From Bacillales bacterium (lineage in GTDB: Bacteria; Bacillota; Bacilli; JARBTR01): DNA of 64,000 nucleotides. The DNA lies in the NCBI GenBank assembly GCA_031554185.1, contig JAVBKE010000023.1, positions 15,597 through 79,596 on the forward strand, read 5' to 3'. Below, in pieces: positions 1 through 64,000 of the stretch (position 1 is the stretch's first letter; every line of letters begins with the position of its first letter). Under the pieces are notes generated by a model. The model had not been told where the DNA came from. It worked only from the letters and a program-made list of their open reading frames with translations, and ran no database searches. Made by a program: the position numbers and the translations under genes.

Positions 1-3000
1 TTCGTGAACCTAGCAGGATCTGGAGCAGTCACTGGGGTAATTACATCTATCGTGAAAGCTCTTACTCTCCTTGTTAATGTGCTTAACAAGATCCCAGAGC
101 CTGTTCTAACAGGATTAATTGTTGCTATTACTGGTTTGCTTGTCGCCAGAAAAGTTGTTGGGCCAATTAAAGAGCTTGGTGGAGGACTAGCAGGACTTGC
201 AAGTATCGCAAAGTCATTTACATCGATGAAAGGTCTGTCAAATTTCTTTGGATCAATGTTTGGAGGAGGTGGAATTGCAACTGGAGCAGAGACAATGGCA
301 AAGTCTGCAAAAAAGACAGCTGCTTCTCTTTCAAAGGGACAAACAGCAATGAAAACTGTTCAAATGGGAATGGGAAATCTTATTTTGATGGCAGCAGCGA
401 TTGCCGCTCTTGCAGGAGCTTTATGGGTTGCGTACAAGGCGATTCCTGATGATTGGTATGGACTCGCCAAGAAATTAACTATGCTCGGTGGTGCAGTTTT
501 AGGAATGGAAGCTCTCGCAGTGATTGCAGGAAAGATCAAATCAACAAGAGCTGGAATCTTGAATCTTATAGGAATTGCAGCAGCTATTGCAGCACTTGCC
601 GGAGCACTGTGGATTGTTGACAAAGCAATTCCAAATGATCTGTCTGGATTAATTCAAAAACTTGCAGTTTTATCTGGAGCGGTTGTCGCAATTGGAGGAC
701 TATCATTCGTTGCCGGCTTATTAAAAGGAAACATCATTCCAGGATTATTTGTTCTTGTCGGAATTGCAGGAGTTCTTGCTATAGTAGCAGCTGCTGTGAA
801 ATATGCTAACTCAGCTCTTCCTTCTGACGTTGGAGATTTTGCTAAAAAAGTTGCAAGCCTAGCAATTGGTGTTGCTGCAGTCGGAGTTCTTGCTGGTGTT
901 CTTGGGGCAATTATGATGACTGGAGTTGGAGCTGCAATATTAGTTGCAGGACTATTAGCTATGACAGCTATCTGCGGAGCAATGATTGTTGCAGCAAAAG
1001 CAATCGATGAAGTGAACAAAAAAGTTCCTGAAGATATCGGAAAAGTAAAAGATAAAATCAAAAATATCGGAGAAGTTGTTAAATATATCAGCACTATTTC
1101 TACTGGTGGTCTATTTAGTAATTTCAAAAATTCATTAAATGCAGGTTCTATATCTGGAGTCGTAAAAGCATACGCAGACATCGCTGTCGCTCTTAACAAG
1201 ATACAATCTATTGAGCTAAATCCCGAAGCTATCAAAAACAAGATCATACTGATCTCAACAATTATGCATCTTGTAGCTGATTCTGGCGGAGAATCGATTG
1301 GATCAATGATCTCATCAATTGCGAAACAATTCTTAGCAAAAGTCGACATCGGAATTGTTGCCCAAGTTGTTAAAACATACTACGATGTTGCTGAAACTCT
1401 TAACAAACTTCAATCAATTGAATTGAACCCTGCAGCTATCTATGGTAAACTCGCAATTCTTAAGCAAGTAATTAGTTATGTTGCTGATCCAGGAGATAAG
1501 GGAATTGGCTCGATGATTGCTCAAACTGCGAAACAATTTTTGGCTATGGTTGACACAGCTCTAATTGGTAAAGTTGTCGACACATATTATACAGTTGCAA
1601 AACAATTAAATGAAATTCAAGGAATTGAATTAGACATTGGAATGATTCAAGTAAAATTGAACCTTCTAAAGAAATGCATCGATCTCGTGGCGTACAACGG
1701 AGACGAAGGTTTTTGGCAAATTCTAAGTAGAGCTTCAAAGCAAGCTTTGGATGCAAAAGCAACTGAAAATGCTGGGAAAGTTGTTCAAACATATGCATCT
1801 GTGATTGATGCTCTGAAAAAGATCGAGCAAGAAGTTACATTCAATCCTTCTGATCTTGAAAAGAAAATTAGTGATCTTGGGAAAATAATGAAAGTTGTTT
1901 TTGACACCAAGGGATCTGGTGGACTATTTGGAGCAGTTGGAAGCTTCTTTAGTGGAAAATCTATCACCGAAGATCAAGTTAGTACGGTTGTTTCTATCGT
2001 TAAAAAAATGGCAGAAATTTCAAAAGCTCTTAATGGAATGGAAGGCGTCAATCCTGGAAACGTCGACAAAATTGAAAGTATTTCTAACTGTATTTCAAAA
2101 ATAAACAATGTCAAAAGTATCAAAGACATCGGAGGCATTGAGCACACAGTAAATATGGCTGTTGCAATTGTTTACAAGATGCAAGAAGTCGTAGTCGGAA
2201 TGAACAAACTTTCTGGTCCAAAACCTGATACAGCCGCAATTCTTGAGAGTATTGCAAACGCATTGAACAAAGTTGATTTAATCAAAAACATCAAAGACAT
2301 CGGTGCGAAAGAGCATATGGTCGGAATGGCAACATCAATAATTTACAAGTTCATGGAACTAGTAAAAGTAATGAATCAATTAGAAGGTCCAAAATCTAGT
2401 GTTGTTGCTGCTATCGAAAGTATTACGAATTCGATGAGTAAATTATCTGGAATCGATGTGCTCAAAGATATTGGCGCAAAAGAACACATGATCGGTATGT
2501 CAACCTCTATTGCTTACAAGATGAAGGAATTTGTTGGAGCGGCAAATCAACTAGAGGGTCCAAAATCTGACACAGTTGCAATAATCGATAGTATTAAGAA
2601 TTGCCTTAATAAAATTTCTGATATTAAAACAGTCGACGATATCGGCGCAAAAGAATATACAGTTGCTGCTTCAATATCTATTGTTAACAAATTAAATGAA
2701 TTAACAAAAGTTCTAAATACACTTTCAGGTCCAAAACCAGAAACAGTTTCTATAATTCAAAGTATCGGAAATTGTATCAACAAGATCTCTGACATTAACG
2801 TCAAGGAAATTGGTGAAATTGCAAACACAGTGTCTACATCGGTGTCGATTGTTGGAAAAATGAAAGAACTTGTTGGAGTTCTAAACACACTTCAAGGTCC
2901 AAAACCGGAAGTTGCGGAAATAATCAAAAGTATTCAAAACTGTATTTCAAAAATTGTTAACGTACCATTTGCTGGAGACATAGGAAACAAAGAGTTCGTC

Positions 3001-4494
3001 GTAAATATGTCGATGTCAATAGTTTACAAGATGAGAGAACTGTCATCTGTCTTGAACACTCTTCAAGGACCTCGTCCTGAAACTATTTCAAACATTCAAA
3101 GCATCCAAAACTGTATTCGATCTATAGTCGATATTCAAGTTGCTGGTGACATCGGAGACAAGGAGCATATGGTCGGAATGGCTATGTCGATTGTTTATAA
3201 GATGACAGAGCTTTCAAGAGTTCTTAATTCTCTTCAAGGTCCGAAACCTGACACTATCCCTATTTTGCAAAGCATTCAAAACTGTATACGACAGATTTCT
3301 TACTCTCCAACTATGAGTGACATGGGAGAAAAAGAATGGACAACAAATATGGCAATGTCGATTCTTTACAAGTACACAGAATTCGCTAGAGTTCTCAATT
3401 CATTGACAAAACCAAGTCCTGAAGCAGAGACAAATCTTTCTGGAATTCAAAGTTCGATAACTAAAATAGCATTTTACTCTCCTGTTGGTAGTGAACTTGG
3501 AGAAAAAGAATGGACAGTAAACATGGCAATGAGTATCTTGTATAAGATGAGAGAATTTGTTGGTGTGTTAAATACACTTCCCGCTGTTGCTGAAGTCGCT
3601 CTAATAAACGTTGATCTAGCAAAAACTGGCCTTACAAGAATTCTTGATATCAGCGGAGATTCTGCTGCTGCTACTGAAAAACTAGCCGTCATCTCAGTAG
3701 CAATCGATATAGCAAATAAGTTACGAGAATTTGCGGGAATTATTTCGACTCTTCCAGCTATCACACCTGAAACTACAGCTGGATTAGTTTCATTGATTCA
3801 AACTATGGGACAAATGGTTAACGCAGTAATTTCAACTATCTCTGGTCAATCACAACAACTTTATAATGTTGGATTCTCGTTTGGAACAAAATTGACAGAA
3901 GGTTGGAACACAGCATTAATTCCAGAAAAAATGAAAGAAACAATTTCAACGGCGCTTAATTCTCTGGGTCAAATGGGTCCTCTATTCTTTACAACTGGTG
4001 CATCATTTGCAAACGCTCTTGGAAATGCATTTAGAAGTGCTAGAGACTGGAACGGAGATGGATTCCACGTTGGATATTGGATGGCTCAAGGAGTTATCAA
4101 CGGATTAAAGAGCAGACAATTCGAAGTTAATTCAGCCGCAGCTCAATTATCAACATCAGCTTCAAAAGCAATGGCAGATGCAGTTAAAGTTAAGTCTCCA
4201 TCACGAGTAACATATGCAATTGGTGAATTTATCGGAGAAGGACTTGCTCAAGGTATGCTTTCACAAATTTCAAACGTTCAATCTTCTTCAGAGCAATTAG
4301 CTAATGCAATCGCAAAACCGTTTGAAACTCTTAAATCAATGGATGTTAATGTTTCAGGCAATGCGCAAGTTTCAGGATCACCAGCGTCTTCTGGTGCAAC
4401 TAAGGATGGCATTACAATGTATAATACATTTAATACAGAGGCAGACGTTGACAAATTAGCAAGAGATATGTATTGGGAGTATTTAAAGGCGTAA
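1..4494 (+). CDS. tail tape measure protein (5' end lies outside window)
   Basis: 1496-aa ORF open to window start; Gly/Ala-rich hydrophobic segments near N-term; two families of in-frame tandem repeats; followed by Dit/Tal-like genes. Confidence 0.8.
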   Translation, partial: FVNLAGSGAVTGVITSIVKALTLLVNVLNKIPEPVLTGLIVAITGLLVARKVVGPIKELGGGLAGLASIAKSFTSMKGLSNFFGSMFGGGGIATGAETMAKSAKKTAASLSKGQTAMKTVQMGMGNLILMAAAIAALAGALWVAYKAIPDDWYGLAKKLTMLGGAVLGMEALAVIAGKIKSTRAGILNLIGIAAAIAALAGALWIVDKAIPNDLSGLIQKLAVLSGAVVAIGGLSFVAGLLKGNIIPGLFVLVGIAGVLAIVAAAVKYANSALPSDVGDFAKKVASLAIGVAAVGVLAGVLGAIMMTGVGAAILVAGLLAMTAICGAMIVAAKAIDEVNKKVPEDIGKVKDKIKNIGEVVKYISTISTGGLFSNFKNSLNAGSISGVVKAYADIAVALNKIQSIELNPEAIKNKIILISTIMHLVADSGGESIGSMISSIAKQFLAKVDIGIVAQVVKTYYDVAETLNKLQSIELNPAAIYGKLAILKQVISYVADPGDKGIGSMIAQTAKQFLAMVDTALIGKVVDTYYTVAKQLNEIQGIELDIGMIQVKLNLLKKCIDLVAYNGDEGFWQILSRASKQALDAKATENAGKVVQTYASVIDALKKIEQEVTFNPSDLEKKISDLGKIMKVVFDTKGSGGLFGAVGSFFSGKSITEDQVSTVVSIVKKMAEISKALNGMEGVNPGNVDKIESISNCISKINNVKSIKDIGGIEHTVNMAVAIVYKMQEVVVGMNKLSGPKPDTAAILESIANALNKVDLIKNIKDIGAKEHMVGMATSIIYKFMELVKVMNQLEGPKSSVVAAIESITNSMSKLSGIDVLKDIGAKEHMIGMSTSIAYKMKEFVGAANQLEGPKSDTVAIIDSIKNCLNKISDIKTVDDIGAKEYTVAASISIVNKLNELTKVLNTLSGPKPETVSIIQSIGNCINKISDINVKEIGEIANTVSTSVSIVGKMKELVGVLNTLQGPKPEVAEIIKSIQNCISKIVNVPFAGDIGNKEFVVNMSMSIVYKMRELSSVLNTLQGPRPETISNIQSIQNCIRSIVDIQVAGDIGDKEHMVGMAMSIVYKMTELSRVLNSLQGPKPDTIPILQSIQNCIRQISYSPTMSDMGEKEWTTNMAMSILYKYTEFARVLNSLTKPSPEAETNLSGIQSSITKIAFYSPVGSELGEKEWTVNMAMSILYKMREFVGVLNTLPAVAEVALINVDLAKTGLTRILDISGDSAAATEKLAVISVAIDIANKLREFAGIISTLPAITPETTAGLVSLIQTMGQMVNAVISTISGQSQQLYNVGFSFGTKLTEGWNTALIPEKMKETISTALNSLGQMGPLFFTTGASFANALGNAFRSARDWNGDGFHVGYWMAQGVINGLKSRQFEVNSAAAQLSTSASKAMADAVKVKSPSRVTYAIGEFIGEGLAQGMLSQISNVQSSSEQLANAIAKPFETLKSMDVNVSGNAQVSGSPASSGATKDGITMYNTFNTEADVDKLARDMYWEYLKA
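2100..3600 (+). repeat. about 9 tandem coding repeats (~171-177 nt, ~58 aa units, consensus ..DIGxKEhxVxMxxSIvYKMxELxxVLNxLxGPKP..) inside tape measure gene
   Basis: repeat units visible in the translation from aa ~700 to ~1190. Confidence 0.8.
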
Positions 4495-4495
4495 T

Positions 4496-5404
4496 ATGCA
4501 GATTTTAGCAGGAACACAAAGAGTAGACCGAGGTAAAGTTATTACTGAGGGAATTGAATTTGGCACCGAAAACGGAGATATCCAAATTGTTTCTGTGACA
4601 GGACTTGAAAGACCACCAATTCGAAATAACTATGGAGATTGGTCTGGTAGAGATGGTGGATATATGAGTTCACAACTTTACAGTGCCCGACAAATTACGA
4701 TTAACGGGTTTTATTACGACGAGTACTGGAATTGTCCTCCAGGAAGCAAATATCGATCTTCAGAATATAGTTCTAGAGAAAGACTGATTAATAAACTTAC
4801 TATTCGAAAATTATATCCGATATTTATTAAGTTCAGTTCAGGAAAAATCTTTTACACAGAAGGTTATTGTATTGATATTAAAGCTGATTATGACAACTAT
4901 AAAACAGGAAACTACCAAGTAACATTTTATTGTCCAGATTATCCTCTTTCACTTGCAGGAAAATACGGAGACTTAACTTCAATTTGGAATGAAGATCTTT
5001 TGTTTACAGAAATTTTTGGTGGTCACTTAGTACCAGAAACACTTCCAGTCCTGTTTGAAGCAGGACAACATGCTACAACGATATTTAATGCTGGTCCTAT
5101 TGAGACATGGCCAATAATCGAATTGACAGGTCCATTTTCTTCGCCAGTTATTTTGCTAAATGCGACAACGAATACATATATTCAGATTGATACTACTCTT
5201 GTAAAATCTCAAAAACTTGTCGTCAACATGAGAGAAAGAGAAGTCACGATTAACGGGAAGTCAGCATCTATGAGTATTAATCCTAACTCGAACTGGTGGC
5301 CTCTTGTCCCAGGAGACAATCGAATCTATCTTCTTTCATCTGGTGGAAGTAATGACAACGACAGAGCAGTAATTAAATGGACAACTGATTACGAAGGTGC
5401 ATAA
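4496..5404 (+). CDS. distal tail protein (Dit)-like
   Basis: 302-aa ORF immediately after tape measure stop; conserved siphovirus gene order. Confidence 0.5.
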   Translation: MQILAGTQRVDRGKVITEGIEFGTENGDIQIVSVTGLERPPIRNNYGDWSGRDGGYMSSQLYSARQITINGFYYDEYWNCPPGSKYRSSEYSSRERLINKLTIRKLYPIFIKFSSGKIFYTEGYCIDIKADYDNYKTGNYQVTFYCPDYPLSLAGKYGDLTSIWNEDLLFTEIFGGHLVPETLPVLFEAGQHATTIFNAGPIETWPIIELTGPFSSPVILLNATTNTYIQIDTTLVKSQKLVVNMREREVTINGKSASMSINPNSNWWPLVPGDNRIYLLSSGGSNDNDRAVIKWTTDYEGA

Positions 5405-5406
5405 AC

Positions 5407-7050
5407 ATGAAGAATGATGGCCTTACACCTTGGATTTCCGAATTAAAAATTCCTGACTATCGAATTGAACTTTATGACTCGAAATCTAATAAGATGCTTG
5501 CAGATCTTTCAAATATCGCTATTTCTGACTTGACAATTGAAAAAGAAAGAAATCAACCAGATTTTGGTGATGTAACTATTGAATATACTCAGTTTATTAA
5601 GAAAATGGAGAGAACTTCGACATGGAGTCAAAATGTTCTTGAGCCGTATTTAACAAATGTTGTAATTAAAAGAGACTTCAAGCCTCTTACCGGAGGATAT
5701 CTGGAGCACGTTTCATTAAAACTTTCTCAAGTTGGAAAAGAAGAACTTCAAGTAAAGTTTTCTGGTTTTGGAGAAATGCTCAACAAAAGATTTATCGAAG
5801 TTGGATATGGTGGTATGACTTATGCTCAAATGGCTCGTCAAATTGTTACCGATGCTCAACACGAAAAAAATTATATTGAAAATTATGCTTTTGAAACATC
5901 GGAAGACTGGTTTGATGGATGGACTTATTCTTCCGGAGAAGAACCAACAAGAAGTAATCCACGGTTGTGGGGAGGTGGTATTTATATTTTAAGTGGTCAA
6001 GGAATCCGATATAATTTCCCAGACAAAATGGAGTCGAATCATGGAGATTTATTTTTCAGCTTTTATAGTAAACACTCTGGAACATATCGGATAGACTTGA
6101 TTGACTCGAATAATTCGACGATTAGAAGTGTTTCTGGATCTGTTTCAGGAGAATCATTCGTTAAAAATTCAATAACAATTCCCAACACATCTCAAGAAGT
6201 TTATGGAATTAGATTTAATGTTTTGTCAGGAAATTTAGATCTTAGTGAATTTCAACTCTACAAAAAACCATCTCCAGGAGATGAGTACGATCTAGGAATT
6301 CGATTTGGAGATTATTATCCAGACGTTAATTGGCCAGCAACAAGAACACGACATTATCATCAACAAAACGCAAAAGATGCGCTGTATAATCTTTCAAAAT
6401 TAGCTGAAAATCCAGAAGAAAACTTTGAATACAACTTTAGTTGGGATAGAAAATTCAATCTATATGAATACGAAGGAAATCCTGCTGTAGTAAAAACAAT
6501 CACGTATCCTGGAGATATTCAAACAATTGAAATCGAAAGAGGAATCGAAGAGGTTTACAACACAAATTATGGATCAGCTCAAGAAGAGCAGTCAACTTCA
6601 ACTTCTGACGGAGTAAGTAGTGTCGTTAAGTGGGCAACATTAGCTCAAGACAAAAGTTCTATAAACAAATACGGAGTATTGGCTAAATATAGCTCTTACA
6701 GTGGTGTGAAAAACCAACAAGACCTTGATAATGCAGCAAAAGCTGACTTAAATATCCATAACGACATTCAAACTGTTCCAAGTCTGTTAATTGAAACAAA
6801 TAAATTAAACCCTTCAAACCTTAGTATTGGTGATGCAACAGGACTAAATGTTTTGGCAGATGAATATTTTTCTTTCTTAAATGGAGCATACAGGATTTAT
6901 TCGTACAGGCTGAATATCACCACAGACTCAGTTGAAAAAATGGAAATTACAATGTGCCAACCAGGGTGGCCAGCAACTCAAAGAATGACATTTCCAAAAT
7001 TGATCAAGCAAGTTCAAAGAGACATCTTTAGAATTGAAAAGAGTAAATAA
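5407..7050 (+). CDS. tail-associated protein (Tal)-like / baseplate hub
   Basis: 547-aa ORF following Dit-like gene; position-based call. Confidence 0.45.
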   Translation: MKNDGLTPWISELKIPDYRIELYDSKSNKMLADLSNIAISDLTIEKERNQPDFGDVTIEYTQFIKKMERTSTWSQNVLEPYLTNVVIKRDFKPLTGGYLEHVSLKLSQVGKEELQVKFSGFGEMLNKRFIEVGYGGMTYAQMARQIVTDAQHEKNYIENYAFETSEDWFDGWTYSSGEEPTRSNPRLWGGGIYILSGQGIRYNFPDKMESNHGDLFFSFYSKHSGTYRIDLIDSNNSTIRSVSGSVSGESFVKNSITIPNTSQEVYGIRFNVLSGNLDLSEFQLYKKPSPGDEYDLGIRFGDYYPDVNWPATRTRHYHQQNAKDALYNLSKLAENPEENFEYNFSWDRKFNLYEYEGNPAVVKTITYPGDIQTIEIERGIEEVYNTNYGSAQEEQSTSTSDGVSSVVKWATLAQDKSSINKYGVLAKYSSYSGVKNQQDLDNAAKADLNIHNDIQTVPSLLIETNKLNPSNLSIGDATGLNVLADEYFSFLNGAYRIYSYRLNITTDSVEKMEITMCQPGWPATQRMTFPKLIKQVQRDIFRIEKSK

Positions 7051-7400
7051 TGAGTTACGTAACTTATGAGTCAGACCCAGAAAAGATCTTAGCTAAAATT
7101 CAACTTGACACAAATATTGCTATGAGATTGGCATTAGAGGATATTCATAGACTTTCAAGAAAAATTACTCCGATGAAAAGTGGAGCTCTTAGAATGAACA
7201 CTCGACGATCTGTCGAACCTTGGTCAGGAACAATCGTTTGGGTAGAGCAATATTCGTGGTACCAAGAACGAGGATATACTTCAGGTCCAGTAACAAACTA
7301 CACTACATCTGGAACGGGACCCTGGTTTGCTAGAAGATCTGTAACATACGTAGTTGGCAGAATGCAAAATTACTACCCTCAAAGTTATATTAGAAGGTAA
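7050..7400 (+). CDS. hypothetical structural protein
   Basis: 116-aa ORF, ATG overlaps upstream stop (taATG); same strand as tail module. Confidence 0.45.
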   Translation: MSYVTYESDPEKILAKIQLDTNIAMRLALEDIHRLSRKITPMKSGALRMNTRRSVEPWSGTIVWVEQYSWYQERGYTSGPVTNYTTSGTGPWFARRSVTYVVGRMQNYYPQSYIRR

Positions 7401-7434
7401 TGCAAATATTTAAAAATGGTAAAATGTAAATAAT

Positions 7435-8043
7435 ATGGCAGTCAGAAAAGCCCCAAAACCAGTAGTATATGACGCAATGGTCAGAGGAACGAATAATTAC
7501 ATTCCTGTTTCTTTTGTTAATTTAAATTCTGCAGACAATACAACGACTCCAAAAAGTCTTGAAGGAAAAATCGCAGTCTTAACTGTAAAAGCAGTTCAAT
7601 ATGACGGAATCCGTCCTGAAAAAATTCAAGGGACAGCAAAAGCCGACTGGCAAAATGAGCAAAAAGATATTTCTTCAGCGATCACAGATGTCGACAAAGA
7701 ATTATCGGGATTCACATATGATGTTCTATTTAAAATTTCTGTAGATTGTGATGATGCAACCTCTGGAGAAGCTGGACCAACGGATACATCTTCTTGGTGG
7801 AAAAATAATTATCATGGAATGTATGGACTTGATCCAGCTGAAGGAAGAGTTATTTTTAGAATCAGCAAAAGGCAAACTCAAATTCCTCCAGCAATTTATT
7901 ATTTCGATGTACGGATTATGGAAAAAAGCAAGTCAGAACTTGGATTGATCAAAGAGTGTAGAGACTTTATGCCAGTTTTTGGAACAATAGAAATCGTTGG
8001 AACACCAACTAACAGAACCAGCGTTTTTGACTGGAAACTTTAA
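7435..8043 (+). CDS. hypothetical structural protein
   Basis: 202-aa ORF in tail module. Confidence 0.45.
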   Translation: MAVRKAPKPVVYDAMVRGTNNYIPVSFVNLNSADNTTTPKSLEGKIAVLTVKAVQYDGIRPEKIQGTAKADWQNEQKDISSAITDVDKELSGFTYDVLFKISVDCDDATSGEAGPTDTSSWWKNNYHGMYGLDPAEGRVIFRISKRQTQIPPAIYYFDVRIMEKSKSELGLIKECRDFMPVFGTIEIVGTPTNRTSVFDWKL

Positions 8044-8055
8044 GGAGAATAAAAC

Positions 8056-8784
8056 ATGGACCCTGATGCAAATATTTTTGGAACTTATGTAGCTTACAGA
8101 GATAATGATTCTTGGACATCCGAACGAGGTGCGAGCAAGTTTATAGATCGATTTGTAACGAATATTTTAGACTCAGAAACAGGATCGAATGGAGCTGTGC
8201 TAAACGGATTTAATGTTGTTCCCAACACTCCTTCAGATATGTCAATAGTTGTTAAATCTCAAGGTCACTTGAAAATCAAGTATAATGATTATTGTTATCT
8301 TGGCTGGAACGATAAAGATTTTATTCTTCCATTAGCTGGCTCAGACCAAGCATTCTCTAGATATTCATATATCGTTGTTTACATCGATAGAGATATTATT
8401 TTTGATGAAGGCGACCACATAATTGAAAGTCCTTCAGTTTTAAAAATTAAAGAAATCGAAGGTGTTGCTCAATCAAATCCAGTTCCGCCTTCAATGAGTG
8501 ACATCAAAGCTGTGGTTGGAGTCAATAACCCTTATCTGGTTATTGCTTTAATCGAAATTCCTGCAAATGCCACAGATATTAAAACAGCAAATATCATAGA
8601 CAAAAGACCTCCTGCAAATCTTTCTCCTGATTTAGGATTTGATCCAGACAATTCATTTGTTGCTGGTGTTTTACAACCAGATGCAGCAAAAACAAAAACT
8701 CGAATAATTATCACTGGTCCGACAGCTCCAACTCCTGCAGCAATTCCAGGTGTTCAACTTATCTGGCTACGTAAGAAGGTGTAA
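8056..8784 (+). CDS. hypothetical structural protein
   Basis: 242-aa ORF with AAGGAG RBS upstream. Confidence 0.5.
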   Translation: MDPDANIFGTYVAYRDNDSWTSERGASKFIDRFVTNILDSETGSNGAVLNGFNVVPNTPSDMSIVVKSQGHLKIKYNDYCYLGWNDKDFILPLAGSDQAFSRYSYIVVYIDRDIIFDEGDHIIESPSVLKIKEIEGVAQSNPVPPSMSDIKAVVGVNNPYLVIALIEIPANATDIKTANIIDKRPPANLSPDLGFDPDNSFVAGVLQPDAAKTKTRIIITGPTAPTPAAIPGVQLIWLRKKV

Positions 8785-8786
8785 AC

Positions 8787-9665
8787 ATGGCTCAGTCGAT
8801 TTATACTTATAGAGACAACGGAGCTGGAAATTCTGGAACTCTTGCAGTAAATTGGCATACTTCAGGAACGACACTTGTAATTGATTCTATAGCGTTTCCG
8901 TCAACAACAGGTGGATGGCACTGGCAAAACTCAATTAGACTCCAATTGGTCTGTAATGGAAGTATAATTTACGATAAGTCAAGCGGAGTTGGATATTCTC
9001 ACGAAGGGCCAGATAGTTACAGCACATCAGCGAGAGATTATTTTAATTCCAGCTTACCAGTAAGTTTTTCAATTTCTGGCTCAGGATCAATTTCTTGTAG
9101 TTTCGGAGATACAGTCGGCGGAGGAACATCTCTAAGAGTTCAAAACTTTGGAGGACTCTCGTTTTCTGGTGGAGACAACCCTGATTTCACTACTGTTACT
9201 CCTCCTAACTTTAACTCTGTTTCTATCAGCACATCAAATCCGTCTGTTTATCGATTGGATTCTGCAATTTCAGGAGTCGACTGGGGAATCGGATATAGCT
9301 CGAGAAATCTATGGGTAAATTATTCTTACAGCATCGATGGAGTTCCTGTCAACTACACTGTTGCTTCATGGCAAGATGGAAGAACAAGTGCTTCGGTTTC
9401 AGTTAATGGACTTGCAGCTCAACCAGCATCTCCATGGCTAAAGGTTCCAGATGATGAAACAGTTACAGTCATCTGGACTGCTCAAACTAACATTGGAACA
9501 GCTTCTGGAACAAGAACTCAATATTGTCAACCAAGTTATGATGCTTTTGTTATTGAACAAGGTGTTAATAATGGCAACCCAGTAGCTTCTGATTTAATAG
9601 TGTCAAACACAACTGGTTCGCAACCAAACAAAGCGATCAGACGAATTGCTACAGTCGGTCCCTAA
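8787..9665 (+). CDS. hypothetical Ser/Gly/Thr-rich structural protein (possible receptor-binding component)
   Basis: 292-aa ORF, beta-rich low-complexity composition, last gene before lysin. Confidence 0.45.
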   Translation: MAQSIYTYRDNGAGNSGTLAVNWHTSGTTLVIDSIAFPSTTGGWHWQNSIRLQLVCNGSIIYDKSSGVGYSHEGPDSYSTSARDYFNSSLPVSFSISGSGSISCSFGDTVGGGTSLRVQNFGGLSFSGGDNPDFTTVTPPNFNSVSISTSNPSVYRLDSAISGVDWGIGYSSRNLWVNYSYSIDGVPVNYTVASWQDGRTSASVSVNGLAAQPASPWLKVPDDETVTVIWTAQTNIGTASGTRTQYCQPSYDAFVIEQGVNNGNPVASDLIVSNTTGSQPNKAIRRIATVGP

Positions 9666-9718
9666 AATTACCCAGACCATTAATTGTATAATTAATATAT
9701 TAAAGATCGAGGGATAAA

Positions 9719-11617
9719 ATGACATTACAAGAATTTAAAAACTGGGGACTTTCACAAGGTGGAAACATCGGAAAATACAATGATGGTGGTTTTCCTGGTG
9801 AATGTGTAAGTTTTGTAAACCAATATTGTTACCGAGTGTTAAATGTTCCAGCTGGAGCATGGGGTCATGCTAAATCATGGGGAGACAATCAAGCCTCTCT
9901 TGCATATTTTGATATTGTTGGTGACATTCGTCCAGGAGACATCATTGTTTACCCAGATATGGGTGGTGGAGTTTATGGACACATCGAAGTCGCTCTTGAT
10001 GCTTCTACCGGAATCGATCAAAACGGACGAGCTGGTGCAGGACGAGTTGGAGTAGGTGGTTGGTTCGCAGGAAGAAAAAGAATTCTTCGTAAAAAAGGTG
10101 GACAAACTCTTGAGTCTAATCAGCGTCAAACAATTAATTCAACTATTAATCAAAGGTCTCAACCCACTACTAAGTCAGAAGTTAAGGGGACACTTGATCC
10201 AAATGTAGTTGGAACATTTAAAGGTTTCGTTCACGGAGAGGCAGTCGAAGGAAGCGACATTTGGTTTGTTGGAAACTTCTCTGGTTTATATTCTCACTCA
10301 AGTGGATTCACCAACTCAGGAACATCAGGGCTTCAAGACTTAACAGTATATGAAACTATTAAGCCTACTGAAAGAAAAGTTGCATTCGATGGAGTAACAT
10401 TCAGATCAGGGGCAAGTCGAGGATCTAGCGCGATTGCTTCTTATAACACCGGAGATGTCATCGACATGAAAGGCTGGGTTTACGGAGAAGAAGTTACAAC
10501 TGATGGAGGAAAATCAAATATCTGGTTTGTTTCATCTCTTCGAGGACTATATGCGCACTCAACACTATTTACAGATAAAAATGCTCATGATCTCTCTGAC
10601 TTGAATCCAAAAGATCCAGGTCCATCGGCTCCAGAAGAAGAGTTAAAATATCCTGAATATACGACTGATAAAAAAGTCACTGAAGTCGTGAACAAAAAAC
10701 ACCCGAATAATCCAATCACTTATGGCCCATCTGACTTGTCAACTGTCAATGGTCAAAAGCTTCGAAAAGAAACTGCAGAAGCTCTAGCAATGATGAACGA
10801 GGCTATAAAAAAAGAAAACATGTCATTGATAGTTGTAAGTGGATTCAGAACATTTGACTACCAGCAACAGCTTTACACAAATTACGTAAAACAAGATGGA
10901 ATTGAAGCAGCTGACAGGTACTCAGCTAGAGCTGGATATTCAGAGCACCAAACTGGTTTGACAGCTGATTTAAATGATATTGATGACAAGTTCAAAAATA
11001 CAAAAGAATACTCATGGCTTGTAAAAAACGCATACAAGTATGGATTCATACTTAGATATCCTGACGGAGAAGAATCTGTTACAGGTTATATGTATGAACC
11101 TTGGCACTGGAGATATGCTGGTGTAGAAGTAGCCACTGATATGAAAAATAAGAATGTTTCTACACTTGAACGATATTACGACATCTCTGGTGGAGATTAT
11201 TACAAAGAGAATCCAACTCCAACACCAGACCCTGACCCAGAGCCAACTCCAGGTCCTGATCCGACTCCAGATCCTGACCCTACGCCTGATCCTAACCCTG
11301 AACCAACTCCAGACCCTGAGCCCGAGCCTGAAATACCTGGTACAATAGCTATTGAGGAAATGAAAAAATTGAAAGAAGATCTCGACAAAGCTATTAACCA
11401 GGTTGAAAACCAAGAAGATGTTCCATCTGTAAGTGACAACGTCAGACACATTGCATATTGGATATTTGATGGTTTATTGTTGATTGCTCCAATCATTGGT
11501 ATGTTGATGATTTATCCTCAACTTCCTCCAGCAGCTATGCCAATCGCAGTAGCGACAATTCTTACAGCTTTTGCAAATGCAGGATTAACGCTTTTCCAAC
11601 TCAATAAGAAAAAGTAG
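9719..11617 (+). CDS. multidomain peptidoglycan hydrolase (lysin): CHAP + 2 SH3-like repeats + M15/VanY D-Ala-D-Ala carboxypeptidase + PT-rich linker + C-terminal 2-TM tail
   Basis: N-term FPGECVSFVNQYCY..GHIEVAL (CHAP Cys/His); two ~45-aa repeats GxxxGEAVEGSDIWFVxxxxGLYxHS; SGFRTFDYQQQLY..YSEHQTGLTADL..EPWHWRY (VanY/M15); PTPDPDPEPTP linker; hydrophobic C-terminus ending KKK. Confidence 0.8.
   Translation: MTLQEFKNWGLSQGGNIGKYNDGGFPGECVSFVNQYCYRVLNVPAGAWGHAKSWGDNQASLAYFDIVGDIRPGDIIVYPDMGGGVYGHIEVALDASTGIDQNGRAGAGRVGVGGWFAGRKRILRKKGGQTLESNQRQTINSTINQRSQPTTKSEVKGTLDPNVVGTFKGFVHGEAVEGSDIWFVGNFSGLYSHSSGFTNSGTSGLQDLTVYETIKPTERKVAFDGVTFRSGASRGSSAIASYNTGDVIDMKGWVYGEEVTTDGGKSNIWFVSSLRGLYAHSTLFTDKNAHDLSDLNPKDPGPSAPEEELKYPEYTTDKKVTEVVNKKHPNNPITYGPSDLSTVNGQKLRKETAEALAMMNEAIKKENMSLIVVSGFRTFDYQQQLYTNYVKQDGIEAADRYSARAGYSEHQTGLTADLNDIDDKFKNTKEYSWLVKNAYKYGFILRYPDGEESVTGYMYEPWHWRYAGVEVATDMKNKNVSTLERYYDISGGDYYKENPTPTPDPDPEPTPGPDPTPDPDPTPDPNPEPTPDPEPEPEIPGTIAIEEMKKLKEDLDKAINQVENQEDVPSVSDNVRHIAYWIFDGLLLIAPIIGMLMIYPQLPPAAMPIAVATILTAFANAGLTLFQLNKKK
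11222..11335 (+). repeat. imperfect 6-nt tandem repeats (cct gac cca gag ...) encoding the PT/PD/PE linker
   Basis: low-complexity DNA visible in sequence; coding. Confidence 0.7.
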
Positions 11618-11644
11618 GCAACTACACATATTAAATTAAAAATT

Positions 11645-11668
11645 AGGAGCTCTGCAGGGCTCCTTTTT
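11645..11668. terminator. rho-independent terminator between convergent lysin and terminase genes
   Basis: aggagc-tctgcagg-gctcct hairpin followed by TTTTT. Confidence 0.55.
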
Positions 11669-11733
11669 AAATTCTAGCCATATCCAGGAGCTGGCAGAGA
11701 CACTTTCTTTCGATAGACAATAATATACTTATC

Positions 11734-13125
11734 TTAAAGAATTGTGATCCTGGATCGTCTCTTGAACATCATCTCTCTACGACAAAAACTAGCAATCATC
11801 AAACTATCAGCGAAGTCAGGACTTCTTCCGATCTTCAGTTTAAGTTTATCTTTTGGAACGACTTTCGGATCTTGATTGTCCATGTCATATGTGTGAGCAG
11901 AAAGTTCTCTTCGAAGCTCATCTAAAGAACTTAATGATTTAAGAATTCTGACTGAACAAGAGTCAAAGTCAAGATACAAGTTGTAGTAGTTTTCGCTCCT
12001 ACTTTTTCCTGTTGCTTTGTAGTCAGTAATCTGCCATCCTTTAGCTCTCATCATGTCTCTCATTCCAACTCCGACACCGTTAGATTCAATTGCGATATTT
12101 CGAGATTCTCTTCGAGTGAATCCGTGGTTTTCGGCAAATCGACTTAATTCATCTGCATATAATCTAGAAAGTGGAGCGTCTGGGTTTGATTTATCGATTT
12201 TTAGTGATCTTTGATCAGTGACAACTCCGTTTTCGATTAAAGTAACTACTGTTTCATCTTTTCCACCGTCTGCGACGTCAACGCCTATGAACTTATTGAA
12301 TTTTTCTTCTGATTCAGGAATGTCGTATGTCATTGCTTTCATTAAAATGTCAGGTGGGAATAAAGAGTCGTCCTCAGAGTAATAGTCCCAGTTTCCATCA
12401 AGCAATCGTTTTCTTTCTCGATCAGGAAGAGTCTTCAGAGTTTCAATGTAGTTTTTGCTGATGAATGGGTTATCAAAAACACTCATTCTTAGGAATGCCC
12501 TGTATGACGGAAGTTTTTCTCCTGTTTGGCTAATGTAGTCTCCGATTTGCCATTTTTGAAACTCTCCAGCTCCAGCTTGTTCATATGGATCATAATACTC
12601 TTGTCTCAAAAAGTTTTGAGATGGGTTGCACGAAAGAATCAACTTTCCGGGAATTTTTAATTTTTGACAAATAGGTCCACGACCAACCCTAGATTTTACA
12701 GCATTTTTCGCAGAAACAACAATCTCACCAGCTTCATCGATAAATGCGAAATCGATCCCTAAAGATCCGAGTTTCGAATAATCAGGATCTGATGGTGAAT
12801 AATCAAGATCCATCAAAATAATTTTTGACCCATTTTTGTACCAAATTTCACCAAGCTGTCCCTTAAACTCAAAATCTGAATCTGTAATTCCTAGTGCTGG
12901 GTGAACTTCAGATAAAAGTGTCGACAAGGTCGTTCGTCTAAGGGAAACTCCTGTTTTTCTGAAAATAAAGTTTTTCATTCCAGCGTACTCTTTGCAAAGT
13001 AAAGCAGCGATCATTCCCATAGTGAATGTTTTCGACCCACCACCCGATCCTCCAACTAGAAGTTCTATAATCGATGGATCATGAGCAATTTCAATTGCAT
13101 ATTTTTGTTTTTCTGATACAATCAC
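11734..13125 (-). CDS. terL: terminase large subunit
   Basis: Walker A VGGSGGGSKT, Walker B IDFAFIDEAGE, C-terminal RNaseH-like nuclease acidic residues; GTG start 3 nt after upstream stop. Confidence 0.8.
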   Translation of the reverse strand: MIVSEKQKYAIEIAHDPSIIELLVGGSGGGSKTFTMGMIAALLCKEYAGMKNFIFRKTGVSLRRTTLSTLLSEVHPALGITDSDFEFKGQLGEIWYKNGSKIILMDLDYSPSDPDYSKLGSLGIDFAFIDEAGEIVVSAKNAVKSRVGRGPICQKLKIPGKLILSCNPSQNFLRQEYYDPYEQAGAGEFQKWQIGDYISQTGEKLPSYRAFLRMSVFDNPFISKNYIETLKTLPDRERKRLLDGNWDYYSEDDSLFPPDILMKAMTYDIPESEEKFNKFIGVDVADGGKDETVVTLIENGVVTDQRSLKIDKSNPDAPLSRLYADELSRFAENHGFTRRESRNIAIESNGVGVGMRDMMRAKGWQITDYKATGKSRSENYYNLYLDFDSCSVRILKSLSSLDELRRELSAHTYDMDNQDPKVVPKDKLKLKIGRSPDFADSLMIASFCRREMMFKRRSRITIL

Positions 13126-13128
13126 AAT

Positions 13129-13626
13129 TTACTCTTCTTTAGTTGTAGGTGCAACCTCGAATACGATTGTTGTTTTATCAAAGAACCCTTCTGTGTTGAC
13201 ATTAACATCAACTTTATCACCATATCCAAGTTTTCTCAAGAATTCAGCGGCTCGGATATCACCTTTCATTGCTCTAACAAGCATGATTGCAGGAATTAAC
13301 TCTCCAGCAGTTTTATTGTCAAGAGAATCAGCATATACTGGAAACTTTCCATCTTTAAAAACTGACTTAGCGAACTCTTCATCGTTCAACAGTTCTCGAA
13401 CTTTAGTTGACCAGTCCTTCAACTCTTTTCTTTTTTTATTAGATGCCACTTGAGCTTTTTGTCTAACTTTTTCTGCTTTTTCTGGATCTGTTTGAGCACC
13501 AAATTGTCCTTTTTCATGAATATGAAGATTTTTCATTCTTCTCTCTTCAACAGCCAACTCTTCACTTGGTGTATTTTTAATTCGGATTAAGTCTTCTTTA
13601 GAAAACTTTCCTTTCATTGCTCCCAT
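13129..13626 (-). CDS. putative terminase small subunit
   Basis: 165-aa ORF immediately upstream of terL on same strand; position-based. Confidence 0.4.
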   Translation of the reverse strand: MGAMKGKFSKEDLIRIKNTPSEELAVEERRMKNLHIHEKGQFGAQTDPEKAEKVRQKAQVASNKKRKELKDWSTKVRELLNDEEFAKSVFKDGKFPVYADSLDNKTAGELIPAIMLVRAMKGDIRAAEFLRKLGYGDKVDVNVNTEGFFDKTTIVFEVAPTTKEE

Positions 13627-13690
13627 TCGTCCATCCTCCGATGTTTATTTTTCCTTTCTATTTTATAATATTTATCTTTTGTGTCGTTTT

Positions 13691-15019
13691 TTATTCGAAC
13701 GATGGAGTGTCTTTGTCTTTTCGAAGTCGAACAAATGTTGGGAATCGAAGAGATTTTTTCCCATCTTTGTCTTGACATTCTTCCATGAATTTTACTTCTA
13801 TGATCTGTCCAAGCATATGGTCTTTAACTTTCCAAAAAATATCTCTTTCAGTATCTGTAAACCCTGACCCAACTCCTACGACACTTCCATCTTTGTACAT
13901 GACGTCAAAAGCACCAAGCTTGTTTCCGTTTTTATGCTCTTTATAACCCACGATTCGAAGGTCGACAGTGTTTTCTGATTTAACTTTAAAAATATTTTTA
14001 GATCGTTTCTTTTCGTATATCGAGTTCAATTTTCTAACAACTAATCCTTCACCGCCAGAATCAAATTCTTTCGATGCAAGTTTTTCGATTCCATGAGATG
14101 AACTTTTGATATCGACAACAGGAACCATAAAAATAGTTTGATATCTTTGGCTGATTATCAATGAATATTTGTCCAATTGCATTTTTATATAGGTCATTTC
14201 CATTTCATGAGTCATGTAGAATGTTTCGTTGTCAAAATCATTCAAAGGAGAGTAAGCGAATATGTTGTGTATAATATTTCTTTTTTCTCCTTTCGTGTTC
14301 ATCATTCCAGAAGTTCGTCGATAGATTTCTTTTCTATCATTCGTCGTCTTATTTCCTTCTGGAAAATAAATTGCTTCTCCGAAATAGTAGCCATTTGAAA
14401 AGTGTTTGTAGTGCTCTTGAAGAGTCAGTAAATCGTCAACAGTTTTTCCTTGCCTCGTTATAAATTGAACATTTCCATCTTGAACTCGAGCTGTCAAGTT
14501 GACTCCATCTAGTTTTTTAGTGACAGAAATTGGCTCATCGATAATTTTATCAGGGAACTTAGAGCACAACATGATTTCGAATTTTGGAATTAATCCATGA
14601 AAAACTTGATTGACAGTAGTCATCGATATTCCAATTGGACAATCTTTAGTTGCAAGATAATAAATTAATTGAGCTCCAGCTTTATCTCCACGCAACATAA
14701 ACAAATCGTACCTTGATTTGAAGTATTGTTTCCATTCATGCCTTGAGTTCGAAGTGCTTACTGTGAAGAGGAAAACTCCATATGGTTTGATTCCTAAAGA
14801 CTCTGGTGGGATAGATCCTTCACACACTGTGTCAAAAAACGCTGCTCGTCCAATTCCAGAATTTCTAGCGGGATCAAAAATAAGTTTCAAAGTTGATTTG
14901 AATAAATCATTTGTTTTTCCAGAAAGCAATATTTCTTTTTTTTTGTTTGTTCCCTTTGCATTTTTAATATCGTTTAATAGTCTAGCAGAGGTTATAAAAT
15001 CATCGTCGACTTCATACAT
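13691..15019 (-). CDS. ATP-dependent nucleic acid ligase (DNA or RNA ligase, covalent nucleotidyltransferase superfamily)
   Basis: motif I KKLDGVN (KxDG), motif IV EGLVVRK, motif V IFKVK, 442 aa. Confidence 0.55.
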   Translation of the reverse strand: MYEVDDDFITSARLLNDIKNAKGTNKKKEILLSGKTNDLFKSTLKLIFDPARNSGIGRAAFFDTVCEGSIPPESLGIKPYGVFLFTVSTSNSRHEWKQYFKSRYDLFMLRGDKAGAQLIYYLATKDCPIGISMTTVNQVFHGLIPKFEIMLCSKFPDKIIDEPISVTKKLDGVNLTARVQDGNVQFITRQGKTVDDLLTLQEHYKHFSNGYYFGEAIYFPEGNKTTNDRKEIYRRTSGMMNTKGEKRNIIHNIFAYSPLNDFDNETFYMTHEMEMTYIKMQLDKYSLIISQRYQTIFMVPVVDIKSSSHGIEKLASKEFDSGGEGLVVRKLNSIYEKKRSKNIFKVKSENTVDLRIVGYKEHKNGNKLGAFDVMYKDGSVVGVGSGFTDTERDIFWKVKDHMLGQIIEVKFMEECQDKDGKKSLRFPTFVRLRKDKDTPSFE

Positions 15020-15227
15020 TTAGTTTGTCCTCATAAGATCTTTTTAATTTACAATAATCAATAAACATTTTTTCATCTCTTTCGATCTTTATAAAAAGTT
15101 CGTCTAAGTAATTATTTATTCGTTTTTCGTCAAACTCCAAATCATCACAGATTTTTTCTTCATAAAGATTAAAAATGTTAGAGATAGCAAATAGTTCAAC
15201 TTGGCAATCTAGTGAAAGATTATTCAT
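15012..15227 (-). CDS. hypothetical protein
   Basis: 71-aa ORF in tightly packed leftward early block. Confidence 0.35.
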   Translation of the reverse strand: MNNLSLDCQVELFAISNIFNLYEEKICDDLEFDEKRINNYLDELFIKIERDEKMFIDYCKLKRSYEDKLNV

Positions 15228-15664
15228 TTCTCCTCCTTTGATAATTCAGCTAACCCATATTTTTTAACTAGTCTATCTAGTGGATAATCATCTTTAGGCC
15301 ATTGGCAGGTACTGAGCATTGAACGGTTACGGAACTCGTTAGCTGTTATTCTTTCTTCAAACCAACTGAATTTGTAGTTACTCCTATCCCAGCCATCAGG
15401 GTCTAAGATCTGGAATACTGGACTTTCAACCAACCTAACCCAGTCAGAACTTGTTAGTTTGATTACCGCCTTATCTACTTGTTGTTGGACTAGGGTGTCA
15501 ACATATTTATAGATAGCCTCTAGCTCAATCCTGCTGCGGTCGAACTCATCTTCGCTTGGCGGTAAGGATTCGAACTCACATTCAATTTTATCTAGGTGGC
15601 ACATACAGTAACCCATGATGTGTTCTATTCTGTCTCTAGCTTCTATATACTCTGGGTCGTTCAT
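15224..15664 (-). CDS. hypothetical protein
   Basis: 146-aa ORF, start/stop overlap with neighbours. Confidence 0.45.
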   Translation of the reverse strand: MNDPEYIEARDRIEHIMGYCMCHLDKIECEFESLPPSEDEFDRSRIELEAIYKYVDTLVQQQVDKAVIKLTSSDWVRLVESPVFQILDPDGWDRSNYKFSWFEERITANEFRNRSMLSTCQWPKDDYPLDRLVKKYGLAELSKEEK

Positions 15665-15978
15665 GGATGTATCCTTTTCTCTATTACTTCATAAAGTTGC
15701 CCGCCAGAAACTTTGGTGTGCTTGTTTACATGATACTTATCTTCACGATAATCTGTGTCATCTTTACAATTCACCCATATTGCCATCTCTGGATGACCAT
15801 CTTGTGAATGTTGGTTAGCAAATGACGGTGTGTATTTGTTCCATAATTCTTTGGCTTCTGCAAAAGTAATCAGTTTTGTGTTCTTGACCATTACATAACC
15901 ACCTAACGTGGCATCGTGTCTATACTGAAATAAACAATCTTTCTTCTCTGTGTCGGTTAGGTTAGTCATTATAATCAA
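15661..15978 (-). CDS. hypothetical protein
   Basis: 105-aa ORF, overlapping start/stop (coupled). Confidence 0.45.
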   Translation of the reverse strand: MIIMTNLTDTEKKDCLFQYRHDATLGGYVMVKNTKLITFAEAKELWNKYTPSFANQHSQDGHPEMAIWVNCKDDTDYREDKYHVNKHTKVSGGQLYEVIEKRIHP

Positions 15979-16171
15979 CCTCCTTAATTAGTTTTAATAA
16001 AGCTCTAGTTTTATTATCGTCACCTGAATAGATAATCTCTCCATCTACTCTAGCTTCAAAAGAATCAGAAGTTGTTTGATGTGATACTACCATTGTGTGG
16101 CCTGGACAGCCGCTATATTCACAATCGTTGTCGTGCTTGAATTTCAGAGATTCAGTTACTGTTGCCATCAC
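15962..16171 (-). CDS. hypothetical protein
   Basis: 69-aa ORF. Confidence 0.4.
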   Translation of the reverse strand: MMATVTESLKFKHDNDCEYSGCPGHTMVVSHQTTSDSFEARVDGEIIYSGDDNKTRALLKLIKEVDYND

Positions 16172-16527
16172 TCTTCCTCCAATGTTTTTAATTCTTTTTC
16201 TATTTGCTCGCCATAGAATTCAACAAAGCTAGGAATATCTAGCTCATGATATGGATCTTCATCATGAGAGCGCACTAAATCCCGTAGAACTACTCGACGA
16301 CCAGCTATAATTGCTCGCTTCATATCACGTTCTGCGCGGCAGTAGAGTTCAGTGGCTTCTGTTATAAATAACTCCGAATCTTCGCCTTTCACCAGACTTT
16401 TTTCTCCATCCCACGCATCATCGACAAAAACATGCCACCCATCGCTCTCAAAGTAGGCGATTACTTGTTGTTTTAAATAATCACTGTCAACCAATTTCGC
16501 CGAATCATTATGAATTGGTTTGTTCAT
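16168..16527 (-). CDS. hypothetical protein
   Basis: 119-aa ORF. Confidence 0.45.
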   Translation of the reverse strand: MNKPIHNDSAKLVDSDYLKQQVIAYFESDGWHVFVDDAWDGEKSLVKGEDSELFITEATELYCRAERDMKRAIIAGRRVVLRDLVRSHDEDPYHELDIPSFVEFYGEQIEKELKTLEEE

Positions 16528-16934
16528 TTCTCTACCTTCTTTTGTAGTCCATGTTTATTCTCGAATTTATTTCGATCTCTACGACCGATCCATGTATCTT
16601 TAAACTCAACTGCAGGTGGCGGAGGTGGCAGAGGTAATGGCAATTTAGTCTCTGATATCAACTCAATCTTTCTCTCTTGCAACTGTGAATCATTCAATTG
16701 TTCAAGTTCAACATCAGCTCGACCTTGCTCGTAACCACTTCGGTATTTCTCCTGTAGCTGTGCTTCAAGTTGGGAGTTGAAAAGCTGAACGAGTTCATCA
16801 GTTGCCTTGGTCTTATCCATAGCATCGAAAGAATATTCTTCTTCTTCTCCGTCCCAGCCGTAGTCAACATACTCTGCATCATCGAGTAGCTTTTCTATCT
16901 CTTTCCGCATTTTTGCCTGTGTTAATGGTTTCAC
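16524..16934 (-). CDS. hypothetical acidic protein
   Basis: 136-aa ORF. Confidence 0.45.
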   Translation of the reverse strand: MKPLTQAKMRKEIEKLLDDAEYVDYGWDGEEEEYSFDAMDKTKATDELVQLFNSQLEAQLQEKYRSGYEQGRADVELEQLNDSQLQERKIELISETKLPLPLPPPPPAVEFKDTWIGRRDRNKFENKHGLQKKVEK

Positions 16935-17164
16935 GACTTAACCTTTGTCGATTCTTTAGATTTTATCTTTAGGATTAACTCTTTCATTTCTTTACTCCCA
17001 GAAGAGAAATTAATTTCTCCTGTTTCATCTGTAAGAATTTTTTTGACATCGTCGTCTAACTCGGAGTCTTTGTAGACAAGAAAGCTAATTGGTCGATTTT
17101 GTTGGATCTTTGTTTTAATGAATTTTTTAATTTTTTGCATTGATACTGGTTTGACTGGTCCCAT
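16931..17164 (-). CDS. hypothetical protein
   Basis: 77-aa ORF. Confidence 0.4.
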   Translation of the reverse strand: MGPVKPVSMQKIKKFIKTKIQQNRPISFLVYKDSELDDDVKKILTDETGEINFSSGSKEMKELILKIKSKESTKVKS

Positions 17165-17174
17165 ATTGTTTCTC

Positions 17175-17435
17175 CTATAATTTTATTCTTCGATAAATCT
17201 CGATTTTCGCGTTATCATCAATAAACGTTACAATATTCATTGACGTAGAATTGTAATCTCTGTCTTGAATTATTCCTTTTACTTCACCTTTTGTAATTTC
17301 AAATTTTTCAAAATAGTCATTTACTTGTTTTTGTGTCACAAATGAAGTAATGTAATCAGATTTTTTTGTTCCAACATTTAATCGAAGAATCTTGTATTTG
17401 AATTTTGACGGTTTGTCTGGAGCTTGGACACTCAT
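17175..17435 (-). CDS. hypothetical protein
   Basis: 86-aa ORF. Confidence 0.4.
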   Translation of the reverse strand: MSVQAPDKPSKFKYKILRLNVGTKKSDYITSFVTQKQVNDYFEKFEITKGEVKGIIQDRDYNSTSMNIVTFIDDNAKIEIYRRIKL

Positions 17436-17692
17436 TATAAGTCATCCTCAGAATTGTCTATTTCAAACTCTTCATAGTCGATTTCATCGTTCAACTCTTC
17501 TCTTTTTAAGTTCCAGTATTCAATTTCATCAAATTCTAATTCTTCGTTAGTCAAGTGTTCGCATGTACATTTTGAAGTTGGATAAAAACAAAAGTGAGCA
17601 TGGTGCTTAGAGTCAAGAGCAATTTTAAGAACATCAACTTGATTTATCGGATCTGAAGAATTATCTTTTTCCATATACTTATTATATATCAA
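17435..17692 (-). CDS. hypothetical acidic protein
   Basis: 85-aa ORF; operator palindrome just upstream (17702-17715). Confidence 0.4.
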   Translation of the reverse strand: MIYNKYMEKDNSSDPINQVDVLKIALDSKHHAHFCFYPTSKCTCEHLTNEELEFDEIEYWNLKREELNDEIDYEEFEIDNSEDDL

Positions 17693-17701
17693 AGTAACGA
17701 A

Positions 17702-17715
17702 AAAGTAAATACTTT
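17702..17715. promoter_or_regulatory. palindromic operator-like site AAAGTAAATACTTT
   Basis: member of recurring 14-bp inverted repeat AAAGTA-WW-TACTTT. Confidence 0.4.
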
Positions 17716-17716
17716 T

Positions 17717-17989
17717 TTATTCAGTAATTGATTTCAAGCCAACTCTTTTTGCTTCCTTAAGAGGCATTAATTTTCTTGTTTTATGACAGTAAACAAAAGG
17801 AATCTCTCCTCCGATTCTTTCAGCTTCCATTTTCCATCCAGTGTATAAGGGAGTTTGTTTTGCTTCTAAAATAAATCCTAGTGTTTTTGCTTCTTCGACA
17901 AGGTTTTCAAGTCCGTTTGAACCACAGAAGATGCAATCTTTTTGATAGACAAAGATTTTTTTGTCATTCGGGTGTTTGGTTTCTTGCAT
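17717..17989 (-). CDS. hypothetical protein (possible thioredoxin/glutaredoxin-like, CxxC)
   Basis: 90-aa ORF with CIFC motif. Confidence 0.4.
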   Translation of the reverse strand: MQETKHPNDKKIFVYQKDCIFCGSNGLENLVEEAKTLGFILEAKQTPLYTGWKMEAERIGGEIPFVYCHKTRKLMPLKEAKRVGLKSITE

Positions 17990-18033
17990 TGTTTCAATTC
18001 TTTATTAAAAATCTTAATAATAGAATTATACAT
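17878..18033 (-). CDS. hypothetical small protein (uncertain, overlaps downstream gene)
   Basis: ORF track gives TTG start at 18174; first ATG gives ~51 aa; overlaps 17717-17989 by 112 nt. Confidence 0.2.
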   Translation of the reverse strand: MYNSIIKIFNKELKQCKKPNTRMTKKSLSIKKIASSVVQTDLKTLSKKQKH

Positions 18034-18155
18034 TTCTTTTTCAGGGTCGTCAGTGTCAACTATTTTATTAAATAAACATTGTCGATAAAGTATTCCATGC
18101 TTACAACAACCAGAAATACATTTTAGTTGATTGTCAGATTCTTTAGAAATCTTAA

Positions 18156-18521
18156 TCAGCACCACAAGCTCCAAAAATTCTTCGCAACAAAGTTTAATCC
18201 CTTTTGAGCATTTTTGTAAACTCTTTTTTCCGCCTTAATGTATTTGTCGATATCGTCATAATTATTTCCTTGACCGTCATTGTCGATGAATAATAGAACA
18301 GCTTCTAATGAGGCAAGAGCTTCTCTGAAATCTTTGTTCCATTTTTCTTCTGATTCATATCCAGCTGGATAACCTCGGCGACATTGACTTAAATCTTTCA
18401 TTCCTTTAACCATTACATTCAAAAGAGTCATGTCAAGATTCCAGTGGTCTTCTCTCGTATACCCAGTTCTTCCTCTTTCGATAAAAGAAGAAATTTTATT
18501 TTTTGATTTTAATACGTTCAT
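18156..18521 (-). CDS. hypothetical protein
   Basis: 121-aa ORF. Confidence 0.45.
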   Translation of the reverse strand: MNVLKSKNKISSFIERGRTGYTREDHWNLDMTLLNVMVKGMKDLSQCRRGYPAGYESEEKWNKDFREALASLEAVLLFIDNDGQGNNYDDIDKYIKAEKRVYKNAQKGLNFVAKNFWSLWC

Positions 18522-19039
18522 TTCTTATCTCCTAAACTTTCACCTAAACATCTCATACACCCAGTGTACCTGTAACCATAAGTAACCTCTAAGACACCAG
18601 CAAGAATATTGTAATCGAAAACAAGGACATCTAAGGCATCGTCATCATTTGTTGATTGCCAAACTTCAAAATCTTCTTCAACTACTTCAGACCAGTGTTT
18701 TACATCGCACCACATTTCTTCGTCATAATCTGGAGAGTTCTTTGCGATAAATCTCATTTTTTTAATTCGAGATTCACGTTTTAAGGAAATCATTTTTTTT
18801 AATTTTTCAACTTTATCTTCAAGTTTACTTATCTTTTCTCTTAATTCGTCTAATTGAGGATCCGGATCTGAAACTTCAACAATCCCCAAAACCTTATAAA
18901 GGTCTTCAATTTCTTTCATAGCGAAAATCATTCGCTCTTTGTTATGTTGCTCAGAGCATCGATTACTTCCAACAGCATGTATAGAATCTAAAAGCCAGTG
19001 ACGATTTGTTGATTGATTTTCATTATGGTCTTCGTGCAT
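18518..19039 (-). CDS. hypothetical protein
   Basis: 173-aa ORF. Confidence 0.45.
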   Translation of the reverse strand: MHEDHNENQSTNRHWLLDSIHAVGSNRCSEQHNKERMIFAMKEIEDLYKVLGIVEVSDPDPQLDELREKISKLEDKVEKLKKMISLKRESRIKKMRFIAKNSPDYDEEMWCDVKHWSEVVEEDFEVWQSTNDDDALDVLVFDYNILAGVLEVTYGYRYTGCMRCLGESLGDKK

Positions 19040-19076
19040 GATGTTATTATAACTAATTTTACATTAAAAATAAATA

Positions 19077-19472
19077 CTAATCTTTTATCTCGATTATTTG
19101 AATTATTGCTCTAGGATTCTCTTTGTCTAATTGTCCTGTTGAAACTATTTCTGGAACTTGTTGCCAACAGTCGTCCTCTATAATTCCGACATCAACCAAT
19201 AGATCATTTATAGATTCTAGTTTGTTGCTTAAATCAGTTTTTCTATTGTCTGGTAAGTAAAAATCAACATGAATTCTTACGGGGCCAGGATGCATCTTTG
19301 GTTTTTGAAGAGAAATTTCTTCAACAGCGTATTTGTGCCATTCTTTAAACTTTTGAGAAGTAGAAATAAAAGGTTTCCCATTTCGATAAAAAATTGATTT
19401 TTGATTTTTCTTAGAAGGAATTCTTCCATGAATTGAATATAGCATAAAACGAACATACCATAATCGTGACAA
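19077..19472 (-). CDS. rusA: RusA-like Holliday junction resolvase
   Basis: PSKKNQK ... HVDFYLPD ... DLSNKLESINDLLVDVGIIEDD pattern matching RusA family; true start may be an internal Met. Confidence 0.5.
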   Translation of the reverse strand: MSRLWYVRFMLYSIHGRIPSKKNQKSIFYRNGKPFISTSQKFKEWHKYAVEEISLQKPKMHPGPVRIHVDFYLPDNRKTDLSNKLESINDLLVDVGIIEDDCWQQVPEIVSTGQLDKENPRAIIQIIEIKD

Positions 19473-19522
19473 AATAAAAAGGAGGTGACCTCTCGCAAAT
19501 TGGCCACCTCCCGGTTGGTTTT

Positions 19523-19795
19523 CTATTTTCCTAAAACATAAATTTCATAAATCTTGTTTACAAGTAAACTTTGATAAGCCAAGTAAGCTCGATTTTTTGT
19601 AACATTTTCAACATCATAATCAAAGATGTTTTTCAAATTTATTTTTGTAATCGTCCATTCAGAATTTTTTCCATCAGCTCTGTCGATTTTCTTTATTTCC
19701 ATAAAGATGTCTAGTGCGTCGTCAATAGTTTCGATAGGTTTTACTTTAACTTGTTCAACCATTCCAACAACTTTATCTACCTGATTCTTATTCAT
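19523..19795 (-). CDS. hypothetical protein
   Basis: 90-aa ORF. Confidence 0.4.
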   Translation of the reverse strand: MNKNQVDKVVGMVEQVKVKPIETIDDALDIFMEIKKIDRADGKNSEWTITKINLKNIFDYDVENVTKNRAYLAYQSLLVNKIYEIYVLGK

Positions 19796-19805
19796 GATCG
19801 TTTCC

Positions 19806-20078
19806 TTAAAATAGTTGGAATAACATTTTATTAATTTTTTCTAAGTACAAGTCTTTGTCTCCAACAATAAATGCAATATCGGTGCGTAGAAGATCCTGAA
19901 GTGAATTTGAATATTCAGCTAGATCAAATAAGTCATCATTTATCAATAGAGCGTATTTATCTTTGCTATCTTTGTGTTCAATAACTCGAACATTTGGATT
20001 GAAACCATTCTTTCGATATTCTTCGCATACTTTGTTGATAATTCTCGCAACTTGCTGATATTCGTATTTTGTATTCAT
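19806..20078 (-). CDS. hypothetical protein
   Basis: 90-aa ORF; operator-like site upstream at 20138. Confidence 0.4.
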   Translation of the reverse strand: MNTKYEYQQVARIINKVCEEYRKNGFNPNVRVIEHKDSKDKYALLINDDLFDLAEYSNSLQDLLRTDIAFIVGDKDLYLEKINKMLFQLF

Positions 20079-20137
20079 CGGAATCTCCTTTTTCGATAAA
20101 TTAATTTAACTTTATTATTATAATCCTATTGGCTATA

Positions 20138-20150
20138 AAAGTAAATACTA
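20138..20150. promoter_or_regulatory. operator-like palindrome variant AAAGTAAATACTA
   Basis: variant of the recurring inverted repeat. Confidence 0.3.
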
Positions 20151-20217
20151 TTTATTGATAAAGTCAAGATTATTTAGCACAGATATATCGAGATGGTTGT
20201 TTAACAACTCTTCTTAA

Positions 20218-20499
20218 TTAAAACCCGCCAGCAGCTTCTGGTGAATCCACAGAATGAATATCTTCTCTTCTGTCGAGAACTCTATTGACAGCTAAAACGA
20301 CAGACTCAGAATCGTTTAGGGCTTCGAGAGCATCTTCTTTTAGAGCAACAAGTTCTTCTGTCGGAAGAGATAATAATGTTTGTTCAAGATCCTCAACGGG
20401 CTGAAAGTATTTTTCAGTTTCTTCCGGAGTAAATAAGCTTTCTTGGTTTGGATTAGACATCTTTGTTTTCCTCAAACTCTTGTTGCGCAGGTTGTGCAA
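20218..20499 (-). CDS. hypothetical protein
   Basis: 93-aa ORF. Confidence 0.4.
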   Translation of the reverse strand: MHNLRNKSLRKTKMSNPNQESLFTPEETEKYFQPVEDLEQTLLSLPTEELVALKEDALEALNDSESVVLAVNRVLDRREDIHSVDSPEAAGGF

Positions 20500-20683
20500 A
20501 TGGTTTTACTTTAATGAGTGGTTGGACAAATGTTGAACTTGTAAAATCAGAATCATAACTCTTAACAACAATCAATTCTCCATAAGGTCCAAAACCTTCT
20601 TTGAATTTTTCGTCAACTAACTCTTTCAAACACTCTAAGTCTAATGACTCGGCGTAAAACACTTCTTCAAATTCTGTTTGCAT
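20453..20683 (-). CDS. hypothetical protein (first leftward gene)
   Basis: start moved to second ATG preceded by AAGGAG (revcomp of ctccttat at 20688-20695). Confidence 0.4.
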   Translation of the reverse strand: MQTEFEEVFYAESLDLECLKELVDEKFKEGFGPYGELIVVKSYDSDFTSSTFVQPLIKVKPFAQPAQQEFEENKDV

Positions 20684-20785
20684 GATTCTCCTTATTTTCA
20701 AATTAATAATACCATTCAATGTTCCAAAAGTAAAAGTTTTCTTTTTCTCTTGATTAGGATATAATCATATTTAATATAGGGAATG

Positions 20786-20811
20786 CTCTCTCTCTCTCTC
20801 TCTCTCTCTCT
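20786..20811. repeat. (CT)12-13 dinucleotide microsatellite in divergent intergenic region
   Basis: ctctctctctctctctctctctctc seen directly. Confidence 0.9.
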
Positions 20812-21336
20812 AATTAGCTGCGAGACTAGTTAAAGACTTGAGGCCTCCAGGAAATATAAGTTGTTGGAACTGTGTCTATAAATAGTTTTAGTCTTAACAA
20901 AGATATGTATGCCTGATATTGAAATTCTCTAATTTTGGTTTAGAATATTGAAAAGTATAAGAATAAGTAGATGTTAGTAGGAAAACCTATTAAAAACTCT
21001 GCAGTTATGTCTTATTTGAAGCGGTTCTTGCGATTATCTTTGTGATTATTGCATTTTCCCGCGAAATCAAATTCACGATATTTTTGTATGAATTATTCGA
21101 ATTGTTAAAGTCCAGCAAAGTTTTAGTTATTCTTTACATTTCCCGGTGGGCCTGCCACTGTACCCCGTGACCAGGGACTTGAGTTCAACTTAATCATCTC
21201 CTTTATTTTTAGTTCGTCCGATGATCCTCGAACTCTAGATAGCCTAGACGAACAAAGCTTATTATATCACCGTCGGAAACAAAGTACATATTTAAAGCCT
21301 TTACAATCCAAAAGTATGTGAGTACTATACTCTTAT

Positions 21337-21666
21337 ATGGGACAAATAGACAAACACACAAAAAAACGAGCTTTACTGATCGACGATTCTATCTTATTGA
21401 ATCCAATTGTCGAAGATTACATCTACTTATTGATCGATATCTGCGAATTGAGTAATTATTATGATTGTATTATCGTTGCAGAAAAAGAAAATATGCAAAA
21501 TGTAATTGAAAAACTTGATCACGAATGCTTAGTAGCAAGAGTGGTTCAAAAATATTCTCAATACGATCAGTTAAAAAATAAGTATCGATTTTTACTCGCG
21601 ATTTGTAATGAATCTGACAAACAAAAGGTTAAGCAATTCTATCGTTGCGAAGTTTTGACTAGATAA
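21337..21666 (+). CDS. hypothetical protein (first rightward gene)
   Basis: 109-aa ORF. Confidence 0.4.
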   Translation: MGQIDKHTKKRALLIDDSILLNPIVEDYIYLLIDICELSNYYDCIIVAEKENMQNVIEKLDHECLVARVVQKYSQYDQLKNKYRFLLAICNESDKQKVKQFYRCEVLTR

Positions 21667-21703
21667 TATTTACTTTTTACCTTTAAAAGAATATAATTCA
21701 TTC

Positions 21704-22306
21704 ATGGACAATGACAAGTTGAATGAAGCAATCTCTCAAACAAAAACTGGATTATCTACAGTAATAAAAGCGCTTAGAGAAACATCGAGTGAAAACAAGT
21801 CACTAAGAAGAGAGCTCGACAAACTAAAAAAAGCTTTTTCTTTGTGTCAAGAAGGAAATGACAAGAAAATTCGAGAATACGAACGACTTTTAGCAAAAAA
21901 TGGTTTGGAAACGAAGTCTCAGAAACAAAAAAGGTTTTATGAAAATTATCCAGATGTAATGGATAAAATTCTCGCAGTCAAAAAATCACTGAGAATTCAA
22001 TCAAGGTCAGCAAGTGATTTTACAAATCGAAACAATATTATCAACAGGGTTTTGAATGATATCGAAGTAGATAATTTTTACACGAAAAAACAATTAGTGG
22101 CATACTTAGATGTTTTAGAAAATCTTGATATCAAAAAAGTTGACTCAGAGACAAGAAAATTCATGCCATCATTTAATGTTGATATTGATATTTTAAATAA
22201 ATATAATCAAACGAAGAAATTTTTAGAACGAGCAGAGGTTATTAAAAATGGAAAAATTAACAAAGAAAAGTTTTATAAAAATTCTTATAATTCAGGCGAA
22301 AAATGA
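21704..22306 (+). CDS. hypothetical coiled-coil protein
   Basis: 200-aa ORF. Confidence 0.45.
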   Translation: MDNDKLNEAISQTKTGLSTVIKALRETSSENKSLRRELDKLKKAFSLCQEGNDKKIREYERLLAKNGLETKSQKQKRFYENYPDVMDKILAVKKSLRIQSRSASDFTNRNNIINRVLNDIEVDNFYTKKQLVAYLDVLENLDIKKVDSETRKFMPSFNVDIDILNKYNQTKKFLERAEVIKNGKINKEKFYKNSYNSGEK

Positions 22307-22361
22307 TTTACATAATCACTATAAAGTGATAAAATAAAAACATAGAAGAGGGGGTGACAAA

Positions 22362-23183
22362 ATGAAATCGAGTTATTCGATTACGACTTTTCAGAAGTAC
22401 AAAACAAAAGCAAAAATACTTGAAAAAAAGTTTAATGTCACTGACCTTTATAAGTTCGAAGATCAAAGAATCAATGAATATCTTGGTGGAGGTTTTGGTC
22501 GAGAAAACGGATATGAGTCAATTTTGATTTATGGAGACACTGGTATCGGTAAATCTGTTTTGACACTTAATATGATTGCAGCAGCGATGAAACAAGGTAA
22601 AACAGTTGGAATGATGATCCTTGAAGATGACATGGCAGATGTTTACAACCGTTTGAAAAAAATAATTCCAGGAAGCGATATTGATAGCTCTCAACATATT
22701 ATTCTTTCAGATGATGAATTAGAAAAAGTATTCACACTCGATGATGTCTGTGAAATGATGAAAATCTGGTTTAAAGACTTAAAAGCAGACATTATATTTC
22801 TTGACCACTTACAATTTCTTTTTGAGGCTGCTTCAAGTGAATCAAAAAACGCACAATGGAATGAGCAGAGAATGTTTATGAGACAATTGATGCCAATTTT
22901 AAAGAAGTTGAATAAAACAATAGTTATCGTAAGTCACATTAATAAATCAAAAGAAGATGGAATGGCTCAAATTATGGGCTCATCAGGTATTTATCAATCT
23001 GCAACAAAAGTTATAGAACTTAGAGTTAATGATGATCAAGAAGAATTAGTTTTAAGAAAATCTCGATTTACAAAAAAGAAAAACGGCGGACTTGATTCAC
23101 TTCCTGTTAAATTAAGCGACTTTAAATTGACAGTTGACGACAAAAGAAAAGAAGAAAGTGGATCAAATGAATCCGACATCTGA
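22362..23183 (+). CDS. RecA-like recombination ATPase (Sak4-like / DnaB C-terminal-like)
   Basis: Walker A YGDTGIGKS, Walker B IIFLDH; RBS GGGGG upstream; adjacent to SSB. Confidence 0.55.
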   Translation: MKSSYSITTFQKYKTKAKILEKKFNVTDLYKFEDQRINEYLGGGFGRENGYESILIYGDTGIGKSVLTLNMIAAAMKQGKTVGMMILEDDMADVYNRLKKIIPGSDIDSSQHIILSDDELEKVFTLDDVCEMMKIWFKDLKADIIFLDHLQFLFEAASSESKNAQWNEQRMFMRQLMPILKKLNKTIVIVSHINKSKEDGMAQIMGSSGIYQSATKVIELRVNDDQEELVLRKSRFTKKKNGGLDSLPVKLSDFKLTVDDKRKEESGSNESDI

Positions 23184-23541
23184 TTACAACGGTCTGGAAT
23201 TAAATGAGCCAATAATTTTTGTTGACAATAAACAAAGGCTCGAAGCAATTAAGTCTAGATACAGTGTCTATATGTTTTCAGATGATAAAGAAAAAATTAA
23301 ATCATTTGAAGAATGGTGCATAAAGCACAACAAAATAATCGTCTATGTTCACAGAGAGGGCGAAGATGTTTTTGAAGGATCAAAACTAGTTAGATTTGAA
23401 TTTATTTATGATTCAGAATCTTTGGATGAATTTTTATTATCTGAAAGCAGAACAGATTTAGATGAAATAGTCGAAGATAAAGCACCAAGGCTATTAAGAG
23501 AAAGACAATTTGAAGAAAAGAAAATTAAATTACTCGACTGA
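23134..23541 (+). CDS. hypothetical protein
   Basis: 135-aa ORF overlapping upstream gene end. Confidence 0.4.
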   Translation: MTTKEKKKVDQMNPTSDYNGLELNEPIIFVDNKQRLEAIKSRYSVYMFSDDKEKIKSFEEWCIKHNKIIVYVHREGEDVFEGSKLVRFEFIYDSESLDEFLLSESRTDLDEIVEDKAPRLLRERQFEEKKIKLLD

Positions 23542-23596
23542 TTTACTTTTTATTTATTTTTTGGTATGATGAGGTTAGAAAAATCAAGGAGGAAAA

Positions 23597-23998
23597 ATGG
23601 CGTCACTAAATAAAGTTATATTGACAGGAAATCTTGCAAAAGATATGGAAGTATCTGCTTCAGGAAAATCGGGTCGATTGACTATCGCTCAAAATATTTG
23701 GGATGGACAAGAAGACAAGGCAAACTTCTTCAATGTTATGTTGCTTGGAGAAAAAACTATCGATCGTGCTAAAAAGATCTTGAATAAAGGTGCGAATATT
23801 ACAATCGATGGTTCGATTGAGAACAACAATTGGGAAGACAAAGATGGAAACAAGCATTATGATCTTTCTATTAAGACTTTTGACTTTTTTGTAAATCGTC
23901 TTCCAAATAGAGATGAAACTCAGCATGGGGTAAGTGAGTCGTCTCCAAAAGAAGAAATCAACGACGATCCTATTGACCTTAGCGACATTCCTTTCTAA
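23597..23998 (+). CDS. ssb: single-stranded DNA-binding protein
   Basis: OB-fold-like N-term MASLNKVILTGNL..., acidic C-terminal tail DDPIDLSDIPF; AGGAGG RBS. Confidence 0.75.
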   Translation: MASLNKVILTGNLAKDMEVSASGKSGRLTIAQNIWDGQEDKANFFNVMLLGEKTIDRAKKILNKGANITIDGSIENNNWEDKDGNKHYDLSIKTFDFFVNRLPNRDETQHGVSESSPKEEINDDPIDLSDIPF

Positions 23999-24008
23999 GG
24001 TGTAAACA

Positions 24009-24437
24009 ATGGAAAACATTGACACTCTTCTTGAAAACACAAGAAAGCTTGGAAAATATGATGTTGACCAACTTGAAAGATTGTTGACTGTTTTGCCATA
24101 TAAAATACAAGAGGTCGAGCAAGATGCGATCACCCTACAAGATAAATATGAAGAGTCAGAGCACTTTAGAAAAATAACTGAAGCTGATTTTAAGTTGAAG
24201 TCTATCGAATTAAAAAATCGAAAAGAACTTACTAGTGAGGGTGATCGATCTGCCTGGACTCAAATGAGACCAGAAGTTCAAGTTGCACAAAGAGCAGAAA
24301 GAGAAGCAAAGAAAAAATATCGACTTTGCCTAGCTCTATTGGATCGATATAAGAATCAATTTGTTGCAGTAAGAAAATTCGCATCAATGGTTAACGATAC
24401 AGACAACGCTATTGGAATGTCTCAAAAATATCTATAA
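24009..24437 (+). CDS. hypothetical coiled-coil protein
   Basis: 142-aa ORF. Confidence 0.4.
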   Translation: MENIDTLLENTRKLGKYDVDQLERLLTVLPYKIQEVEQDAITLQDKYEESEHFRKITEADFKLKSIELKNRKELTSEGDRSAWTQMRPEVQVAQRAEREAKKKYRLCLALLDRYKNQFVAVRKFASMVNDTDNAIGMSQKYL

Positions 24438-24462
24438 ATTAATTTGAAAAGAAAAATGTCGC

Positions 24463-25068
24463 ATGAAGAAAGTCGGAAAATTATCGATTTACGATGATAT
24501 TACACAGAAATCTCCTGAATGGCTGAAGCTTCGAGAAAACAAAGTTACATGTACTGGAATTCATTCTCTTTTGAATAAAGGATTTGAAGCTACAATCAAA
24601 AACAACAAGCCATCGAAATATGGAAATTGGACGTCTCCTTCAATGAAACGAGGAAATGATCTAGAGCCTTTTGCTAGAATGATGTTTGAAAAAAAGATGG
24701 GACTTCCTGTAGAAGAAGTTGGATTTTTGGTCAATGATGATTATCCTAATCTTGGTTATTCTCCAGATGGAGTTCATTTTACCGGTGATCCAGAAATGCC
24801 AGTTGACTACTTGATAGAAATTAAGTGTTTTATGTTTAAACATCACGAGCAAGTGTTGAAAGAAATCGATGAATCAATTATTTGTCAAATCCAAGGAGGA
24901 CTTTTGGTCACAGGTGCTCCATATGGATTTTTTGTTGCATACAACCCTGATTATATGGATGAAACAAAGACCGATGATGGAAAAAGGCATCCAGAAAAAG
25001 CTCTTTATATCAAGAAAATCTACTCTAGTGAAAAATATCATGATGCTATTCGTAAAAAATTAAAGTAA
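24463..25068 (+). CDS. PD-(D/E)xK exonuclease (YqaJ / lambda-exo-like)
   Basis: YSPDGV...LIEIKC (D...ExK) motif. Confidence 0.55.
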   Translation: MKKVGKLSIYDDITQKSPEWLKLRENKVTCTGIHSLLNKGFEATIKNNKPSKYGNWTSPSMKRGNDLEPFARMMFEKKMGLPVEEVGFLVNDDYPNLGYSPDGVHFTGDPEMPVDYLIEIKCFMFKHHEQVLKEIDESIICQIQGGLLVTGAPYGFFVAYNPDYMDETKTDDGKRHPEKALYIKKIYSSEKYHDAIRKKLK

Positions 25069-25070
25069 TT

Positions 25071-25084
25071 ATAGTATTTACTTT
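25071..25084. promoter_or_regulatory. operator-like palindrome ATAGTATTTACTTT
   Basis: inverted-repeat motif before the 25125 gene. Confidence 0.35.
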
Positions 25085-25124
25085 TTTCCCTTACCATTAT
25101 ATAATGAATACATGGAGGAAAATA

Positions 25125-25646
25125 ATGACTAGAGGATTTAAAATATCTAAAGAGACATCTGAAAAACTCGAAAAAGGTTTGTCAGTTCAAGAAAAAACGA
25201 ACTTAAAGCTTCGAAAGATCGAAGATTACCTTGAAAATAAGAAGCCAGAAAAAAGGGTGACTCAAAATGATTTAGCAAAAGTTGCTGGATATGATATGAG
25301 TAATTTTGGATCTAATAGTTATATGAGTGGTCGAGCTTTTATTTCTTACCACATAAAGAAATCTGGAAAGATCAAAGAAATTGAGTCTTTTGAAGGTGGA
25401 AAACCATTTATCGATTATTACATTGACATCGAAAACAAAGTAAAGCCAAGGAAATTCAAAGTTCCAGTCAGAGATTCTCCTTCATTTAAATTAGTTGATA
25501 GTAGAGAAAAATCTCCGAAAGAAGTCGAAATGTTTTCAATGACATTTATCATCGATGGGGTAACATACGCAGCTGAAAATATCAATAGTAAAGAGAAGAC
25601 ATCTATCAAAGAACTTAAAAAGATATTTGAAAGGATTGTAGAATAA
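25125..25646 (+). CDS. hypothetical protein
   Basis: start moved to ATG 25125 (GGAGGA RBS 5 nt upstream). Confidence 0.45.
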   Translation: MTRGFKISKETSEKLEKGLSVQEKTNLKLRKIEDYLENKKPEKRVTQNDLAKVAGYDMSNFGSNSYMSGRAFISYHIKKSGKIKEIESFEGGKPFIDYYIDIENKVKPRKFKVPVRDSPSFKLVDSREKSPKEVEMFSMTFIIDGVTYAAENINSKEKTSIKELKKIFERIVE

Positions 25647-26101
25647 TGCGAAAAATTAAAAGTGACGAAGAACTTCAAGAGTCCGCATTGTTTGCAGAGA
25701 AAGAGAAATACGAGCTTAAAATAAAAGCTCAGGAACTTGAAAGTGTAATTCAGCAAAAAGCAATTCGAGAGTACAAAGAGTTAAAGAAAATTCAGAAGCA
25801 ACTTCAAGAAATCGACGTGGATTTCAAAGAAAAAGCAATGAAGTTCATGGTTGAAAACGATATCGTCACATCTGAAGGAAAAGCTGGAAAGATTACTCGA
25901 GTTATTCGGAATACATACAAGGTTGTCGATGATTCAAAACTTCCGAAAGAATACAAGGGTGTTGAAATGTTGAAAAAGTCATATGATCAAAAAATGAAAG
26001 AGATCAAGAAAGATTTTGAGATGTTTGAAAAACCAGTTCCTGGAATCGAACGATCACAGACAGAATTCTTGAAAATAACTCTAAAGAAAGAGGAAGAATG
26101 A
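25646..26101 (+). CDS. hypothetical coiled-coil protein
   Basis: 151-aa ORF. Confidence 0.4.
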   Translation: MRKIKSDEELQESALFAEKEKYELKIKAQELESVIQQKAIREYKELKKIQKQLQEIDVDFKEKAMKFMVENDIVTSEGKAGKITRVIRNTYKVVDDSKLPKEYKGVEMLKKSYDQKMKEIKKDFEMFEKPVPGIERSQTEFLKITLKKEEE

Positions 26102-26844
26102 GCTTAAGCAAAAATATAGTATCTCAGTTAAACAAATACTTTGAATCTGATACTTTTGAAGATAGGAATTCAGCTGAGAAATCTTTTAAAGCTTTTAAGC
26201 TTTATTTAAATGATCCATCATCAAAGATTCCGTCAAAAGAAGCACAATACTACTATCAAGACTGGAAGAAGTTTCATAATCTCAAGATTCAGCTTGATGG
26301 TAAAGAGTGTTATTACACAGGAAGTAGGATTACTCCTTCGTACATTGGATTGAAAAACTCTGTTTTACGAATTTATCCTAAGGCGAATATCGATATTCAA
26401 ATCGTCTATGATGGGGATAAGTTCGAATACGGGAAAACAGATAAAGGAATAAAGTACGTTTTTCAGTCAGCTGATCCATTTTCTAGAAAAGAAATGGTTG
26501 GAACATTTGGTTATATTTCAACAAATGACGGATCTGGGCAAGAAGTTCTTGAGACACTAAATACAGAAGAAATTGATTCTATCAGAAAACTTGCTCAAAC
26601 TGACATGTTCTGGAAAAGGTGGGAAACAGAAAGTATCAAAAAATCTATTCTAAAAAGAGTCACAACACGACTCAGAGACGATGATCGAGAATTCTCTGAA
26701 TTAGTTCAAATTGATAATGAAGTCGTTAACGGAGATTTATTAGAAATTGGAAGTGCTCCAGGATCGATGCCAGAAAAATCAGAAAATGAAATTTTAAATA
26801 ACTCAGTGGTGGAGGAAGGCGAACAAGGAGATGGCGAGAACTAG
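26098..26844 (+). CDS. hypothetical protein
   Basis: 248-aa ORF. Confidence 0.45.
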   Translation: MSLSKNIVSQLNKYFESDTFEDRNSAEKSFKAFKLYLNDPSSKIPSKEAQYYYQDWKKFHNLKIQLDGKECYYTGSRITPSYIGLKNSVLRIYPKANIDIQIVYDGDKFEYGKTDKGIKYVFQSADPFSRKEMVGTFGYISTNDGSGQEVLETLNTEEIDSIRKLAQTDMFWKRWETESIKKSILKRVTTRLRDDDREFSELVQIDNEVVNGDLLEIGSAPGSMPEKSENEILNNSVVEEGEQGDGEN

Positions 26845-26940
26845 AAAAACAGTCACAATAAGTATGAATGAGGAAATCTTTTACATTTTAAAAGATAAGA
26901 ATATAAAAGTGTCAACATTGATTAATCAACTTCTTCAAGA

Positions 26941-27285
26941 GTGGTTGAAAAAAGAAGAAAAGAAATGATGAACACAGAAGATTTTGAGAAAAATGTTGAT
27001 GAATTCTTGACTCATATGAGAGAAATCTTAATTTCCAAGAACAAAGAATATTCTGAAGATGGTGTAAATAGACTTCATAACTTTGAAAGAGGAGCATCTG
27101 TTGCAGGGTGCTCTCCGTTAGAAATAGCTCAGTCGTGGAAAACAAAACATTCTGTAAGCATCTCGGATATGTGTTCATCTGGAAAAGTATACTCAAAAGA
27201 AAAATGGTTTGAGAAGCTTGGAGATGAAGCAATCTATGACATTCTCTTATATTGTATTGCAATTGGATATAAAAAAGCAAACTAA
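26941..27285 (+). CDS. hypothetical protein
   Basis: 114-aa ORF. Confidence 0.4.
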   Translation: MVEKRRKEMMNTEDFEKNVDEFLTHMREILISKNKEYSEDGVNRLHNFERGASVAGCSPLEIAQSWKTKHSVSISDMCSSGKVYSKEKWFEKLGDEAIYDILLYCIAIGYKKAN

Positions 27286-27299
27286 AAAGTATTTACTTT
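27286..27299. promoter_or_regulatory. operator-like palindrome AAAGTATTTACTTT
   Basis: inverted-repeat motif followed by tatataat. Confidence 0.4.
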
Positions 27300-27345
27300 T
27301 TTATAAACAAGATATATAATATAAACATAACCAATGGAGGAAAAT

Positions 27346-28107
27346 ATGAACGATAAGTCAGAGTTTAACACTCTTAAAGAAAAACTTGAAAAAAGTACTA
27401 GTGACGAAAAAGAGATGCTAGACCTTCAGAAAGTTAGTGACGGAGATATTATAAGGTTTGATCTTAAGAAAAAAGGTGCACTTGGAAAACTTAAAGACAA
27501 GTTTGGCAAGAACAAGGGGAAAGGTTCTTCTGACGGTTTTCAAAACTTTGAAATTGACGAAGACCTTGTGAAAAAAGGTATCAAAATGGAGTTTGTAGAA
27601 GACAAATCGGCGTTTTGGGTTAACCTTAAATTAACGCAAAATGATAACCCATTTGATGAATCTTACCAGGTCAAACTTTCGAACGATAAAGATGGAAATC
27701 AGTTGTTGGGCGAATATCAAAAACCTTTTAGAGAAAGTCAATCGATTTATCTTCCACACGCAGTAATCTCGTTGATCAAACTAAAAAATTCATCAATCAA
27801 GATGACTGTTGAAGCCATTGGAACATCTCTGATAAAACCTGCATACACAACTATCACAAGTGAACAATTTGAAGGGAAAGAAATAGTCATTGGATATTCT
27901 GATAAAGGAATGGACTATATCGAAAGAGCAGATGGTAAAGAAAATTATGTAATTGTAGATGCAAGGTCTCCAAAAGAAGATGATAAAACATTTATTCTAT
28001 CAAGTGTAACGACCCCTTCATTTTATCGTGGAGGAAACGAACCGTTGATTTGTTTCGATTGTGAGAAAGTTAAGTTCATTTCTATAGAAGAACTGGAGGA
28101 AAATTAA
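27346..28107 (+). CDS. hypothetical protein
   Basis: start at ATG 27346 after GGAGG RBS. Confidence 0.45.
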   Translation: MNDKSEFNTLKEKLEKSTSDEKEMLDLQKVSDGDIIRFDLKKKGALGKLKDKFGKNKGKGSSDGFQNFEIDEDLVKKGIKMEFVEDKSAFWVNLKLTQNDNPFDESYQVKLSNDKDGNQLLGEYQKPFRESQSIYLPHAVISLIKLKNSSIKMTVEAIGTSLIKPAYTTITSEQFEGKEIVIGYSDKGMDYIERADGKENYVIVDARSPKEDDKTFILSSVTTPSFYRGGNEPLICFDCEKVKFISIEELEEN

Positions 28108-28949
28108 TGCCTTTAAGTTTTGATAAATCCTTCGGAGAGGTTGAATATCGAAAAAGCATCGAAAAGATGAAAATCGAATTCAAACATAAAAGAATAGAAC
28201 TTGAAGAGATAGCGAAAACAAAGATTAGAATCGAACTTAATTTTGAAGGAAAAAATCTTTCCTCTCTTAACGAAAAACAGCACCAAAAATTCGAACAAGT
28301 TTTCACTGTTTTGTCTGGAAAGATGAACGCATTCCTTTATGGTCCTGCAGGATCAGGAAAATCATACATCGCTCAACAAGTAGCCGAAACAATTAAAGTT
28401 CCTTATTACGCTATCTCAGTTTGTTACCAGACTTCGATATCTACATTAATGGGATATATGGACGCTAATGGAAAATATATCAGGTCTCTTTTGAGAGAAG
28501 CATATGAAAATGGTGGAGTATTTTGTATCGACGAAATCGATGCAGGAAATCAAAATGTCATTATGTGTCTAAATGCAATTACAAACAATGAAACAGTAGC
28601 ATTTCCAGACAAAATGGTGAAAAAGCATAAAGACTTTATATGTGTTGCTACAGCAAATACTGCGGGGACTGGAAACGACTTGCAATATGTTGGAAGGGAA
28701 AGGATTGATGCTTCGACTCTATCAAGATTTGTAAAACTAAAAATCGACTACGACCTAGATCTTGAGAAATCTCTTATTGATAAAAGTGAACATAAAGATG
28801 CGATCATCGAATTCATTTTGAAGAAAAGAAGGAATGTTAATCGAGATTCAAACAACCTGTTTACTCCTAGGCAAACTGTCTTTGCAGCAAAATTAGCTGA
28901 AACTATGGGACTTGATGAAGCTCTAAAGGTTATCGAAGGGGAATTGTGA
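28107..28949 (+). CDS. AAA+ ATPase (MoxR/CobS-like, AAA_5 type)
   Basis: Walker A LYGPAGSGKSY, Walker B VFCIDEIDAG, sensor region TANTAGTG; GGAGG RBS. Confidence 0.7.
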   Translation: MPLSFDKSFGEVEYRKSIEKMKIEFKHKRIELEEIAKTKIRIELNFEGKNLSSLNEKQHQKFEQVFTVLSGKMNAFLYGPAGSGKSYIAQQVAETIKVPYYAISVCYQTSISTLMGYMDANGKYIRSLLREAYENGGVFCIDEIDAGNQNVIMCLNAITNNETVAFPDKMVKKHKDFICVATANTAGTGNDLQYVGRERIDASTLSRFVKLKIDYDLDLEKSLIDKSEHKDAIIEFILKKRRNVNRDSNNLFTPRQTVFAAKLAETMGLDEALKVIEGEL

Positions 28950-28950
28950 G

Positions 28951-29214
28951 ATGGCGGCTGGACCATTTGACGGACTAGATTACGATATTACATTTGACAG
29001 CTCTAGTCTTGATCGATTGAAAGAATCAATGGTTCATCTCCCATCTTTTTCAAGTTTCGGAACTGATTGGTCTATCTCTTTTGGAACTCCTGAAACGGAA
29101 GAAGAATCTAGAGTTCGAAGAGTTATTAAAGAGACTGAAAGATCTGTAACTCAGCACATAGAAAGAACAGAAAAATCATGGCTGAAATCAGTTAACGAGA
29201 GCCAAGATGAATAA
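28951..29214 (+). CDS. hypothetical small acidic protein
   Basis: 87-aa ORF. Confidence 0.35.
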   Translation: MAAGPFDGLDYDITFDSSSLDRLKESMVHLPSFSSFGTDWSISFGTPETEEESRVRRVIKETERSVTQHIERTEKSWLKSVNESQDE

Positions 29215-30046
29215 TCATGTTTCAGATAACTTAATAGAAGCTGATTCTACAAGAGAGTGGTTGACAGAAGTTTTTTCTAGGTGGCAAAGCAAGAAATCTT
29301 ATTACAACTCAAGCCACGATAAAACCTCTTCTGGGGATAAATGGACTATGTTTGAGTCATATGAAAAGTTTCATGACATATTCTTTGGTAAAGAAAAGTC
29401 ATCATATATTGATGAGATAATTAATTCTAATTTTGAAAATATTTCTCAAGTAACTCAACTAGTTAATCACGACACTGGTAGATCAACAATTTTCAAAGAT
29501 GAATATGCAACATCTGGTCATTATTTAGATATTGGACGATACTTAGAGGGAGAGCCCGAGAGTTGGATGGATTCAGTCAGGCCAGTTAATGAATTAATTG
29601 ACATTTATGTATCTGGATCTATTCATTGTACGACAACGGCAAAAAGAACAGTCGAAGATGCTATTCAATTATCTAAACTTGTATACATCTTGAAGATTAA
29701 AGGGTACAATGCGAGAATATTTTATGTAGACAATGGAACATATGGGACTCTGAAATTCAAAATTAAAGATTTTAGAGATGAATTAAATGTCAGAGAATTA
29801 ATCTTGATTATGCTGCCAGATTTTTACAGAAGATTTGTGTTTCAATTTTTCGAATTAAACCAGGATCTTACAGAAGAGTATGGTCGTGGTGAAGGTTTCC
29901 AACACTTTGTCAATCAATTCTCAGAAAATGTTCTAACAATGAATTTAATGAATCATGACAGTTTGAGAATATCTAACTATTTGCTAGAAAAGGTTGGGAG
30001 TGAAAGAGATGTTCGAACAGTCGTAAGAATGGTAAATGAGAGATAG
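29207..30046 (+). CDS. hypothetical protein (possible degenerate VWA-like partner of AAA+ ATPase)
   Basis: 279 aa; IDIYVSGSIHCTTTAK resembles a degenerate MIDAS motif; inference only. Confidence 0.4.
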   Translation: MNNHVSDNLIEADSTREWLTEVFSRWQSKKSYYNSSHDKTSSGDKWTMFESYEKFHDIFFGKEKSSYIDEIINSNFENISQVTQLVNHDTGRSTIFKDEYATSGHYLDIGRYLEGEPESWMDSVRPVNELIDIYVSGSIHCTTTAKRTVEDAIQLSKLVYILKIKGYNARIFYVDNGTYGTLKFKIKDFRDELNVRELILIMLPDFYRRFVFQFFELNQDLTEEYGRGEGFQHFVNQFSENVLTMNLMNHDSLRISNYLLEKVGSERDVRTVVRMVNER

Positions 30047-30049
30047 AAA

Positions 30050-30751
30050 ATGAAGATTTTAACATTCGGAGACATACACACTAACCATCAAAGAATAGAT
30101 GAAGCGAAGAAATATATTAACGACGTAGATAAAATAGTCTTCTTGGGGGATTATGTAGATGACTTTGACGTTCATCCAATCATGTCATTGATCACATTAG
30201 AAAAACTAATTAGTTTAAAAAAAGAATTTCCAGATAAAGTAGTTCTGTTGTATGGAAATCATGACATGTCATATAAATATGTTTCTATGAGATGCTCAGG
30301 TTGGAATTCTATTACTGAGGGATTCACGAAACCAGTATACGAAAATAACAAAGATTTATTTGATTATTTTTTCGTTTGTGATAAATGGATTTGGAGTCAT
30401 GCTGGAGTCACTCAGTCGTGGTTTGATAAGTTTATGGACCCAAAGAAAAGTTTCCAAGATAATATTGAAGACATGACGTGGAATTATTTTAATGAAGCTG
30501 GCCAAGCTAGGGGAGGAGGATCTGATTATCCTTCTCCAGTTTGGTCAGATAAATCAGAGCTTCTAGCTGATCAATTAATTAATCCACATTTCAATCAAAT
30601 TGTTGGACATACTCCTCAATTAACGATACATTCGGTAGAGGAAGACAGTTTTCCAGTATTGATCTTTTGTGACACAATCAGGGGAGATAAGAGCATTCTT
30701 TATTGGGAAGATGGAGAATATAGGAGAATAGCTCATGGCAAAGAATTATAG
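30050..30751 (+). CDS. calcineurin-like metallophosphoesterase
   Basis: FGDIH...FLGDYVDD...YGNHD signature. Confidence 0.65.
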   Translation: MKILTFGDIHTNHQRIDEAKKYINDVDKIVFLGDYVDDFDVHPIMSLITLEKLISLKKEFPDKVVLLYGNHDMSYKYVSMRCSGWNSITEGFTKPVYENNKDLFDYFFVCDKWIWSHAGVTQSWFDKFMDPKKSFQDNIEDMTWNYFNEAGQARGGGSDYPSPVWSDKSELLADQLINPHFNQIVGHTPQLTIHSVEEDSFPVLIFCDTIRGDKSILYWEDGEYRRIAHGKEL

Positions 30752-31103
30752 TGAAAAAGATTTTGTTGATTTTGCAAACTCAATAGGGTTTGAACTTAAA
30801 AAAGACCAAAACGGAAAATTATTCTACATGAAAGAGGATTCGAAGATAAACTTTTGCGACATTGGGGCTTTTTTTAAAGTTTTAGAATTACAAAAATATA
30901 AAAATCTTAAAGACTTTGGGAATGATGCATTGTTATCTCTGGGAGAGACCAAAAAACCAAAAGGAGATATTACAAAAGATGTATTAAAAAAATGTCTTAA
31001 AGAGAGTGTTGAAAGAGAAAATAAGATTAAAAAATATCTCAAATCAGAAATAGTTTATTTTGAAGAAAATATAAAAAACATAAACGATAAGTTTAAAGAC
31101 TAG
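30735..31103 (+). CDS. hypothetical protein
   Basis: 122-aa Lys-rich ORF. Confidence 0.4.
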   Translation: MAKNYSEKDFVDFANSIGFELKKDQNGKLFYMKEDSKINFCDIGAFFKVLELQKYKNLKDFGNDALLSLGETKKPKGDITKDVLKKCLKESVERENKIKKYLKSEIVYFEENIKNINDKFKD

Positions 31104-31285
31104 TGATATATAATAGGTTTCATGGGGATGAAATTGGAATCGATCATTGGATAGCGAAATAAACGGTCAAGAATCTAAGTAGCAACAACCCAATGAGACC
31201 CGGCTTCGATTGCCGGCATCTCCACCAAGATTTACTTTTCAAGCATTTTGATTTATAATTATATTACTTACATAAGGAGGTGAAT

Positions 31286-31729
31286 ATGGAAGAGAATAAA
31301 AATTATGACTTTTATTTTGCTAGTGGATGGTTTAGTCCTGAGCAAGTAGCAAACTACGATCTCTTAGTTCCAAAATTGAAAGAAGCAGGTTTAACATTAT
31401 TTGAGCCTCGATATAAAGCTGGAGAACTTGAGAGTGGACCTCTTACTCTCGATCGAGCGAAAAAGATTTTTAAAGCTGACCTTGATGGCATAGATGCATG
31501 TGATGGCATGTTTGCTGATATCACTTTCCGAGACACTGGTGTGCTGTTCGAGATCGGATATGCATGTGCCAAGGGAATTCCAATCGTGTTATTTGATAAC
31601 TCAAAAGGAAAACCATTTAACGTCATGTTGGCAGGAACAGCTAAAAGTTGCTTGAGAACCGAGAAAGATATTGAGAACTGGCTGTCTGGTGATGTTGTCT
31701 ACAATTTGAAAGAAACGGAACTTCAATAA
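31286..31729 (+). CDS. nucleoside 2-deoxyribosyltransferase family protein
   Basis: FYFASGWFSPEQ and DTGVLFEIGYA motifs match NDT/Rcl family; ATG 31286 after AAGGAGG. Confidence 0.7.
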   Translation: MEENKNYDFYFASGWFSPEQVANYDLLVPKLKEAGLTLFEPRYKAGELESGPLTLDRAKKIFKADLDGIDACDGMFADITFRDTGVLFEIGYACAKGIPIVLFDNSKGKPFNVMLAGTAKSCLRTEKDIENWLSGDVVYNLKETELQ

Positions 31730-31730
31730 A

Positions 31731-32663
31731 ATGCCAGTAAATAATTCTATCGAGAGAGTCAAACACTCAGTTGAGAACTTCTTTGGAATAAAGCCAAAAA
31801 CGAAGTTCAAAATGTTAGAAGAAAATATTTCTGTAAAATTAGTTGATGGAAGCTACCAAACATGGGAACAACTACTTGAATCAATTCCAAGTTTTGTTTC
31901 AGCGACATGGGGTTTAAAAACAGAGTTTTCTGAAGAAGAAAAAGAAGAAATCGTTATGAAGATGTTTAAGAACGAACATCTTCCAGGAGCTCAAGAAACT
32001 TTTAGATTTACGTTTTTGGTAGACAACATGACATATGTAGAGGTCAGCCATTTTTTGAGGCATCGTGAAGTAACATTCTCTGCGGTCTGCACTGGAGATA
32101 GAAATCTTGCCCAAGACGACATATTGATTCCTGAATCAATAATGAACATGCCAAAACTTTGTAAAAAGTATATGGAAACTTGCCAGATTCAAAAAGAATT
32201 GTATCAAGAAGCAGTTGATTCAAAATTGGTGTCTCATATGGATGCACGATATATGCTTCCAAAGTCAACAAGGCAAACATACTTTATGAGTATGGATTGG
32301 CGAACTCTTGTGAAGATCATCAATCAAAGGATGGATCGACAAATTCAGCCAAAGGGAGATAACTTGATTGCATATGGAATGTGGAATGCAATTCTCGAAG
32401 CTTATCCAAAATTGAAAGAATTGAACATAGTAAACGTTGATTCGATGAACAAGTTTTATGTTGCAAATGCTCGAAAAGAGATGACGACTAATTTGTATTA
32501 TCCAGAAAAACAAAATGATGTTTTCGATTTTAGAGAAGACGACTTTGTTTATCAAGGAAATCGAGAAGATTTTAATGGAAAAGCTCCAAAAGGAACTTCT
32601 TCAAAATTCCAAAAACTTCTTGAAAAATACCGAGAAAAGTTTAATGGAAAAACAGATAGTTAA
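31731..32663 (+). CDS. thyX: flavin-dependent thymidylate synthase (ThyX)-like
   Basis: LRHREVTFS RHR motif; spacing differs from canonical RHRx7S. Confidence 0.45.
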   Translation: MPVNNSIERVKHSVENFFGIKPKTKFKMLEENISVKLVDGSYQTWEQLLESIPSFVSATWGLKTEFSEEEKEEIVMKMFKNEHLPGAQETFRFTFLVDNMTYVEVSHFLRHREVTFSAVCTGDRNLAQDDILIPESIMNMPKLCKKYMETCQIQKELYQEAVDSKLVSHMDARYMLPKSTRQTYFMSMDWRTLVKIINQRMDRQIQPKGDNLIAYGMWNAILEAYPKLKELNIVNVDSMNKFYVANARKEMTTNLYYPEKQNDVFDFREDDFVYQGNREDFNGKAPKGTSSKFQKLLEKYREKFNGKTDS

Positions 32664-33462
32664 AGACAAATACTTAAACTTATTTGTTTATTATGTGAAT
32701 ATGGCAATGGGGGACAAAAAGTCTCCCATTGATCTTGTAGCAAAAAAATTAAATCCTGTGTTTGATTTTCCCGACCCAAGAAGAGAAAAACAGCCAATGG
32801 CGATATTATGCTTTGAAATCCAAAAACAACATAATTATTCTAACGAAGAGCTATTTAACCTGATAGTATTTTCTAGATTGTGCTGGAATCCAGAAACGAT
32901 AGAATACATTACATATTTATGCAGACCATCGATAGAAAATCTTGAAAATGGAAAGTTCGAACAAGCGTGTATTGACACAAAGAAGAAGAAAAATAAGTTC
33001 TGGTCTAATTCTTATATGCCACCAGGTTGCACAAACTTTAGTGACTTATGCAATGTATTGAAAGAATTGTTTTATGAAGTTTTTAAAAAAGATCTTTCTG
33101 CTGAAGAAGCATACATGACAATAAATTCAAAAAAAGGACTTGGGCAATTTTATTCAAACCTTCTAGTTTCCGATATTCATTTTTGTGTTAAAGAATTCAG
33201 AGAATTCGACAAGTATTTCCCGAAACCAGGAAGCGGAGCAATTGAAGGTTATAAAAAAATAACTGGAAAGAAATATGACAAGGAAAGCTTTGCCAGAAGC
33301 ATTCTAGAGGTCCAGGATAAACTTAAAGAGCTAAATATGGATTTACACTATACTCAAATAGAAGATGAATACTGTGAGTTCAACAAGTACTTAAGAGAAT
33401 TTGAGAAAGTTTCAAAAAAGTCTCAAGAAAGAATCATAGACAATATTTACTTTTTGAAATAA
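32644..33462 (+). CDS. hypothetical protein within nucleotide-metabolism cluster
   Basis: start ATG 32644 overlapping upstream gene by 20 nt. Confidence 0.4.
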   Translation: MEKQIVKDKYLNLFVYYVNMAMGDKKSPIDLVAKKLNPVFDFPDPRREKQPMAILCFEIQKQHNYSNEELFNLIVFSRLCWNPETIEYITYLCRPSIENLENGKFEQACIDTKKKKNKFWSNSYMPPGCTNFSDLCNVLKELFYEVFKKDLSAEEAYMTINSKKGLGQFYSNLLVSDIHFCVKEFREFDKYFPKPGSGAIEGYKKITGKKYDKESFARSILEVQDKLKELNMDLHYTQIEDEYCEFNKYLREFEKVSKKSQERIIDNIYFLK

Positions 33463-33498
33463 TAGGTTTAAAATTAAATCAAGATTAAGGAGGGAAAT

Positions 33499-34092
33499 AT
33501 GGAAGAAGATCTGTTAATTGAATTACGAGAAAATGGTTGTTTACAAGTATTTCTCAAGATAAATGATTCTAACCTTTACAAACAATTTAATGTCAATCGA
33601 TGGTCTGGTAGGCAATTTATTAAGGAACAAAACGATGGAGAGCATCATGCGATTGTTGCTCAAACTATAGTTAAAGTTTGTGAACATTATGACAAACAAT
33701 TGACATTCGAGCAAAAATATAAAGCGCTAGCCCTTGGTTCGATTCATGATTTAGGTGAAATCGAGACAAATGACATCTCTCATGTTTTTAAGCAAAAGCA
33801 TCCAGATATCAAGAAAAAACTTGAAGAATTAGAAGATGAAATCATATCGTCAATTCCAGGATATGAAACTATTTACACGGAAGCAATAAATGATCCGGTG
33901 ACTGAGGCGATTTTTAAAATCGGAGATAATATCGATTGTTATCTTTATACAGGAAGAGAAATTGAGCTTGGCACGAAGAATAAAGAGTTAATTCAAATAC
34001 ATAAAGATTCTGGAAAACGAGTTTCTCAATGGATTGAAAGACTTGATAATTTGATCAATAACAAGGAAGCAAAGCATGTCGAAGACCACTAA
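33499..34092 (+). CDS. HD-domain phosphohydrolase (5'-deoxynucleotidase-like)
   Basis: H..H ... LGSIHDLGE ... D pattern; AAGGAGGG RBS. Confidence 0.55.
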   Translation: MEEDLLIELRENGCLQVFLKINDSNLYKQFNVNRWSGRQFIKEQNDGEHHAIVAQTIVKVCEHYDKQLTFEQKYKALALGSIHDLGEIETNDISHVFKQKHPDIKKKLEELEDEIISSIPGYETIYTEAINDPVTEAIFKIGDNIDCYLYTGREIELGTKNKELIQIHKDSGKRVSQWIERLDNLINNKEAKHVEDH

Positions 34093-34537
34093 AAAACAAT
34101 ACATGGTTTTCTTTGAAGGTGTCGACAACTCTGGGAAAACATCGATCAAAGAAGCATTTGGAAAATTGTGTAATCAACATCATTTATTATTAGATAGAGG
34201 AACAATAAGTCTCAAAGCTTACGATAAAAGATATGGTCGAAACATTTATTCAAACGAATTAGAGAATGAATTGTCCGATAAAGAAAATGTGATAATCGTT
34301 TATTGTTTTGCAGATATCGAAGATCTTGAATATCGGTGTATGAAAACAGGTCATGAGCCAGTTGATTACAAAAAAGATATTTCTTTCTTTGGATGGGCTC
34401 TAGATAATTCTTCGTACAAAAAGGTTTTATACCTTAATACTAGTTTAGTCTCGATAAGTGACTGTGCTAAAACAATAGAAAAGTACATAGATTCTCTTGA
34501 TCTAAGCAGAGAACTTGAAAACGGAGGTTTCTTGTAG
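34076..34537 (+). CDS. P-loop (d)NMP kinase (thymidylate kinase-like)
   Basis: FFEGVDNSGKTS P-loop resembling Tmk EGxDGxGKTT. Confidence 0.5.
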   Translation: MSKTTKKQYMVFFEGVDNSGKTSIKEAFGKLCNQHHLLLDRGTISLKAYDKRYGRNIYSNELENELSDKENVIIVYCFADIEDLEYRCMKTGHEPVDYKKDISFFGWALDNSSYKKVLYLNTSLVSISDCAKTIEKYIDSLDLSRELENGGFL

Positions 34538-34851
34538 TGGCACTTCCTCAATCTGTAACTCAAGTCAATGAACACGCCAAGTACTATCTTGAACAAGAGC
34601 AAAAAAGAGATGCTGTTGTAAAAGAAAAAGAAGAGCAACGAAAGAAAATGTTTCAAGACTATACTTTTGAGAAATCGATTAATAAACATTTTTCAGTTTA
34701 TAAAAAAGATCATATGACAGAAGAAGACGAACAAATGGGGGTCTCGTATCGTATTGATTTTACAGTTCAAGATGTTCAGTGTCACATATTTTCAAATGAA
34801 AGTATGATTGAAAGTAAAGTTAAAACAATTAAAGAAAGGTTTTCAAAATGA
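34537..34851 (+). CDS. hypothetical protein
   Basis: 104-aa ORF (GTG start). Confidence 0.35.
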   Translation: MALPQSVTQVNEHAKYYLEQEQKRDAVVKEKEEQRKKMFQDYTFEKSINKHFSVYKKDHMTEEDEQMGVSYRIDFTVQDVQCHIFSNESMIESKVKTIKERFSK

Positions 34852-35072
34852 CAGAAGCTCAAATGAGAAAACTTATCGCTGAAGAATTTCCAGGATCAAT
34901 AATAGATTTTTTTGACAGAGGAGAAGATAGATGCGTCAGAGTAGAGTTTGAAGAAAAAGCCGCTGTAACTGAGATATGTAAAATCGATGGAGTCATTCCA
35001 ACTAACTTAGTTCTTGATGATGTTTACCAAGGGTATAGAGTTGAATTAATAAAACTAAAGGAGAAGAAATAA
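34848..35072 (+). CDS. hypothetical protein
   Basis: 74-aa ORF. Confidence 0.35.
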   Translation: MTEAQMRKLIAEEFPGSIIDFFDRGEDRCVRVEFEEKAAVTEICKIDGVIPTNLVLDDVYQGYRVELIKLKEKK

Positions 35073-35073
35073 T

Positions 35074-35502
35074 ATGAAAATTAAACTTACAAATCCAGCA
35101 GGAATCATTGACGAAGAATTCCAAAAATCAGTTCCTGTTAGGCAATATTACAATGATGCTGGCGCTGACGTGTTTTCTCCCATTGAGGTTGTCGTTATGC
35201 CTGGAGAAACAAAAAGAATTGGGTTAGGTTTTGGAATTCAAATGCCAGATGGATTTATGGGAATGTTGATGCCGAAAAGCGGTTTATCTTCGGAAGGAAT
35301 ATTTGCTCAAGTCCCACCTATTGACCCAGGCTATACTGGAGAAATAAATGTTGTTCTTTACAATTCGACAAAAGAAAATAGAAAGTTCGAAAAAGGACAC
35401 AAACTTGCTCAACTTGTAATTGTTCCAGTAATTATACCAGAATTAGTTGTAGAGCTCGGAGAGGAGAGAGGTAATGGTGGATTCGGAAGCACAGGAAAGT
35501 AA
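35074..35502 (+). CDS. dut: dUTP diphosphatase
   Basis: dUTPase motifs AGADVFSP, C-terminal RGNGGFGSTGK; AAGGAG RBS. Confidence 0.7.
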   Translation: MKIKLTNPAGIIDEEFQKSVPVRQYYNDAGADVFSPIEVVVMPGETKRIGLGFGIQMPDGFMGMLMPKSGLSSEGIFAQVPPIDPGYTGEINVVLYNSTKENRKFEKGHKLAQLVIVPVIIPELVVELGEERGNGGFGSTGK

Positions 35503-35773
35503 CACTTTTCAAGTAACATATATTGGAGAGACTAGAAACAGCCTCTACGGAAACTATCAGTACAGACTTTCTTACTGCGAGCGAGACGGAGAAGAATATA
35601 AACTTTATCTTCGTTTCAAAGACTGGCATATTTGCGAAGGTGACAGAATTGAAGCTGAGATGCTCAATCAAGACACATTAAACTCAAAAACTGTTCAATT
35701 GGTAAGTAGAGACTCCAGTCAAATCGGATTAGACATCGATGAAATGATTGACAATGCAACGATCGACGTATAA
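35474..35773 (+). CDS. hypothetical protein
   Basis: 99-aa ORF. Confidence 0.35.
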   Translation: MVDSEAQESNTFQVTYIGETRNSLYGNYQYRLSYCERDGEEYKLYLRFKDWHICEGDRIEAEMLNQDTLNSKTVQLVSRDSSQIGLDIDEMIDNATIDV

Positions 35774-36071
35774 AGACAGAGTAAACAAGGTGGCTGATTG
35801 GTCTTTGTATGTACTAGAATTAGAAGACGATTTTTATTATGTGGGAATTACTCAATCTAATTTTTTGTCAACTAGGTTTTTGCAACATTGCGGAGAGGAG
35901 ATTGGTGTAGGACATCCGTCCCATATATGCACCTTACATCGACCTAAAAAAATAATTTATTCTCGAGAATTCAAAAATACGTTGGGAACTGATGTAGAAA
36001 AATATGAAGACTTAGTAACGAAAAATCTCAGAAGGTCTGGAAAGAAAGCATATGGCGGGAAGTACCTTTAA
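35748..36071 (+). CDS. hypothetical protein, possible GIY-YIG-like
   Basis: YVLELEDDFYYVGIT weakly resembles a GIY-YIG core. Confidence 0.3.
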   Translation: MTMQRSTYKDRVNKVADWSLYVLELEDDFYYVGITQSNFLSTRFLQHCGEEIGVGHPSHICTLHRPKKIIYSREFKNTLGTDVEKYEDLVTKNLRRSGKKAYGGKYL

Positions 36072-36579
36072 AATAAAGCCTTGCAAAGAGTGCGGAAGTT
36101 CCTTCCATCAAGCTTGGCAATGTCCTGTTAGAATGAAGAAAAAACTTCAAGATAGTAAAACAACAACTACTATAAAGAAGTCATCTCCTGCATCATCTGG
36201 TGAATCCAGGGGAAGTATAATTGATAAACTTGATGTTACTTTTGCTCAATATATAAAAGAAAAACAAAGACAAGAAAACTATGGACAGAATTTTTGTTTT
36301 ATTTGTCAAAAGAAATTGACTAAAGAGAATACGTTTGCGATGCACTTTATCAATAGGAGGTTCGTTGCTGTGAGGTTTGATGAAGATAATGTTAAGCCAG
36401 GTTGTTGGGAGTGCAACAATATAAAGCACGGAAATCTTGAAGAATACGAAAAACAATTAGGAGAAGATGTAGTCTTTGAAATCAATCTCAGAAAACAAAA
36501 TAAAGTTTATACATATCAGTTGAAAGAACTTTTAAAAGAATATAAAGGCAAGTTAAAATATTTACAAAAAATGGTATAA
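36052..36579 (+). CDS. Zn-finger / HNH-like (NinG/Rap-like) protein
   Basis: CKECGSSFHQAWQCP, CFICQ, CWECNNIKHGN cysteine/His motifs. Confidence 0.4.
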   Translation: MAGSTFKIKPCKECGSSFHQAWQCPVRMKKKLQDSKTTTTIKKSSPASSGESRGSIIDKLDVTFAQYIKEKQRQENYGQNFCFICQKKLTKENTFAMHFINRRFVAVRFDEDNVKPGCWECNNIKHGNLEEYEKQLGEDVVFEINLRKQNKVYTYQLKELLKEYKGKLKYLQKMV

Positions 36580-36580
36580 T
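36572..36580 (+). promoter_or_regulatory. extended -10 promoter element TGGTATAAT
   Basis: TGnTATAAT 20 nt upstream of the 36600 gene. Confidence 0.35.
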
Positions 36581-36599
36581 AGTCAAAAATGGAGGAAAA

Positions 36600-37268
36600 A
36601 TGCAGCACTTAAAAGAACGAGAATTCGATATCAACAATATTCAAAAAGTTGATATCAATGAAGTCAAATACAACACATGGAATCCGAAACAAAAAAGAAC
36701 AAAAGAGTATGAAAAGGTTTTCAAGTCTATCGAAAAGAACGGATCCCTTGCTCCAATTTTTGTCAGAGAAATTGATGATGAAAACTTTGGTTATGAAATT
36801 GTTGATGGAGCTCAAAGATATACAGCTATGCTTGATCTTTCGTACCCAGAAGTTTATATTTACAACCTAGGAAAAATCACTGACGAAGAAGGGCAAGCTT
36901 TAACTTTATATTTAGATCAAAGTGTTCCATTCGACGATGATATGTTAGGAAAGTTGTTGTCAGACCTTCAAAGAACTGTTGATTTGCCTTACACAGATGA
37001 AGAAATTGCTTTATTTTCTGGAATTGACATTTCTATCGAAGAAGATGAAGATGGTGACGACTTTGATATTACATCGAAACTAAAAGATTTTCGAATTAAG
37101 ATCACAAAAAATCAATATAATGAAGCGTTGAACTTCTTCAATGTTAAAAACGAAGAACTTGAGCACAGTTTTACTTCGATATTCATGACAATGATTAGAG
37201 AGTCGAATAATTTAGAATTCAAAGAAGAGAACCTTCAAAATGCAGAAGATGAACTCATCGACGAATAG
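36600..37268 (+). CDS. ParB-like nuclease domain protein
   Basis: YEIVDGAQRYTAM matches ParB/Srx core; GGAGG RBS. Confidence 0.5.
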   Translation: MQHLKEREFDINNIQKVDINEVKYNTWNPKQKRTKEYEKVFKSIEKNGSLAPIFVREIDDENFGYEIVDGAQRYTAMLDLSYPEVYIYNLGKITDEEGQALTLYLDQSVPFDDDMLGKLLSDLQRTVDLPYTDEEIALFSGIDISIEEDEDGDDFDITSKLKDFRIKITKNQYNEALNFFNVKNEELEHSFTSIFMTMIRESNNLEFKEENLQNAEDELIDE

Positions 37269-38178
37269 CAGGGCATTTGTTGTCTTGTGCAACAATGTAA
37301 AGTTTTTTTACAGATTCTGTCTATGGTTCCCGAAAGAGGAATTTAAAGATTACGATTTTTATGTAGTTTTCGACAATAGATTGAAAGATATAAAAAATGA
37401 ACTCGAGAGTGTCAGAGATAGTTTTGACAATAAAAATATAAGAAAAATTAATGTAGTCAATGGAGATGAAATCTTAGACTACTACAAGGATGAGTTTAAA
37501 TATGCTTATAAGAATAAGTTTTGTTTGAATAATTTGAAAGATGTCTTTTATTTAGAAAAATATGATTATGTTTACGGTCAAGATGACGATATCGTTGTAT
37601 TTCGAAAAGGAAAACTATTTGACACTAAGAGTAATGTTTTCGTAGTCGCAGGAAACCTGTCAGAAATAAAGACATTTAATGAGCTTAGAATGGAAATTCT
37701 TCCAAGGTACAAAATATTCATTAGAGACTACATTGGAGATAAGACAACAGATTTCCATGTTGGTCAGTATTTCTTAAATAAATCGTTTTTAGAAAATTAT
37801 AAAAATGCTATTTCAGCTATATATAATTGTGAAAAATTTGTTGATGATGTAATCGATATAAAATCAGCTTCTGATTTGAATGCATGGTACTTAGACAGCC
37901 AAATTATAAAATTAGCACTTCATCATGGAAAATTTGTTGACAGGAAAAAGATTAAATTCGCTGAAATAATTCCAAACAAATTCATCAAGACTAGAGCAGT
38001 AGAAGTAACAAAAAAGACTTTGATGTTTCATTATGCTGGAGGAAAAAAAGAAGAAATCTATAAGAAATTAATCCCCTATCTTGAAAAGTATGCAAAAAAG
38101 AATGAAACAACAATAACTGGCGAAGATGACATGTCGTTTGTCAGCAGAAAATATTTTGAGTCTCAAGTAATAGAATAG
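37240..38178 (+). CDS. hypothetical protein (possible DxD-type glycosyltransferase)
   Basis: 312-aa ORF; GQDDDIVVF acidic motif; weak inference. Confidence 0.4.
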   Translation: MQKMNSSTNSRAFVVLCNNVKFFYRFCLWFPKEEFKDYDFYVVFDNRLKDIKNELESVRDSFDNKNIRKINVVNGDEILDYYKDEFKYAYKNKFCLNNLKDVFYLEKYDYVYGQDDDIVVFRKGKLFDTKSNVFVVAGNLSEIKTFNELRMEILPRYKIFIRDYIGDKTTDFHVGQYFLNKSFLENYKNAISAIYNCEKFVDDVIDIKSASDLNAWYLDSQIIKLALHHGKFVDRKKIKFAEIIPNKFIKTRAVEVTKKTLMFHYAGGKKEEIYKKLIPYLEKYAKKNETTITGEDDMSFVSRKYFESQVIE

Positions 38179-38203
38179 ATTTTGAGTATAATTCTATAGA
38201 CGT

Positions 38204-38268
38204 GGTGCCTCCCCTCGTTGTAGCCCAGAACAAACCATCATGGAAAAATCTGGGCACCTTTTATTTTT
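38204..38268 (+). terminator. nested hairpin terminator-like structure
   Basis: ggtgcc...(cccaga..tctggg)...ggcacc followed by ttttattttt. Confidence 0.35.
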
Positions 38269-38275
38269 GCCAAAA

Positions 38276-38284
38276 AATGGTATA
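38276..38284 (+). promoter_or_regulatory. extended -10 promoter TGGTATAAT
   Basis: followed by AGGAGG RBS and the 38311 gene. Confidence 0.4.
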
Positions 38285-38310
38285 ATAAGATTAATTCTAT
38301 AGGAGGAATG

Positions 38311-38685
38311 ATGACAAATAGAGAATATTTTAAACAAGTCGCGAAATTATCAAAAAAAATTGGTAAGAAACTTGGTGTTGTCGACATCAAAGTTTTGGGA
38401 CAAATTTCGATGGATGGGGTAACTGGTGACATTTCTTATGCTGCTCAATATTCATCACCAGCTGATGGCGTAGCACCATTAACATTTTTGAAAGATTCGC
38501 CTGAAGCAGTGATTGATGCAATCAAAAAACAAATCAAAGAATACAGCCCAGAATTGTTAGAAATTGCTTATCATGAAGCTCAAGCAAATCACGCTCAAAA
38601 CACATCAACGAGTCACCAAAAGATTGTTGAAGAGTTGAAAGCTACTTATGCAGAAAAAGAAGTCAGTCGTGGCAATAAAAATTGA
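38311..38685 (+). CDS. hypothetical protein
   Basis: ATG 38311 7 nt after AGGAGG (track start 38308). Confidence 0.45.
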   Translation: MTNREYFKQVAKLSKKIGKKLGVVDIKVLGQISMDGVTGDISYAAQYSSPADGVAPLTFLKDSPEAVIDAIKKQIKEYSPELLEIAYHEAQANHAQNTSTSHQKIVEELKATYAEKEVSRGNKN

Positions 38686-38944
38686 TGAATTAAGAGAGAA
38701 AAGGTCTCAGCAAATTGCACCTTCGAAATTTGAAGAAAAGAAAACAGTGATGTCAGAACCTATTTCGGAAAATTCAAAAAAAGAAGATGAACTTGTCGAA
38801 AAGCAGTTTGATCAATTTGCTAAAAATACCAATGCTTTAGTAATATTTTTTTGGTTAATTATTGCATCTCTATCAATTGTAGTTTTAGCAATTGCAGGAG
38901 CTCTTGTTTCATTAATAATTAAAGGTATTACTTTATTATTTTAA
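38648..38944 (+). CDS. hypothetical protein with C-terminal transmembrane helix
   Basis: 98-aa ORF; hydrophobic C-terminus. Confidence 0.4.
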   Translation: MQKKKSVVAIKIDELREKRSQQIAPSKFEEKKTVMSEPISENSKKEDELVEKQFDQFAKNTNALVIFFWLIIASLSIVVLAIAGALVSLIIKGITLLF

Positions 38945-38947
38945 GTA

Positions 38948-38956
38948 TGGTATAAT
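38948..38956 (+). promoter_or_regulatory. extended -10 promoter TGGTATAAT
   Basis: TGnTATAAT directly after the 38944 stop. Confidence 0.4.
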
Positions 38957-38962
38957 GTCAAC

Positions 38963-39088
38963 ATGAAAGCTTATCGCATTACATCGTGGAATCAACCCGA
39001 ACTCGTAATTAGGGAGTTTTCAGTTTAGTTAGTTTAACACAAAAACGTCAATAAACAAGAAAGCTCCCAACCACCCGGGAGCTTTTTA
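38963..39088 (+). ncRNA. candidate small RNA (promoter-to-terminator unit, ~125 nt)
   Basis: bounded by ext -10 promoter (38948) and terminator (39060-39090); no RBS; only a 21-codon ORF. Confidence 0.25.
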
Positions 39089-39090
39089 TC
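39060..39090 (+). terminator. rho-independent terminator
   Basis: aaagctccc-aaccacc-gggagcttt hairpin plus TTTTT. Confidence 0.55.
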
Positions 39091-39184
39091 TTAACAATCA
39101 AAATACAGGGAATTAGGCTAATGGTAAACCTTTGGATTCCAAACCCAACATTTACAGTTCAAATCTGTAATTCCCTGCCAATAT

Positions 39185-39261
39185 GCCACTTTAGCTCAGC
39201 TGGTTAGAGCAACTGCTTTGTAAGCAGTAGGTCCTCGGTTCGAATCCGAGAAGTGGCTCCA
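39185..39261 (+). tRNA. tRNA-Thr: tRNA-Thr (anticodon TGT)
   Basis: acceptor gccactt/aagtggc, anticodon stem actgc/gcagt loop tttgtaa, T arm ctcgg-ttcgaat-ccgag, CCA encoded. Confidence 0.75.
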
Positions 39262-39264
39262 AAT

Positions 39265-39278
39265 AAAGTATTTACTTT
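39265..39278. promoter_or_regulatory. operator-like palindrome AAAGTATTTACTTT
   Basis: inverted-repeat motif between first tRNA and rest of array. Confidence 0.4.
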
Positions 39279-39439
39279 TTAATATAAGTGAATTATAATA
39301 ATTAAGAACTTTAAAAATTAACAACTGGCGGACAAGGCTTTGGCGCAAGTATAAGAGATTGAAAAATTGAGTCTCAGTTTTCACACTGGAAAATTATACG
39401 TTAAATAGCGATGGGTAGCGAGTGGCCAGTTTCAAGCAT

Positions 39440-39513
39440 AGCAGGGAAAGATTTGGTAATCTATCTTGTCTCATAAGCAAGAGGTGAAGGTTCGATTCCT
39501 TCCCTTGCATCCA
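39440..39513 (+). tRNA. tRNA-like, CAT anticodon (Met/Ile2), non-canonical
   Basis: anticodon stem cttgt/gcaag loop ctcataa, T arm gaagg-ttcgatt-ccttc, CCA; A1.A72 mismatch, short D loop, extra nt at position 26. Confidence 0.3.
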
Positions 39514-39519
39514 ATTTGA

Positions 39520-39594
39520 TGGGCGATGGTGTAATGGTTAGCACAGAACTTTCATACGGTTCAAGTCAAAGTTCAACTCTTTGTTGCCCAACCA
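39520..39594 (+). tRNA. tRNA-Met: tRNA-Met/Ile2 (anticodon CAT)
   Basis: acceptor tgggcga/ttgccca, D loop aatggtta, anticodon stem gaact/ggttc loop ttcatac, T arm caaag-ttcaact-ctttg, CCA. Confidence 0.7.
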
Positions 39595-39601
39595 AAAACA
39601 T

Positions 39602-39677
39602 CAGGGTAAAGTGTTGATGGTAACACACTCGGCCTGGAACCGAGAGATTGTGAGTTCGACCCTCGCAACCCTGACCA
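39602..39677 (+). tRNA. tRNA-Pro: tRNA-Pro (anticodon TGG)
   Basis: acceptor cagggta/aaccctg, anticodon stem ctcgg/ccgag loop cctggaa, T arm gtgag-ttcgacc-ctcgc, CCA. Confidence 0.75.
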
Positions 39678-39749
39678 CGAGAGTTAGTGTAAATGCTAAC
39701 ACGCTTTCCATAGGGGAAAGAAAAGGTGGTTCAACTCCATCACTCTCGA
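39678..39749 (+). tRNA. tRNA-like, undetermined isotype (anticodon loop cATAGGg; TAG if canonical)
   Basis: perfect acceptor cgagagt/actctcg, D stem gtgt/acac with D loop aaatgcta (no GG), anticodon stem ctttc/gaaag, T arm ggtgg-ttcaact-ccatc, A73, no CCA; position 33 is A. Confidence 0.4.
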
Positions 39750-39755
39750 ACATGA

Positions 39756-39841
39756 GCTAGAGCGACGAAGTGGGAGAGTCGTGGCAGACTGTAAATCTGT
39801 TCCCGTTGGGTGAGTAGGTTCGAATCCTACCTCTGGCACCA
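39756..39841 (+). tRNA. tRNA-Tyr: tRNA-Tyr (anticodon GTA), long variable arm
   Basis: acceptor gctagag/ctctggc, anticodon stem gcaga/tctgt loop ctgtaaa, long variable arm, T arm gtagg-ttcgaat-cctac, CCA. Confidence 0.75.
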
Positions 39842-39847
39842 AATTAT

Positions 39848-39921
39848 AGGGGATTAGTATAATGGTAGAACGTTGCTCTGATGTGGCGAAGGTATAGGTT
39901 CAATTCCTTTATCCCCTACCA
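39848..39921 (+). tRNA. tRNA-Ile: tRNA-Ile (anticodon GAT)
   Basis: perfect acceptor aggggat/atcccct, anticodon stem ttgct/ggcga loop ctgatgt, T loop ttcaatt, CCA. Confidence 0.7.
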
Positions 39922-40316
39922 AAAAAGCACATTAACAAGTGATTATATAGTTTTATGAGCAAATGAGTCGAACGAAAGTTTAACGCTCTGTTTTCAAACA
40001 GGAACCTCATTTGTTCAGGTAAATTACACGTGGTGGAAAATTAGGTAGACACTATAGGACGCAATAAGTATCGGGAAAAGATGGTAGCGTTGTGGAATGT
40101 AACACCCAGATTTTCTTCTAAGTACACGAAGAAAGATTACGTTGGCGGTAACTGGCAACAGATTGCGTCAAGGGAGCATCCGCGCCGGTGACTCGATATA
40201 TGCAAGGTTAACTATTCTAGTTGCAATGTAAGCTAGAATATTCTCTATGAGATATTTGAATAAAGCTATTGCCTAGACAAACCCTTGCCGTGTTATTTCA
40301 TAGAACTATATAATTA

Positions 40317-40391
40317 GCCCACATAGTGAAACGGATATAATATTAGTCTTCGAAACTAAAGTTTCAGGTTCGAATCCTGATGAGGGCACCA
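40317..40391 (+). tRNA. tRNA-Arg: tRNA-Arg (anticodon TCG)
   Basis: acceptor gcccaca/tgagggc (one mismatch), anticodon stem ttagt/actaa loop cttcgaa, T arm tcagg-ttcgaat-cctga, CCA. Confidence 0.65.
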
Positions 40392-40396
40392 AATTT

Positions 40397-40471
40397 GCAA
40401 GTGAAGTGTTTATGGTTGCACTTCTGCCTTCCAAGCAGAGAGACAGAGTTCGAATCTCTGCACTTGCACCA
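40397..40471 (+). tRNA. tRNA-Gly: tRNA-Gly (anticodon TCC)
   Basis: perfect acceptor gcaagtg/cacttgc, D gtgt..gcac, anticodon stem tctgc/gcaga loop cttccaa, T arm cagag-ttcgaat-ctctg, CCA. Confidence 0.8.
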
Positions 40472-40475
40472 ATAA

Positions 40476-40552
40476 GCTCCGGTAGCTCAAATGGATAGAG
40501 TAATAGGTTTCTACCCTACAGGTTGGGGGTTCGAATCCCTCTCGGAGTACCA
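40476..40552 (+). tRNA. tRNA-Arg: tRNA-Arg (anticodon TCT)
   Basis: acceptor gctccgg/tcggagt, anticodon loop tttctac, T arm ggggg-ttcgaat-ccctc, CCA. Confidence 0.65.
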
Positions 40553-40563
40553 TTAACAATTTA

Positions 40564-40638
40564 GGGGTGTTCGTATAACGGTTATTACTGTTGCTTTGCA
40601 AGCAACGAACCAGAGTTCGACTCTCTGACACTCCACCA
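40564..40638 (+). tRNA. tRNA-Ala: tRNA-Ala (anticodon TGC)
   Basis: acceptor ggggtgt/acactcc with G3.U70, anticodon stem gttgc/gcaac loop tttgcaa, T arm cagag-ttcgact-ctctg, CCA. Confidence 0.75.
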
Positions 40639-40644
40639 AAACGA

Positions 40645-40720
40645 GCGGGTATAGCCAAGTGGTTAAGGCGCTGGATTTTCATTCCAGTATTCGTCGGTTC
40701 GAATCCGTCTACCCGTACCA
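40645..40720 (+). tRNA. tRNA-Glu: tRNA-Glu (anticodon TTC)
   Basis: acceptor gcgggta/tacccgt, anticodon stem ctgga/tccag loop ttttcat, T loop ttcgaat, CCA. Confidence 0.75.
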
Positions 40721-40723
40721 AAT

Positions 40724-40801
40724 GCTTCTCTATCCCAACTGGCAGAGGAGAACGGCTCAAACCCGTTTAATGTCTCAGTTCGAATCTGAGGAGAAGCACC
40801 A
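40724..40801 (+). tRNA. tRNA with Leu anticodon CAA but short (6-nt) variable arm
   Basis: perfect acceptor gcttctc/gagaagc, anticodon stem aacgg/ccgtt loop ctcaaac, T arm ctcag-ttcgaat-ctgag, A73, CCA. Confidence 0.55.
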
Positions 40802-40804
40802 TAC

Positions 40805-40889
40805 GCATAAGTGGTGGAACTGGTATACACGCGTGTCTTAGAAGCACGTGCCGAAAGGATTGAGAGTTCAAGTCTCTCCTTATGCACCA
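40805..40889 (+). tRNA. tRNA-Leu: tRNA-Leu (anticodon TAG), canonical long variable arm
   Basis: perfect acceptor gcataag/cttatgc, anticodon stem cgtgt/gcacg loop cttagaa, 13-nt variable arm, T arm gagag-ttcaagt-ctctc, CCA. Confidence 0.8.
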
Positions 40890-40893
40890 ACAA

Positions 40894-40969
40894 GCTTCTG
40901 TAGCCCAAAGGCAGAGGCAAACGACTTAAGATCGTTAAAGTGTTGGTTCGACTCCAACCAGAAGCACCA
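40894..40969 (+). tRNA. tRNA with Leu anticodon TAA but short (5-nt) variable arm
   Basis: perfect acceptor gcttctg/cagaagc, anticodon stem aacga/tcgtt loop cttaaga, T arm gttgg-ttcgact-ccaac, A73, CCA; canonical 76-nt class I cloverleaf. Confidence 0.6.
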
Positions 40970-41024
40970 GCGCATGTACTGGTAAGATGATATAATAAGT
41001 GTATTATCTAAAAGGAATAAATAT

Positions 41025-41210
41025 ATGCTCTTAACAGTTTTCGCAGCAGTAATCGTAATACTATTGTTTGTATTATTCATAAGGCTGATAGCCTCGTTGT
41101 TTTCTACAGCGATTCGACCATTATCAGAAAAGAATAATTCAGTTTACACAATTGTTACAGCGATTTTAGCTGCATTAGCACTATGGTGGCTATTGTCACT
41201 AGTGCTGTAG
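41025..41210 (+). CDS. small hydrophobic membrane protein (61 aa, 2 predicted TM) embedded in tRNA array
   Basis: ORF MLLTVFAAVIVILLFVLF... between tRNA blocks; weak RBS. Confidence 0.4.
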   Translation: MLLTVFAAVIVILLFVLFIRLIASLFSTAIRPLSEKNNSVYTIVTAILAALALWWLLSLVL

Positions 41211-41212
41211 AT

Positions 41213-41298
41213 GGAAGATATCCGGCCGGATGAGGACACCGCTTTGAAAGCGGCTGGGTGTTAAAGCCTTCAGGGTTCGAGTCCCTGGTCTTCCGCCA
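41213..41298 (+). tRNA. tRNA-Ser: tRNA-Ser (anticodon TGA), long variable arm
   Basis: acceptor ggaagat/gtcttcc, anticodon stem ccgc/gcgg loop tttgaaa, long variable arm, T arm caggg-ttcgagt-ccctg, G73, CCA. Confidence 0.75.
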
Positions 41299-41301
41299 AA
41301 T

Positions 41302-41377
41302 GCCCATATAGTGTAGCGGTTTGCATACTTCCCTGTCACGGAAGAGGCCACGGGTTCAAATCCCGTTGTGGGCGCCA
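41302..41377 (+). tRNA. tRNA-Asp: tRNA-Asp (anticodon GTC)
   Basis: acceptor gcccata/tgtgggc, anticodon stem cttcc/ggaag loop ctgtcac, T arm acggg-ttcaaat-cccgt, G73, CCA. Confidence 0.8.
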
Positions 41378-41382
41378 GATAA

Positions 41383-41457
41383 TGCGTATTCGTCCAACGG
41401 TTAGGACATCGGACTTATATTCCGACAACATCAGTTCAACTCTGATATACGCTACCA
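41383..41457 (+). tRNA. tRNA-Ile: tRNA-Ile (anticodon TAT)
   Basis: acceptor tgcgtat/atacgct (U1.U72 mismatch), D gtcc..ggac, anticodon stem tcgga/tccga loop cttatat, T arm atcag-ttcaact-ctgat, CCA. Confidence 0.6.
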
Positions 41458-41462
41458 AGTAA

Positions 41463-41538
41463 GCTCCCTTAGCTCAATGGCTAGAGCGCCCTCCTTACAA
41501 GTGGGAGGTTCCTGGTTCGAATCCAGGAGGGAGTACCA
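41463..41538 (+). tRNA. tRNA-Val: tRNA-Val (anticodon TAC)
   Basis: acceptor gctccct/agggagt, D gctc..gagc, anticodon loop cttacaa, T arm cctgg-ttcgaat-ccagg, CCA. Confidence 0.75.
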
Positions 41539-41543
41539 AGTAA

Positions 41544-41617
41544 TCCCTTGTGGTGAAATGGTATCACAATTGGCTGTTAACCAATCATTTCAGGTTCAAG
41601 TCCTGGCGAGGGAGCCA
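41544..41617 (+). tRNA. tRNA-Asn: tRNA-Asn (anticodon GTT)
   Basis: acceptor tcccttg/cgaggga, D gtga..tcac, anticodon stem attgg/ccaat loop ctgttaa, T loop ttcaagt, G73, CCA. Confidence 0.8.
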
Positions 41618-41623
41618 AAATAT

Positions 41624-41699
41624 GGTGAGCATAGTGTAATAGTTCGCACGTCACCCTGTGAAGGTGAAGGAACTGGTGCAAATCCAGTTGTTTACCCCA
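41624..41699 (+). tRNA. tRNA-His: tRNA-His (anticodon GTG) with G-1
   Basis: extra 5' G pairing with C73 (His identity), acceptor gtgagca/tgtttac, anticodon stem tcacc/ggtga loop ctgtgaa, T arm actgg-tgcaaat-ccagt, CCA. Confidence 0.8.
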
Positions 41700-41704
41700 A
41701 ATAG

Positions 41705-41780
41705 TAGGAAGTAGCTTAATCGGTAGAGCATCGAGCTTTGAACTCGAAGGTTGCAGGTTCGACCCCTGCCTTCCTAGCCA
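41705..41780 (+). tRNA. tRNA-Gln: tRNA-Gln (anticodon TTG)
   Basis: perfect acceptor taggaag/cttccta, anticodon stem tcgag/ctcga loop ctttgaa, T arm gcagg-ttcgacc-cctgc, G73, CCA. Confidence 0.8.
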
Positions 41781-41784
41781 AATT

Positions 41785-41877
41785 GGAAGATTGGCGGAGC
41801 TTGGTTTATCGCACTTCATTGCTAATGAAGCGTGTGGAGAGATCCCACCGTAGGTTCGAATCCTGCATCTTCCGCCA
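41785..41877 (+). tRNA. tRNA-Ser: tRNA-Ser (anticodon GCT), long variable arm
   Basis: acceptor ggaagat/atcttcc (identical to the other Ser tRNA), anticodon stem cttca/tgaag loop ttgctaa, long variable arm, T loop ttcgaat, G73, CCA. Confidence 0.8.
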
Positions 41878-42015
41878 AATTGTTTACTTTAAATCTTTCG
41901 TGTGATATAATTCTTAATATGATTAACTTAACCTGTAAAACAACCAAAAAGTTTACGATCTCCAGTCGGAGAAACGATTATTTGGTTTAATATCTAGTTA
42001 AAAAATCATAAATCG

Positions 42016-42041
42016 AACTCCGGCTGATAGCGGAGTTTTTT
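42016..42041 (+). terminator. rho-independent terminator inside tRNA array
   Basis: aactccg-gctgatag-cggagtt hairpin plus TTTTTT. Confidence 0.5.
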
Positions 42042-42045
42042 ATTT

Positions 42046-42120
42046 GCCCCCATAGCTCAATGGTAGAGCACCATCCTTGTAAGATGGCGACGAAAGTTCG
42101 ATTCTGTTCTGGGGGAGCCA
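42046..42120 (+). tRNA. tRNA-Thr-like (anticodon TGT), irregular T-arm/acceptor (possible pseudo-tRNA)
   Basis: acceptor gccccca/tggggga with G1.A72 mismatch, perfect D stem gctc/gagc, anticodon stem ccatc/gatgg loop cttgtaa, T loop ttcgatt with weak stem and an extra c, CCA. Confidence 0.45.
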
Positions 42121-42123
42121 AAC

Positions 42124-42197
42124 GGGTTGATAGTTCAACGGTAGAATAACTGGCTCTTAACCAGTCCACGAAGGTTCGACACCTTCTCAGCCCACCA
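42124..42197 (+). tRNA. tRNA-Lys: tRNA-Lys (anticodon CTT)
   Basis: acceptor gggttga/tcagccc, anticodon stem actgg/ccagt loop ctcttaa, T arm gaagg-ttcgaca-ccttc, CCA. Confidence 0.75.
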
Positions 42198-42205
42198 AAA
42201 TATAT

Positions 42206-42280
42206 GCCTTCGTAGCATAGAAGTAAATGCACCTGCCTGAAGAGCAGGGGAATACAGTGCGATTCTGTACGTTGGCACCA
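42206..42280 (+). tRNA. tRNA-Phe: tRNA-Phe (anticodon GAA)
   Basis: acceptor gccttcg/cgttggc (two U.U mismatches at 4:69 and 5:68), perfect D stem gcat/atgc but D loop lacks GG, anticodon stem cctgc/gcagg loop ctgaaga, T arm tacag-tgcgatt-ctgta, CCA. Confidence 0.65.
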
Positions 42281-42284
42281 GTTT

Positions 42285-42358
42285 GGATCCTTGGCTTATC
42301 GGCTGAGCACTTGGCTTTTAACCAAGCGAGAGAGGTTCGACTCCTCTAGGATCCACCA
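42285..42358 (+). tRNA. tRNA-Lys: tRNA-Lys (anticodon TTT)
   Basis: perfect acceptor ggatcct/aggatcc, anticodon stem cttgg/ccaag loop cttttaa, T arm agagg-ttcgact-cctct, CCA. Confidence 0.8.
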
Positions 42359-42362
42359 TTAT

Positions 42363-42438
42363 GGCGTTGTGGGGGAGTGGTTTCACCCGTGTGCCTGCAA
42401 AGCACAAGACGTTGGTTCAAATCCAACCTGCGCTTCCA
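42363..42438 (+). tRNA. tRNA-Cys: tRNA-Cys (anticodon GCA)
   Basis: anticodon stem tgtgc/gcaca loop ctgcaaa, T arm gttgg-ttcaaat-ccaac, U73 discriminator (Cys identity), CCA. Confidence 0.75.
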
Positions 42439-42475
42439 TATTCACATTAAAGATTATTTGTTGTAGAATATTTCT

Positions 42476-42790
42476 ATGGAGAAAATTAGAGATTCTACCG
42501 GATGTCCTCCGGATATTTGCGGGACAGATGAATGTTTTGTTTTTAGAACAACTGGTGAATGCTTTGAAGATATTCATCATGAATTTCACCCTAGGAGAGA
42601 ATACAAAACAGGACTCGAAAGAAAGTTTCGAGAAATACCAGAGTTTAAAACTATTTTGTGCAGAGCTTCACATCAATTGATTCATGCAATGATCGATAAA
42701 AGAATTGAACCTTTGCCAGAAAAACCAGATCGCGTATTCATGTTAAACGCACTGCAAGAAGCACGACGATCAACAATGGTCAATAATTAA
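42476..42790 (+). CDS. HNH endonuclease
   Basis: CPPDICGTDEC...HHEFHPRREY...LCRASHQLIH HNH/Zn motifs; flanks tRNA array. Confidence 0.55.
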   Translation: MEKIRDSTGCPPDICGTDECFVFRTTGECFEDIHHEFHPRREYKTGLERKFREIPEFKTILCRASHQLIHAMIDKRIEPLPEKPDRVFMLNALQEARRSTMVNN

Positions 42791-42810
42791 TATACTTTCA
42801 CTAGACACTA

Positions 42811-42819
42811 TGGTATAAT
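42811..42819 (+). promoter_or_regulatory. extended -10 promoter TGGTATAAT
   Basis: TGnTATAAT upstream of SLT gene. Confidence 0.35.
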
Positions 42820-42985
42820 TGATCAGTCCAATTTTGAAAAGATAGTTTCTAATATTAGATAAATTATCCTATTATTCTGAGGACAAATATGAGTAGAAAT
42901 AAACGAACAATACAAGTTCCGCAAACGAAATTCATCACGACTAATTTTAGTCGTGTTTTTATTTGTGAACAAAAAAGGAGCGAAA

Positions 42986-43717
42986 ATGCTTAAATTAAAA
43001 CAATCTTTAAAAGGCTTTAAACAAAAGCTCAGACGTAAACACACACCAATGACGAAAGAAAAATTATCAAAACGTCTTAAAGTTTTGAAATGGATAATTT
43101 TGTTTTTGGTTCTTTCTGTTTTAGTGGCAATTGTATTTAACATAATACAAAGTGGAGAAATCAATAAGAGACAAAGAGAGATTGAAAATCGACAAATCCA
43201 AATTGAGCAAATCGACACAAAGTTAAATGACTCCAGGAAAAAACTTGACGATCAAGAAATCACTGTTCAAGAATATCAAAAAGAAGTCGATAAGTTAAAC
43301 AAAGAAAAAGAAGACCTGAATTCACAACTACAAGCAAAAGTTGAACGGCAGAAGCAAGAACAAATTGCATACGCCGAATCACAAAAGAAAGTTTCAGTTC
43401 AACAAACAGTCTCTCAACCAGTTCAATCTTCACCTCAAGTTTCAGGATCAAAAGCGGATTGGTTAGCTGCTTCAGGAATTCCTCAAAGTGAATGGGGGTA
43501 TGTTGATAGCATTGTTACAAAAGAAAGTGGATGGAATCCAAATGCAGTTAATTCTAGTTCTGGGGCATGTGGTCTAGGTCAACAACTTCCATGCGGAAAG
43601 TGGGCAGGAGCTTGGAATGATCCAGTCGCTGCTTTAGTTGCGATGAATGGATATGTTCAAAAATATGGTGGTTGGGCAGGAGCTGTGTCATTCTGGCAAA
43701 CTAATAGGTGGTATTAA
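42986..43717 (+). CDS. membrane-anchored lytic transglycosylase (SLT domain) with coiled-coil
   Basis: N-terminal TM helix, coiled coil, C-terminal ESGWNPNAVNSSSGACGLGQ (SLT ES...GLxQ motif); ATG 42986 after AAGGAG (track start 42953). Confidence 0.6.
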   Translation: MLKLKQSLKGFKQKLRRKHTPMTKEKLSKRLKVLKWIILFLVLSVLVAIVFNIIQSGEINKRQREIENRQIQIEQIDTKLNDSRKKLDDQEITVQEYQKEVDKLNKEKEDLNSQLQAKVERQKQEQIAYAESQKKVSVQQTVSQPVQSSPQVSGSKADWLAASGIPQSEWGYVDSIVTKESGWNPNAVNSSSGACGLGQQLPCGKWAGAWNDPVAALVAMNGYVQKYGGWAGAVSFWQTNRWY

Positions 43718-43725
43718 GGAGTCAT

Positions 43726-43821
43726 ATGAAAATTTCTAAAACAATGTTTCCAAAAAGATTTAAAAAAGCAGAACTTCCAAAAGAAGGCATTAAAGTTAGT
43801 ATGTACTTCGAAGAATCATAA
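43726..43821 (+). CDS. small basic peptide (31 aa)
   Basis: AAGGAG RBS 5 nt upstream of ATG, terminator hairpin immediately downstream. Confidence 0.35.
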   Translation: MKISKTMFPKRFKKAELPKEGIKVSMYFEES

Positions 43822-43840
43822 TTAACTACAAACAAATTTG

Positions 43841-43866
43841 AGCATCGAAAGGTGCTCTTTTTAATT
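43841..43866 (+). terminator. rho-independent terminator
   Basis: gagca-tcgaaagg-tgctc hairpin plus TTTTT. Confidence 0.45.
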
Positions 43867-43868
43867 AA

Positions 43869-43882
43869 AAAGTATTTACTTA
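43869..43882. promoter_or_regulatory. operator-like palindrome AAAGTATTTACTTA followed by ttagcatagataatatataat promoter
   Basis: inverted-repeat motif; same architecture as the site at 48823. Confidence 0.4.
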
Positions 43883-44025
43883 TTAGCATAGATAATATAT
43901 AATGCTTATATCAATCTAATATAGGATTGAAGAACATTTACCACTACTTAGATAGATTAAGGCGAAACAAATTTCAATTCGTGAGAGAAATTGAAGTGTG
44001 AGGGTAGGTCTTAATCTATCATCTT

Positions 44026-44100
44026 GCTTGCGTAGCTCAGAGGCAGAGCGCTTCCCTGTCACGGAAGAGGTCGAGATTTCAAAATTCTTCGTAGGCGCCA
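44026..44100 (+). tRNA. tRNA-Asp-like (anticodon GTC), diverged second copy outside main array
   Basis: acceptor gcttgcg/cgtaggc, perfect D stem gctc/gagc, anticodon arm identical to the array tRNA-Asp (cttcc-ctgtcac-ggaag), weak T arm gaga-ttcaaaa-tctt, G73, CCA. Confidence 0.45.
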
Positions 44101-44184
44101 ACATAAGGAGGGTATTATGAAACAAATCAACGTAAAAATCGTAAGTGAAACATATCACATCGACGTCAACATAAAAGGAATTTA

Positions 44185-44370
44185 ATGAATACATTTGTAC
44201 AAATAGTTCTATGCATCTTAATAGTTTTTCAATTCTTATCAATAATTCTTTCTCCATTTAAGGTTCGAAAAGAAAACGAAACTGGAGGAACAATTGCATT
44301 AGGAATACTGCTAAACATTTGTTTCATAGCTTTGTACATTTATTTGTTTAATGTTCTAAGGAATCTATAG
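44185..44370 (+). CDS. small membrane protein (2 TM)
   Basis: 61-aa hydrophobic ORF. Confidence 0.4.
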   Translation: MNTFVQIVLCILIVFQFLSIILSPFKVRKENETGGTIALGILLNICFIALYIYLFNVLRNL

Positions 44371-44378
44371 GAGGATTT

Positions 44379-44582
44379 ATGGCAGGAACCAAAGCAGGTG
44401 CCGCAAAAGCAAAAGCAACTAATATTGCTAGGCATGGTGAGGAATTTTACGCATTGATCGGAGCAAAAGGTGGTCGTAATGGTCACACCGGTGGCTTTGC
44501 CGCTAACCGAGATCTAGCCCGAATTGCTGGCGCGAAAGGTGGAAAAATTAGTAAAAGAGGAAAGGTAAAGGAAACAATATAA
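44379..44582 (+). CDS. KGG-repeat general stress protein-like (YciG/Con-10 family motif)
   Basis: repeated GAKGG / GAKGGK motifs in a 67-aa protein; GGAGG RBS. Confidence 0.5.
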   Translation: MAGTKAGAAKAKATNIARHGEEFYALIGAKGGRNGHTGGFAANRDLARIAGAKGGKISKRGKVKETI

Positions 44583-44794
44583 TGAAATTTTCGATATTTA
44601 AACGAAAGAAACAAGAAAAAACTCCAGAAAATCTTTCTCCTCAAGAAAAAATTGCATATAAATTATTGAAATCTGGAGCGACTGCTCCAAAACTTTTAGA
44701 GGAAGGAATTGGAAACCCATATTCAGTTATTCATAAACTTCGATCAAGAGGAATTTGTATTAAAAATAGTGGTGGCGTTTATAAATTAAATTAA
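44582..44794 (+). CDS. hypothetical small basic protein
   Basis: 70-aa ORF overlapping upstream stop. Confidence 0.4.
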   Translation: MKFSIFKRKKQEKTPENLSPQEKIAYKLLKSGATAPKLLEEGIGNPYSVIHKLRSRGICIKNSGGVYKLN

Positions 44795-44829
44795 TTTACA
44801 ATTCGTTGTAAAAGATTTATAATATACTT

Positions 44830-47800
44830 ATGAGTGAATTAAAGTCTAGCGATTTTGTATATCTCCACAATCACACAGAAATGGGCTCACTTTTAGATGG
44901 ATTGTCTAAAATTGATGAAATGGTTGAAAAGGTCAAAGAATATGGAATGGTTGCATGTGGTATTACTGATCACGGAAGAATGGCAGGAGCGCTAGATTTT
45001 TACAAGAAATGCAAGCAAAATGGAATAAATCCAGTCATTGGATGTGAATTCTATGTTGCAAAAAGAAAACACACTGACAAAGAACCAGAAGATAAACCAA
45101 GGTCCCACTTAACTGTTCTATGTATTTCAAATCAAGGTTGGAAAAACCTTTGTGAATTAAATTATAGGGCAGGAAAAGATGGATTTTACTATAAGCCAAG
45201 GATTGACAAAGAGTTATTGCTTAAGTGCAAAGAGGGTTTAGTTGTTCTTTCTGGTTGTGCAAGTGGAGAAATCGGTGAAGCATTAAAAATCGACGATTAC
45301 AACACAGCAAGAGAAATAGCTTTATGGTATAAAGAAAACTTTGGAGAAAATTTTTATTTAGAGATTCAGATGCATGGTCACAAAGATTTCCATAAACACT
45401 GGGACGTTCAAGGAAAAATTAATGATGGGCTTGACAGGTTGTCAAAGGAGTTGGACATTCCCCAAGTGTTGACAGCTGACTCTCACTATGTCAATAAAGA
45501 CGATACATATAATCATGAAATTCTTCTTTGTATTGGTACAGCTTCGAATTATGACAACCCAAACAGAATGAGTTTGCAGAATTTTGACTTGAGTTTAACT
45601 GATCCTCAAGTTGTCATTGACTTATTCGGAAAAACTCATCCAGAAGCGATAAGAAATACAAAAAGAATAGCAGACCAAAACACTCTTGAAATTGAAATGG
45701 ATAAAACTTATGTTCCAACATTTTTGTGTCCTGATGGATTGTCAGAAAAAGATTACCTGAGAAGACTTACATGGAAAGGTTTGACAAAGAGATACTTGAA
45801 CACAGAGGTAGAAACTGAGGAAGAAGCTAAAAAAATCTTAAGTAAAGAGATTATAGATCAAACTGAGTATGAATTGTCGACAGTGAATAAACTCGGATAT
45901 AACGGATATTTCTTAATCACTCAAGAATTCATCGTTTGGGGAAAAGATAGAGGAATTTTGTTTGGACCAGGACGAGGATCAGCTGCTGGAAGTATCGTTT
46001 GCTATGCACTAAGAATCACAGAGATCGATCCAATTGAAGCAGACCTAATGTTCGAAAGGTTTTTGAATCCCGATAGACTTTCTATGCCAGACATAGACAC
46101 AGATATTCAAGACTCAAGAAGAGATGAAGTTTTAGATCATTGTAAAGATTTATATGGTAATGAGAACGTTACGTGCATCGGTGTCTTTGGAACACTTCGA
46201 GCGAAAAATGCAGTAAGAGATGTTGCAAGAGTTTTGGAGTACCCGTATACTGAGAGTTTAAAGCTTTCTAAAATGATCTCAGATGCTCAGCATAATGGGG
46301 GAAACTATCTTCCAAATGAAATTAAAGAAAATGAAGACTTTAAAAAAGAGTATGAAGGAAGTTCTGAAGTAAGAAAAATTGTAGATACAGCAATAAAACT
46401 TGAAGGAAATCATAGAACTCATGGTGTTCATGCTTGCGCAGTTGTTATTAGTCCAAAACCGATTTATGAATATATGCCTTGTGAAGCAGCTCAAAACGGA
46501 GAAATGGCAACTCAGTTTGCAATGCATGATGTCGAAGAACTAGGACTTTTGAAGATGGACTTTTTAGGACTTTCAACCTTGACAGTTATTGATAACACAG
46601 TGAAAATGATTAAAAAAACAAGAGGAGTTGATGTTGATATTCACAATATTCCTTTAGATGATTATGAAACTTATAAGTTATATCGAGAAAAACGAAGCAA
46701 CAATACATTTACGTTCAACTCTCCAGGAATGAGAGCAACATTGGCGGGTTTAGAGGCGGACAATTTCGAAGATCTTGTTGCAACGAATGCGCTATACAGG
46801 CCTGGTCCTATGCAATATATAGGAAGTTATATCAAAAGAAAAAAGGGAACAGAGAAAATTAAGTATCTTCTAAAAGGAAGTGAAAAATTTCTTTCTAAAA
46901 CTTATGGGTACATAGTTTACCAAGAACAATGGATGCGCATTTGTGAGTTTTACGGTTTTCGTGGTGGAGAGCTCGACAACGCAAGGAAAGCAATTGCAAA
47001 GAAAAATGTTGCTTTGATGGAAGTTGTTAAAGAAAAGTTTTATGCTGGTGCAATGGAACACGGAAACAGTAAACAAACGATTGATACTTTTTGGAATGAA
47101 CTCCTAGATTTCGCAAATTACTCGTTTAATAGATCCCATGCATATGCATATGCCTTAGTTGGATATCAAACAGCTTATTTGAAAGCTCATTATCCAGCAG
47201 AGTATATGGCATCAATAATGATTAATGTCAAGGGTGACAAAGAGAAACTTGAAACAGCTATTTCAGATGCAAGGTCAGAAGGAGTAAAAGTTAATCCTCC
47301 AAATGTTGTTGAATCAGATATTGACTTTACTGTGAACTCAAAAGGAGAAATTGTTTTTGGTCTCTCTGCGATAAAAGGAATTGGAAAAAGTGCAGATATA
47401 ATTGTCGAAAAAGCAAATGGAAAAGACATAAAAACATTGGAAGAGTTCTTGTCGTTGTTTCCAGGATCTGAATTGAATAAGAGGTCCCTAGAAGGTCTTG
47501 CAAAGTCAGGAGCACTAGATAATTTCGGAGACAGGTATGCTCTAGTTTTTAGTTTAGGCGAGATAAGTGAGCAAAGAGCACTGATAAATAAAGAGTTTAA
47601 TAAAGTTAACAAAGATCAAACATCACTATTAGACGGAATAGAAGATTTTACAGTTACTAAGTTAAATATAATCAGGCCACCAAAAATAGACAGAGCAAAG
47701 ATGTTTCAAGATGAAAGAGAGTACATCGGAACATATGTTTCTGGCCACCCTTTAGATGATTATGAATCAAAGGTGAAAAATAAACCTGGAACAAATATTT

Positions 47801-48069
47801 GGACAGGTGTGATTGGTTTGATATCTTCAAAAAGAATAATTACTACTAGGTATGGAGATAAGATGTGTTTCTTGGTGATTGATTCAAAGAAGGAGGAATT
47901 TGAAGTTACAGTTCCTCCAAAGGTATATAAAATTAAGTCACACGAATTAAAAGAAAATCATCCACTATTGATGTCTCTAGAAAGAAAAGAAACAGAATCA
48001 GGACAGGTAAAGTGGTCAATGGTTGATTCACGAGATTTATTGGCCACTGATGCATTATTGAATAAATAA
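44830..48069 (+). CDS. dnaE: DNA polymerase III alpha subunit (DnaE-type, PHP N-terminus)
   Basis: N-terminal PHP motif FVYLHNHTEMGSLLDG, 1079 aa, polymerase-core and OB-like regions. Confidence 0.85.
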   Translation: MSELKSSDFVYLHNHTEMGSLLDGLSKIDEMVEKVKEYGMVACGITDHGRMAGALDFYKKCKQNGINPVIGCEFYVAKRKHTDKEPEDKPRSHLTVLCISNQGWKNLCELNYRAGKDGFYYKPRIDKELLLKCKEGLVVLSGCASGEIGEALKIDDYNTAREIALWYKENFGENFYLEIQMHGHKDFHKHWDVQGKINDGLDRLSKELDIPQVLTADSHYVNKDDTYNHEILLCIGTASNYDNPNRMSLQNFDLSLTDPQVVIDLFGKTHPEAIRNTKRIADQNTLEIEMDKTYVPTFLCPDGLSEKDYLRRLTWKGLTKRYLNTEVETEEEAKKILSKEIIDQTEYELSTVNKLGYNGYFLITQEFIVWGKDRGILFGPGRGSAAGSIVCYALRITEIDPIEADLMFERFLNPDRLSMPDIDTDIQDSRRDEVLDHCKDLYGNENVTCIGVFGTLRAKNAVRDVARVLEYPYTESLKLSKMISDAQHNGGNYLPNEIKENEDFKKEYEGSSEVRKIVDTAIKLEGNHRTHGVHACAVVISPKPIYEYMPCEAAQNGEMATQFAMHDVEELGLLKMDFLGLSTLTVIDNTVKMIKKTRGVDVDIHNIPLDDYETYKLYREKRSNNTFTFNSPGMRATLAGLEADNFEDLVATNALYRPGPMQYIGSYIKRKKGTEKIKYLLKGSEKFLSKTYGYIVYQEQWMRICEFYGFRGGELDNARKAIAKKNVALMEVVKEKFYAGAMEHGNSKQTIDTFWNELLDFANYSFNRSHAYAYALVGYQTAYLKAHYPAEYMASIMINVKGDKEKLETAISDARSEGVKVNPPNVVESDIDFTVNSKGEIVFGLSAIKGIGKSADIIVEKANGKDIKTLEEFLSLFPGSELNKRSLEGLAKSGALDNFGDRYALVFSLGEISEQRALINKEFNKVNKDQTSLLDGIEDFTVTKLNIIRPPKIDRAKMFQDEREYIGTYVSGHPLDDYESKVKNKPGTNIWTGVIGLISSKRIITTRYGDKMCFLVIDSKKEEFEVTVPPKVYKIKSHELKENHPLLMSLERKETESGQVKWSMVDSRDLLATDALLNK

Positions 48070-48392
48070 ATCCTTTACTTTAAAAACGTAAAATGGTATT
48101 ATTAAAAAGTAGCTGATGGGTTCGCGACCCCTGTTCAACTAAGATATAGGCGAGGTATGCACGAAAGTTGTTAAAAAAGATACGCCGCTTGTGAGGTTTT
48201 CCGCCTTTAATAGAAAACCAAGTCTAGTGCCAGAAGGTCTTAGGGCCTGAACCGACTAAAAATCGGAGTTCCACTACAACTACCTGTGGTTGACGGTCAG
48301 CTGCTGTGATTGTTACTCTTCAATCAAAAAAGAGCAAGTTTGCTGGTATCCTTGGTCAAAATAAAAACCAGCTACAAGTTTTGGTTACAATA

Positions 48393-48417
48393 AAAGCTCC
48401 TTAATTGGAGCTTTTTG
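48393..48417 (+). terminator. rho-independent terminator
   Basis: aaagctcc-ttaatt-ggagcttt hairpin plus TTT. Confidence 0.55.
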
Positions 48418-48479
48418 CTTATGATGGTAGTTTATAAAGGTTTATGAAAATGATGTCTCTGGAGTCATCTGGTGATCTC

Positions 48480-48713
48480 CTAGAATACCATATACCTCAT
48501 GTACTTGTCTAATATGTTTGTTTCTTTTCCTGAATCATTTTTGTAAAATCCGTAATAGTATTTGAATTTTCCTAAGATATAGTCAAAATCTTTTCCTTGA
48601 TATCGTTTTTGGTTTTTAAAATCTTTCAAGAACTTGTTGAATGTATTGATAGCGTCGACCTCTGAGTAGCTGTCGAATATTGTTTGATTTTGTTTTTTTA
48701 TGATGAACCTCAT
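48480..48713 (-). CDS. hypothetical protein (lone leftward gene)
   Basis: 77-aa ORF with GGAGGGG RBS 5-7 nt upstream on minus strand. Confidence 0.5.
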   Translation of the reverse strand: MRFIIKKQNQTIFDSYSEVDAINTFNKFLKDFKNQKRYQGKDFDYILGKFKYYYGFYKNDSGKETNILDKYMRYMVF

Positions 48714-48770
48714 TGTGCCCCTCCTTAAGTATGTATAACCATTATAAACTTTATTCTTTGAAAAGTAAAT

Positions 48771-48783
48771 AAAGTATTTACTA
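48771..48783. promoter_or_regulatory. operator-like palindrome half-site pair AAAGTAAATAAAGTATTTACTA
   Basis: overlapping inverted-repeat motif copies. Confidence 0.35.
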
Positions 48784-48822
48784 TTTATTAATATTCTTGA
48801 TCTAAGTTGAAAATCTTTGTAA

Positions 48823-48836
48823 AAAGTATTTACTTT
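48823..48836. promoter_or_regulatory. operator-like palindrome AAAGTATTTACTTT followed by tagcataaatggtatataat promoter
   Basis: inverted-repeat motif plus TATAAT at 48852-48857. Confidence 0.45.
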
Positions 48837-48903
48837 TTAGCATAAATGGTATATAATCTTAACATAACCACAAATAATAGATGGTTAAACAAGGAACAAT
48901 CTA

Positions 48904-49164
48904 ATGAAAAACACCACCACAAGTCAAACATCAGAAACTTCACCAGAAGTATTAAAATATCAGTTAGCTTCTGTAAAACGAGATTCTCGAAAAAATATTA
49001 TTATCGCAACTTTGGTAACTCTGTTGGTCGCATTTATTTTAGGATATATGGTTTCTGCATTTCAAAATGGTCCCAATGGGAATCAGGTAAATGCTCTTCA
49101 ATCTCAAATAAATGAGAATACAAACCAGTTAAAAGTCCTACAGTCAGCTCAAGAACAGAAATAG
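48904..49164 (+). CDS. TM + coiled-coil protein (N-terminal part of a split SLT-family gene?)
   Basis: 86 aa with TM helix and coiled coil resembling N-terminal half of the 42986 gene product. Confidence 0.45.
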   Translation: MKNTTTSQTSETSPEVLKYQLASVKRDSRKNIIIATLVTLLVAFILGYMVSAFQNGPNGNQVNALQSQINENTNQLKVLQSAQEQK

Positions 49165-49244
49165 ATACTCAATCCCCTGAGCAATCAGGGGCTCAAAGTA
49201 TAGTTCAAAAAGTTGACGAACCTAAATATGAAGGTTGTAGATTA

Positions 49245-49517
49245 TTGCTTCACAACTCTGGAATAGAAGATTTTGAAATCGAAGATGCGTATACACTTGT
49301 AATGAAAGAATCGTCATGCAGAATTAATGCAGAAAACCCAGAATCAGGAGCATACGGTCTCCCTCAAAGTTTACCTGCTGAGAAAATGGCATCGATGGGA
49401 GGTGACTGGAGAACAAATCCAAACACTCAACTCAAATGGATGAAAGATTACGTTTACAAGAGGTATGGTGGATTTAATCAAGCTTTGCAATTTCATTTAT
49501 CGAATAACTGGTATTAG
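49245..49517 (+). CDS. SLT-domain fragment (frame -1 relative to the upstream ORF; possible frameshifted or two-part gene)
   Basis: KESSCRINAENPESGAYGLPQ SLT motif and C-terminal NNWY like the 42986 protein; frame open back to 49116, overlapping the upstream ORF end. Confidence 0.45.
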   Translation: MLHNSGIEDFEIEDAYTLVMKESSCRINAENPESGAYGLPQSLPAEKMASMGGDWRTNPNTQLKWMKDYVYKRYGGFNQALQFHLSNNWY

Positions 49518-49584
49518 TTTATAGTGAAATTAATCGATAAACAAATGATGTCAGATACTTGTAGTTAATTCGAATAAGTAATTT

Positions 49585-49593
49585 TGGTATAAT
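49585..49593 (+). promoter_or_regulatory. extended -10 promoter TGGTATAAT
   Basis: TGnTATAAT upstream of the 49623 gene. Confidence 0.35.
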
Positions 49594-49622
49594 TGCTCCA
49601 TACAATACATGGAGCAATTTTT

Positions 49623-50198
49623 ATGAAAACTATTAAAACAAACGTTAAAATTAATTCTCGAGACATCTCAGCGCAAGATGATTCGACGATTAGATTCAAT
49701 CAGCCTCTGGCAATTACAGATAACTCAACTCAATGGAATGGAACACAATACGACATTGATTCTCTTGATATGAATTATTTCGATGGAATTGTTTCTGCCA
49801 ATCATGGACAAAATATTCAAGATGCAATTGGAAAAGTAGTTGGATTGAAAAAAGTTGGAAATAAAATAATCATCGAAGGTATTAAATATGCCACTAAGAT
49901 TAATCCTATCGCCCAGCTTGCATATAATCTTATGAAAGAAGGATTTGTTACTGGAGTTTCAATCGAAACTGTTGGACCAGATCCCGATTCAAATCTTACT
50001 TGGAAAAATCACAAGTTATCTGGACTTTCACAAGTTCTTCACCCGAATAATACAAATGCATACGCTGTTGTCTCTAATTCAATTAATCAAGCTAGAAAAA
50101 ATGGACTTGACATCACAGAATTAGAAGGTATTAAACAAGACCTTACTCGGCTTCAACGATTAAATAACTTAGTTTTTCGATTCGAAAAAAGACAATAA
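49623..50198 (+). CDS. hypothetical protein
   Basis: ATG 49623 with GGAG 8 nt upstream. Confidence 0.45.
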   Translation: MKTIKTNVKINSRDISAQDDSTIRFNQPLAITDNSTQWNGTQYDIDSLDMNYFDGIVSANHGQNIQDAIGKVVGLKKVGNKIIIEGIKYATKINPIAQLAYNLMKEGFVTGVSIETVGPDPDSNLTWKNHKLSGLSQVLHPNNTNAYAVVSNSINQARKNGLDITELEGIKQDLTRLQRLNNLVFRFEKRQ

Positions 50199-50270
50199 CA
50201 GATTTACTTTAGATAATGTAAAGGGTATAATAGATACATACACTTGAATTATAATTGTGTGTGGATAATT

Positions 50271-50519
50271 ATGACATTAAAACACAAGAGTCCAAAAGAA
50301 TTGAGGGAAGAGAAACGTAGGAGGATAGTAAACGTTTCAAAGTCTGACAATTACCTTTATTGTCCCGATGCACACAAAAATAAGTTTAACTATTCTACTG
50401 AAAAGAAAGCTCAACTAGCGATTCAATATTCTAATGGATCGACAGTGAGATTCTATCATTGCAACAAGTGTTGTTCGTATCATACGACGTCAAAGCCTTT
50501 AAGAGAGGTAGACACTTAA
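50271..50519 (+). CDS. hypothetical Cys-rich small protein
   Basis: CPDAH...HCNKCCSYH motif; start uncertain (track 50244 TTG). Confidence 0.35.
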   Translation: MTLKHKSPKELREEKRRRIVNVSKSDNYLYCPDAHKNKFNYSTEKKAQLAIQYSNGSTVRFYHCNKCCSYHTTSKPLREVDT

Positions 50520-50558
50520 TATTTATTTTGTTGTATAATAAATAAAAAGGAGAATTAT

Positions 50559-50831
50559 ATGTCAAAAAGAAATGCTTACCCAATTTCAATGCTACTAAAG
50601 CTAAAGGCTCTCAATCCAAGTCAGAACTTTGAAGGCGAAGATAAAAGAGTTTATGAAGAGTGGCTTGAAAAAGAAGCTGAAAATTCTTTACTAAACGAGC
50701 TCGATAAAGTCGAAAAGAAGCCAAAGATGAAAAAAGTAAAACAAGTTGTTGAACCGACTGATACTCAATCGATGGACGTGGTGGTTCCTGAAGATGTCTC
50801 CGAAGACAAAACAGACAAGACAGAAGTTTAA
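50559..50831 (+). CDS. hypothetical acidic protein
   Basis: AAGGAG RBS; 90 aa. Confidence 0.45.
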   Translation: MSKRNAYPISMLLKLKALNPSQNFEGEDKRVYEEWLEKEAENSLLNELDKVEKKPKMKKVKQVVEPTDTQSMDVVVPEDVSEDKTDKTEV

Positions 50832-51153
50832 TTCTCTTAAAAAAACAAATCGGTATAAAAATTTCCGAAAAAGACAATATGTCTATCAGCTAGGTAGGTG
50901 CTGTTATTGCAAAAGGTTGTTGAAAAATGTTCCATGGCATTTCGAACACATACGACCAGTCTCTCAAGGTGGAGTTAGGGTAAATAATTACGCAAATCTT
51001 GCTCTTTCGTGTCCTTCTTGCAACATCAAAAAAGGAGCTATGAGAGGAGTTCAATATCCTCAATGGATACTAGACAGGAAACAAATGTTTGAAAAAGTTT
51101 CTGCAAAAGAGATTCACAAACTTTACTATACTCTTAGAGAAATGGGAAGATGA
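50794..51153 (+). CDS. HNH endonuclease
   Basis: CCYCKRLL...WHFEHIRPVSQGG...NLALSCPSCNIKKG HNH motif; start set to first ATG in frame (track 50746). Confidence 0.5.
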   Translation: MSPKTKQTRQKFNSLKKTNRYKNFRKRQYVYQLGRCCYCKRLLKNVPWHFEHIRPVSQGGVRVNNYANLALSCPSCNIKKGAMRGVQYPQWILDRKQMFEKVSAKEIHKLYYTLREMGR

Positions 51154-51179
51154 TACAATTATCCTAATTTAGGAGGTCT

Positions 51180-51404
51180 ATGAAATTAAAGAATATTTGT
51201 TGTCCAGGAGAAATCGTCAAACCTAATAACAGGGTTATTTCTTGCAATGCGTTGCTTTTAAAAGTTGGGCCATGTGAAAGAGGAGAAATAGTTTGCAGAA
51301 GGTGTAAGAAAAAGATTATTTTTTCTGTTAGCGAAAACCTTATTGGTGAAACTGTAGTCAAAATTAGATTGATCATTGACGAAGATGACGACCTAAGACT
51401 ATGA
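51180..51404 (+). CDS. Zn-ribbon small protein (CxxC x2)
   Basis: CCPGE...C..., CRRC motifs; AGGAGG RBS. Confidence 0.45.
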   Translation: MKLKNICCPGEIVKPNNRVISCNALLLKVGPCERGEIVCRRCKKKIIFSVSENLIGETVVKIRLIIDEDDDLRL

Positions 51405-51431
51405 TCTTGAAAATGGTAAAATAAGACCATT

Positions 51432-52142
51432 ATGGATATAGATATTTACCAGACGTTGACTGGAATTACAATTAAGGAATCTCAAATTCCTCAGTTCGAA
51501 GCATCAATGAATCGAGCTATGATTTTAGTTCAAAACGCATTAGGGTATATGTTCAACTATACTCCGACATTTTCTGAAAAAGGAGTTAGTCCCCGAGAAT
51601 GTGATTGTCCAACTGATGATTCTTCTCTTTTACCACCAGAAATAATTTCTGGAGAAGTTAAGTTATTCAGATACGACGTTAGTGATGTTCAAATAAGAAT
51701 TGATCCAGCTTCGGCAATTTATGCAGCAAAATTAATTGTTCCTGACAAAGGTGATAGCGAAAGATTCGTTTCTGTTAAAAAAATAGAAAAATGGATTCCA
51801 AAATACAACGAACAAGGTTGGACAACTTACATAGAAAAGTGTGAAGGTTGGCCTTTTTCGTTATGTGGATGTGATTGCAAAAACTGTGTTTTATTAGCTG
51901 TTTGGGGAGACTGGATAGATGTTATTCCTGTCGATCTTCAATATCTGATTTGCGACATGATTACATTCTTTATGAATAACAATCCCTTAGAAAGAGGAAT
52001 AAAATCTGAATCAGTCGACGGTCACTCTGTAAGTTACGACAATTCTCCGACAAATCCTATTGACTCTCCAATGTATTCATCTTTGATAAAAAAATATATG
52101 GGTCCTTATTCTCCATACTATAAAAAAGTAATGATTGTTTAA
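51432..52142 (+). CDS. hypothetical Cys-rich protein (possible head-tail connector/adaptor)
   Basis: 236 aa, directly upstream of fibre-like gene family; position-based. Confidence 0.4.
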   Translation: MDIDIYQTLTGITIKESQIPQFEASMNRAMILVQNALGYMFNYTPTFSEKGVSPRECDCPTDDSSLLPPEIISGEVKLFRYDVSDVQIRIDPASAIYAAKLIVPDKGDSERFVSVKKIEKWIPKYNEQGWTTYIEKCEGWPFSLCGCDCKNCVLLAVWGDWIDVIPVDLQYLICDMITFFMNNNPLERGIKSESVDGHSVSYDNSPTNPIDSPMYSSLIKKYMGPYSPYYKKVMIV

Positions 52143-52543
52143 TGAAACGAATTGACACAAGTAAAGATTCAATTACACTATATTCGTATGGTCCAAATGG
52201 ATGGGGTGATAAAACCCTTAAAGACACAAGAGAGATAAATTGTTTGTTTCAGTTAGGAATGACACAAAATAGAAATGATTATGTCGATGGCTTGGGAACC
52301 GATGCTCATGTTTATCTTAATGAAGAAGATGAATATGTTCTTAGCCAAGTTTATAGATTAGAAGGTTGTTATGTGAATTACTCAACCCTTGGTGGTGATG
52401 AAAAAGACAATTGGTACAAAATTGAAAGAGTCAAACCTGGACGAGAAACTCTTACAACGAATGAGATAAACTGTGTTCATTGTTTTTTGACAAAGAGTAC
52501 ACCTCATTCTGCTGAAATTCCAGCACCAGTTCCTGTGCCATAA
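52142..52543 (+). CDS. hypothetical protein
   Basis: 133-aa ORF with ATG overlapping upstream stop. Confidence 0.4.
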   Translation: MKRIDTSKDSITLYSYGPNGWGDKTLKDTREINCLFQLGMTQNRNDYVDGLGTDAHVYLNEEDEYVLSQVYRLEGCYVNYSTLGGDEKDNWYKIERVKPGRETLTTNEINCVHCFLTKSTPHSAEIPAPVPVP

Positions 52544-52644
52544 CGAATTGGATTATCATAATTTGGTAGAATATAGATAGAATTATTAACCATGAATCTA
52601 AATGAGTAAGTGGAAAATTAAAGTAAGGAAAAGACGGTGAAATA

Positions 52645-53718
52645 ATGGATTATCCGATCGAAAAATTAAAAGATTATAAATTTCCAGCTAGAACTGAAGG
52701 AGTCAAGATCCAGACTCAATCTGAAGGAAAATCCGGTTTTCCGTCAAGGGTCAACAATCAATTAATTGGAACTTCTGATTTAGTTTCAGGAGTTGTTGTC
52801 ACAGACGAACTTCCTGTAGAGGGGCAAGAAGGAGTCTTGTATTATAACTCTGTTGATGGAACTTTGTGGGTTTGGGACGATGGATCATATCACCCAATTG
52901 GTGGTTCTACTGATTCGAAGTTTAGGGGAATCTATGAAACTCCTGCAGAATTAAGTTCTATTGAAGACCCGCTTGAAGGTGACTACGCAACTGTTGTTGA
53001 AACTCAAACAACTTGGTCGTATGACGGAACAACATGGATAGATACTGAAATTTCAGTATTAAGTGTTCAATCAGTCAATGGTAAAACAGGTGTCGTTGTA
53101 TTAGACAAAACTGATATTGGACTTGAAAATGTTGACAACACCTCTGACTTAAACAAGCCAGTTTCAACTGCGACTCAAAGTTCTATTGATCAACTTGATT
53201 CAGAGGTTACCACAGAAATAGGAACTTTGAACGATAGAGTTAACGATGCGTGGAATGCTATCGGAAATATTGACTATGTCGACAACGTTCCAGAGTTGAA
53301 AAAACATAAGATTGGTGAATTTCATGATTACACTCAATCACCAAAAGATGTCAATGAAACTATAACTCCATTGGTTGACAACGGAGATGGAACTTATACA
53401 TACACTGATCAAACAGGGGTTTCAACAACCTTTTCTGCAAATGCCTCGACACCTCCTGAAGTTTCTGTCGAACAAACAACTTATGATGAGATGGGAAACG
53501 GAGTTGCAACAACATTTGCCACTTTAGTTCCAGGTCTAACGACTTCCCCTCAAAATTATATTTTAAATATTTATAAAAATGGTCTATTACAACGTCAAGG
53601 TTCAGGAAAAGATTGTGAAACGACAATCACAAATGGTAGTGTAGAAGTTACATTTCCAGCTGCACCGAAAACAAATGATAATATTGTAATAGAGGCAAAC
53701 GTAACCAAAATAATCTAA
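52645..53718 (+). CDS. fibre-like structural protein (shares modules with the 53732 and 57607 proteins)
   Basis: 357 aa; VDNGDGTYTYTDQTGVSTTF module; C-terminal NYILNIYKNGLLQRQGSGKD domain similar to the C-terminus of the next ORF. Confidence 0.5.
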   Translation: MDYPIEKLKDYKFPARTEGVKIQTQSEGKSGFPSRVNNQLIGTSDLVSGVVVTDELPVEGQEGVLYYNSVDGTLWVWDDGSYHPIGGSTDSKFRGIYETPAELSSIEDPLEGDYATVVETQTTWSYDGTTWIDTEISVLSVQSVNGKTGVVVLDKTDIGLENVDNTSDLNKPVSTATQSSIDQLDSEVTTEIGTLNDRVNDAWNAIGNIDYVDNVPELKKHKIGEFHDYTQSPKDVNETITPLVDNGDGTYTYTDQTGVSTTFSANASTPPEVSVEQTTYDEMGNGVATTFATLVPGLTTSPQNYILNIYKNGLLQRQGSGKDCETTITNGSVEVTFPAAPKTNDNIVIEANVTKII

Positions 53719-53731
53719 AGGAGATTTATAA

Positions 53732-54784
53732 ATGGCACGAACACAAATTAGAGTACAAACCGACATCCGACCAGGTGCAGAAGATCAAGTTCTTCAGGTC
53801 AAAGATGGAATTTTGGACTACGTAAATGTAACAGAAATCACAGACGGTTTTGTTACAGATGCAGAACTGGCAACTGAGTCTACAGCTCGTCAATCTGGAG
53901 ACACAACTCTTCAAACAAACATCGATGCTGTCGTAACGAATCTTGCATCAGAAACTTCTGCTAGAACAGCAGCTGACACAGCTCTGTCAACTCAAGTTGG
54001 TGATGTAGAAGATTCAGTTACTGCCGAGGTCACAGCTCGAACAAGTGCTGACACAGCATTAGGCGCACGGATTGATGGTGTTGTAACAAGCGTTTCGACA
54101 GAAGTTACAGATCGAACAACAGCTGACACTGCTCTGCAAACTCAAATTGATGCTCTTGAATCAAAGGCAAATGTTAGAGGTTCAGTTGATACATTCGCAG
54201 AACTTGAAGCACTTTCAACTACTGATCTAGTAGATGGTGACTCATACATCGTTCTAGCAGACGAAACTCACGACGATGGAACAACAGAGTATGTTTGGAA
54301 TGGAACTGCTTGGGTCTATGCTGGTTCATTCTCAGTTAACTTAGCAGATTACGCCACAGTTACAGCTCTTACGACAGAAACCTCAGCTAGAACTTCTGCT
54401 GATTCAGCTTTGGACACCCGAGTTACAGCTATCGAAGATGCTGATTACATCACAGATGCTCCAGCTGATGGAAAATCATATGTTCGAGTTGATAATGCAT
54501 GGGCACAAAACTCAGCAGTTGGTTCGCTAGTCATCACTGACACAAGCACAACAGCTATCGCAAATGGAACTCAGACAGCTTTCGTTGCAACAGCAACAGG
54601 TTTGACTCCAACTCCAGCAAATTATACCGCACGTGTTTATCGAAACGGTATCTTGATGGAAAAAGGTTCTGGCAACGATTACTTGGAAACAGTCGCAACA
54701 GGAAGCTACACAGCAACATTTGCTACAGCTCCAATGGCTGACGATAAAGTTGTCATCACTCTTACAACATTCGACTTAGTTTAA
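53732..54784 (+). CDS. fibre-like structural protein, paralog family member (conserved N-terminus)
   Basis: N-term MARTQIRVQTDIRPGAEDQVLQV; Thr/Ala-rich repeats; C-terminal domain shared with previous ORF. Confidence 0.5.
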   Translation: MARTQIRVQTDIRPGAEDQVLQVKDGILDYVNVTEITDGFVTDAELATESTARQSGDTTLQTNIDAVVTNLASETSARTAADTALSTQVGDVEDSVTAEVTARTSADTALGARIDGVVTSVSTEVTDRTTADTALQTQIDALESKANVRGSVDTFAELEALSTTDLVDGDSYIVLADETHDDGTTEYVWNGTAWVYAGSFSVNLADYATVTALTTETSARTSADSALDTRVTAIEDADYITDAPADGKSYVRVDNAWAQNSAVGSLVITDTSTTAIANGTQTAFVATATGLTPTPANYTARVYRNGILMEKGSGNDYLETVATGSYTATFATAPMADDKVVITLTTFDLV

Positions 54785-54859
54785 TTTAAACTTGGAAATG
54801 GAGAGGGAATAAAATCCCTCTCCTAGAATGTAAAGTAAAAACGAAAAAGAAAGATTAAA

Positions 54860-55276
54860 ATGGCAGCAACATCTATCAATGTGAATGATATTAAACCGTC
54901 GTCATCTGATGGTGATGTTGTAACTGTAGTCAACGGAAAGCCGACTTGGAGACCTCAGGTTTCTGGGAAAACTTCTACTTCAGTTTTGAACATTTCATCA
55001 AAAACAACTGATGTGATCTTGACAGCTTCAGGAAATCTTTCAGTTGCAGCTCCAACATTTTCTTCTCTATACTATGGAGATAAAAATGGAGCTGTTATTC
55101 GTTTTAGAATTAAGTCATCTGGCGTTTCTAGAGCAATTTCTTGGAATTCGATTTATCGACCAATAGGATTTCCTCTTCCTTTGTCAACAGTTTCAGATAA
55201 ATTGTTATATGTTGGAGCGATTTATAATTCAACTGACGATCGATGGGATGTCTTAGCTGTGAATCAGGAGTCATAA
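54860..55276 (+). CDS. paralog family member (conserved N-terminal anchor motif)
   Basis: N-term MAATSINVNDIKPSSSDGDVVTVVNGKPTW. Confidence 0.5.
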   Translation: MAATSINVNDIKPSSSDGDVVTVVNGKPTWRPQVSGKTSTSVLNISSKTTDVILTASGNLSVAAPTFSSLYYGDKNGAVIRFRIKSSGVSRAISWNSIYRPIGFPLPLSTVSDKLLYVGAIYNSTDDRWDVLAVNQES

Positions 55277-55974
55277 TGCCACCTTCAACTGGGATGACAG
55301 CATGGTGGAGGGCAGATTCGATTTCTCAAGAGGACGGAACTATAGTTTCTTTTTTGCCAGATATTTCTGGAAACAATAATAACTTGATTCCAGTAGGAGC
55401 TGCAACAGGGGCAATTTATTATAACAATATAATTAACGGATATCCCGCTCTTAGATTCAATGGAACGTCTGTGAATACAATGGGATCTCAGACTTTAAAT
55501 GCTTCAGATCTTAATTTTACGATGGTCGCAATAATGTCTCCACAAGATCTTTCTACGAATCATAACATCGTTGACTCAAGCGCAAACGGAGGAAGAAGTG
55601 TCAGAACAGGAACTGTTTCTTACCAAATGGTTGTTAGGGGACTTCAAGCAGGTCCAGTTGCTACAGCGACGACTCTAGTTATAGGAAAACCAGTAGCTAT
55701 ATTTGTTGGTTGTGATTCTTTAACAGTTAATTATTGGACGAATAATGCAGTCGCTGGTGGAGGGAACATAAATGTTTCTTCAACTCCTGGTACATACCAA
55801 ATAGTCGGAGGAGGAACAAGTGTAATGAATGCTTATTTGACAGAAATGATGTTTTATGATCACAAAATCACTTCTTCTGAGAAAGAACAAATAGCTTCTT
55901 ATATACAAAATAAATATTCAATTAACATGGGAATAACAAACAACTTCCAAGGGAACTTTGCTCAACTACTTTAA
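55276..55974 (+). CDS. hypothetical structural protein
   Basis: ATG 55276 after AGGAG (track start 55243). Confidence 0.45.
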   Translation: MPPSTGMTAWWRADSISQEDGTIVSFLPDISGNNNNLIPVGAATGAIYYNNIINGYPALRFNGTSVNTMGSQTLNASDLNFTMVAIMSPQDLSTNHNIVDSSANGGRSVRTGTVSYQMVVRGLQAGPVATATTLVIGKPVAIFVGCDSLTVNYWTNNAVAGGGNINVSSTPGTYQIVGGGTSVMNAYLTEMMFYDHKITSSEKEQIASYIQNKYSINMGITNNFQGNFAQLL

Positions 55975-55989
55975 AACAGGTACAAAATT

Positions 55990-56478
55990 ATGGCAATAAC
56001 AAAAATAAACACACAAGACTTAAAACCATCAACAGTAGACGGAGAATTCTTAGGAACTGTTGGAGATAAAGTTTTGTGGCAAACATTGTCTAATTCTGTT
56101 CCGGCTTTAAACTTCGGTGAAACAAATGAAAAATGGACAGGAAGAAGAGACTATACAGTAGAGTCTAGAATCGATCCAATTACTGGTCAACAAGAATATC
56201 CAAAAATCTATCATAGGTGGTTTAGTTGGGGATTTTTGCCTTCTGCTCAAGCGATAACTAAACCTCACGGAGTTCCTTCGATAAGTACGATGGTGACAGT
56301 TGATGGAGTCGCAAGAATTCCAGGTTCGTTCACAATTAGTCTTCCATTCGGTGCACCTGGAACGACATTGCCAATCTCGATAACAGCTGACTCAACAAAT
56401 ATTATTTTGACAACAGGAAACAATAGAACAACTTATGTTGGATGGATTCGACTTGAATATACATGCACAGATAGATAA
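55990..56478 (+). CDS. paralog family member (conserved N-terminal anchor motif)
   Basis: N-term MAITKINTQDLKPSTVDGEFLGTVGDKVLW. Confidence 0.5.
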   Translation: MAITKINTQDLKPSTVDGEFLGTVGDKVLWQTLSNSVPALNFGETNEKWTGRRDYTVESRIDPITGQQEYPKIYHRWFSWGFLPSAQAITKPHGVPSISTMVTVDGVARIPGSFTISLPFGAPGTTLPISITADSTNIILTTGNNRTTYVGWIRLEYTCTDR

Positions 56479-56506
56479 AATGGTATTATACAGATAGGAA
56501 CACACC

Positions 56507-57598
56507 ATGGCAAAGACTCAATTAAACCCAATCGATATCAAAGAATCATCAACAAATGGAGATGTTTTAAAAACTGTAGATGGGAAAACCCAATGGTCTT
56601 CAAACTCTGGTGGTACAATCCCTACTCTAGAACAAGTCCTTGATTCAGGAAACATTGGAGGATCTCTTCAGTCAATTGATTTTGCCGACGGAGAGTCTGG
56701 TTCGAGTTTTAATTATTCTGGTTTTTCGATAAACAATCCTGACGCTGGGTATTCAGCAATAAGTCCAGGAACAGGATATTTTTCAGATATTTTTGGAAAC
56801 TTTCTTCAACTTGAAGCATCTGAGATCTCAGGAAGATTGATAACAGTAACCACAGCAGATAGAATTCAAATTCCGAATTTAGTTTCTGGAGTCAAAGAGG
56901 TAAATGGGACTGACTTAGGGAGATATTATGAAATCGAGCCAGGAACTCAGACTAAGGTAACAGTTGCTATTGTTGGATATACTCAAATTGGTCTAATGAC
57001 AGCAGCAAATAATCCAGAAAAAATATTCTATCCTGGGATGATAACTACAGTTGTTTTATCTTCTGATAGTGGAAATAGGATGGTGGTATGGGGAAACGTA
57101 GAATCATTCGCAGCAACTCCTCCTGCAGCAGGAATCAATGGAAAGATCCAACATGTTGAATTTAAATACGATGCATCAAGAGATATTTGGATGTGTATGT
57201 CTGTCACTGTTCAGGGAAGACAATATATGTCGCCTCCTCGACAAACATCAGCAGGATTTACATTTAATAATTCATGGAAAAACTTCTCAGCTGACAGACC
57301 TTGCAAATATTTAGTAGAAGGAAATACAGTTCACTTAATAGGGCTTGCTTCTAAGGGGTCAGCATGGGCAGCGAACGAAGTGATCGCGACTCTTCCTAGC
57401 CAGTATTGGCCAAGAGCTGATTATTATAGCACAGGTGGTTTGATATTTCAAACAGCTGCATCGGGAACAGTTTCATCTGGCACAATGATGATTAACCCAG
57501 CAAATGGACAAATCTCAGCAAGAATCGCAGGATCTACTGATCAATGGATTTCGATGTACGGTGTATCATTCTTAATTAATGAACTGCAATTATCATAG
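56507..57598 (+). CDS. paralog family member, fibre-like
   Basis: N-term MAKTQLNPIDIKESSTNGDVLKTVDGKTQW; IPTLEQVLDSGN module shared with 57607. Confidence 0.5.
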   Translation: MAKTQLNPIDIKESSTNGDVLKTVDGKTQWSSNSGGTIPTLEQVLDSGNIGGSLQSIDFADGESGSSFNYSGFSINNPDAGYSAISPGTGYFSDIFGNFLQLEASEISGRLITVTTADRIQIPNLVSGVKEVNGTDLGRYYEIEPGTQTKVTVAIVGYTQIGLMTAANNPEKIFYPGMITTVVLSSDSGNRMVVWGNVESFAATPPAAGINGKIQHVEFKYDASRDIWMCMSVTVQGRQYMSPPRQTSAGFTFNNSWKNFSADRPCKYLVEGNTVHLIGLASKGSAWAANEVIATLPSQYWPRADYYSTGGLIFQTAASGTVSSGTMMINPANGQISARIAGSTDQWISMYGVSFLINELQLS

Positions 57599-57606
57599 GA
57601 GAAATT

Positions 57607-58884
57607 ATGACAAAAACACAAGTAAATCCCAATGACATCAAACCTTCAGAAACTGAAAACTCAGTTATCCAAACGATAAGTGGAAAAGCAGTTTGGTCAA
57701 ATTCTCCAATCCCTCCTGTAGTTCAAACTACTGGAACATCTGTTACAAATGTAATGTCTCAAAATGCAGTTACGTCTAAGATCAATGCTATTCAGGCGTC
57801 GATACTTGATGTTACATACACAGATTCAGTTGCTCCTGCAAATGCTCACAGAATTGGTTATTTCCAAGATGGAGGATCTGTGGAGAGGGCTGTCAACGAA
57901 ACTGTTACTCGAATGGTTGATAACGGAAACAAGACCTATACCTACACAAATGAAGCTGGTACATCGACAGTGATCAATGCTGCTGGCCCTACAGTTGTAC
58001 AATTTCCAGGATCATCGACGACGTCAGTGATGTCTCAGAAAGCTTTCACAGACAGTTTAGACCTGATGTTCAACCAGATAGAAACTATCACATATACAAG
58101 TACTTCTGGTACTCACAAAATTGGTTCTCTTCATGAAGGAAACGGTGAAACAGTCGACATAAAAGAATCTGTGTCGCCTTTGGTTGATAACGGTGATGGA
58201 ACATACACTTACACAGATGAATCTGGGATTTCAACTACGTTTTCTACTGGAGGAAGTTCGTCAATTCCAACTCTAGAACAAGTTTTAAACTCTGGTGATA
58301 AAGGTACAGATCTTCAAAAAATCATGATGGGTGACGAAGCAACTGGGTACACTTCGACATTTGATTATTCAGGACTAGCAGTAACATCTGACGGAAATAA
58401 TTTTACAAATGTTGGACCAACGTTAGTTCAAGTTGACAATGGGTCAGGAGACAATGCATCGTTAACAGCATTAGGTTTGAGTGGAACAGACACAGCAAAA
58501 GAAGCAACAAATTTATGGTTAGGAAATGTTTCTCAAGAATCAGGAAGAGTAGAAGGAGCAATTCAACACTCACTAAATATTGTCGATGAATTCGAAAACT
58601 CTGCCAGAAGATCGGGAGCAACAGTTAACTTAAAGTTCAATGTATCTGTTTTAGGAGATGCAGCAATTCCACCAGGATCTATCATTGGCTCTGTCGACGA
58701 ACAGTTTGCTTCAGATACAGAGATCTTTATCTATGCAAGGTCTGAGCCTGGAGATACTTCAAACAGTAGGGTCATAAGATTCTCAGAAGGAATTTTGTAT
58801 TTGGTGAATGGTCAACAAGCCGGAGAAAGCTTTGGGATATGCTTTGACACAATATATATGACTAACTATTGGGCGACAGCTTAA
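57607..58884 (+). CDS. paralog family member, fibre-like (largest)
   Basis: N-term MTKTQVNPNDIKPSETENSVIQTISGKAVW; two DNG(N/D)xTYTYT modules; IPTLEQVLNSGD module. Confidence 0.5.
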   Translation: MTKTQVNPNDIKPSETENSVIQTISGKAVWSNSPIPPVVQTTGTSVTNVMSQNAVTSKINAIQASILDVTYTDSVAPANAHRIGYFQDGGSVERAVNETVTRMVDNGNKTYTYTNEAGTSTVINAAGPTVVQFPGSSTTSVMSQKAFTDSLDLMFNQIETITYTSTSGTHKIGSLHEGNGETVDIKESVSPLVDNGDGTYTYTDESGISTTFSTGGSSSIPTLEQVLNSGDKGTDLQKIMMGDEATGYTSTFDYSGLAVTSDGNNFTNVGPTLVQVDNGSGDNASLTALGLSGTDTAKEATNLWLGNVSQESGRVEGAIQHSLNIVDEFENSARRSGATVNLKFNVSVLGDAAIPPGSIIGSVDEQFASDTEIFIYARSEPGDTSNSRVIRFSEGILYLVNGQQAGESFGICFDTIYMTNYWATA

Positions 58885-58887
58885 ATC

Positions 58888-59364
58888 ATGTTGTTTAACA
58901 AAAATAAAAAAGATAAAGTAGAAAAAACTATGTTAGAGAATTTTGAAAAAGACTTTAGGGCCCTGTTAGACAATCCAGTTATCGAAGATATTGAAATCAA
59001 AGATCCAAAATCTCAAAAAAGTTTAACAGTTAATGGAATTTTACCAGTCAATCAAAACATCAAGATAACTAGTAAAGATATTCCTATGGAAGAAGATGGT
59101 CAAACATCAATCCAGACCTATCTTAGAGACTCTCTGTTTGCTTTAAATAACAAAGTTGCATATAATCCAAATCAATTTGCAAAAGCTTCTGAAATCAAAA
59201 AAATAAAAACTATAATTAAATCTCAAAACGAAATAATTGAATCGCAAAACCAAAAAATCGATCAATTATTCTCAAGCGTAAAAATTCTTACAGATTATAA
59301 TAAGGCTAAACAGGCAGCGATAAACAAGGCTACCGAAAATAGAATAAAAATCGCAAGGAGATAA
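58888..59364 (+). CDS. hypothetical coiled-coil protein
   Basis: 158-aa ORF. Confidence 0.4.
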   Translation: MLFNKNKKDKVEKTMLENFEKDFRALLDNPVIEDIEIKDPKSQKSLTVNGILPVNQNIKITSKDIPMEEDGQTSIQTYLRDSLFALNNKVAYNPNQFAKASEIKKIKTIIKSQNEIIESQNQKIDQLFSSVKILTDYNKAKQAAINKATENRIKIARR

Positions 59365-59367
59365 CTC

Positions 59368-60018
59368 GTGAAAATAAAAAAAGCAAGCAACTGGAAATGG
59401 TTATATCTAATTCCAGTGATTTTAACGTTATTAGGTGCCGTTTATCTTTATATGCTTGCTTTGGACTTTCGAAAAGCAGAATCAAATATAATTTATGAAT
59501 ACAACAAAACCTCAGCTCAAATTGTAGAAGAATCAATCAACGATTTTGTTTTAAGGGATGGAGATTGGAATGTATACAGGGAATCATATGTTGCATCAAT
59601 GGCTCACTCAGCTGAATTATTAGATTGCAAGCCAGAAATTGTTGCAGTTTTAGGTGATAAAGATTTAAACGTAATAAATGATCGAAATGAAAATAAACCT
59701 AATCCGTTTGATGATCCAGCTATTAGAGAGCAAGTGTTAAATTCTAAGAGTGGAGAGATCTATTCAAATTATGGTAAAGGATCTGAACTAAAGTTTTCAA
59801 GTTCACCAATTAGATATTATTTCACATGGATTCCTGCAGGACAAGAAGATCAATTCTTATTATTAGTAGGATCAACTGAAGATGCAGCTAATCAAAGCTT
59901 TAACAGGATCTTAGTGATTTTAAGTCAAACTATGGTGGGAGTTTTTATCATTGAGTTCGTAATGGTGGACCAAATCAAAAGAGCTAAAAAAACGAGACAG
60001 GGTAATGGGAAAAGATAG
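59368..60018 (+). CDS. hypothetical membrane-anchored protein
   Basis: GTG start; N-terminal TM helix; 216 aa. Confidence 0.4.
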   Translation: MKIKKASNWKWLYLIPVILTLLGAVYLYMLALDFRKAESNIIYEYNKTSAQIVEESINDFVLRDGDWNVYRESYVASMAHSAELLDCKPEIVAVLGDKDLNVINDRNENKPNPFDDPAIREQVLNSKSGEIYSNYGKGSELKFSSSPIRYYFTWIPAGQEDQFLLLVGSTEDAANQSFNRILVILSQTMVGVFIIEFVMVDQIKRAKKTRQGNGKR

Positions 60019-60023
60019 AGATA

Positions 60024-60329
60024 ATGCATCAACCAATAGACTTATTCACAATCATCTTGCACGCTTGTTTAGCTTTAATGGGTGCTTTAGTGAGGGAAAT
60101 TAGAGACTGGGAAAAGGATCGATCGATTCCTGGTTTTATTGGAGGAGCACTATGTGGGGCATTTCTCGGAGTTTTGGCTTATTTGATCTGCAATTCAATC
60201 GGAATGGACGGGTCAATGACAGCTGCTATTGCTGGAATTTTTGGTTATGGTTCGTATCCGATGTTGGATGCATTAGAAAAAAGAGTTCGTCACGCAGTCA
60301 AAAACAAAGACATTTCAAAAAAGAAATAG
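60024..60329 (+). CDS. holin-like small membrane protein
   Basis: 101 aa, 2-3 predicted TM helices, charged C-terminus ending KDISKKK. Confidence 0.4.
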   Translation: MHQPIDLFTIILHACLALMGALVREIRDWEKDRSIPGFIGGALCGAFLGVLAYLICNSIGMDGSMTAAIAGIFGYGSYPMLDALEKRVRHAVKNKDISKKK

Positions 60330-60418
60330 TGTACTTCATGTAAAGTGCGTGGTATGATTGAATAGTCTGGTACGACTTCCGTACTTTAACAACTAGGCAG
60401 GACAAACAAGGAGAATAT

Positions 60419-60811
60419 ATGTCTACTAACAGCGACAGCTCTAACAAGACTAAGTTAACTTGTCACTTAATAATTCAAAAACCACTCAGCCCAAAAATGG
60501 GTAATGATCCAGTTATAAGAATTGATGTTACAGATCAAATCGAGAAGTTTACACCCGTGAATGACTTCTTTATGGAGAGAGATTTTATGGGTATTACAAT
60601 GTCAGAGGACAACGGAAAGACAGGCGGCTTCATTTCTGGTAAAGCCGCCCCAACATACGATGACTTTGATCAACTGAAAACAGCGTTAATTACGTTGATT
60701 GACATCGCAATTGTTAATCAAAAACAGAATGAAAAACTTAAAGACGCAATAGTTCATGAAGTTACAAGAACTCAGAACAGGGCATTCAGGCGCCTACGAA
60801 CGACTAATTAA
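60419..60811 (+). CDS. hypothetical protein
   Basis: 130-aa ORF with AAGGAG RBS. Confidence 0.45.
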   Translation: MSTNSDSSNKTKLTCHLIIQKPLSPKMGNDPVIRIDVTDQIEKFTPVNDFFMERDFMGITMSEDNGKTGGFISGKAAPTYDDFDQLKTALITLIDIAIVNQKQNEKLKDAIVHEVTRTQNRAFRRLRTTN

Positions 60812-60864
60812 ATAAAATAAACTATCCTGCCTATTTGTTAAGGTGTGGTCCAACTTAATCAATT

Positions 60865-60873
60865 TGATATAAT
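60865..60873 (+). promoter_or_regulatory. extended -10 promoter TGATATAAT
   Basis: TGnTATAAT 12 nt upstream of the large ORF start. Confidence 0.35.
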
Positions 60874-60884
60874 AAATAATAATT

Positions 60885-63800
60885 ATGAATCCTTTTGCAA
60901 AAATCTTCAACATAAACAGAAACAAAGAAAAAACAATAGAAAACGATCGAAGGTTGTCAAACGATTACTTGCGAAATGGAAATGCGAAAGCCAAGAGAAC
61001 GATAATCATCGATGAAGAAGACAACAAGGAAACTTCATACTCTGGTTGGTTATACGCAGCGCTGAATGTTCGAGCAGATAACTTTGCTTCTTTTTGTGAA
61101 GAATCTGTCATGCCAGCATTTGACGTAGAAGATGAGAATGTTACAGTAAATCACCCTTATATCAAAATGATCGAGAATTCTCAACGATATGAAGAATACG
61201 ATTTTTGGCACGACATCTTAGCCGATTACGATATTTTTGGTGAATACTTTATTTTCATTTTGCGAAGAGTTGTGTATGAAAAAGATCCAAAAACTGGCAA
61301 ACAAGTATTGACTTATTGCGGGGAGCCTCAATCAATCGAAGTTTTAGATGCTGGAAACATGACTGTTTTGAAGAATGGTTATGGAGAAGTTGTTGGCTAC
61401 AAAGAGCAAGTAGATAGCACTCATTACAGGGAATTCTCAGTAGACCAAATTATTCACAGGATAAATAAGAATCCGATGAACAAGGAATTACCTTATTCTA
61501 TTTTTGATGCTGCTAGAGATTATCAATATACGATTAACAAAGGCAGCGACTATGCAAAAGCTGCTTTAATCAATAACATCAATACCCCTGCAATTATTAG
61601 TTCCCAGCAAGAACTTTCTCCAGATGAATACGATAACTTGGTTGCAAGAATTTCTCAACATGAAGCTGGAAAACCTATTGTTGCTAATGGTGCTGGTGCG
61701 ATTGATTACAAAGAAACAAATCAAAGTTTAGACAAAGCTTCTCTTCCTTCTTTAAATGAAATTAATCGACAAACAATTTATGCCATTACAGGAACTTCAA
61801 AAACTATTCTTGGTATCGAAGAATCAGGAACGACAAGAGAGACAGCTCGAGTCCAAGACAAGAAGTTTACACAAAAAACTATTCTTCCATTGGCAAAACG
61901 AGTTGTTGGCTCACTAAACCTTGATTTTAGAATTCACTATCCTGAAGCTGTAAAAAAATATAATTTAAAACTTGACATTAAAGATCTCACAGATCCTGAA
62001 GATGTTCAAGAAAAACTTACTACTCAAAAACTTTTATTCGACGATATTACAGAAATCGTTTATTCAGGTTACACAGCTCAATCAGCTGAAGATTTCATGT
62101 ATGGTGATATTTCATATACAGCTCTGGTACCTGATGAAGACTCTTCTCAAGATGAAACAGAAGAAGATGTTCCTGGAGGAATTAATTCACCTGAAGAAGA
62201 AGAAGAAGAAGAACCAGTTGACGAAACTCCAAAGGAAACAATGGATGGCGCAGTCGACTTAAAAGAGTCTGATAAACTATTAGTTCCAGAGAACTTTGTT
62301 CGGAATTATGTTCATGACAAAAATTACGTAAGCGACCTTATCATAGAAGAAAACGCAACCCCAAAAGGAAACCCTCACCATGATAAAGTTGGAAAGTTTA
62401 CTTATGGTCCTTATGGAGAATACACAGGTTTGGAAAAAACGACAAAGCTTTGCCAAACAATGAACAAACTTCTTGAGAAACAATATAAGAAGAGAGAAAA
62501 GATGGCGTCGATGGCGTCTGATGAGGAATTTTATAATCAATGGCAAGATCTTAAAGAGAAGTCAGGAGAAGTAATCAAGAATTACATCGAAGCAAATGGT
62601 GGTGATTACAACAAGTTGATGACGATGGAAAGTGATTGGGTAGGAAATGACTACAAGACAATTGAAGATCACATTAAAAACAAAGACTCAAAAGAATTAG
62701 AGTTGATGAATGCTCTTCAGCAAGCATATTTTCACGAAGCAGGAATTAAGGAGATTACCCTTGAAAGAGGTGTCTATGGGGATCAAGCAAAAAAACTAAA
62801 AGAAGCACAAAAAAGCGGGAAATCGATAGATCTTGGACCTGACTACGCAACTTCATTTACAGGAGATCATTATGCTGCAGTTGATTACGCTGATGGTGCT
62901 TCATTTACTGCTCCAGATGACATATCAGACTCTGTAGTTATTAAGAAAACAATTCCAGTAGATCAAATAGTCTATTCTACAGAGGTCCTTAGAGGAAAAG
63001 CTGGATCGTTAAAAGATGAATTTATCGTGACTATGCCAAAGGGAATGAAGATCGATCCAAGTGATATCGAAGTGATTAATTCGCTGGAAGATGTTGTCAC
63101 AAATAATATTGAAGATGAACACGATTTTAGCCCAAAGATCACCGAAGAGCATCAAGGTTGGGTAGGAGCTAAGGTAACGCCTATTGAGGTTTCTGACAGG
63201 CTAAGTGATGAATTGAAAATTCAGCTTGCAGATGAAAGTTTAATGGATGCCGAACAAGAGGCAACGAACAGTCCAGGACAAGAAAATCCTCACTTCACTG
63301 TTGTTTATGGTTTGAAAGAGGAAGCTTATAAAAATGATATTAAAAAACTTTTTAAAGATTTAGTTCCAAAAGAAGTAGAGATCGAATCAATTGAAAAATT
63401 CGACCTAGACAATGACGACTCTGATGTAATCGTCGCTAAGGTAAAAAAGACCCCAGAGCTAGAAGCTATGAATAAAGCTTTCTTGGAGCTACCTCATTAC
63501 GACCAGAAATTTCCAGATTACACTCCGCATGTTTCTTTGGTTTATGTCAAAAAAGATGCAGACGACAAAGAAATCATTGACTCATTTCAAGATTTAGTTG
63601 GTAAGAAACTTAAAGTTGCTGGAGCTGACTATGGTAAGAATTCTCCAATGACAACAAATCAAAAAGAAATCGATTTTGAGAATCATACTCACGATGGTGG
63701 TGAATTTACAATAGATGATCATATTAACTCTGTGTTTTCTAAGCGGCTTAATGATCTTGGTGAATTAGATGACTATTCTAAGACACAACAAGCTCAACTT

Positions 63801-64000
63801 ATAAAAGCAAAAGAAACACTTTTAAAAGGAATTCGTAAGGTGCAGTTGTTAGCAATTCAAAAAGCAAACAACAAAGTCGCTAAGAACGCTATTGAACGAT
63901 CTGATGTTATTTCTGAGGATGATGAAAACAGTTTAATTGAAAATCTTTATAATTTATTCAGACAATATTGGTTTTTGGCTTTGCCAGTTATTGGTAAAAA
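60885..64000 (+). CDS. large virion protein, portal-like N-terminal region fused to a long C-terminal extension containing a 2H-phosphoesterase-like domain (3' end outside window)
   Basis: own translation: ATG 60885, no stop to window end (>1038 aa; absent from ORF track because unterminated); poly-Glu linker near aa 445; C-terminal HFTVVYGL (63289) and HVSLVYV (63528) H-x-T/S-x motifs about 80 aa apart. Confidence 0.5.
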   Translation, partial: MNPFAKIFNINRNKEKTIENDRRLSNDYLRNGNAKAKRTIIIDEEDNKETSYSGWLYAALNVRADNFASFCEESVMPAFDVEDENVTVNHPYIKMIENSQRYEEYDFWHDILADYDIFGEYFIFILRRVVYEKDPKTGKQVLTYCGEPQSIEVLDAGNMTVLKNGYGEVVGYKEQVDSTHYREFSVDQIIHRINKNPMNKELPYSIFDAARDYQYTINKGSDYAKAALINNINTPAIISSQQELSPDEYDNLVARISQHEAGKPIVANGAGAIDYKETNQSLDKASLPSLNEINRQTIYAITGTSKTILGIEESGTTRETARVQDKKFTQKTILPLAKRVVGSLNLDFRIHYPEAVKKYNLKLDIKDLTDPEDVQEKLTTQKLLFDDITEIVYSGYTAQSAEDFMYGDISYTALVPDEDSSQDETEEDVPGGINSPEEEEEEEPVDETPKETMDGAVDLKESDKLLVPENFVRNYVHDKNYVSDLIIEENATPKGNPHHDKVGKFTYGPYGEYTGLEKTTKLCQTMNKLLEKQYKKREKMASMASDEEFYNQWQDLKEKSGEVIKNYIEANGGDYNKLMTMESDWVGNDYKTIEDHIKNKDSKELELMNALQQAYFHEAGIKEITLERGVYGDQAKKLKEAQKSGKSIDLGPDYATSFTGDHYAAVDYADGASFTAPDDISDSVVIKKTIPVDQIVYSTEVLRGKAGSLKDEFIVTMPKGMKIDPSDIEVINSLEDVVTNNIEDEHDFSPKITEEHQGWVGAKVTPIEVSDRLSDELKIQLADESLMDAEQEATNSPGQENPHFTVVYGLKEEAYKNDIKKLFKDLVPKEVEIESIEKFDLDNDDSDVIVAKVKKTPELEAMNKAFLELPHYDQKFPDYTPHVSLVYVKKDADDKEIIDSFQDLVGKKLKVAGADYGKNSPMTTNQKEIDFENHTHDGGEFTIDDHINSVFSKRLNDLGELDDYSKTQQAQLIKAKETLLKGIRKVQLLAIQKANNKVAKNAIERSDVISEDDENSLIENLYNLFRQYWFLALPVIGK

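Follow-up and report, generated by a model that had tools for sequence, protein, structure and literature searches.

Background

Fusions of 2H phosphodiesterase domains to phage head proteins are a described class of polyvalent proteins: the available text of Iyer, Burroughs, Anand, de Souza and Aravind (2017, PMC5512222) reports '2H domains fused to MuF or portal domains', and injection to counter nucleotide immune signalling has been proposed for such fusions there and again in 2022 (PMC9503650). In the same text a Usb1-like RNase role is one of two proposals, and 2H domains of the polyvalent type are described as standing without an RNA ligase association. As far as the available text of both papers goes, delivery of polyvalent proteins together with the DNA is an inference in these sources as well. 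A related arrangement is found in SPP1 gp7, Mu F and the MuF polymorphic toxins (Jamet et al. 2017, PMC5576092), in which a MuF-like module lies by the portal and enzymatic cargo varies; in the toxins the cargo is C-terminal to MuF, the phages are mostly temperate and immunity genes are present, and only 1-2 copies of SPP1 gp7 occur per capsid. T4 Alt is a head-packaged, injected enzyme, and gp7 is needed for efficient infection (both as cited in the available text of PMC5512222 and PMC5576092).

Two viral 2H enzymes that act on immune messengers are separate proteins. Acb1 (T4 gene 57B, Erwinia phage FBB1; PF23474), which degrades the cyclic di- and trinucleotides of CBASS and so rescues phage from this defence, is a free-standing protein of ~150 aa whose base-stacking aromatics are Y12, W74, F107 and W147, with a C-terminal lid (PMC9117128). 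The avian poxvirus (penguinpox/pigeonpox) LigT-like phosphodiesterase (PDB 9BKQ, 9CIW; PMC11410667) comes from a eukaryotic virus, is likewise free-standing and acts on 2'3'-cGAMP. Doherty et al. (2025) found viral 2H groups of narrow specificity, and two groups that were inactive on all 18 messengers tested; the substrate of a new member is not readable from its fold.

Here we describe a gene that joins a portal, a 2H domain and a MuF-like domain in one open reading frame. A sequence-only reading of this DNA had taken a structural fusion of this kind to be undescribed, a claim that the 2017 and 2022 papers overturn; the portal/2H/MuF class is already published, and the gene mainly confirms it. 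It resembles the proteins of Iyer et al. in this combination, in its portal-terminase phage context and in the proposed role, and differs from those in the available text in that its 2H domain is preceded by an extra, uncharacterised cargo domain and in that tblastn against GenBank phages finds no counterpart of the portal and MuF parts of its lineage.

Results

Gene and domain architecture

The window, by which we mean the whole 64,000-nt stretch of DNA that was analysed, contains phage genes that include a tail Dit, tail-fibre-like genes, a lysin and a 30-tRNA array. The phage lineage is uncultured and AT-rich, with a genome of ~92-95 kb. Two ~92-kb contigs in unrelated MAGs (Gastranaerophilales and Methanobrevibacter) were considered as host evidence and rejected, as they are probably mis-binned phage genomes.

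From the ATG at 60885 the reading frame runs for 1038 codons without a stop to the end of the window, as the sequence-only reading had it, and it is identical to a database protein of 1282 aa on a 94.6-kb NCBI contig (P0001), which opens with the same residues and thereby supports this start. Its domains follow in the order portal, acidic linker, unassigned domain of ~280 aa, 2H domain and MuF/gp7-like head-morphogenesis domain (Table 1). The earlier reading recognised the portal and the 2H domain but overlooked the first cargo domain as well as the MuF-like domain at the C-terminus. It also placed the 2H domain after a poly-Glu linker, which holds to the extent that such a run (aa 437-443, nt 62193-62213) lies upstream, at a distance of ~310 residues and with the ~280-aa domain between the two. 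The 2H domain is an internal cargo rather than part of a C-terminal extension, as had been supposed, since ~355 more residues follow it into the MuF-like domain, mostly beyond the window. No ORF of at least 50 aa overlaps 63180-63640 on the opposite strand. Recent acquisition of the cargo was considered and rejected, the composition showing no break across the gene.

Table 1. Coordinates of the gene and its predicted domains within the window
Feature	Position (nt)	Strand	Residues (aa)	Basis or remark
Polyvalent head protein ORF	60885..64000	+	first 1038 of 1282 in window	gene continues ~730 nt past window end
Portal domain	60885..62129	+	1-415	PF04860, PHROG 12, local HMM
Acidic low-complexity linker	62130..62276	+	416-464	includes EEEEEEE; read from sequence
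First cargo domain	62295..63134	+	~471-750	without Pfam, PHROG or PDB-sequence match; aligns with insert of relatives
2H phosphodiesterase domain	63135..63662	+	751-926	core aa 757-919 (nt 63153-63641); PF13563, PHROG 755, AF2, Foldseek
His-rich junction and start of MuF/gp7-like domain	63663..64000	+	927-1282 (927-1038 in window)	PHROG 2468, hhalign

Portal and MuF-like ends

The portal-like character that had been ascribed to the N-terminus is borne out by profile searches, in which PF04860 matches aa 57-379 with 81.2 bits (cut-off 39.1; E 1e-22) and PHROG 12, 'portal protein', matches with E 2.7e-24, while a local HMM made from 120 homologues covers aa 12-428. No second portal was detected among the scanned ORFs of the window.

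At the other end of the protein, a conserved His-rich junction (with ENHTHD at nt 63678) leads into the MuF-like module, which is fused downstream of the portal in the same protein. PHROG 2468, 'head morphogenesis', matches the C-terminus of P0001 with E 9.5e-11; PF04233 stays under its cut-off of 29.6 both in P0001 (15.1 bits) and in its relative P0056 (25.6 bits, E 2e-5), and TIGR01641 scores 15.2, below its cut-off of 39.65. A direct HMM search with the MuF-like part gave no significant match to SPP1 gp7. Profile-profile comparison by hhalign matched aa 1151-1201, which form the conserved core, to gp7 161-210 (P 9.5e-4), which lends modest support to a predicted MuF membership. A terminal H-x-N-C-[KR]-C motif is shared as well, in P0001 as CPxC...H-x-N-C-K-C, and P0001 stops a few residues past this MuF cysteine motif. 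With its cargo N-terminal to MuF and MuF fused to the portal, the protein does not have the layout of the MuF toxins. Judged by these profile assignments, a portal, an unassigned domain, a 2H domain and a MuF-like domain are combined in one phage ORF, as in a polyvalent protein.

The cargo slot and its occupants

The slot between portal and MuF is empty in ~82 of the 120 homologues, where a linker of 23-84 aa stands alone, and is otherwise filled by a domain of the first-cargo type, a 2H domain or a hydrolase. Two proteins that are 96.7% identical differ by one clean 261-aa indel. On these homologue comparisons the slot proves modular and dispensable. Larger relatives carry Zeta-toxin and ADP-ribosyltransferase (ART) domains after MuF and are typical polyvalent proteins.

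At E≤1e-10 the 2H family comprises 302 cluster representatives. Among the best 150 of these are 54 long proteins, mostly portal/MuF fusions, and the family recurs between portal and MuF in many phage lineages. Against GenBank phages, megablast of the gene gave no match, and tblastn of the whole protein gave matches through the 2H region only, the portal and MuF parts remaining without a match, which indicates that no close relative is annotated there. A word-indexed search with the 2H domain alone returned one protein. A tblastn search with the fusion relative P0151 found free-standing 2H genes only; fusions in cultured phages are thus indicated only by the names and lengths of BFVD entries, which point to candidates in Gordonia and Microbacterium phages. 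In the neighbourhood of another relative, P0039, the downstream genes had no informative Pfam labels and no protease was found.

The first cargo domain, which begins with GNPHHDKVGKF (nt 62367-62399), had no match in Pfam, PHROG or PDB sequences, and a word-indexed search with it returned no protein. It aligns over its whole length, with 27% identity, with a ~300-aa insert of 32 relatives. Visual inspection shows R / S-x-S / E motifs resembling those of ADP-ribosyltransferases (LERGVYG at 62760, ATSFT at 62847, DEFIV at 63015); its AF2 model is poor (pLDDT 53.5), and Foldseek gave non-significant matches only, the ART-fold Vis toxin and IcmQ among them. We keep an ADP-ribosyltransferase identity as a lead and do not claim it.

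The 2H domain

The ORF has no H-x-[TS]-x-hydrophobic motifs other than the two catalytic ones, which lie 79 residues apart, in keeping with the spacing of about 80 residues and the hydrophobic flanks reported earlier: HFTVVYGL from aa 803 (H803-F-T805; nt 63291, 2 nt from the 63289 of that report) and HVSLVYV from aa 882 (H882-V-S884; nt 63528, exactly as given there). The profile and structure searches that the sequence-only reading had proposed for this region returned 2H-family matches. PF13563, with a cut-off of 27 bits, scores the domain alone at 40.3 bits (E 4.2e-10) and the whole ORF at 36 bits, and PHROG 755 matches with E 7e-15. The AF2 model has pLDDT 92.1 and pTM 0.87, with low confidence in the segment past the last strand, and in a Foldseek search of the PDB every significant match, and all of the best 50 listed, were 2H-fold proteins, which places the His motifs within a 2H fold as had been expected. 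The catalytic His pair is invariant in family alignments of 30 and 150 sequences; H803, T805 and H882 are present in all 54 long fusion proteins, and T/S884 in 53 of them. By profile and model, aa ~751-926 is a complete 2H phosphodiesterase with an intact predicted catalytic centre.

The comparison with Acb1 made at the outset is also reasonable. The best Foldseek match was the penguinpox cGAMP phosphodiesterase (E 8e-9; TM 0.70/0.62), with the phage BCSR5 phosphodiesterase (PDE-9; E 7e-6) and FBB1 Acb1 (E 1.7e-4) also matched; these best structural matches are experimentally characterised cGAMP-degrading viral enzymes (PMC9117128, PMC11410667, 10.1101/2025.08.21.671373). Usb1 and CPDase were significant and ranked after them, and E. 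coli LigT reached only ~E 1e-2. At the sequence level the family profile found LigT-like archaeal 1vdx as its best PDB match (E 1e-8), with the avian poxvirus enzyme third (E 8e-6). The latter shares the catalytic motifs, with an identity to the 2H domain of only 17-20%. LigT, plant CPDase and Usb1, all of them significant in sequence or fold, share the superfamily and its catalytic chemistry and fall below the viral cGAMP phosphodiesterases in structural similarity.

Acb1 and PDE-9 share with the domain described here the 2H fold and the His-x-Thr/Ser pair. The Acb1 profile PF23474 scores the domain at 25.3-25.6 bits, just under its gathering cut-off of 27; two portal-fused relatives lie above that cut-off (P0122, 32.2 bits; P0132, 28.8 bits), and 25 of 30 family members match Pfam Acb1. 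An hhalign comparison with T4 Acb1 gave a probability of 85.5% (P 5.7e-6) over F-x-D-Y-T-P-H-[IV]-[TS]-L-x-Y, the second motif and its flank being nearly identical (DYTPH[IV][TS]L.Y). In the alignment Acb1 W74 falls on F839 (Phe in 30 of 30) and F107 on F876 (26 Phe, 4 Tyr), so that aromatics occupy both positions, and W147 falls on Y916 within a poorly aligned stretch. Y12 was left unaligned by MAFFT, GLYVAAK and QGWVGAK looking equivalent by eye, and the lid was not reliably placed. Unlike Acb1, the domain is embedded in a 1282-aa structural protein.

Discussion

The best explanation, to which we give an even chance of being right, is that of a polyvalent head protein with a 2H domain that is packaged, released and injected, and that cleaves immune messengers. 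Portal C-termini and MuF/gp7 would face the capsid interior, and the enzyme would for this reason be present in every virion. A portal-attached domain must be cleaved to leave the capsid, because the link is covalent, and release would probably come about through proteolytic cuts within or close to the flexible acidic linker and the His-rich junction. The released enzyme could then reach the cell together with the DNA, where it would provide a ready-made, metal-independent phosphodiesterase ahead of any phage gene expression. Its likeliest substrates would be cyclic or linear oligonucleotide immune messengers, such as those of CBASS, type III CRISPR and similar systems, which it would cleave with its two His-x-Thr/Ser motifs in the way that Acb1 and the avian poxvirus phosphodiesterase do. 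As a concept this resembles T4 Alt and other head-packaged enzymes that are delivered ready-made with the DNA; Alt is a separate head-targeted protein processed by the prohead protease, and no such targeting or processing is documented for the fusion. In the literature that we searched, no experiment demonstrates packaging, cleavage or injection of a 2H domain fused to portal or MuF. A fuller version, in which the virion carries up to 12 portal-linked active 2H copies and a second enzyme, both of them clipped, injected and disarming CBASS or type III CRISPR before phage genes are expressed, strikes us as doubtful.

The packaged domain might instead be directed at RNA, healing the 2',3'-cyclic phosphates that host anticodon nucleases or other metal-independent nucleases leave on RNA ends, in the manner of LigT or CPDase, or acting early as a Usb1-like RNase. 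We consider this fairly unlikely. PF13563 and LigT-type profiles outscore Acb1 on this protein, the best PDB sequences of the family profile are the LigT-like 1vdx and 2fyh, with plant CPDase next, and Usb1 and CPDase are among the significant fold matches; a Usb1-like role was, as noted, among the proposals in the available text of Iyer et al., and an array of 30 tRNAs represents heavy protection of translation, so that attack on tRNA may be a relevant pressure. Against this, the structural ranking puts cGAMP phosphodiesterases before CPDase, Usb1 and LigT, and a scan of the 50 larger ORFs in the window, with small ORFs and ~30 kb of the genome outside its range, turned up no RNA ligase, polynucleotide kinase, RtcB or KptA; the sole ligase of the window matches DNA ligases exclusively. 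A missing RNA-repair partner agrees with the absence of an RNA ligase association for polyvalent-type 2H domains in the available text of PMC5512222.

It is likewise fairly unlikely, in our estimate, that the cargo is not injected at all and either stays tethered in the capsid or acts late in the producing cell, on abortive-infection signals, assembly or DNA ends. In favour of this, the 2H domain lies inside a polypeptide that has to keep its N-terminal part in the portal ring, the portal gene product would presumably be made late, and gp7 occurs at 1-2 copies per capsid (PMC5576092), so that a fused form of 12 copies would be unlike the prototype; neither a protease gene nor a cleavage site was identified, the downstream genes lying outside the window. 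On the other hand, the acidic linker and the conserved His-rich junction flank the cargo as would be expected of a releasable module, T4 Alt and the part played by gp7 in infection provide precedents in the available text of PMC5512222 and PMC5576092, and the effector-type domains of the slot, like the ART and Zeta toxin added in relatives, would make little sense in a sealed capsid.

That the motif pair arose by chance, or marks a degenerate and inactive 2H relic, is very improbable and is effectively refuted, for although 2.9% of 20,000 shuffles that preserved composition gave a loose H-x-T/S pair, none gave a strict pair with a spacing of 60-110 aa, the profile match exceeds its curated cut-off (E 4e-10), the 2H-fold model is confident, and the catalytic residues are invariant over 150 representatives, including all 54 fusions.

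If proteins of this kind are packaged and injected, they would be counter-defence enzymes made in advance, active ahead of phage gene expression and not reliant on early transcription. Degradation of nucleotide signals by such pre-made enzymes was predicted in 2017 and 2022, with no demonstration found in the literature that we searched. The large 2H family contains many proteins on which the packaging and injection idea could be tested directly, and the clean presence/absence polymorphism of the cargo slot supplies natural, isogenic-like pairs for comparison. If the idea is true, otherwise near-identical phages would differ in a virion-borne, hot-swappable anti-defence cassette, for which the slot between portal and MuF would be the seat.

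Architecture of the portal fusion protein

The open reading frame that starts with ATG at 60885 continues for 1038 codons without a stop to the end of the window. This part is identical throughout, from the same first residues on, to a 1282 aa database protein (P0001) from a 94.6-kb NCBI contig, so the gene continues ~730 nt past the window end. On the opposite strand beneath the feature there is no ORF of at least 50 aa. As the sequence-only reading had it, the N-terminus is portal-like (Pfam Phage_portal, 81 bits, cut-off 39.1); it is followed by an acidic linker, a ~280 aa domain, the 2H domain, a His-rich junction and a C-terminal module of ~350 aa. This last module matches PHROG 2468 'head morphogenesis' (E 9.5e-11) and, weakly, PF04233 Phage_Mu_F (15 bits in P0001; E 2e-5 in its relative P0056), aligns with SPP1 gp7 in hhalign across the conserved MuF core (P 9.5e-4), and shares with gp7 the typical terminal motif H-x-N-C-[KR]-C. 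From these sequence comparisons it is reasonable to call the module MuF, at scores below curated thresholds. The 2H domain had been placed in a C-terminal extension after a poly-Glu linker, but the MuF-like module comes after it and the poly-Glu run (aa 437-443) lies ~310 residues upstream.

Coordinates of the fusion gene, its elements and other features discussed (nt positions are those of the window unless a locus or aa is given)
Feature	Position	Strand	Description
Portal domain	aa 57-379	+	Pfam Phage_portal
Acidic linker	aa 416-464	+	after portal
~280 aa domain	62295-63134	+	between acidic linker and 2H domain
GNP[H/Y]H..GKF..PY	62367-62399	+	opens the ~280 aa insert
HFTVVYGL	from aa 803, nt 63291	+	first 2H motif
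HVSLVYV	from aa 882, nt 63528	+	second 2H motif
H-x-H-x-H stretch	63678-63695	+	directly before MuF
Lysin	9719-11617	+	CHAP + VanY (D-Ala-D-Ala carboxypeptidase) domains, Pro/Glu-rich repeat stretch
Thy1/ThyX-like gene	31731-32663	+	overlaps kinase homologue
5-hmdU DNA kinase helical domain homologue	32515-33462	+
YfbR-like HD 5'-deoxynucleotidase	33499-34092	+
ParB_N / GmrSD_N-like protein	36600-37268; L001 16768-17439	+ (window)	L001, locus of a relative
tRNA array	39107-44100	+	30 tRNA genes, nearly all amino acids
T4 Acb1 (gene 57B)	L005 (NC_000866) 7592-8411		phage T4

The 2H domain

Only two H-x-[TS]-x-hydrophobic motifs occur in the ORF, 79 residues apart, in keeping with the ~80 first noted; the second had been located exactly, while the first starts slightly after the 63289 originally given. 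In 20,000 shuffles a strict version of this pair never arose (0/20,000), and 2.9% of them gave a loose one. The domain scores 40.3 bits against Pfam 2_5_RNA_ligase2 (cut-off 27), matches PHROG 755 (E 7e-15) and, more weakly, Pfam AKAP7 and CPDase, and its family comprises 2537 cluster representatives at E<=1e-3 (302 at E<=1e-10) in an exhaustive profile search. In an alignment of 30 diverse members neither catalytic histidine varies, and the Thr/Ser partners are nearly invariant. An AlphaFold2 model built with this alignment is confident (pLDDT 92.1, pTM 0.87), and all 20 of its significant Foldseek matches in the PDB (E<=0.001), as well as all 50 matches listed, have the 2H fold. Membership of the 2H superfamily is thus confirmed by profile, model and fold matches, and the original finding is real and was correctly recognised. 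By sequence and model the domain is a complete 2H phosphodiesterase, active by appearance; that it is a chance resemblance of motifs, of the kind the loose pair yields in shuffles, or a dead domain is very improbable.

Its likeness to Acb1, also proposed initially, holds in part. Foldseek ranks first the penguinpox cGAMP phosphodiesterase (E 8e-9, TM 0.70), then phage BCSR5 PDE-9 (7e-6), plant CPDase (4e-5) and Usb1 (6e-5), with phage FBB1 Acb1 lower (1.7e-4) and E. coli LigT at just ~1e-2. Sequence profiles order the PDB matches differently, with LigT-like PH0099 (1e-8) ahead of the penguinpox enzyme (8e-6), CPDase (1e-5) and Acb1-type entries (2e-3 to 8e-3). Comparison of the family profile with Acb1 from the T4 record gave a probability of 85.5% (P 5.7e-6) and a near-identical string, F-x-D-Y-T-P-H-[IV]-[TS]-L-x-Y. 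In a family alignment that includes T4 Acb1, the catalytic H44, T46, H113 and T115 of the T4 enzyme align with H803, T805, H882 and S884, and its base-stacking W74 and F107 with F839 and F876, aromatic family-wide (residue roles from PMC9117128); W147 and Y12 have no reliable placement there. The domain is close to viral cGAMP-degrading enzymes, but strict Acb1 membership is not demonstrable. Its Pfam Acb1 score (25.3 bits) is slightly below the cut-off of 27, a threshold that two portal-fused relatives pass.

The RefSeq label of T4 Acb1 is still 'RNA ligase', and its gene directly adjoins ipI, which encodes an internal virion protein. In Microbacterium and Rhodococcus phages, free-standing homologues go by the labels 'phosphoesterase' or 'RNA ligase'; annotation of the 2H family is therefore generic.

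A slot of variable cargo

The stretch between portal and MuF holds just a 23-84 aa linker in ~82 of 120 homologues and a common ~300 aa insert in 32. Elsewhere it carries the 2H domain alone (P0039, a cluster of 42 sequences), an AAT/peptidase C45-like hydrolase (P0108) or an unknown 179 aa insert (P0113). The ~280 aa domain has no match in Pfam, PHROG or PDB sequences; it is 27% identical over its full length to the common insert, and both display, by eye, ADP-ribosyltransferase-like R…S-T-S…[Q/E]-x-E motifs. Its structure model is poor (pLDDT 53.5) and gave no significant Foldseek match, some of the non-significant ones being ART-fold proteins, and we treat ADP-ribosyltransferase identity as a lead only. 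No compositional break separates cargo from flanks.

Relative P0003 has the insert and P0030 lacks it; the two share 96.7% identity across 812 residues, and a single clean 261-residue indel separates them, so the cargo is dispensable for assembly and is exchanged among near-identical phages. The pair constitutes a natural presence/absence polymorphism of the cargo domain. Among the relatives compared (P0003, P0039, P0094, P0108), the GNP[H/Y]H..GKF..PY motif keeps its place at the opening of the insert, and the His-rich stretch precedes MuF in all architectures, insert-free included. These two conserved slot-framing elements could be processing or metal-binding sites.

The fusion recurs widely. 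Long proteins (>=450 aa) make up 54 of the 150 best 2H family representatives. Local HMMs detected portal plus MuF in 22 of them, portal alone in 5, and only MuF, preceded by the 2H domain, in 21; H803, T805 and H882 are kept in 54/54 and T/S884 in 53/54. In the largest relatives (P0159 and P0219, 1700-2100 aa) MuF is followed by Zeta-toxin and ADP-ribosyltransferase domains. BFVD contains a similar 2H fold within large proteins of cultured phages, which are candidate fusions, including an 883 aa 'putative structural protein' of Gordonia GMA2, a 1050 aa 'capsid morphogenesis protein' of Microbacterium OneinaGillian, and others.

Genome context

The phage is AT-rich (GC 0.32-0.40). Its tRNA array, a very large set for a ~95 kb phage, includes Leu x4, Met, Ile, Arg, Ser, Thr, Lys and Asp x2 each, and others. 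The window also encodes Pol III alpha replicase, an ATP-dependent DNA ligase, tail Dit protein, RecT and YqaJ, with tail-fibre-like genes upstream of the portal gene. The ThyX-like, 5-hmdU kinase and YfbR-like genes suggest thymidine hypermodification of phage DNA. At L001 the ParB_N / GmrSD_N-like gene lies near the portal fusion gene of P0039; ParB-like nuclease domains are discussed among phage conflict systems by Iyer et al. 2017 (PMC5512222).

The lysin suggests a bacterial host whose peptidoglycan contains D-Ala. Species-genome matches were two whole ~91-92 kb contigs (L003, L004) in unrelated MAGs, and the MAGs of such contigs with relatives (L003, L004; P0094) are named Candidatus Gastranaerophilales and Methanobrevibacter sp. 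Because these labels conflict, and the VanY lysin is D-Ala-specific, we suggest that the contigs are phage genomes mis-binned into MAGs.

Function and precedents

The fusion had been thought undescribed, but Iyer et al. 2017 (PMC5512222) report phage polyvalent proteins including '2H domains fused to MuF or portal domains', and the hypothesis is already in print, so the claim of novelty fails. The protein adds a member to a class that was described in 2017 and again in 2022. In the 2017 paper such domains never accompany RNA ligases, and are proposed to be either Usb1-like RNases or to degrade counter-invader nucleotide signals. The enzyme class is set by Acb1 (PMC9117128), an avian-poxvirus cGAMP PDE (PMC11410667) and the viral 2H PDEs surveyed in 2025 (10.1101/2025.08.21.671373); the passages searched of these three papers contain no portal or MuF fusion. 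In MuF polymorphic toxins, as described in PMC5576092, cargo is C-terminal to MuF, whereas here it is N-terminal.

Beyond the domain identities, intact catalytic centre, modular slot and recurrent fusion, all of which are shown, the portal and gp7 topology and T4 Alt suggest that the cargo would lie inside the capsid, be set free by proteolysis and enter the cell along with the DNA, where the 2H domain may, like Acb1, cut nucleotide messengers of host immunity. We give this sequence of events about an even chance. Action on RNA ends or RNA, in line with the Usb1-like proposal and the Usb1 and LigT-like matches, is unlikely; RNA ligase, polynucleotide kinase, RtcB and KptA were absent among the 50 larger ORFs scanned within the window, beyond which the genome has ~30 kb more. 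The 2025 survey shows that substrate range differs sharply among structural groups, some viral ones cleaving 0/18 messengers, and that a lid is possible at either terminus. Likewise improbable is that the cargo stays tethered or acts in the producer cell and is never injected, although this would fit a domain joined to portal and MuF.

For cleavage of immune messengers by injected cargo, as for the proposed function of the 2H-portal/MuF class generally, we found no test in the literature searched. This window alone is of moderate to low interest; the 2H family overall makes a good target for experiments.
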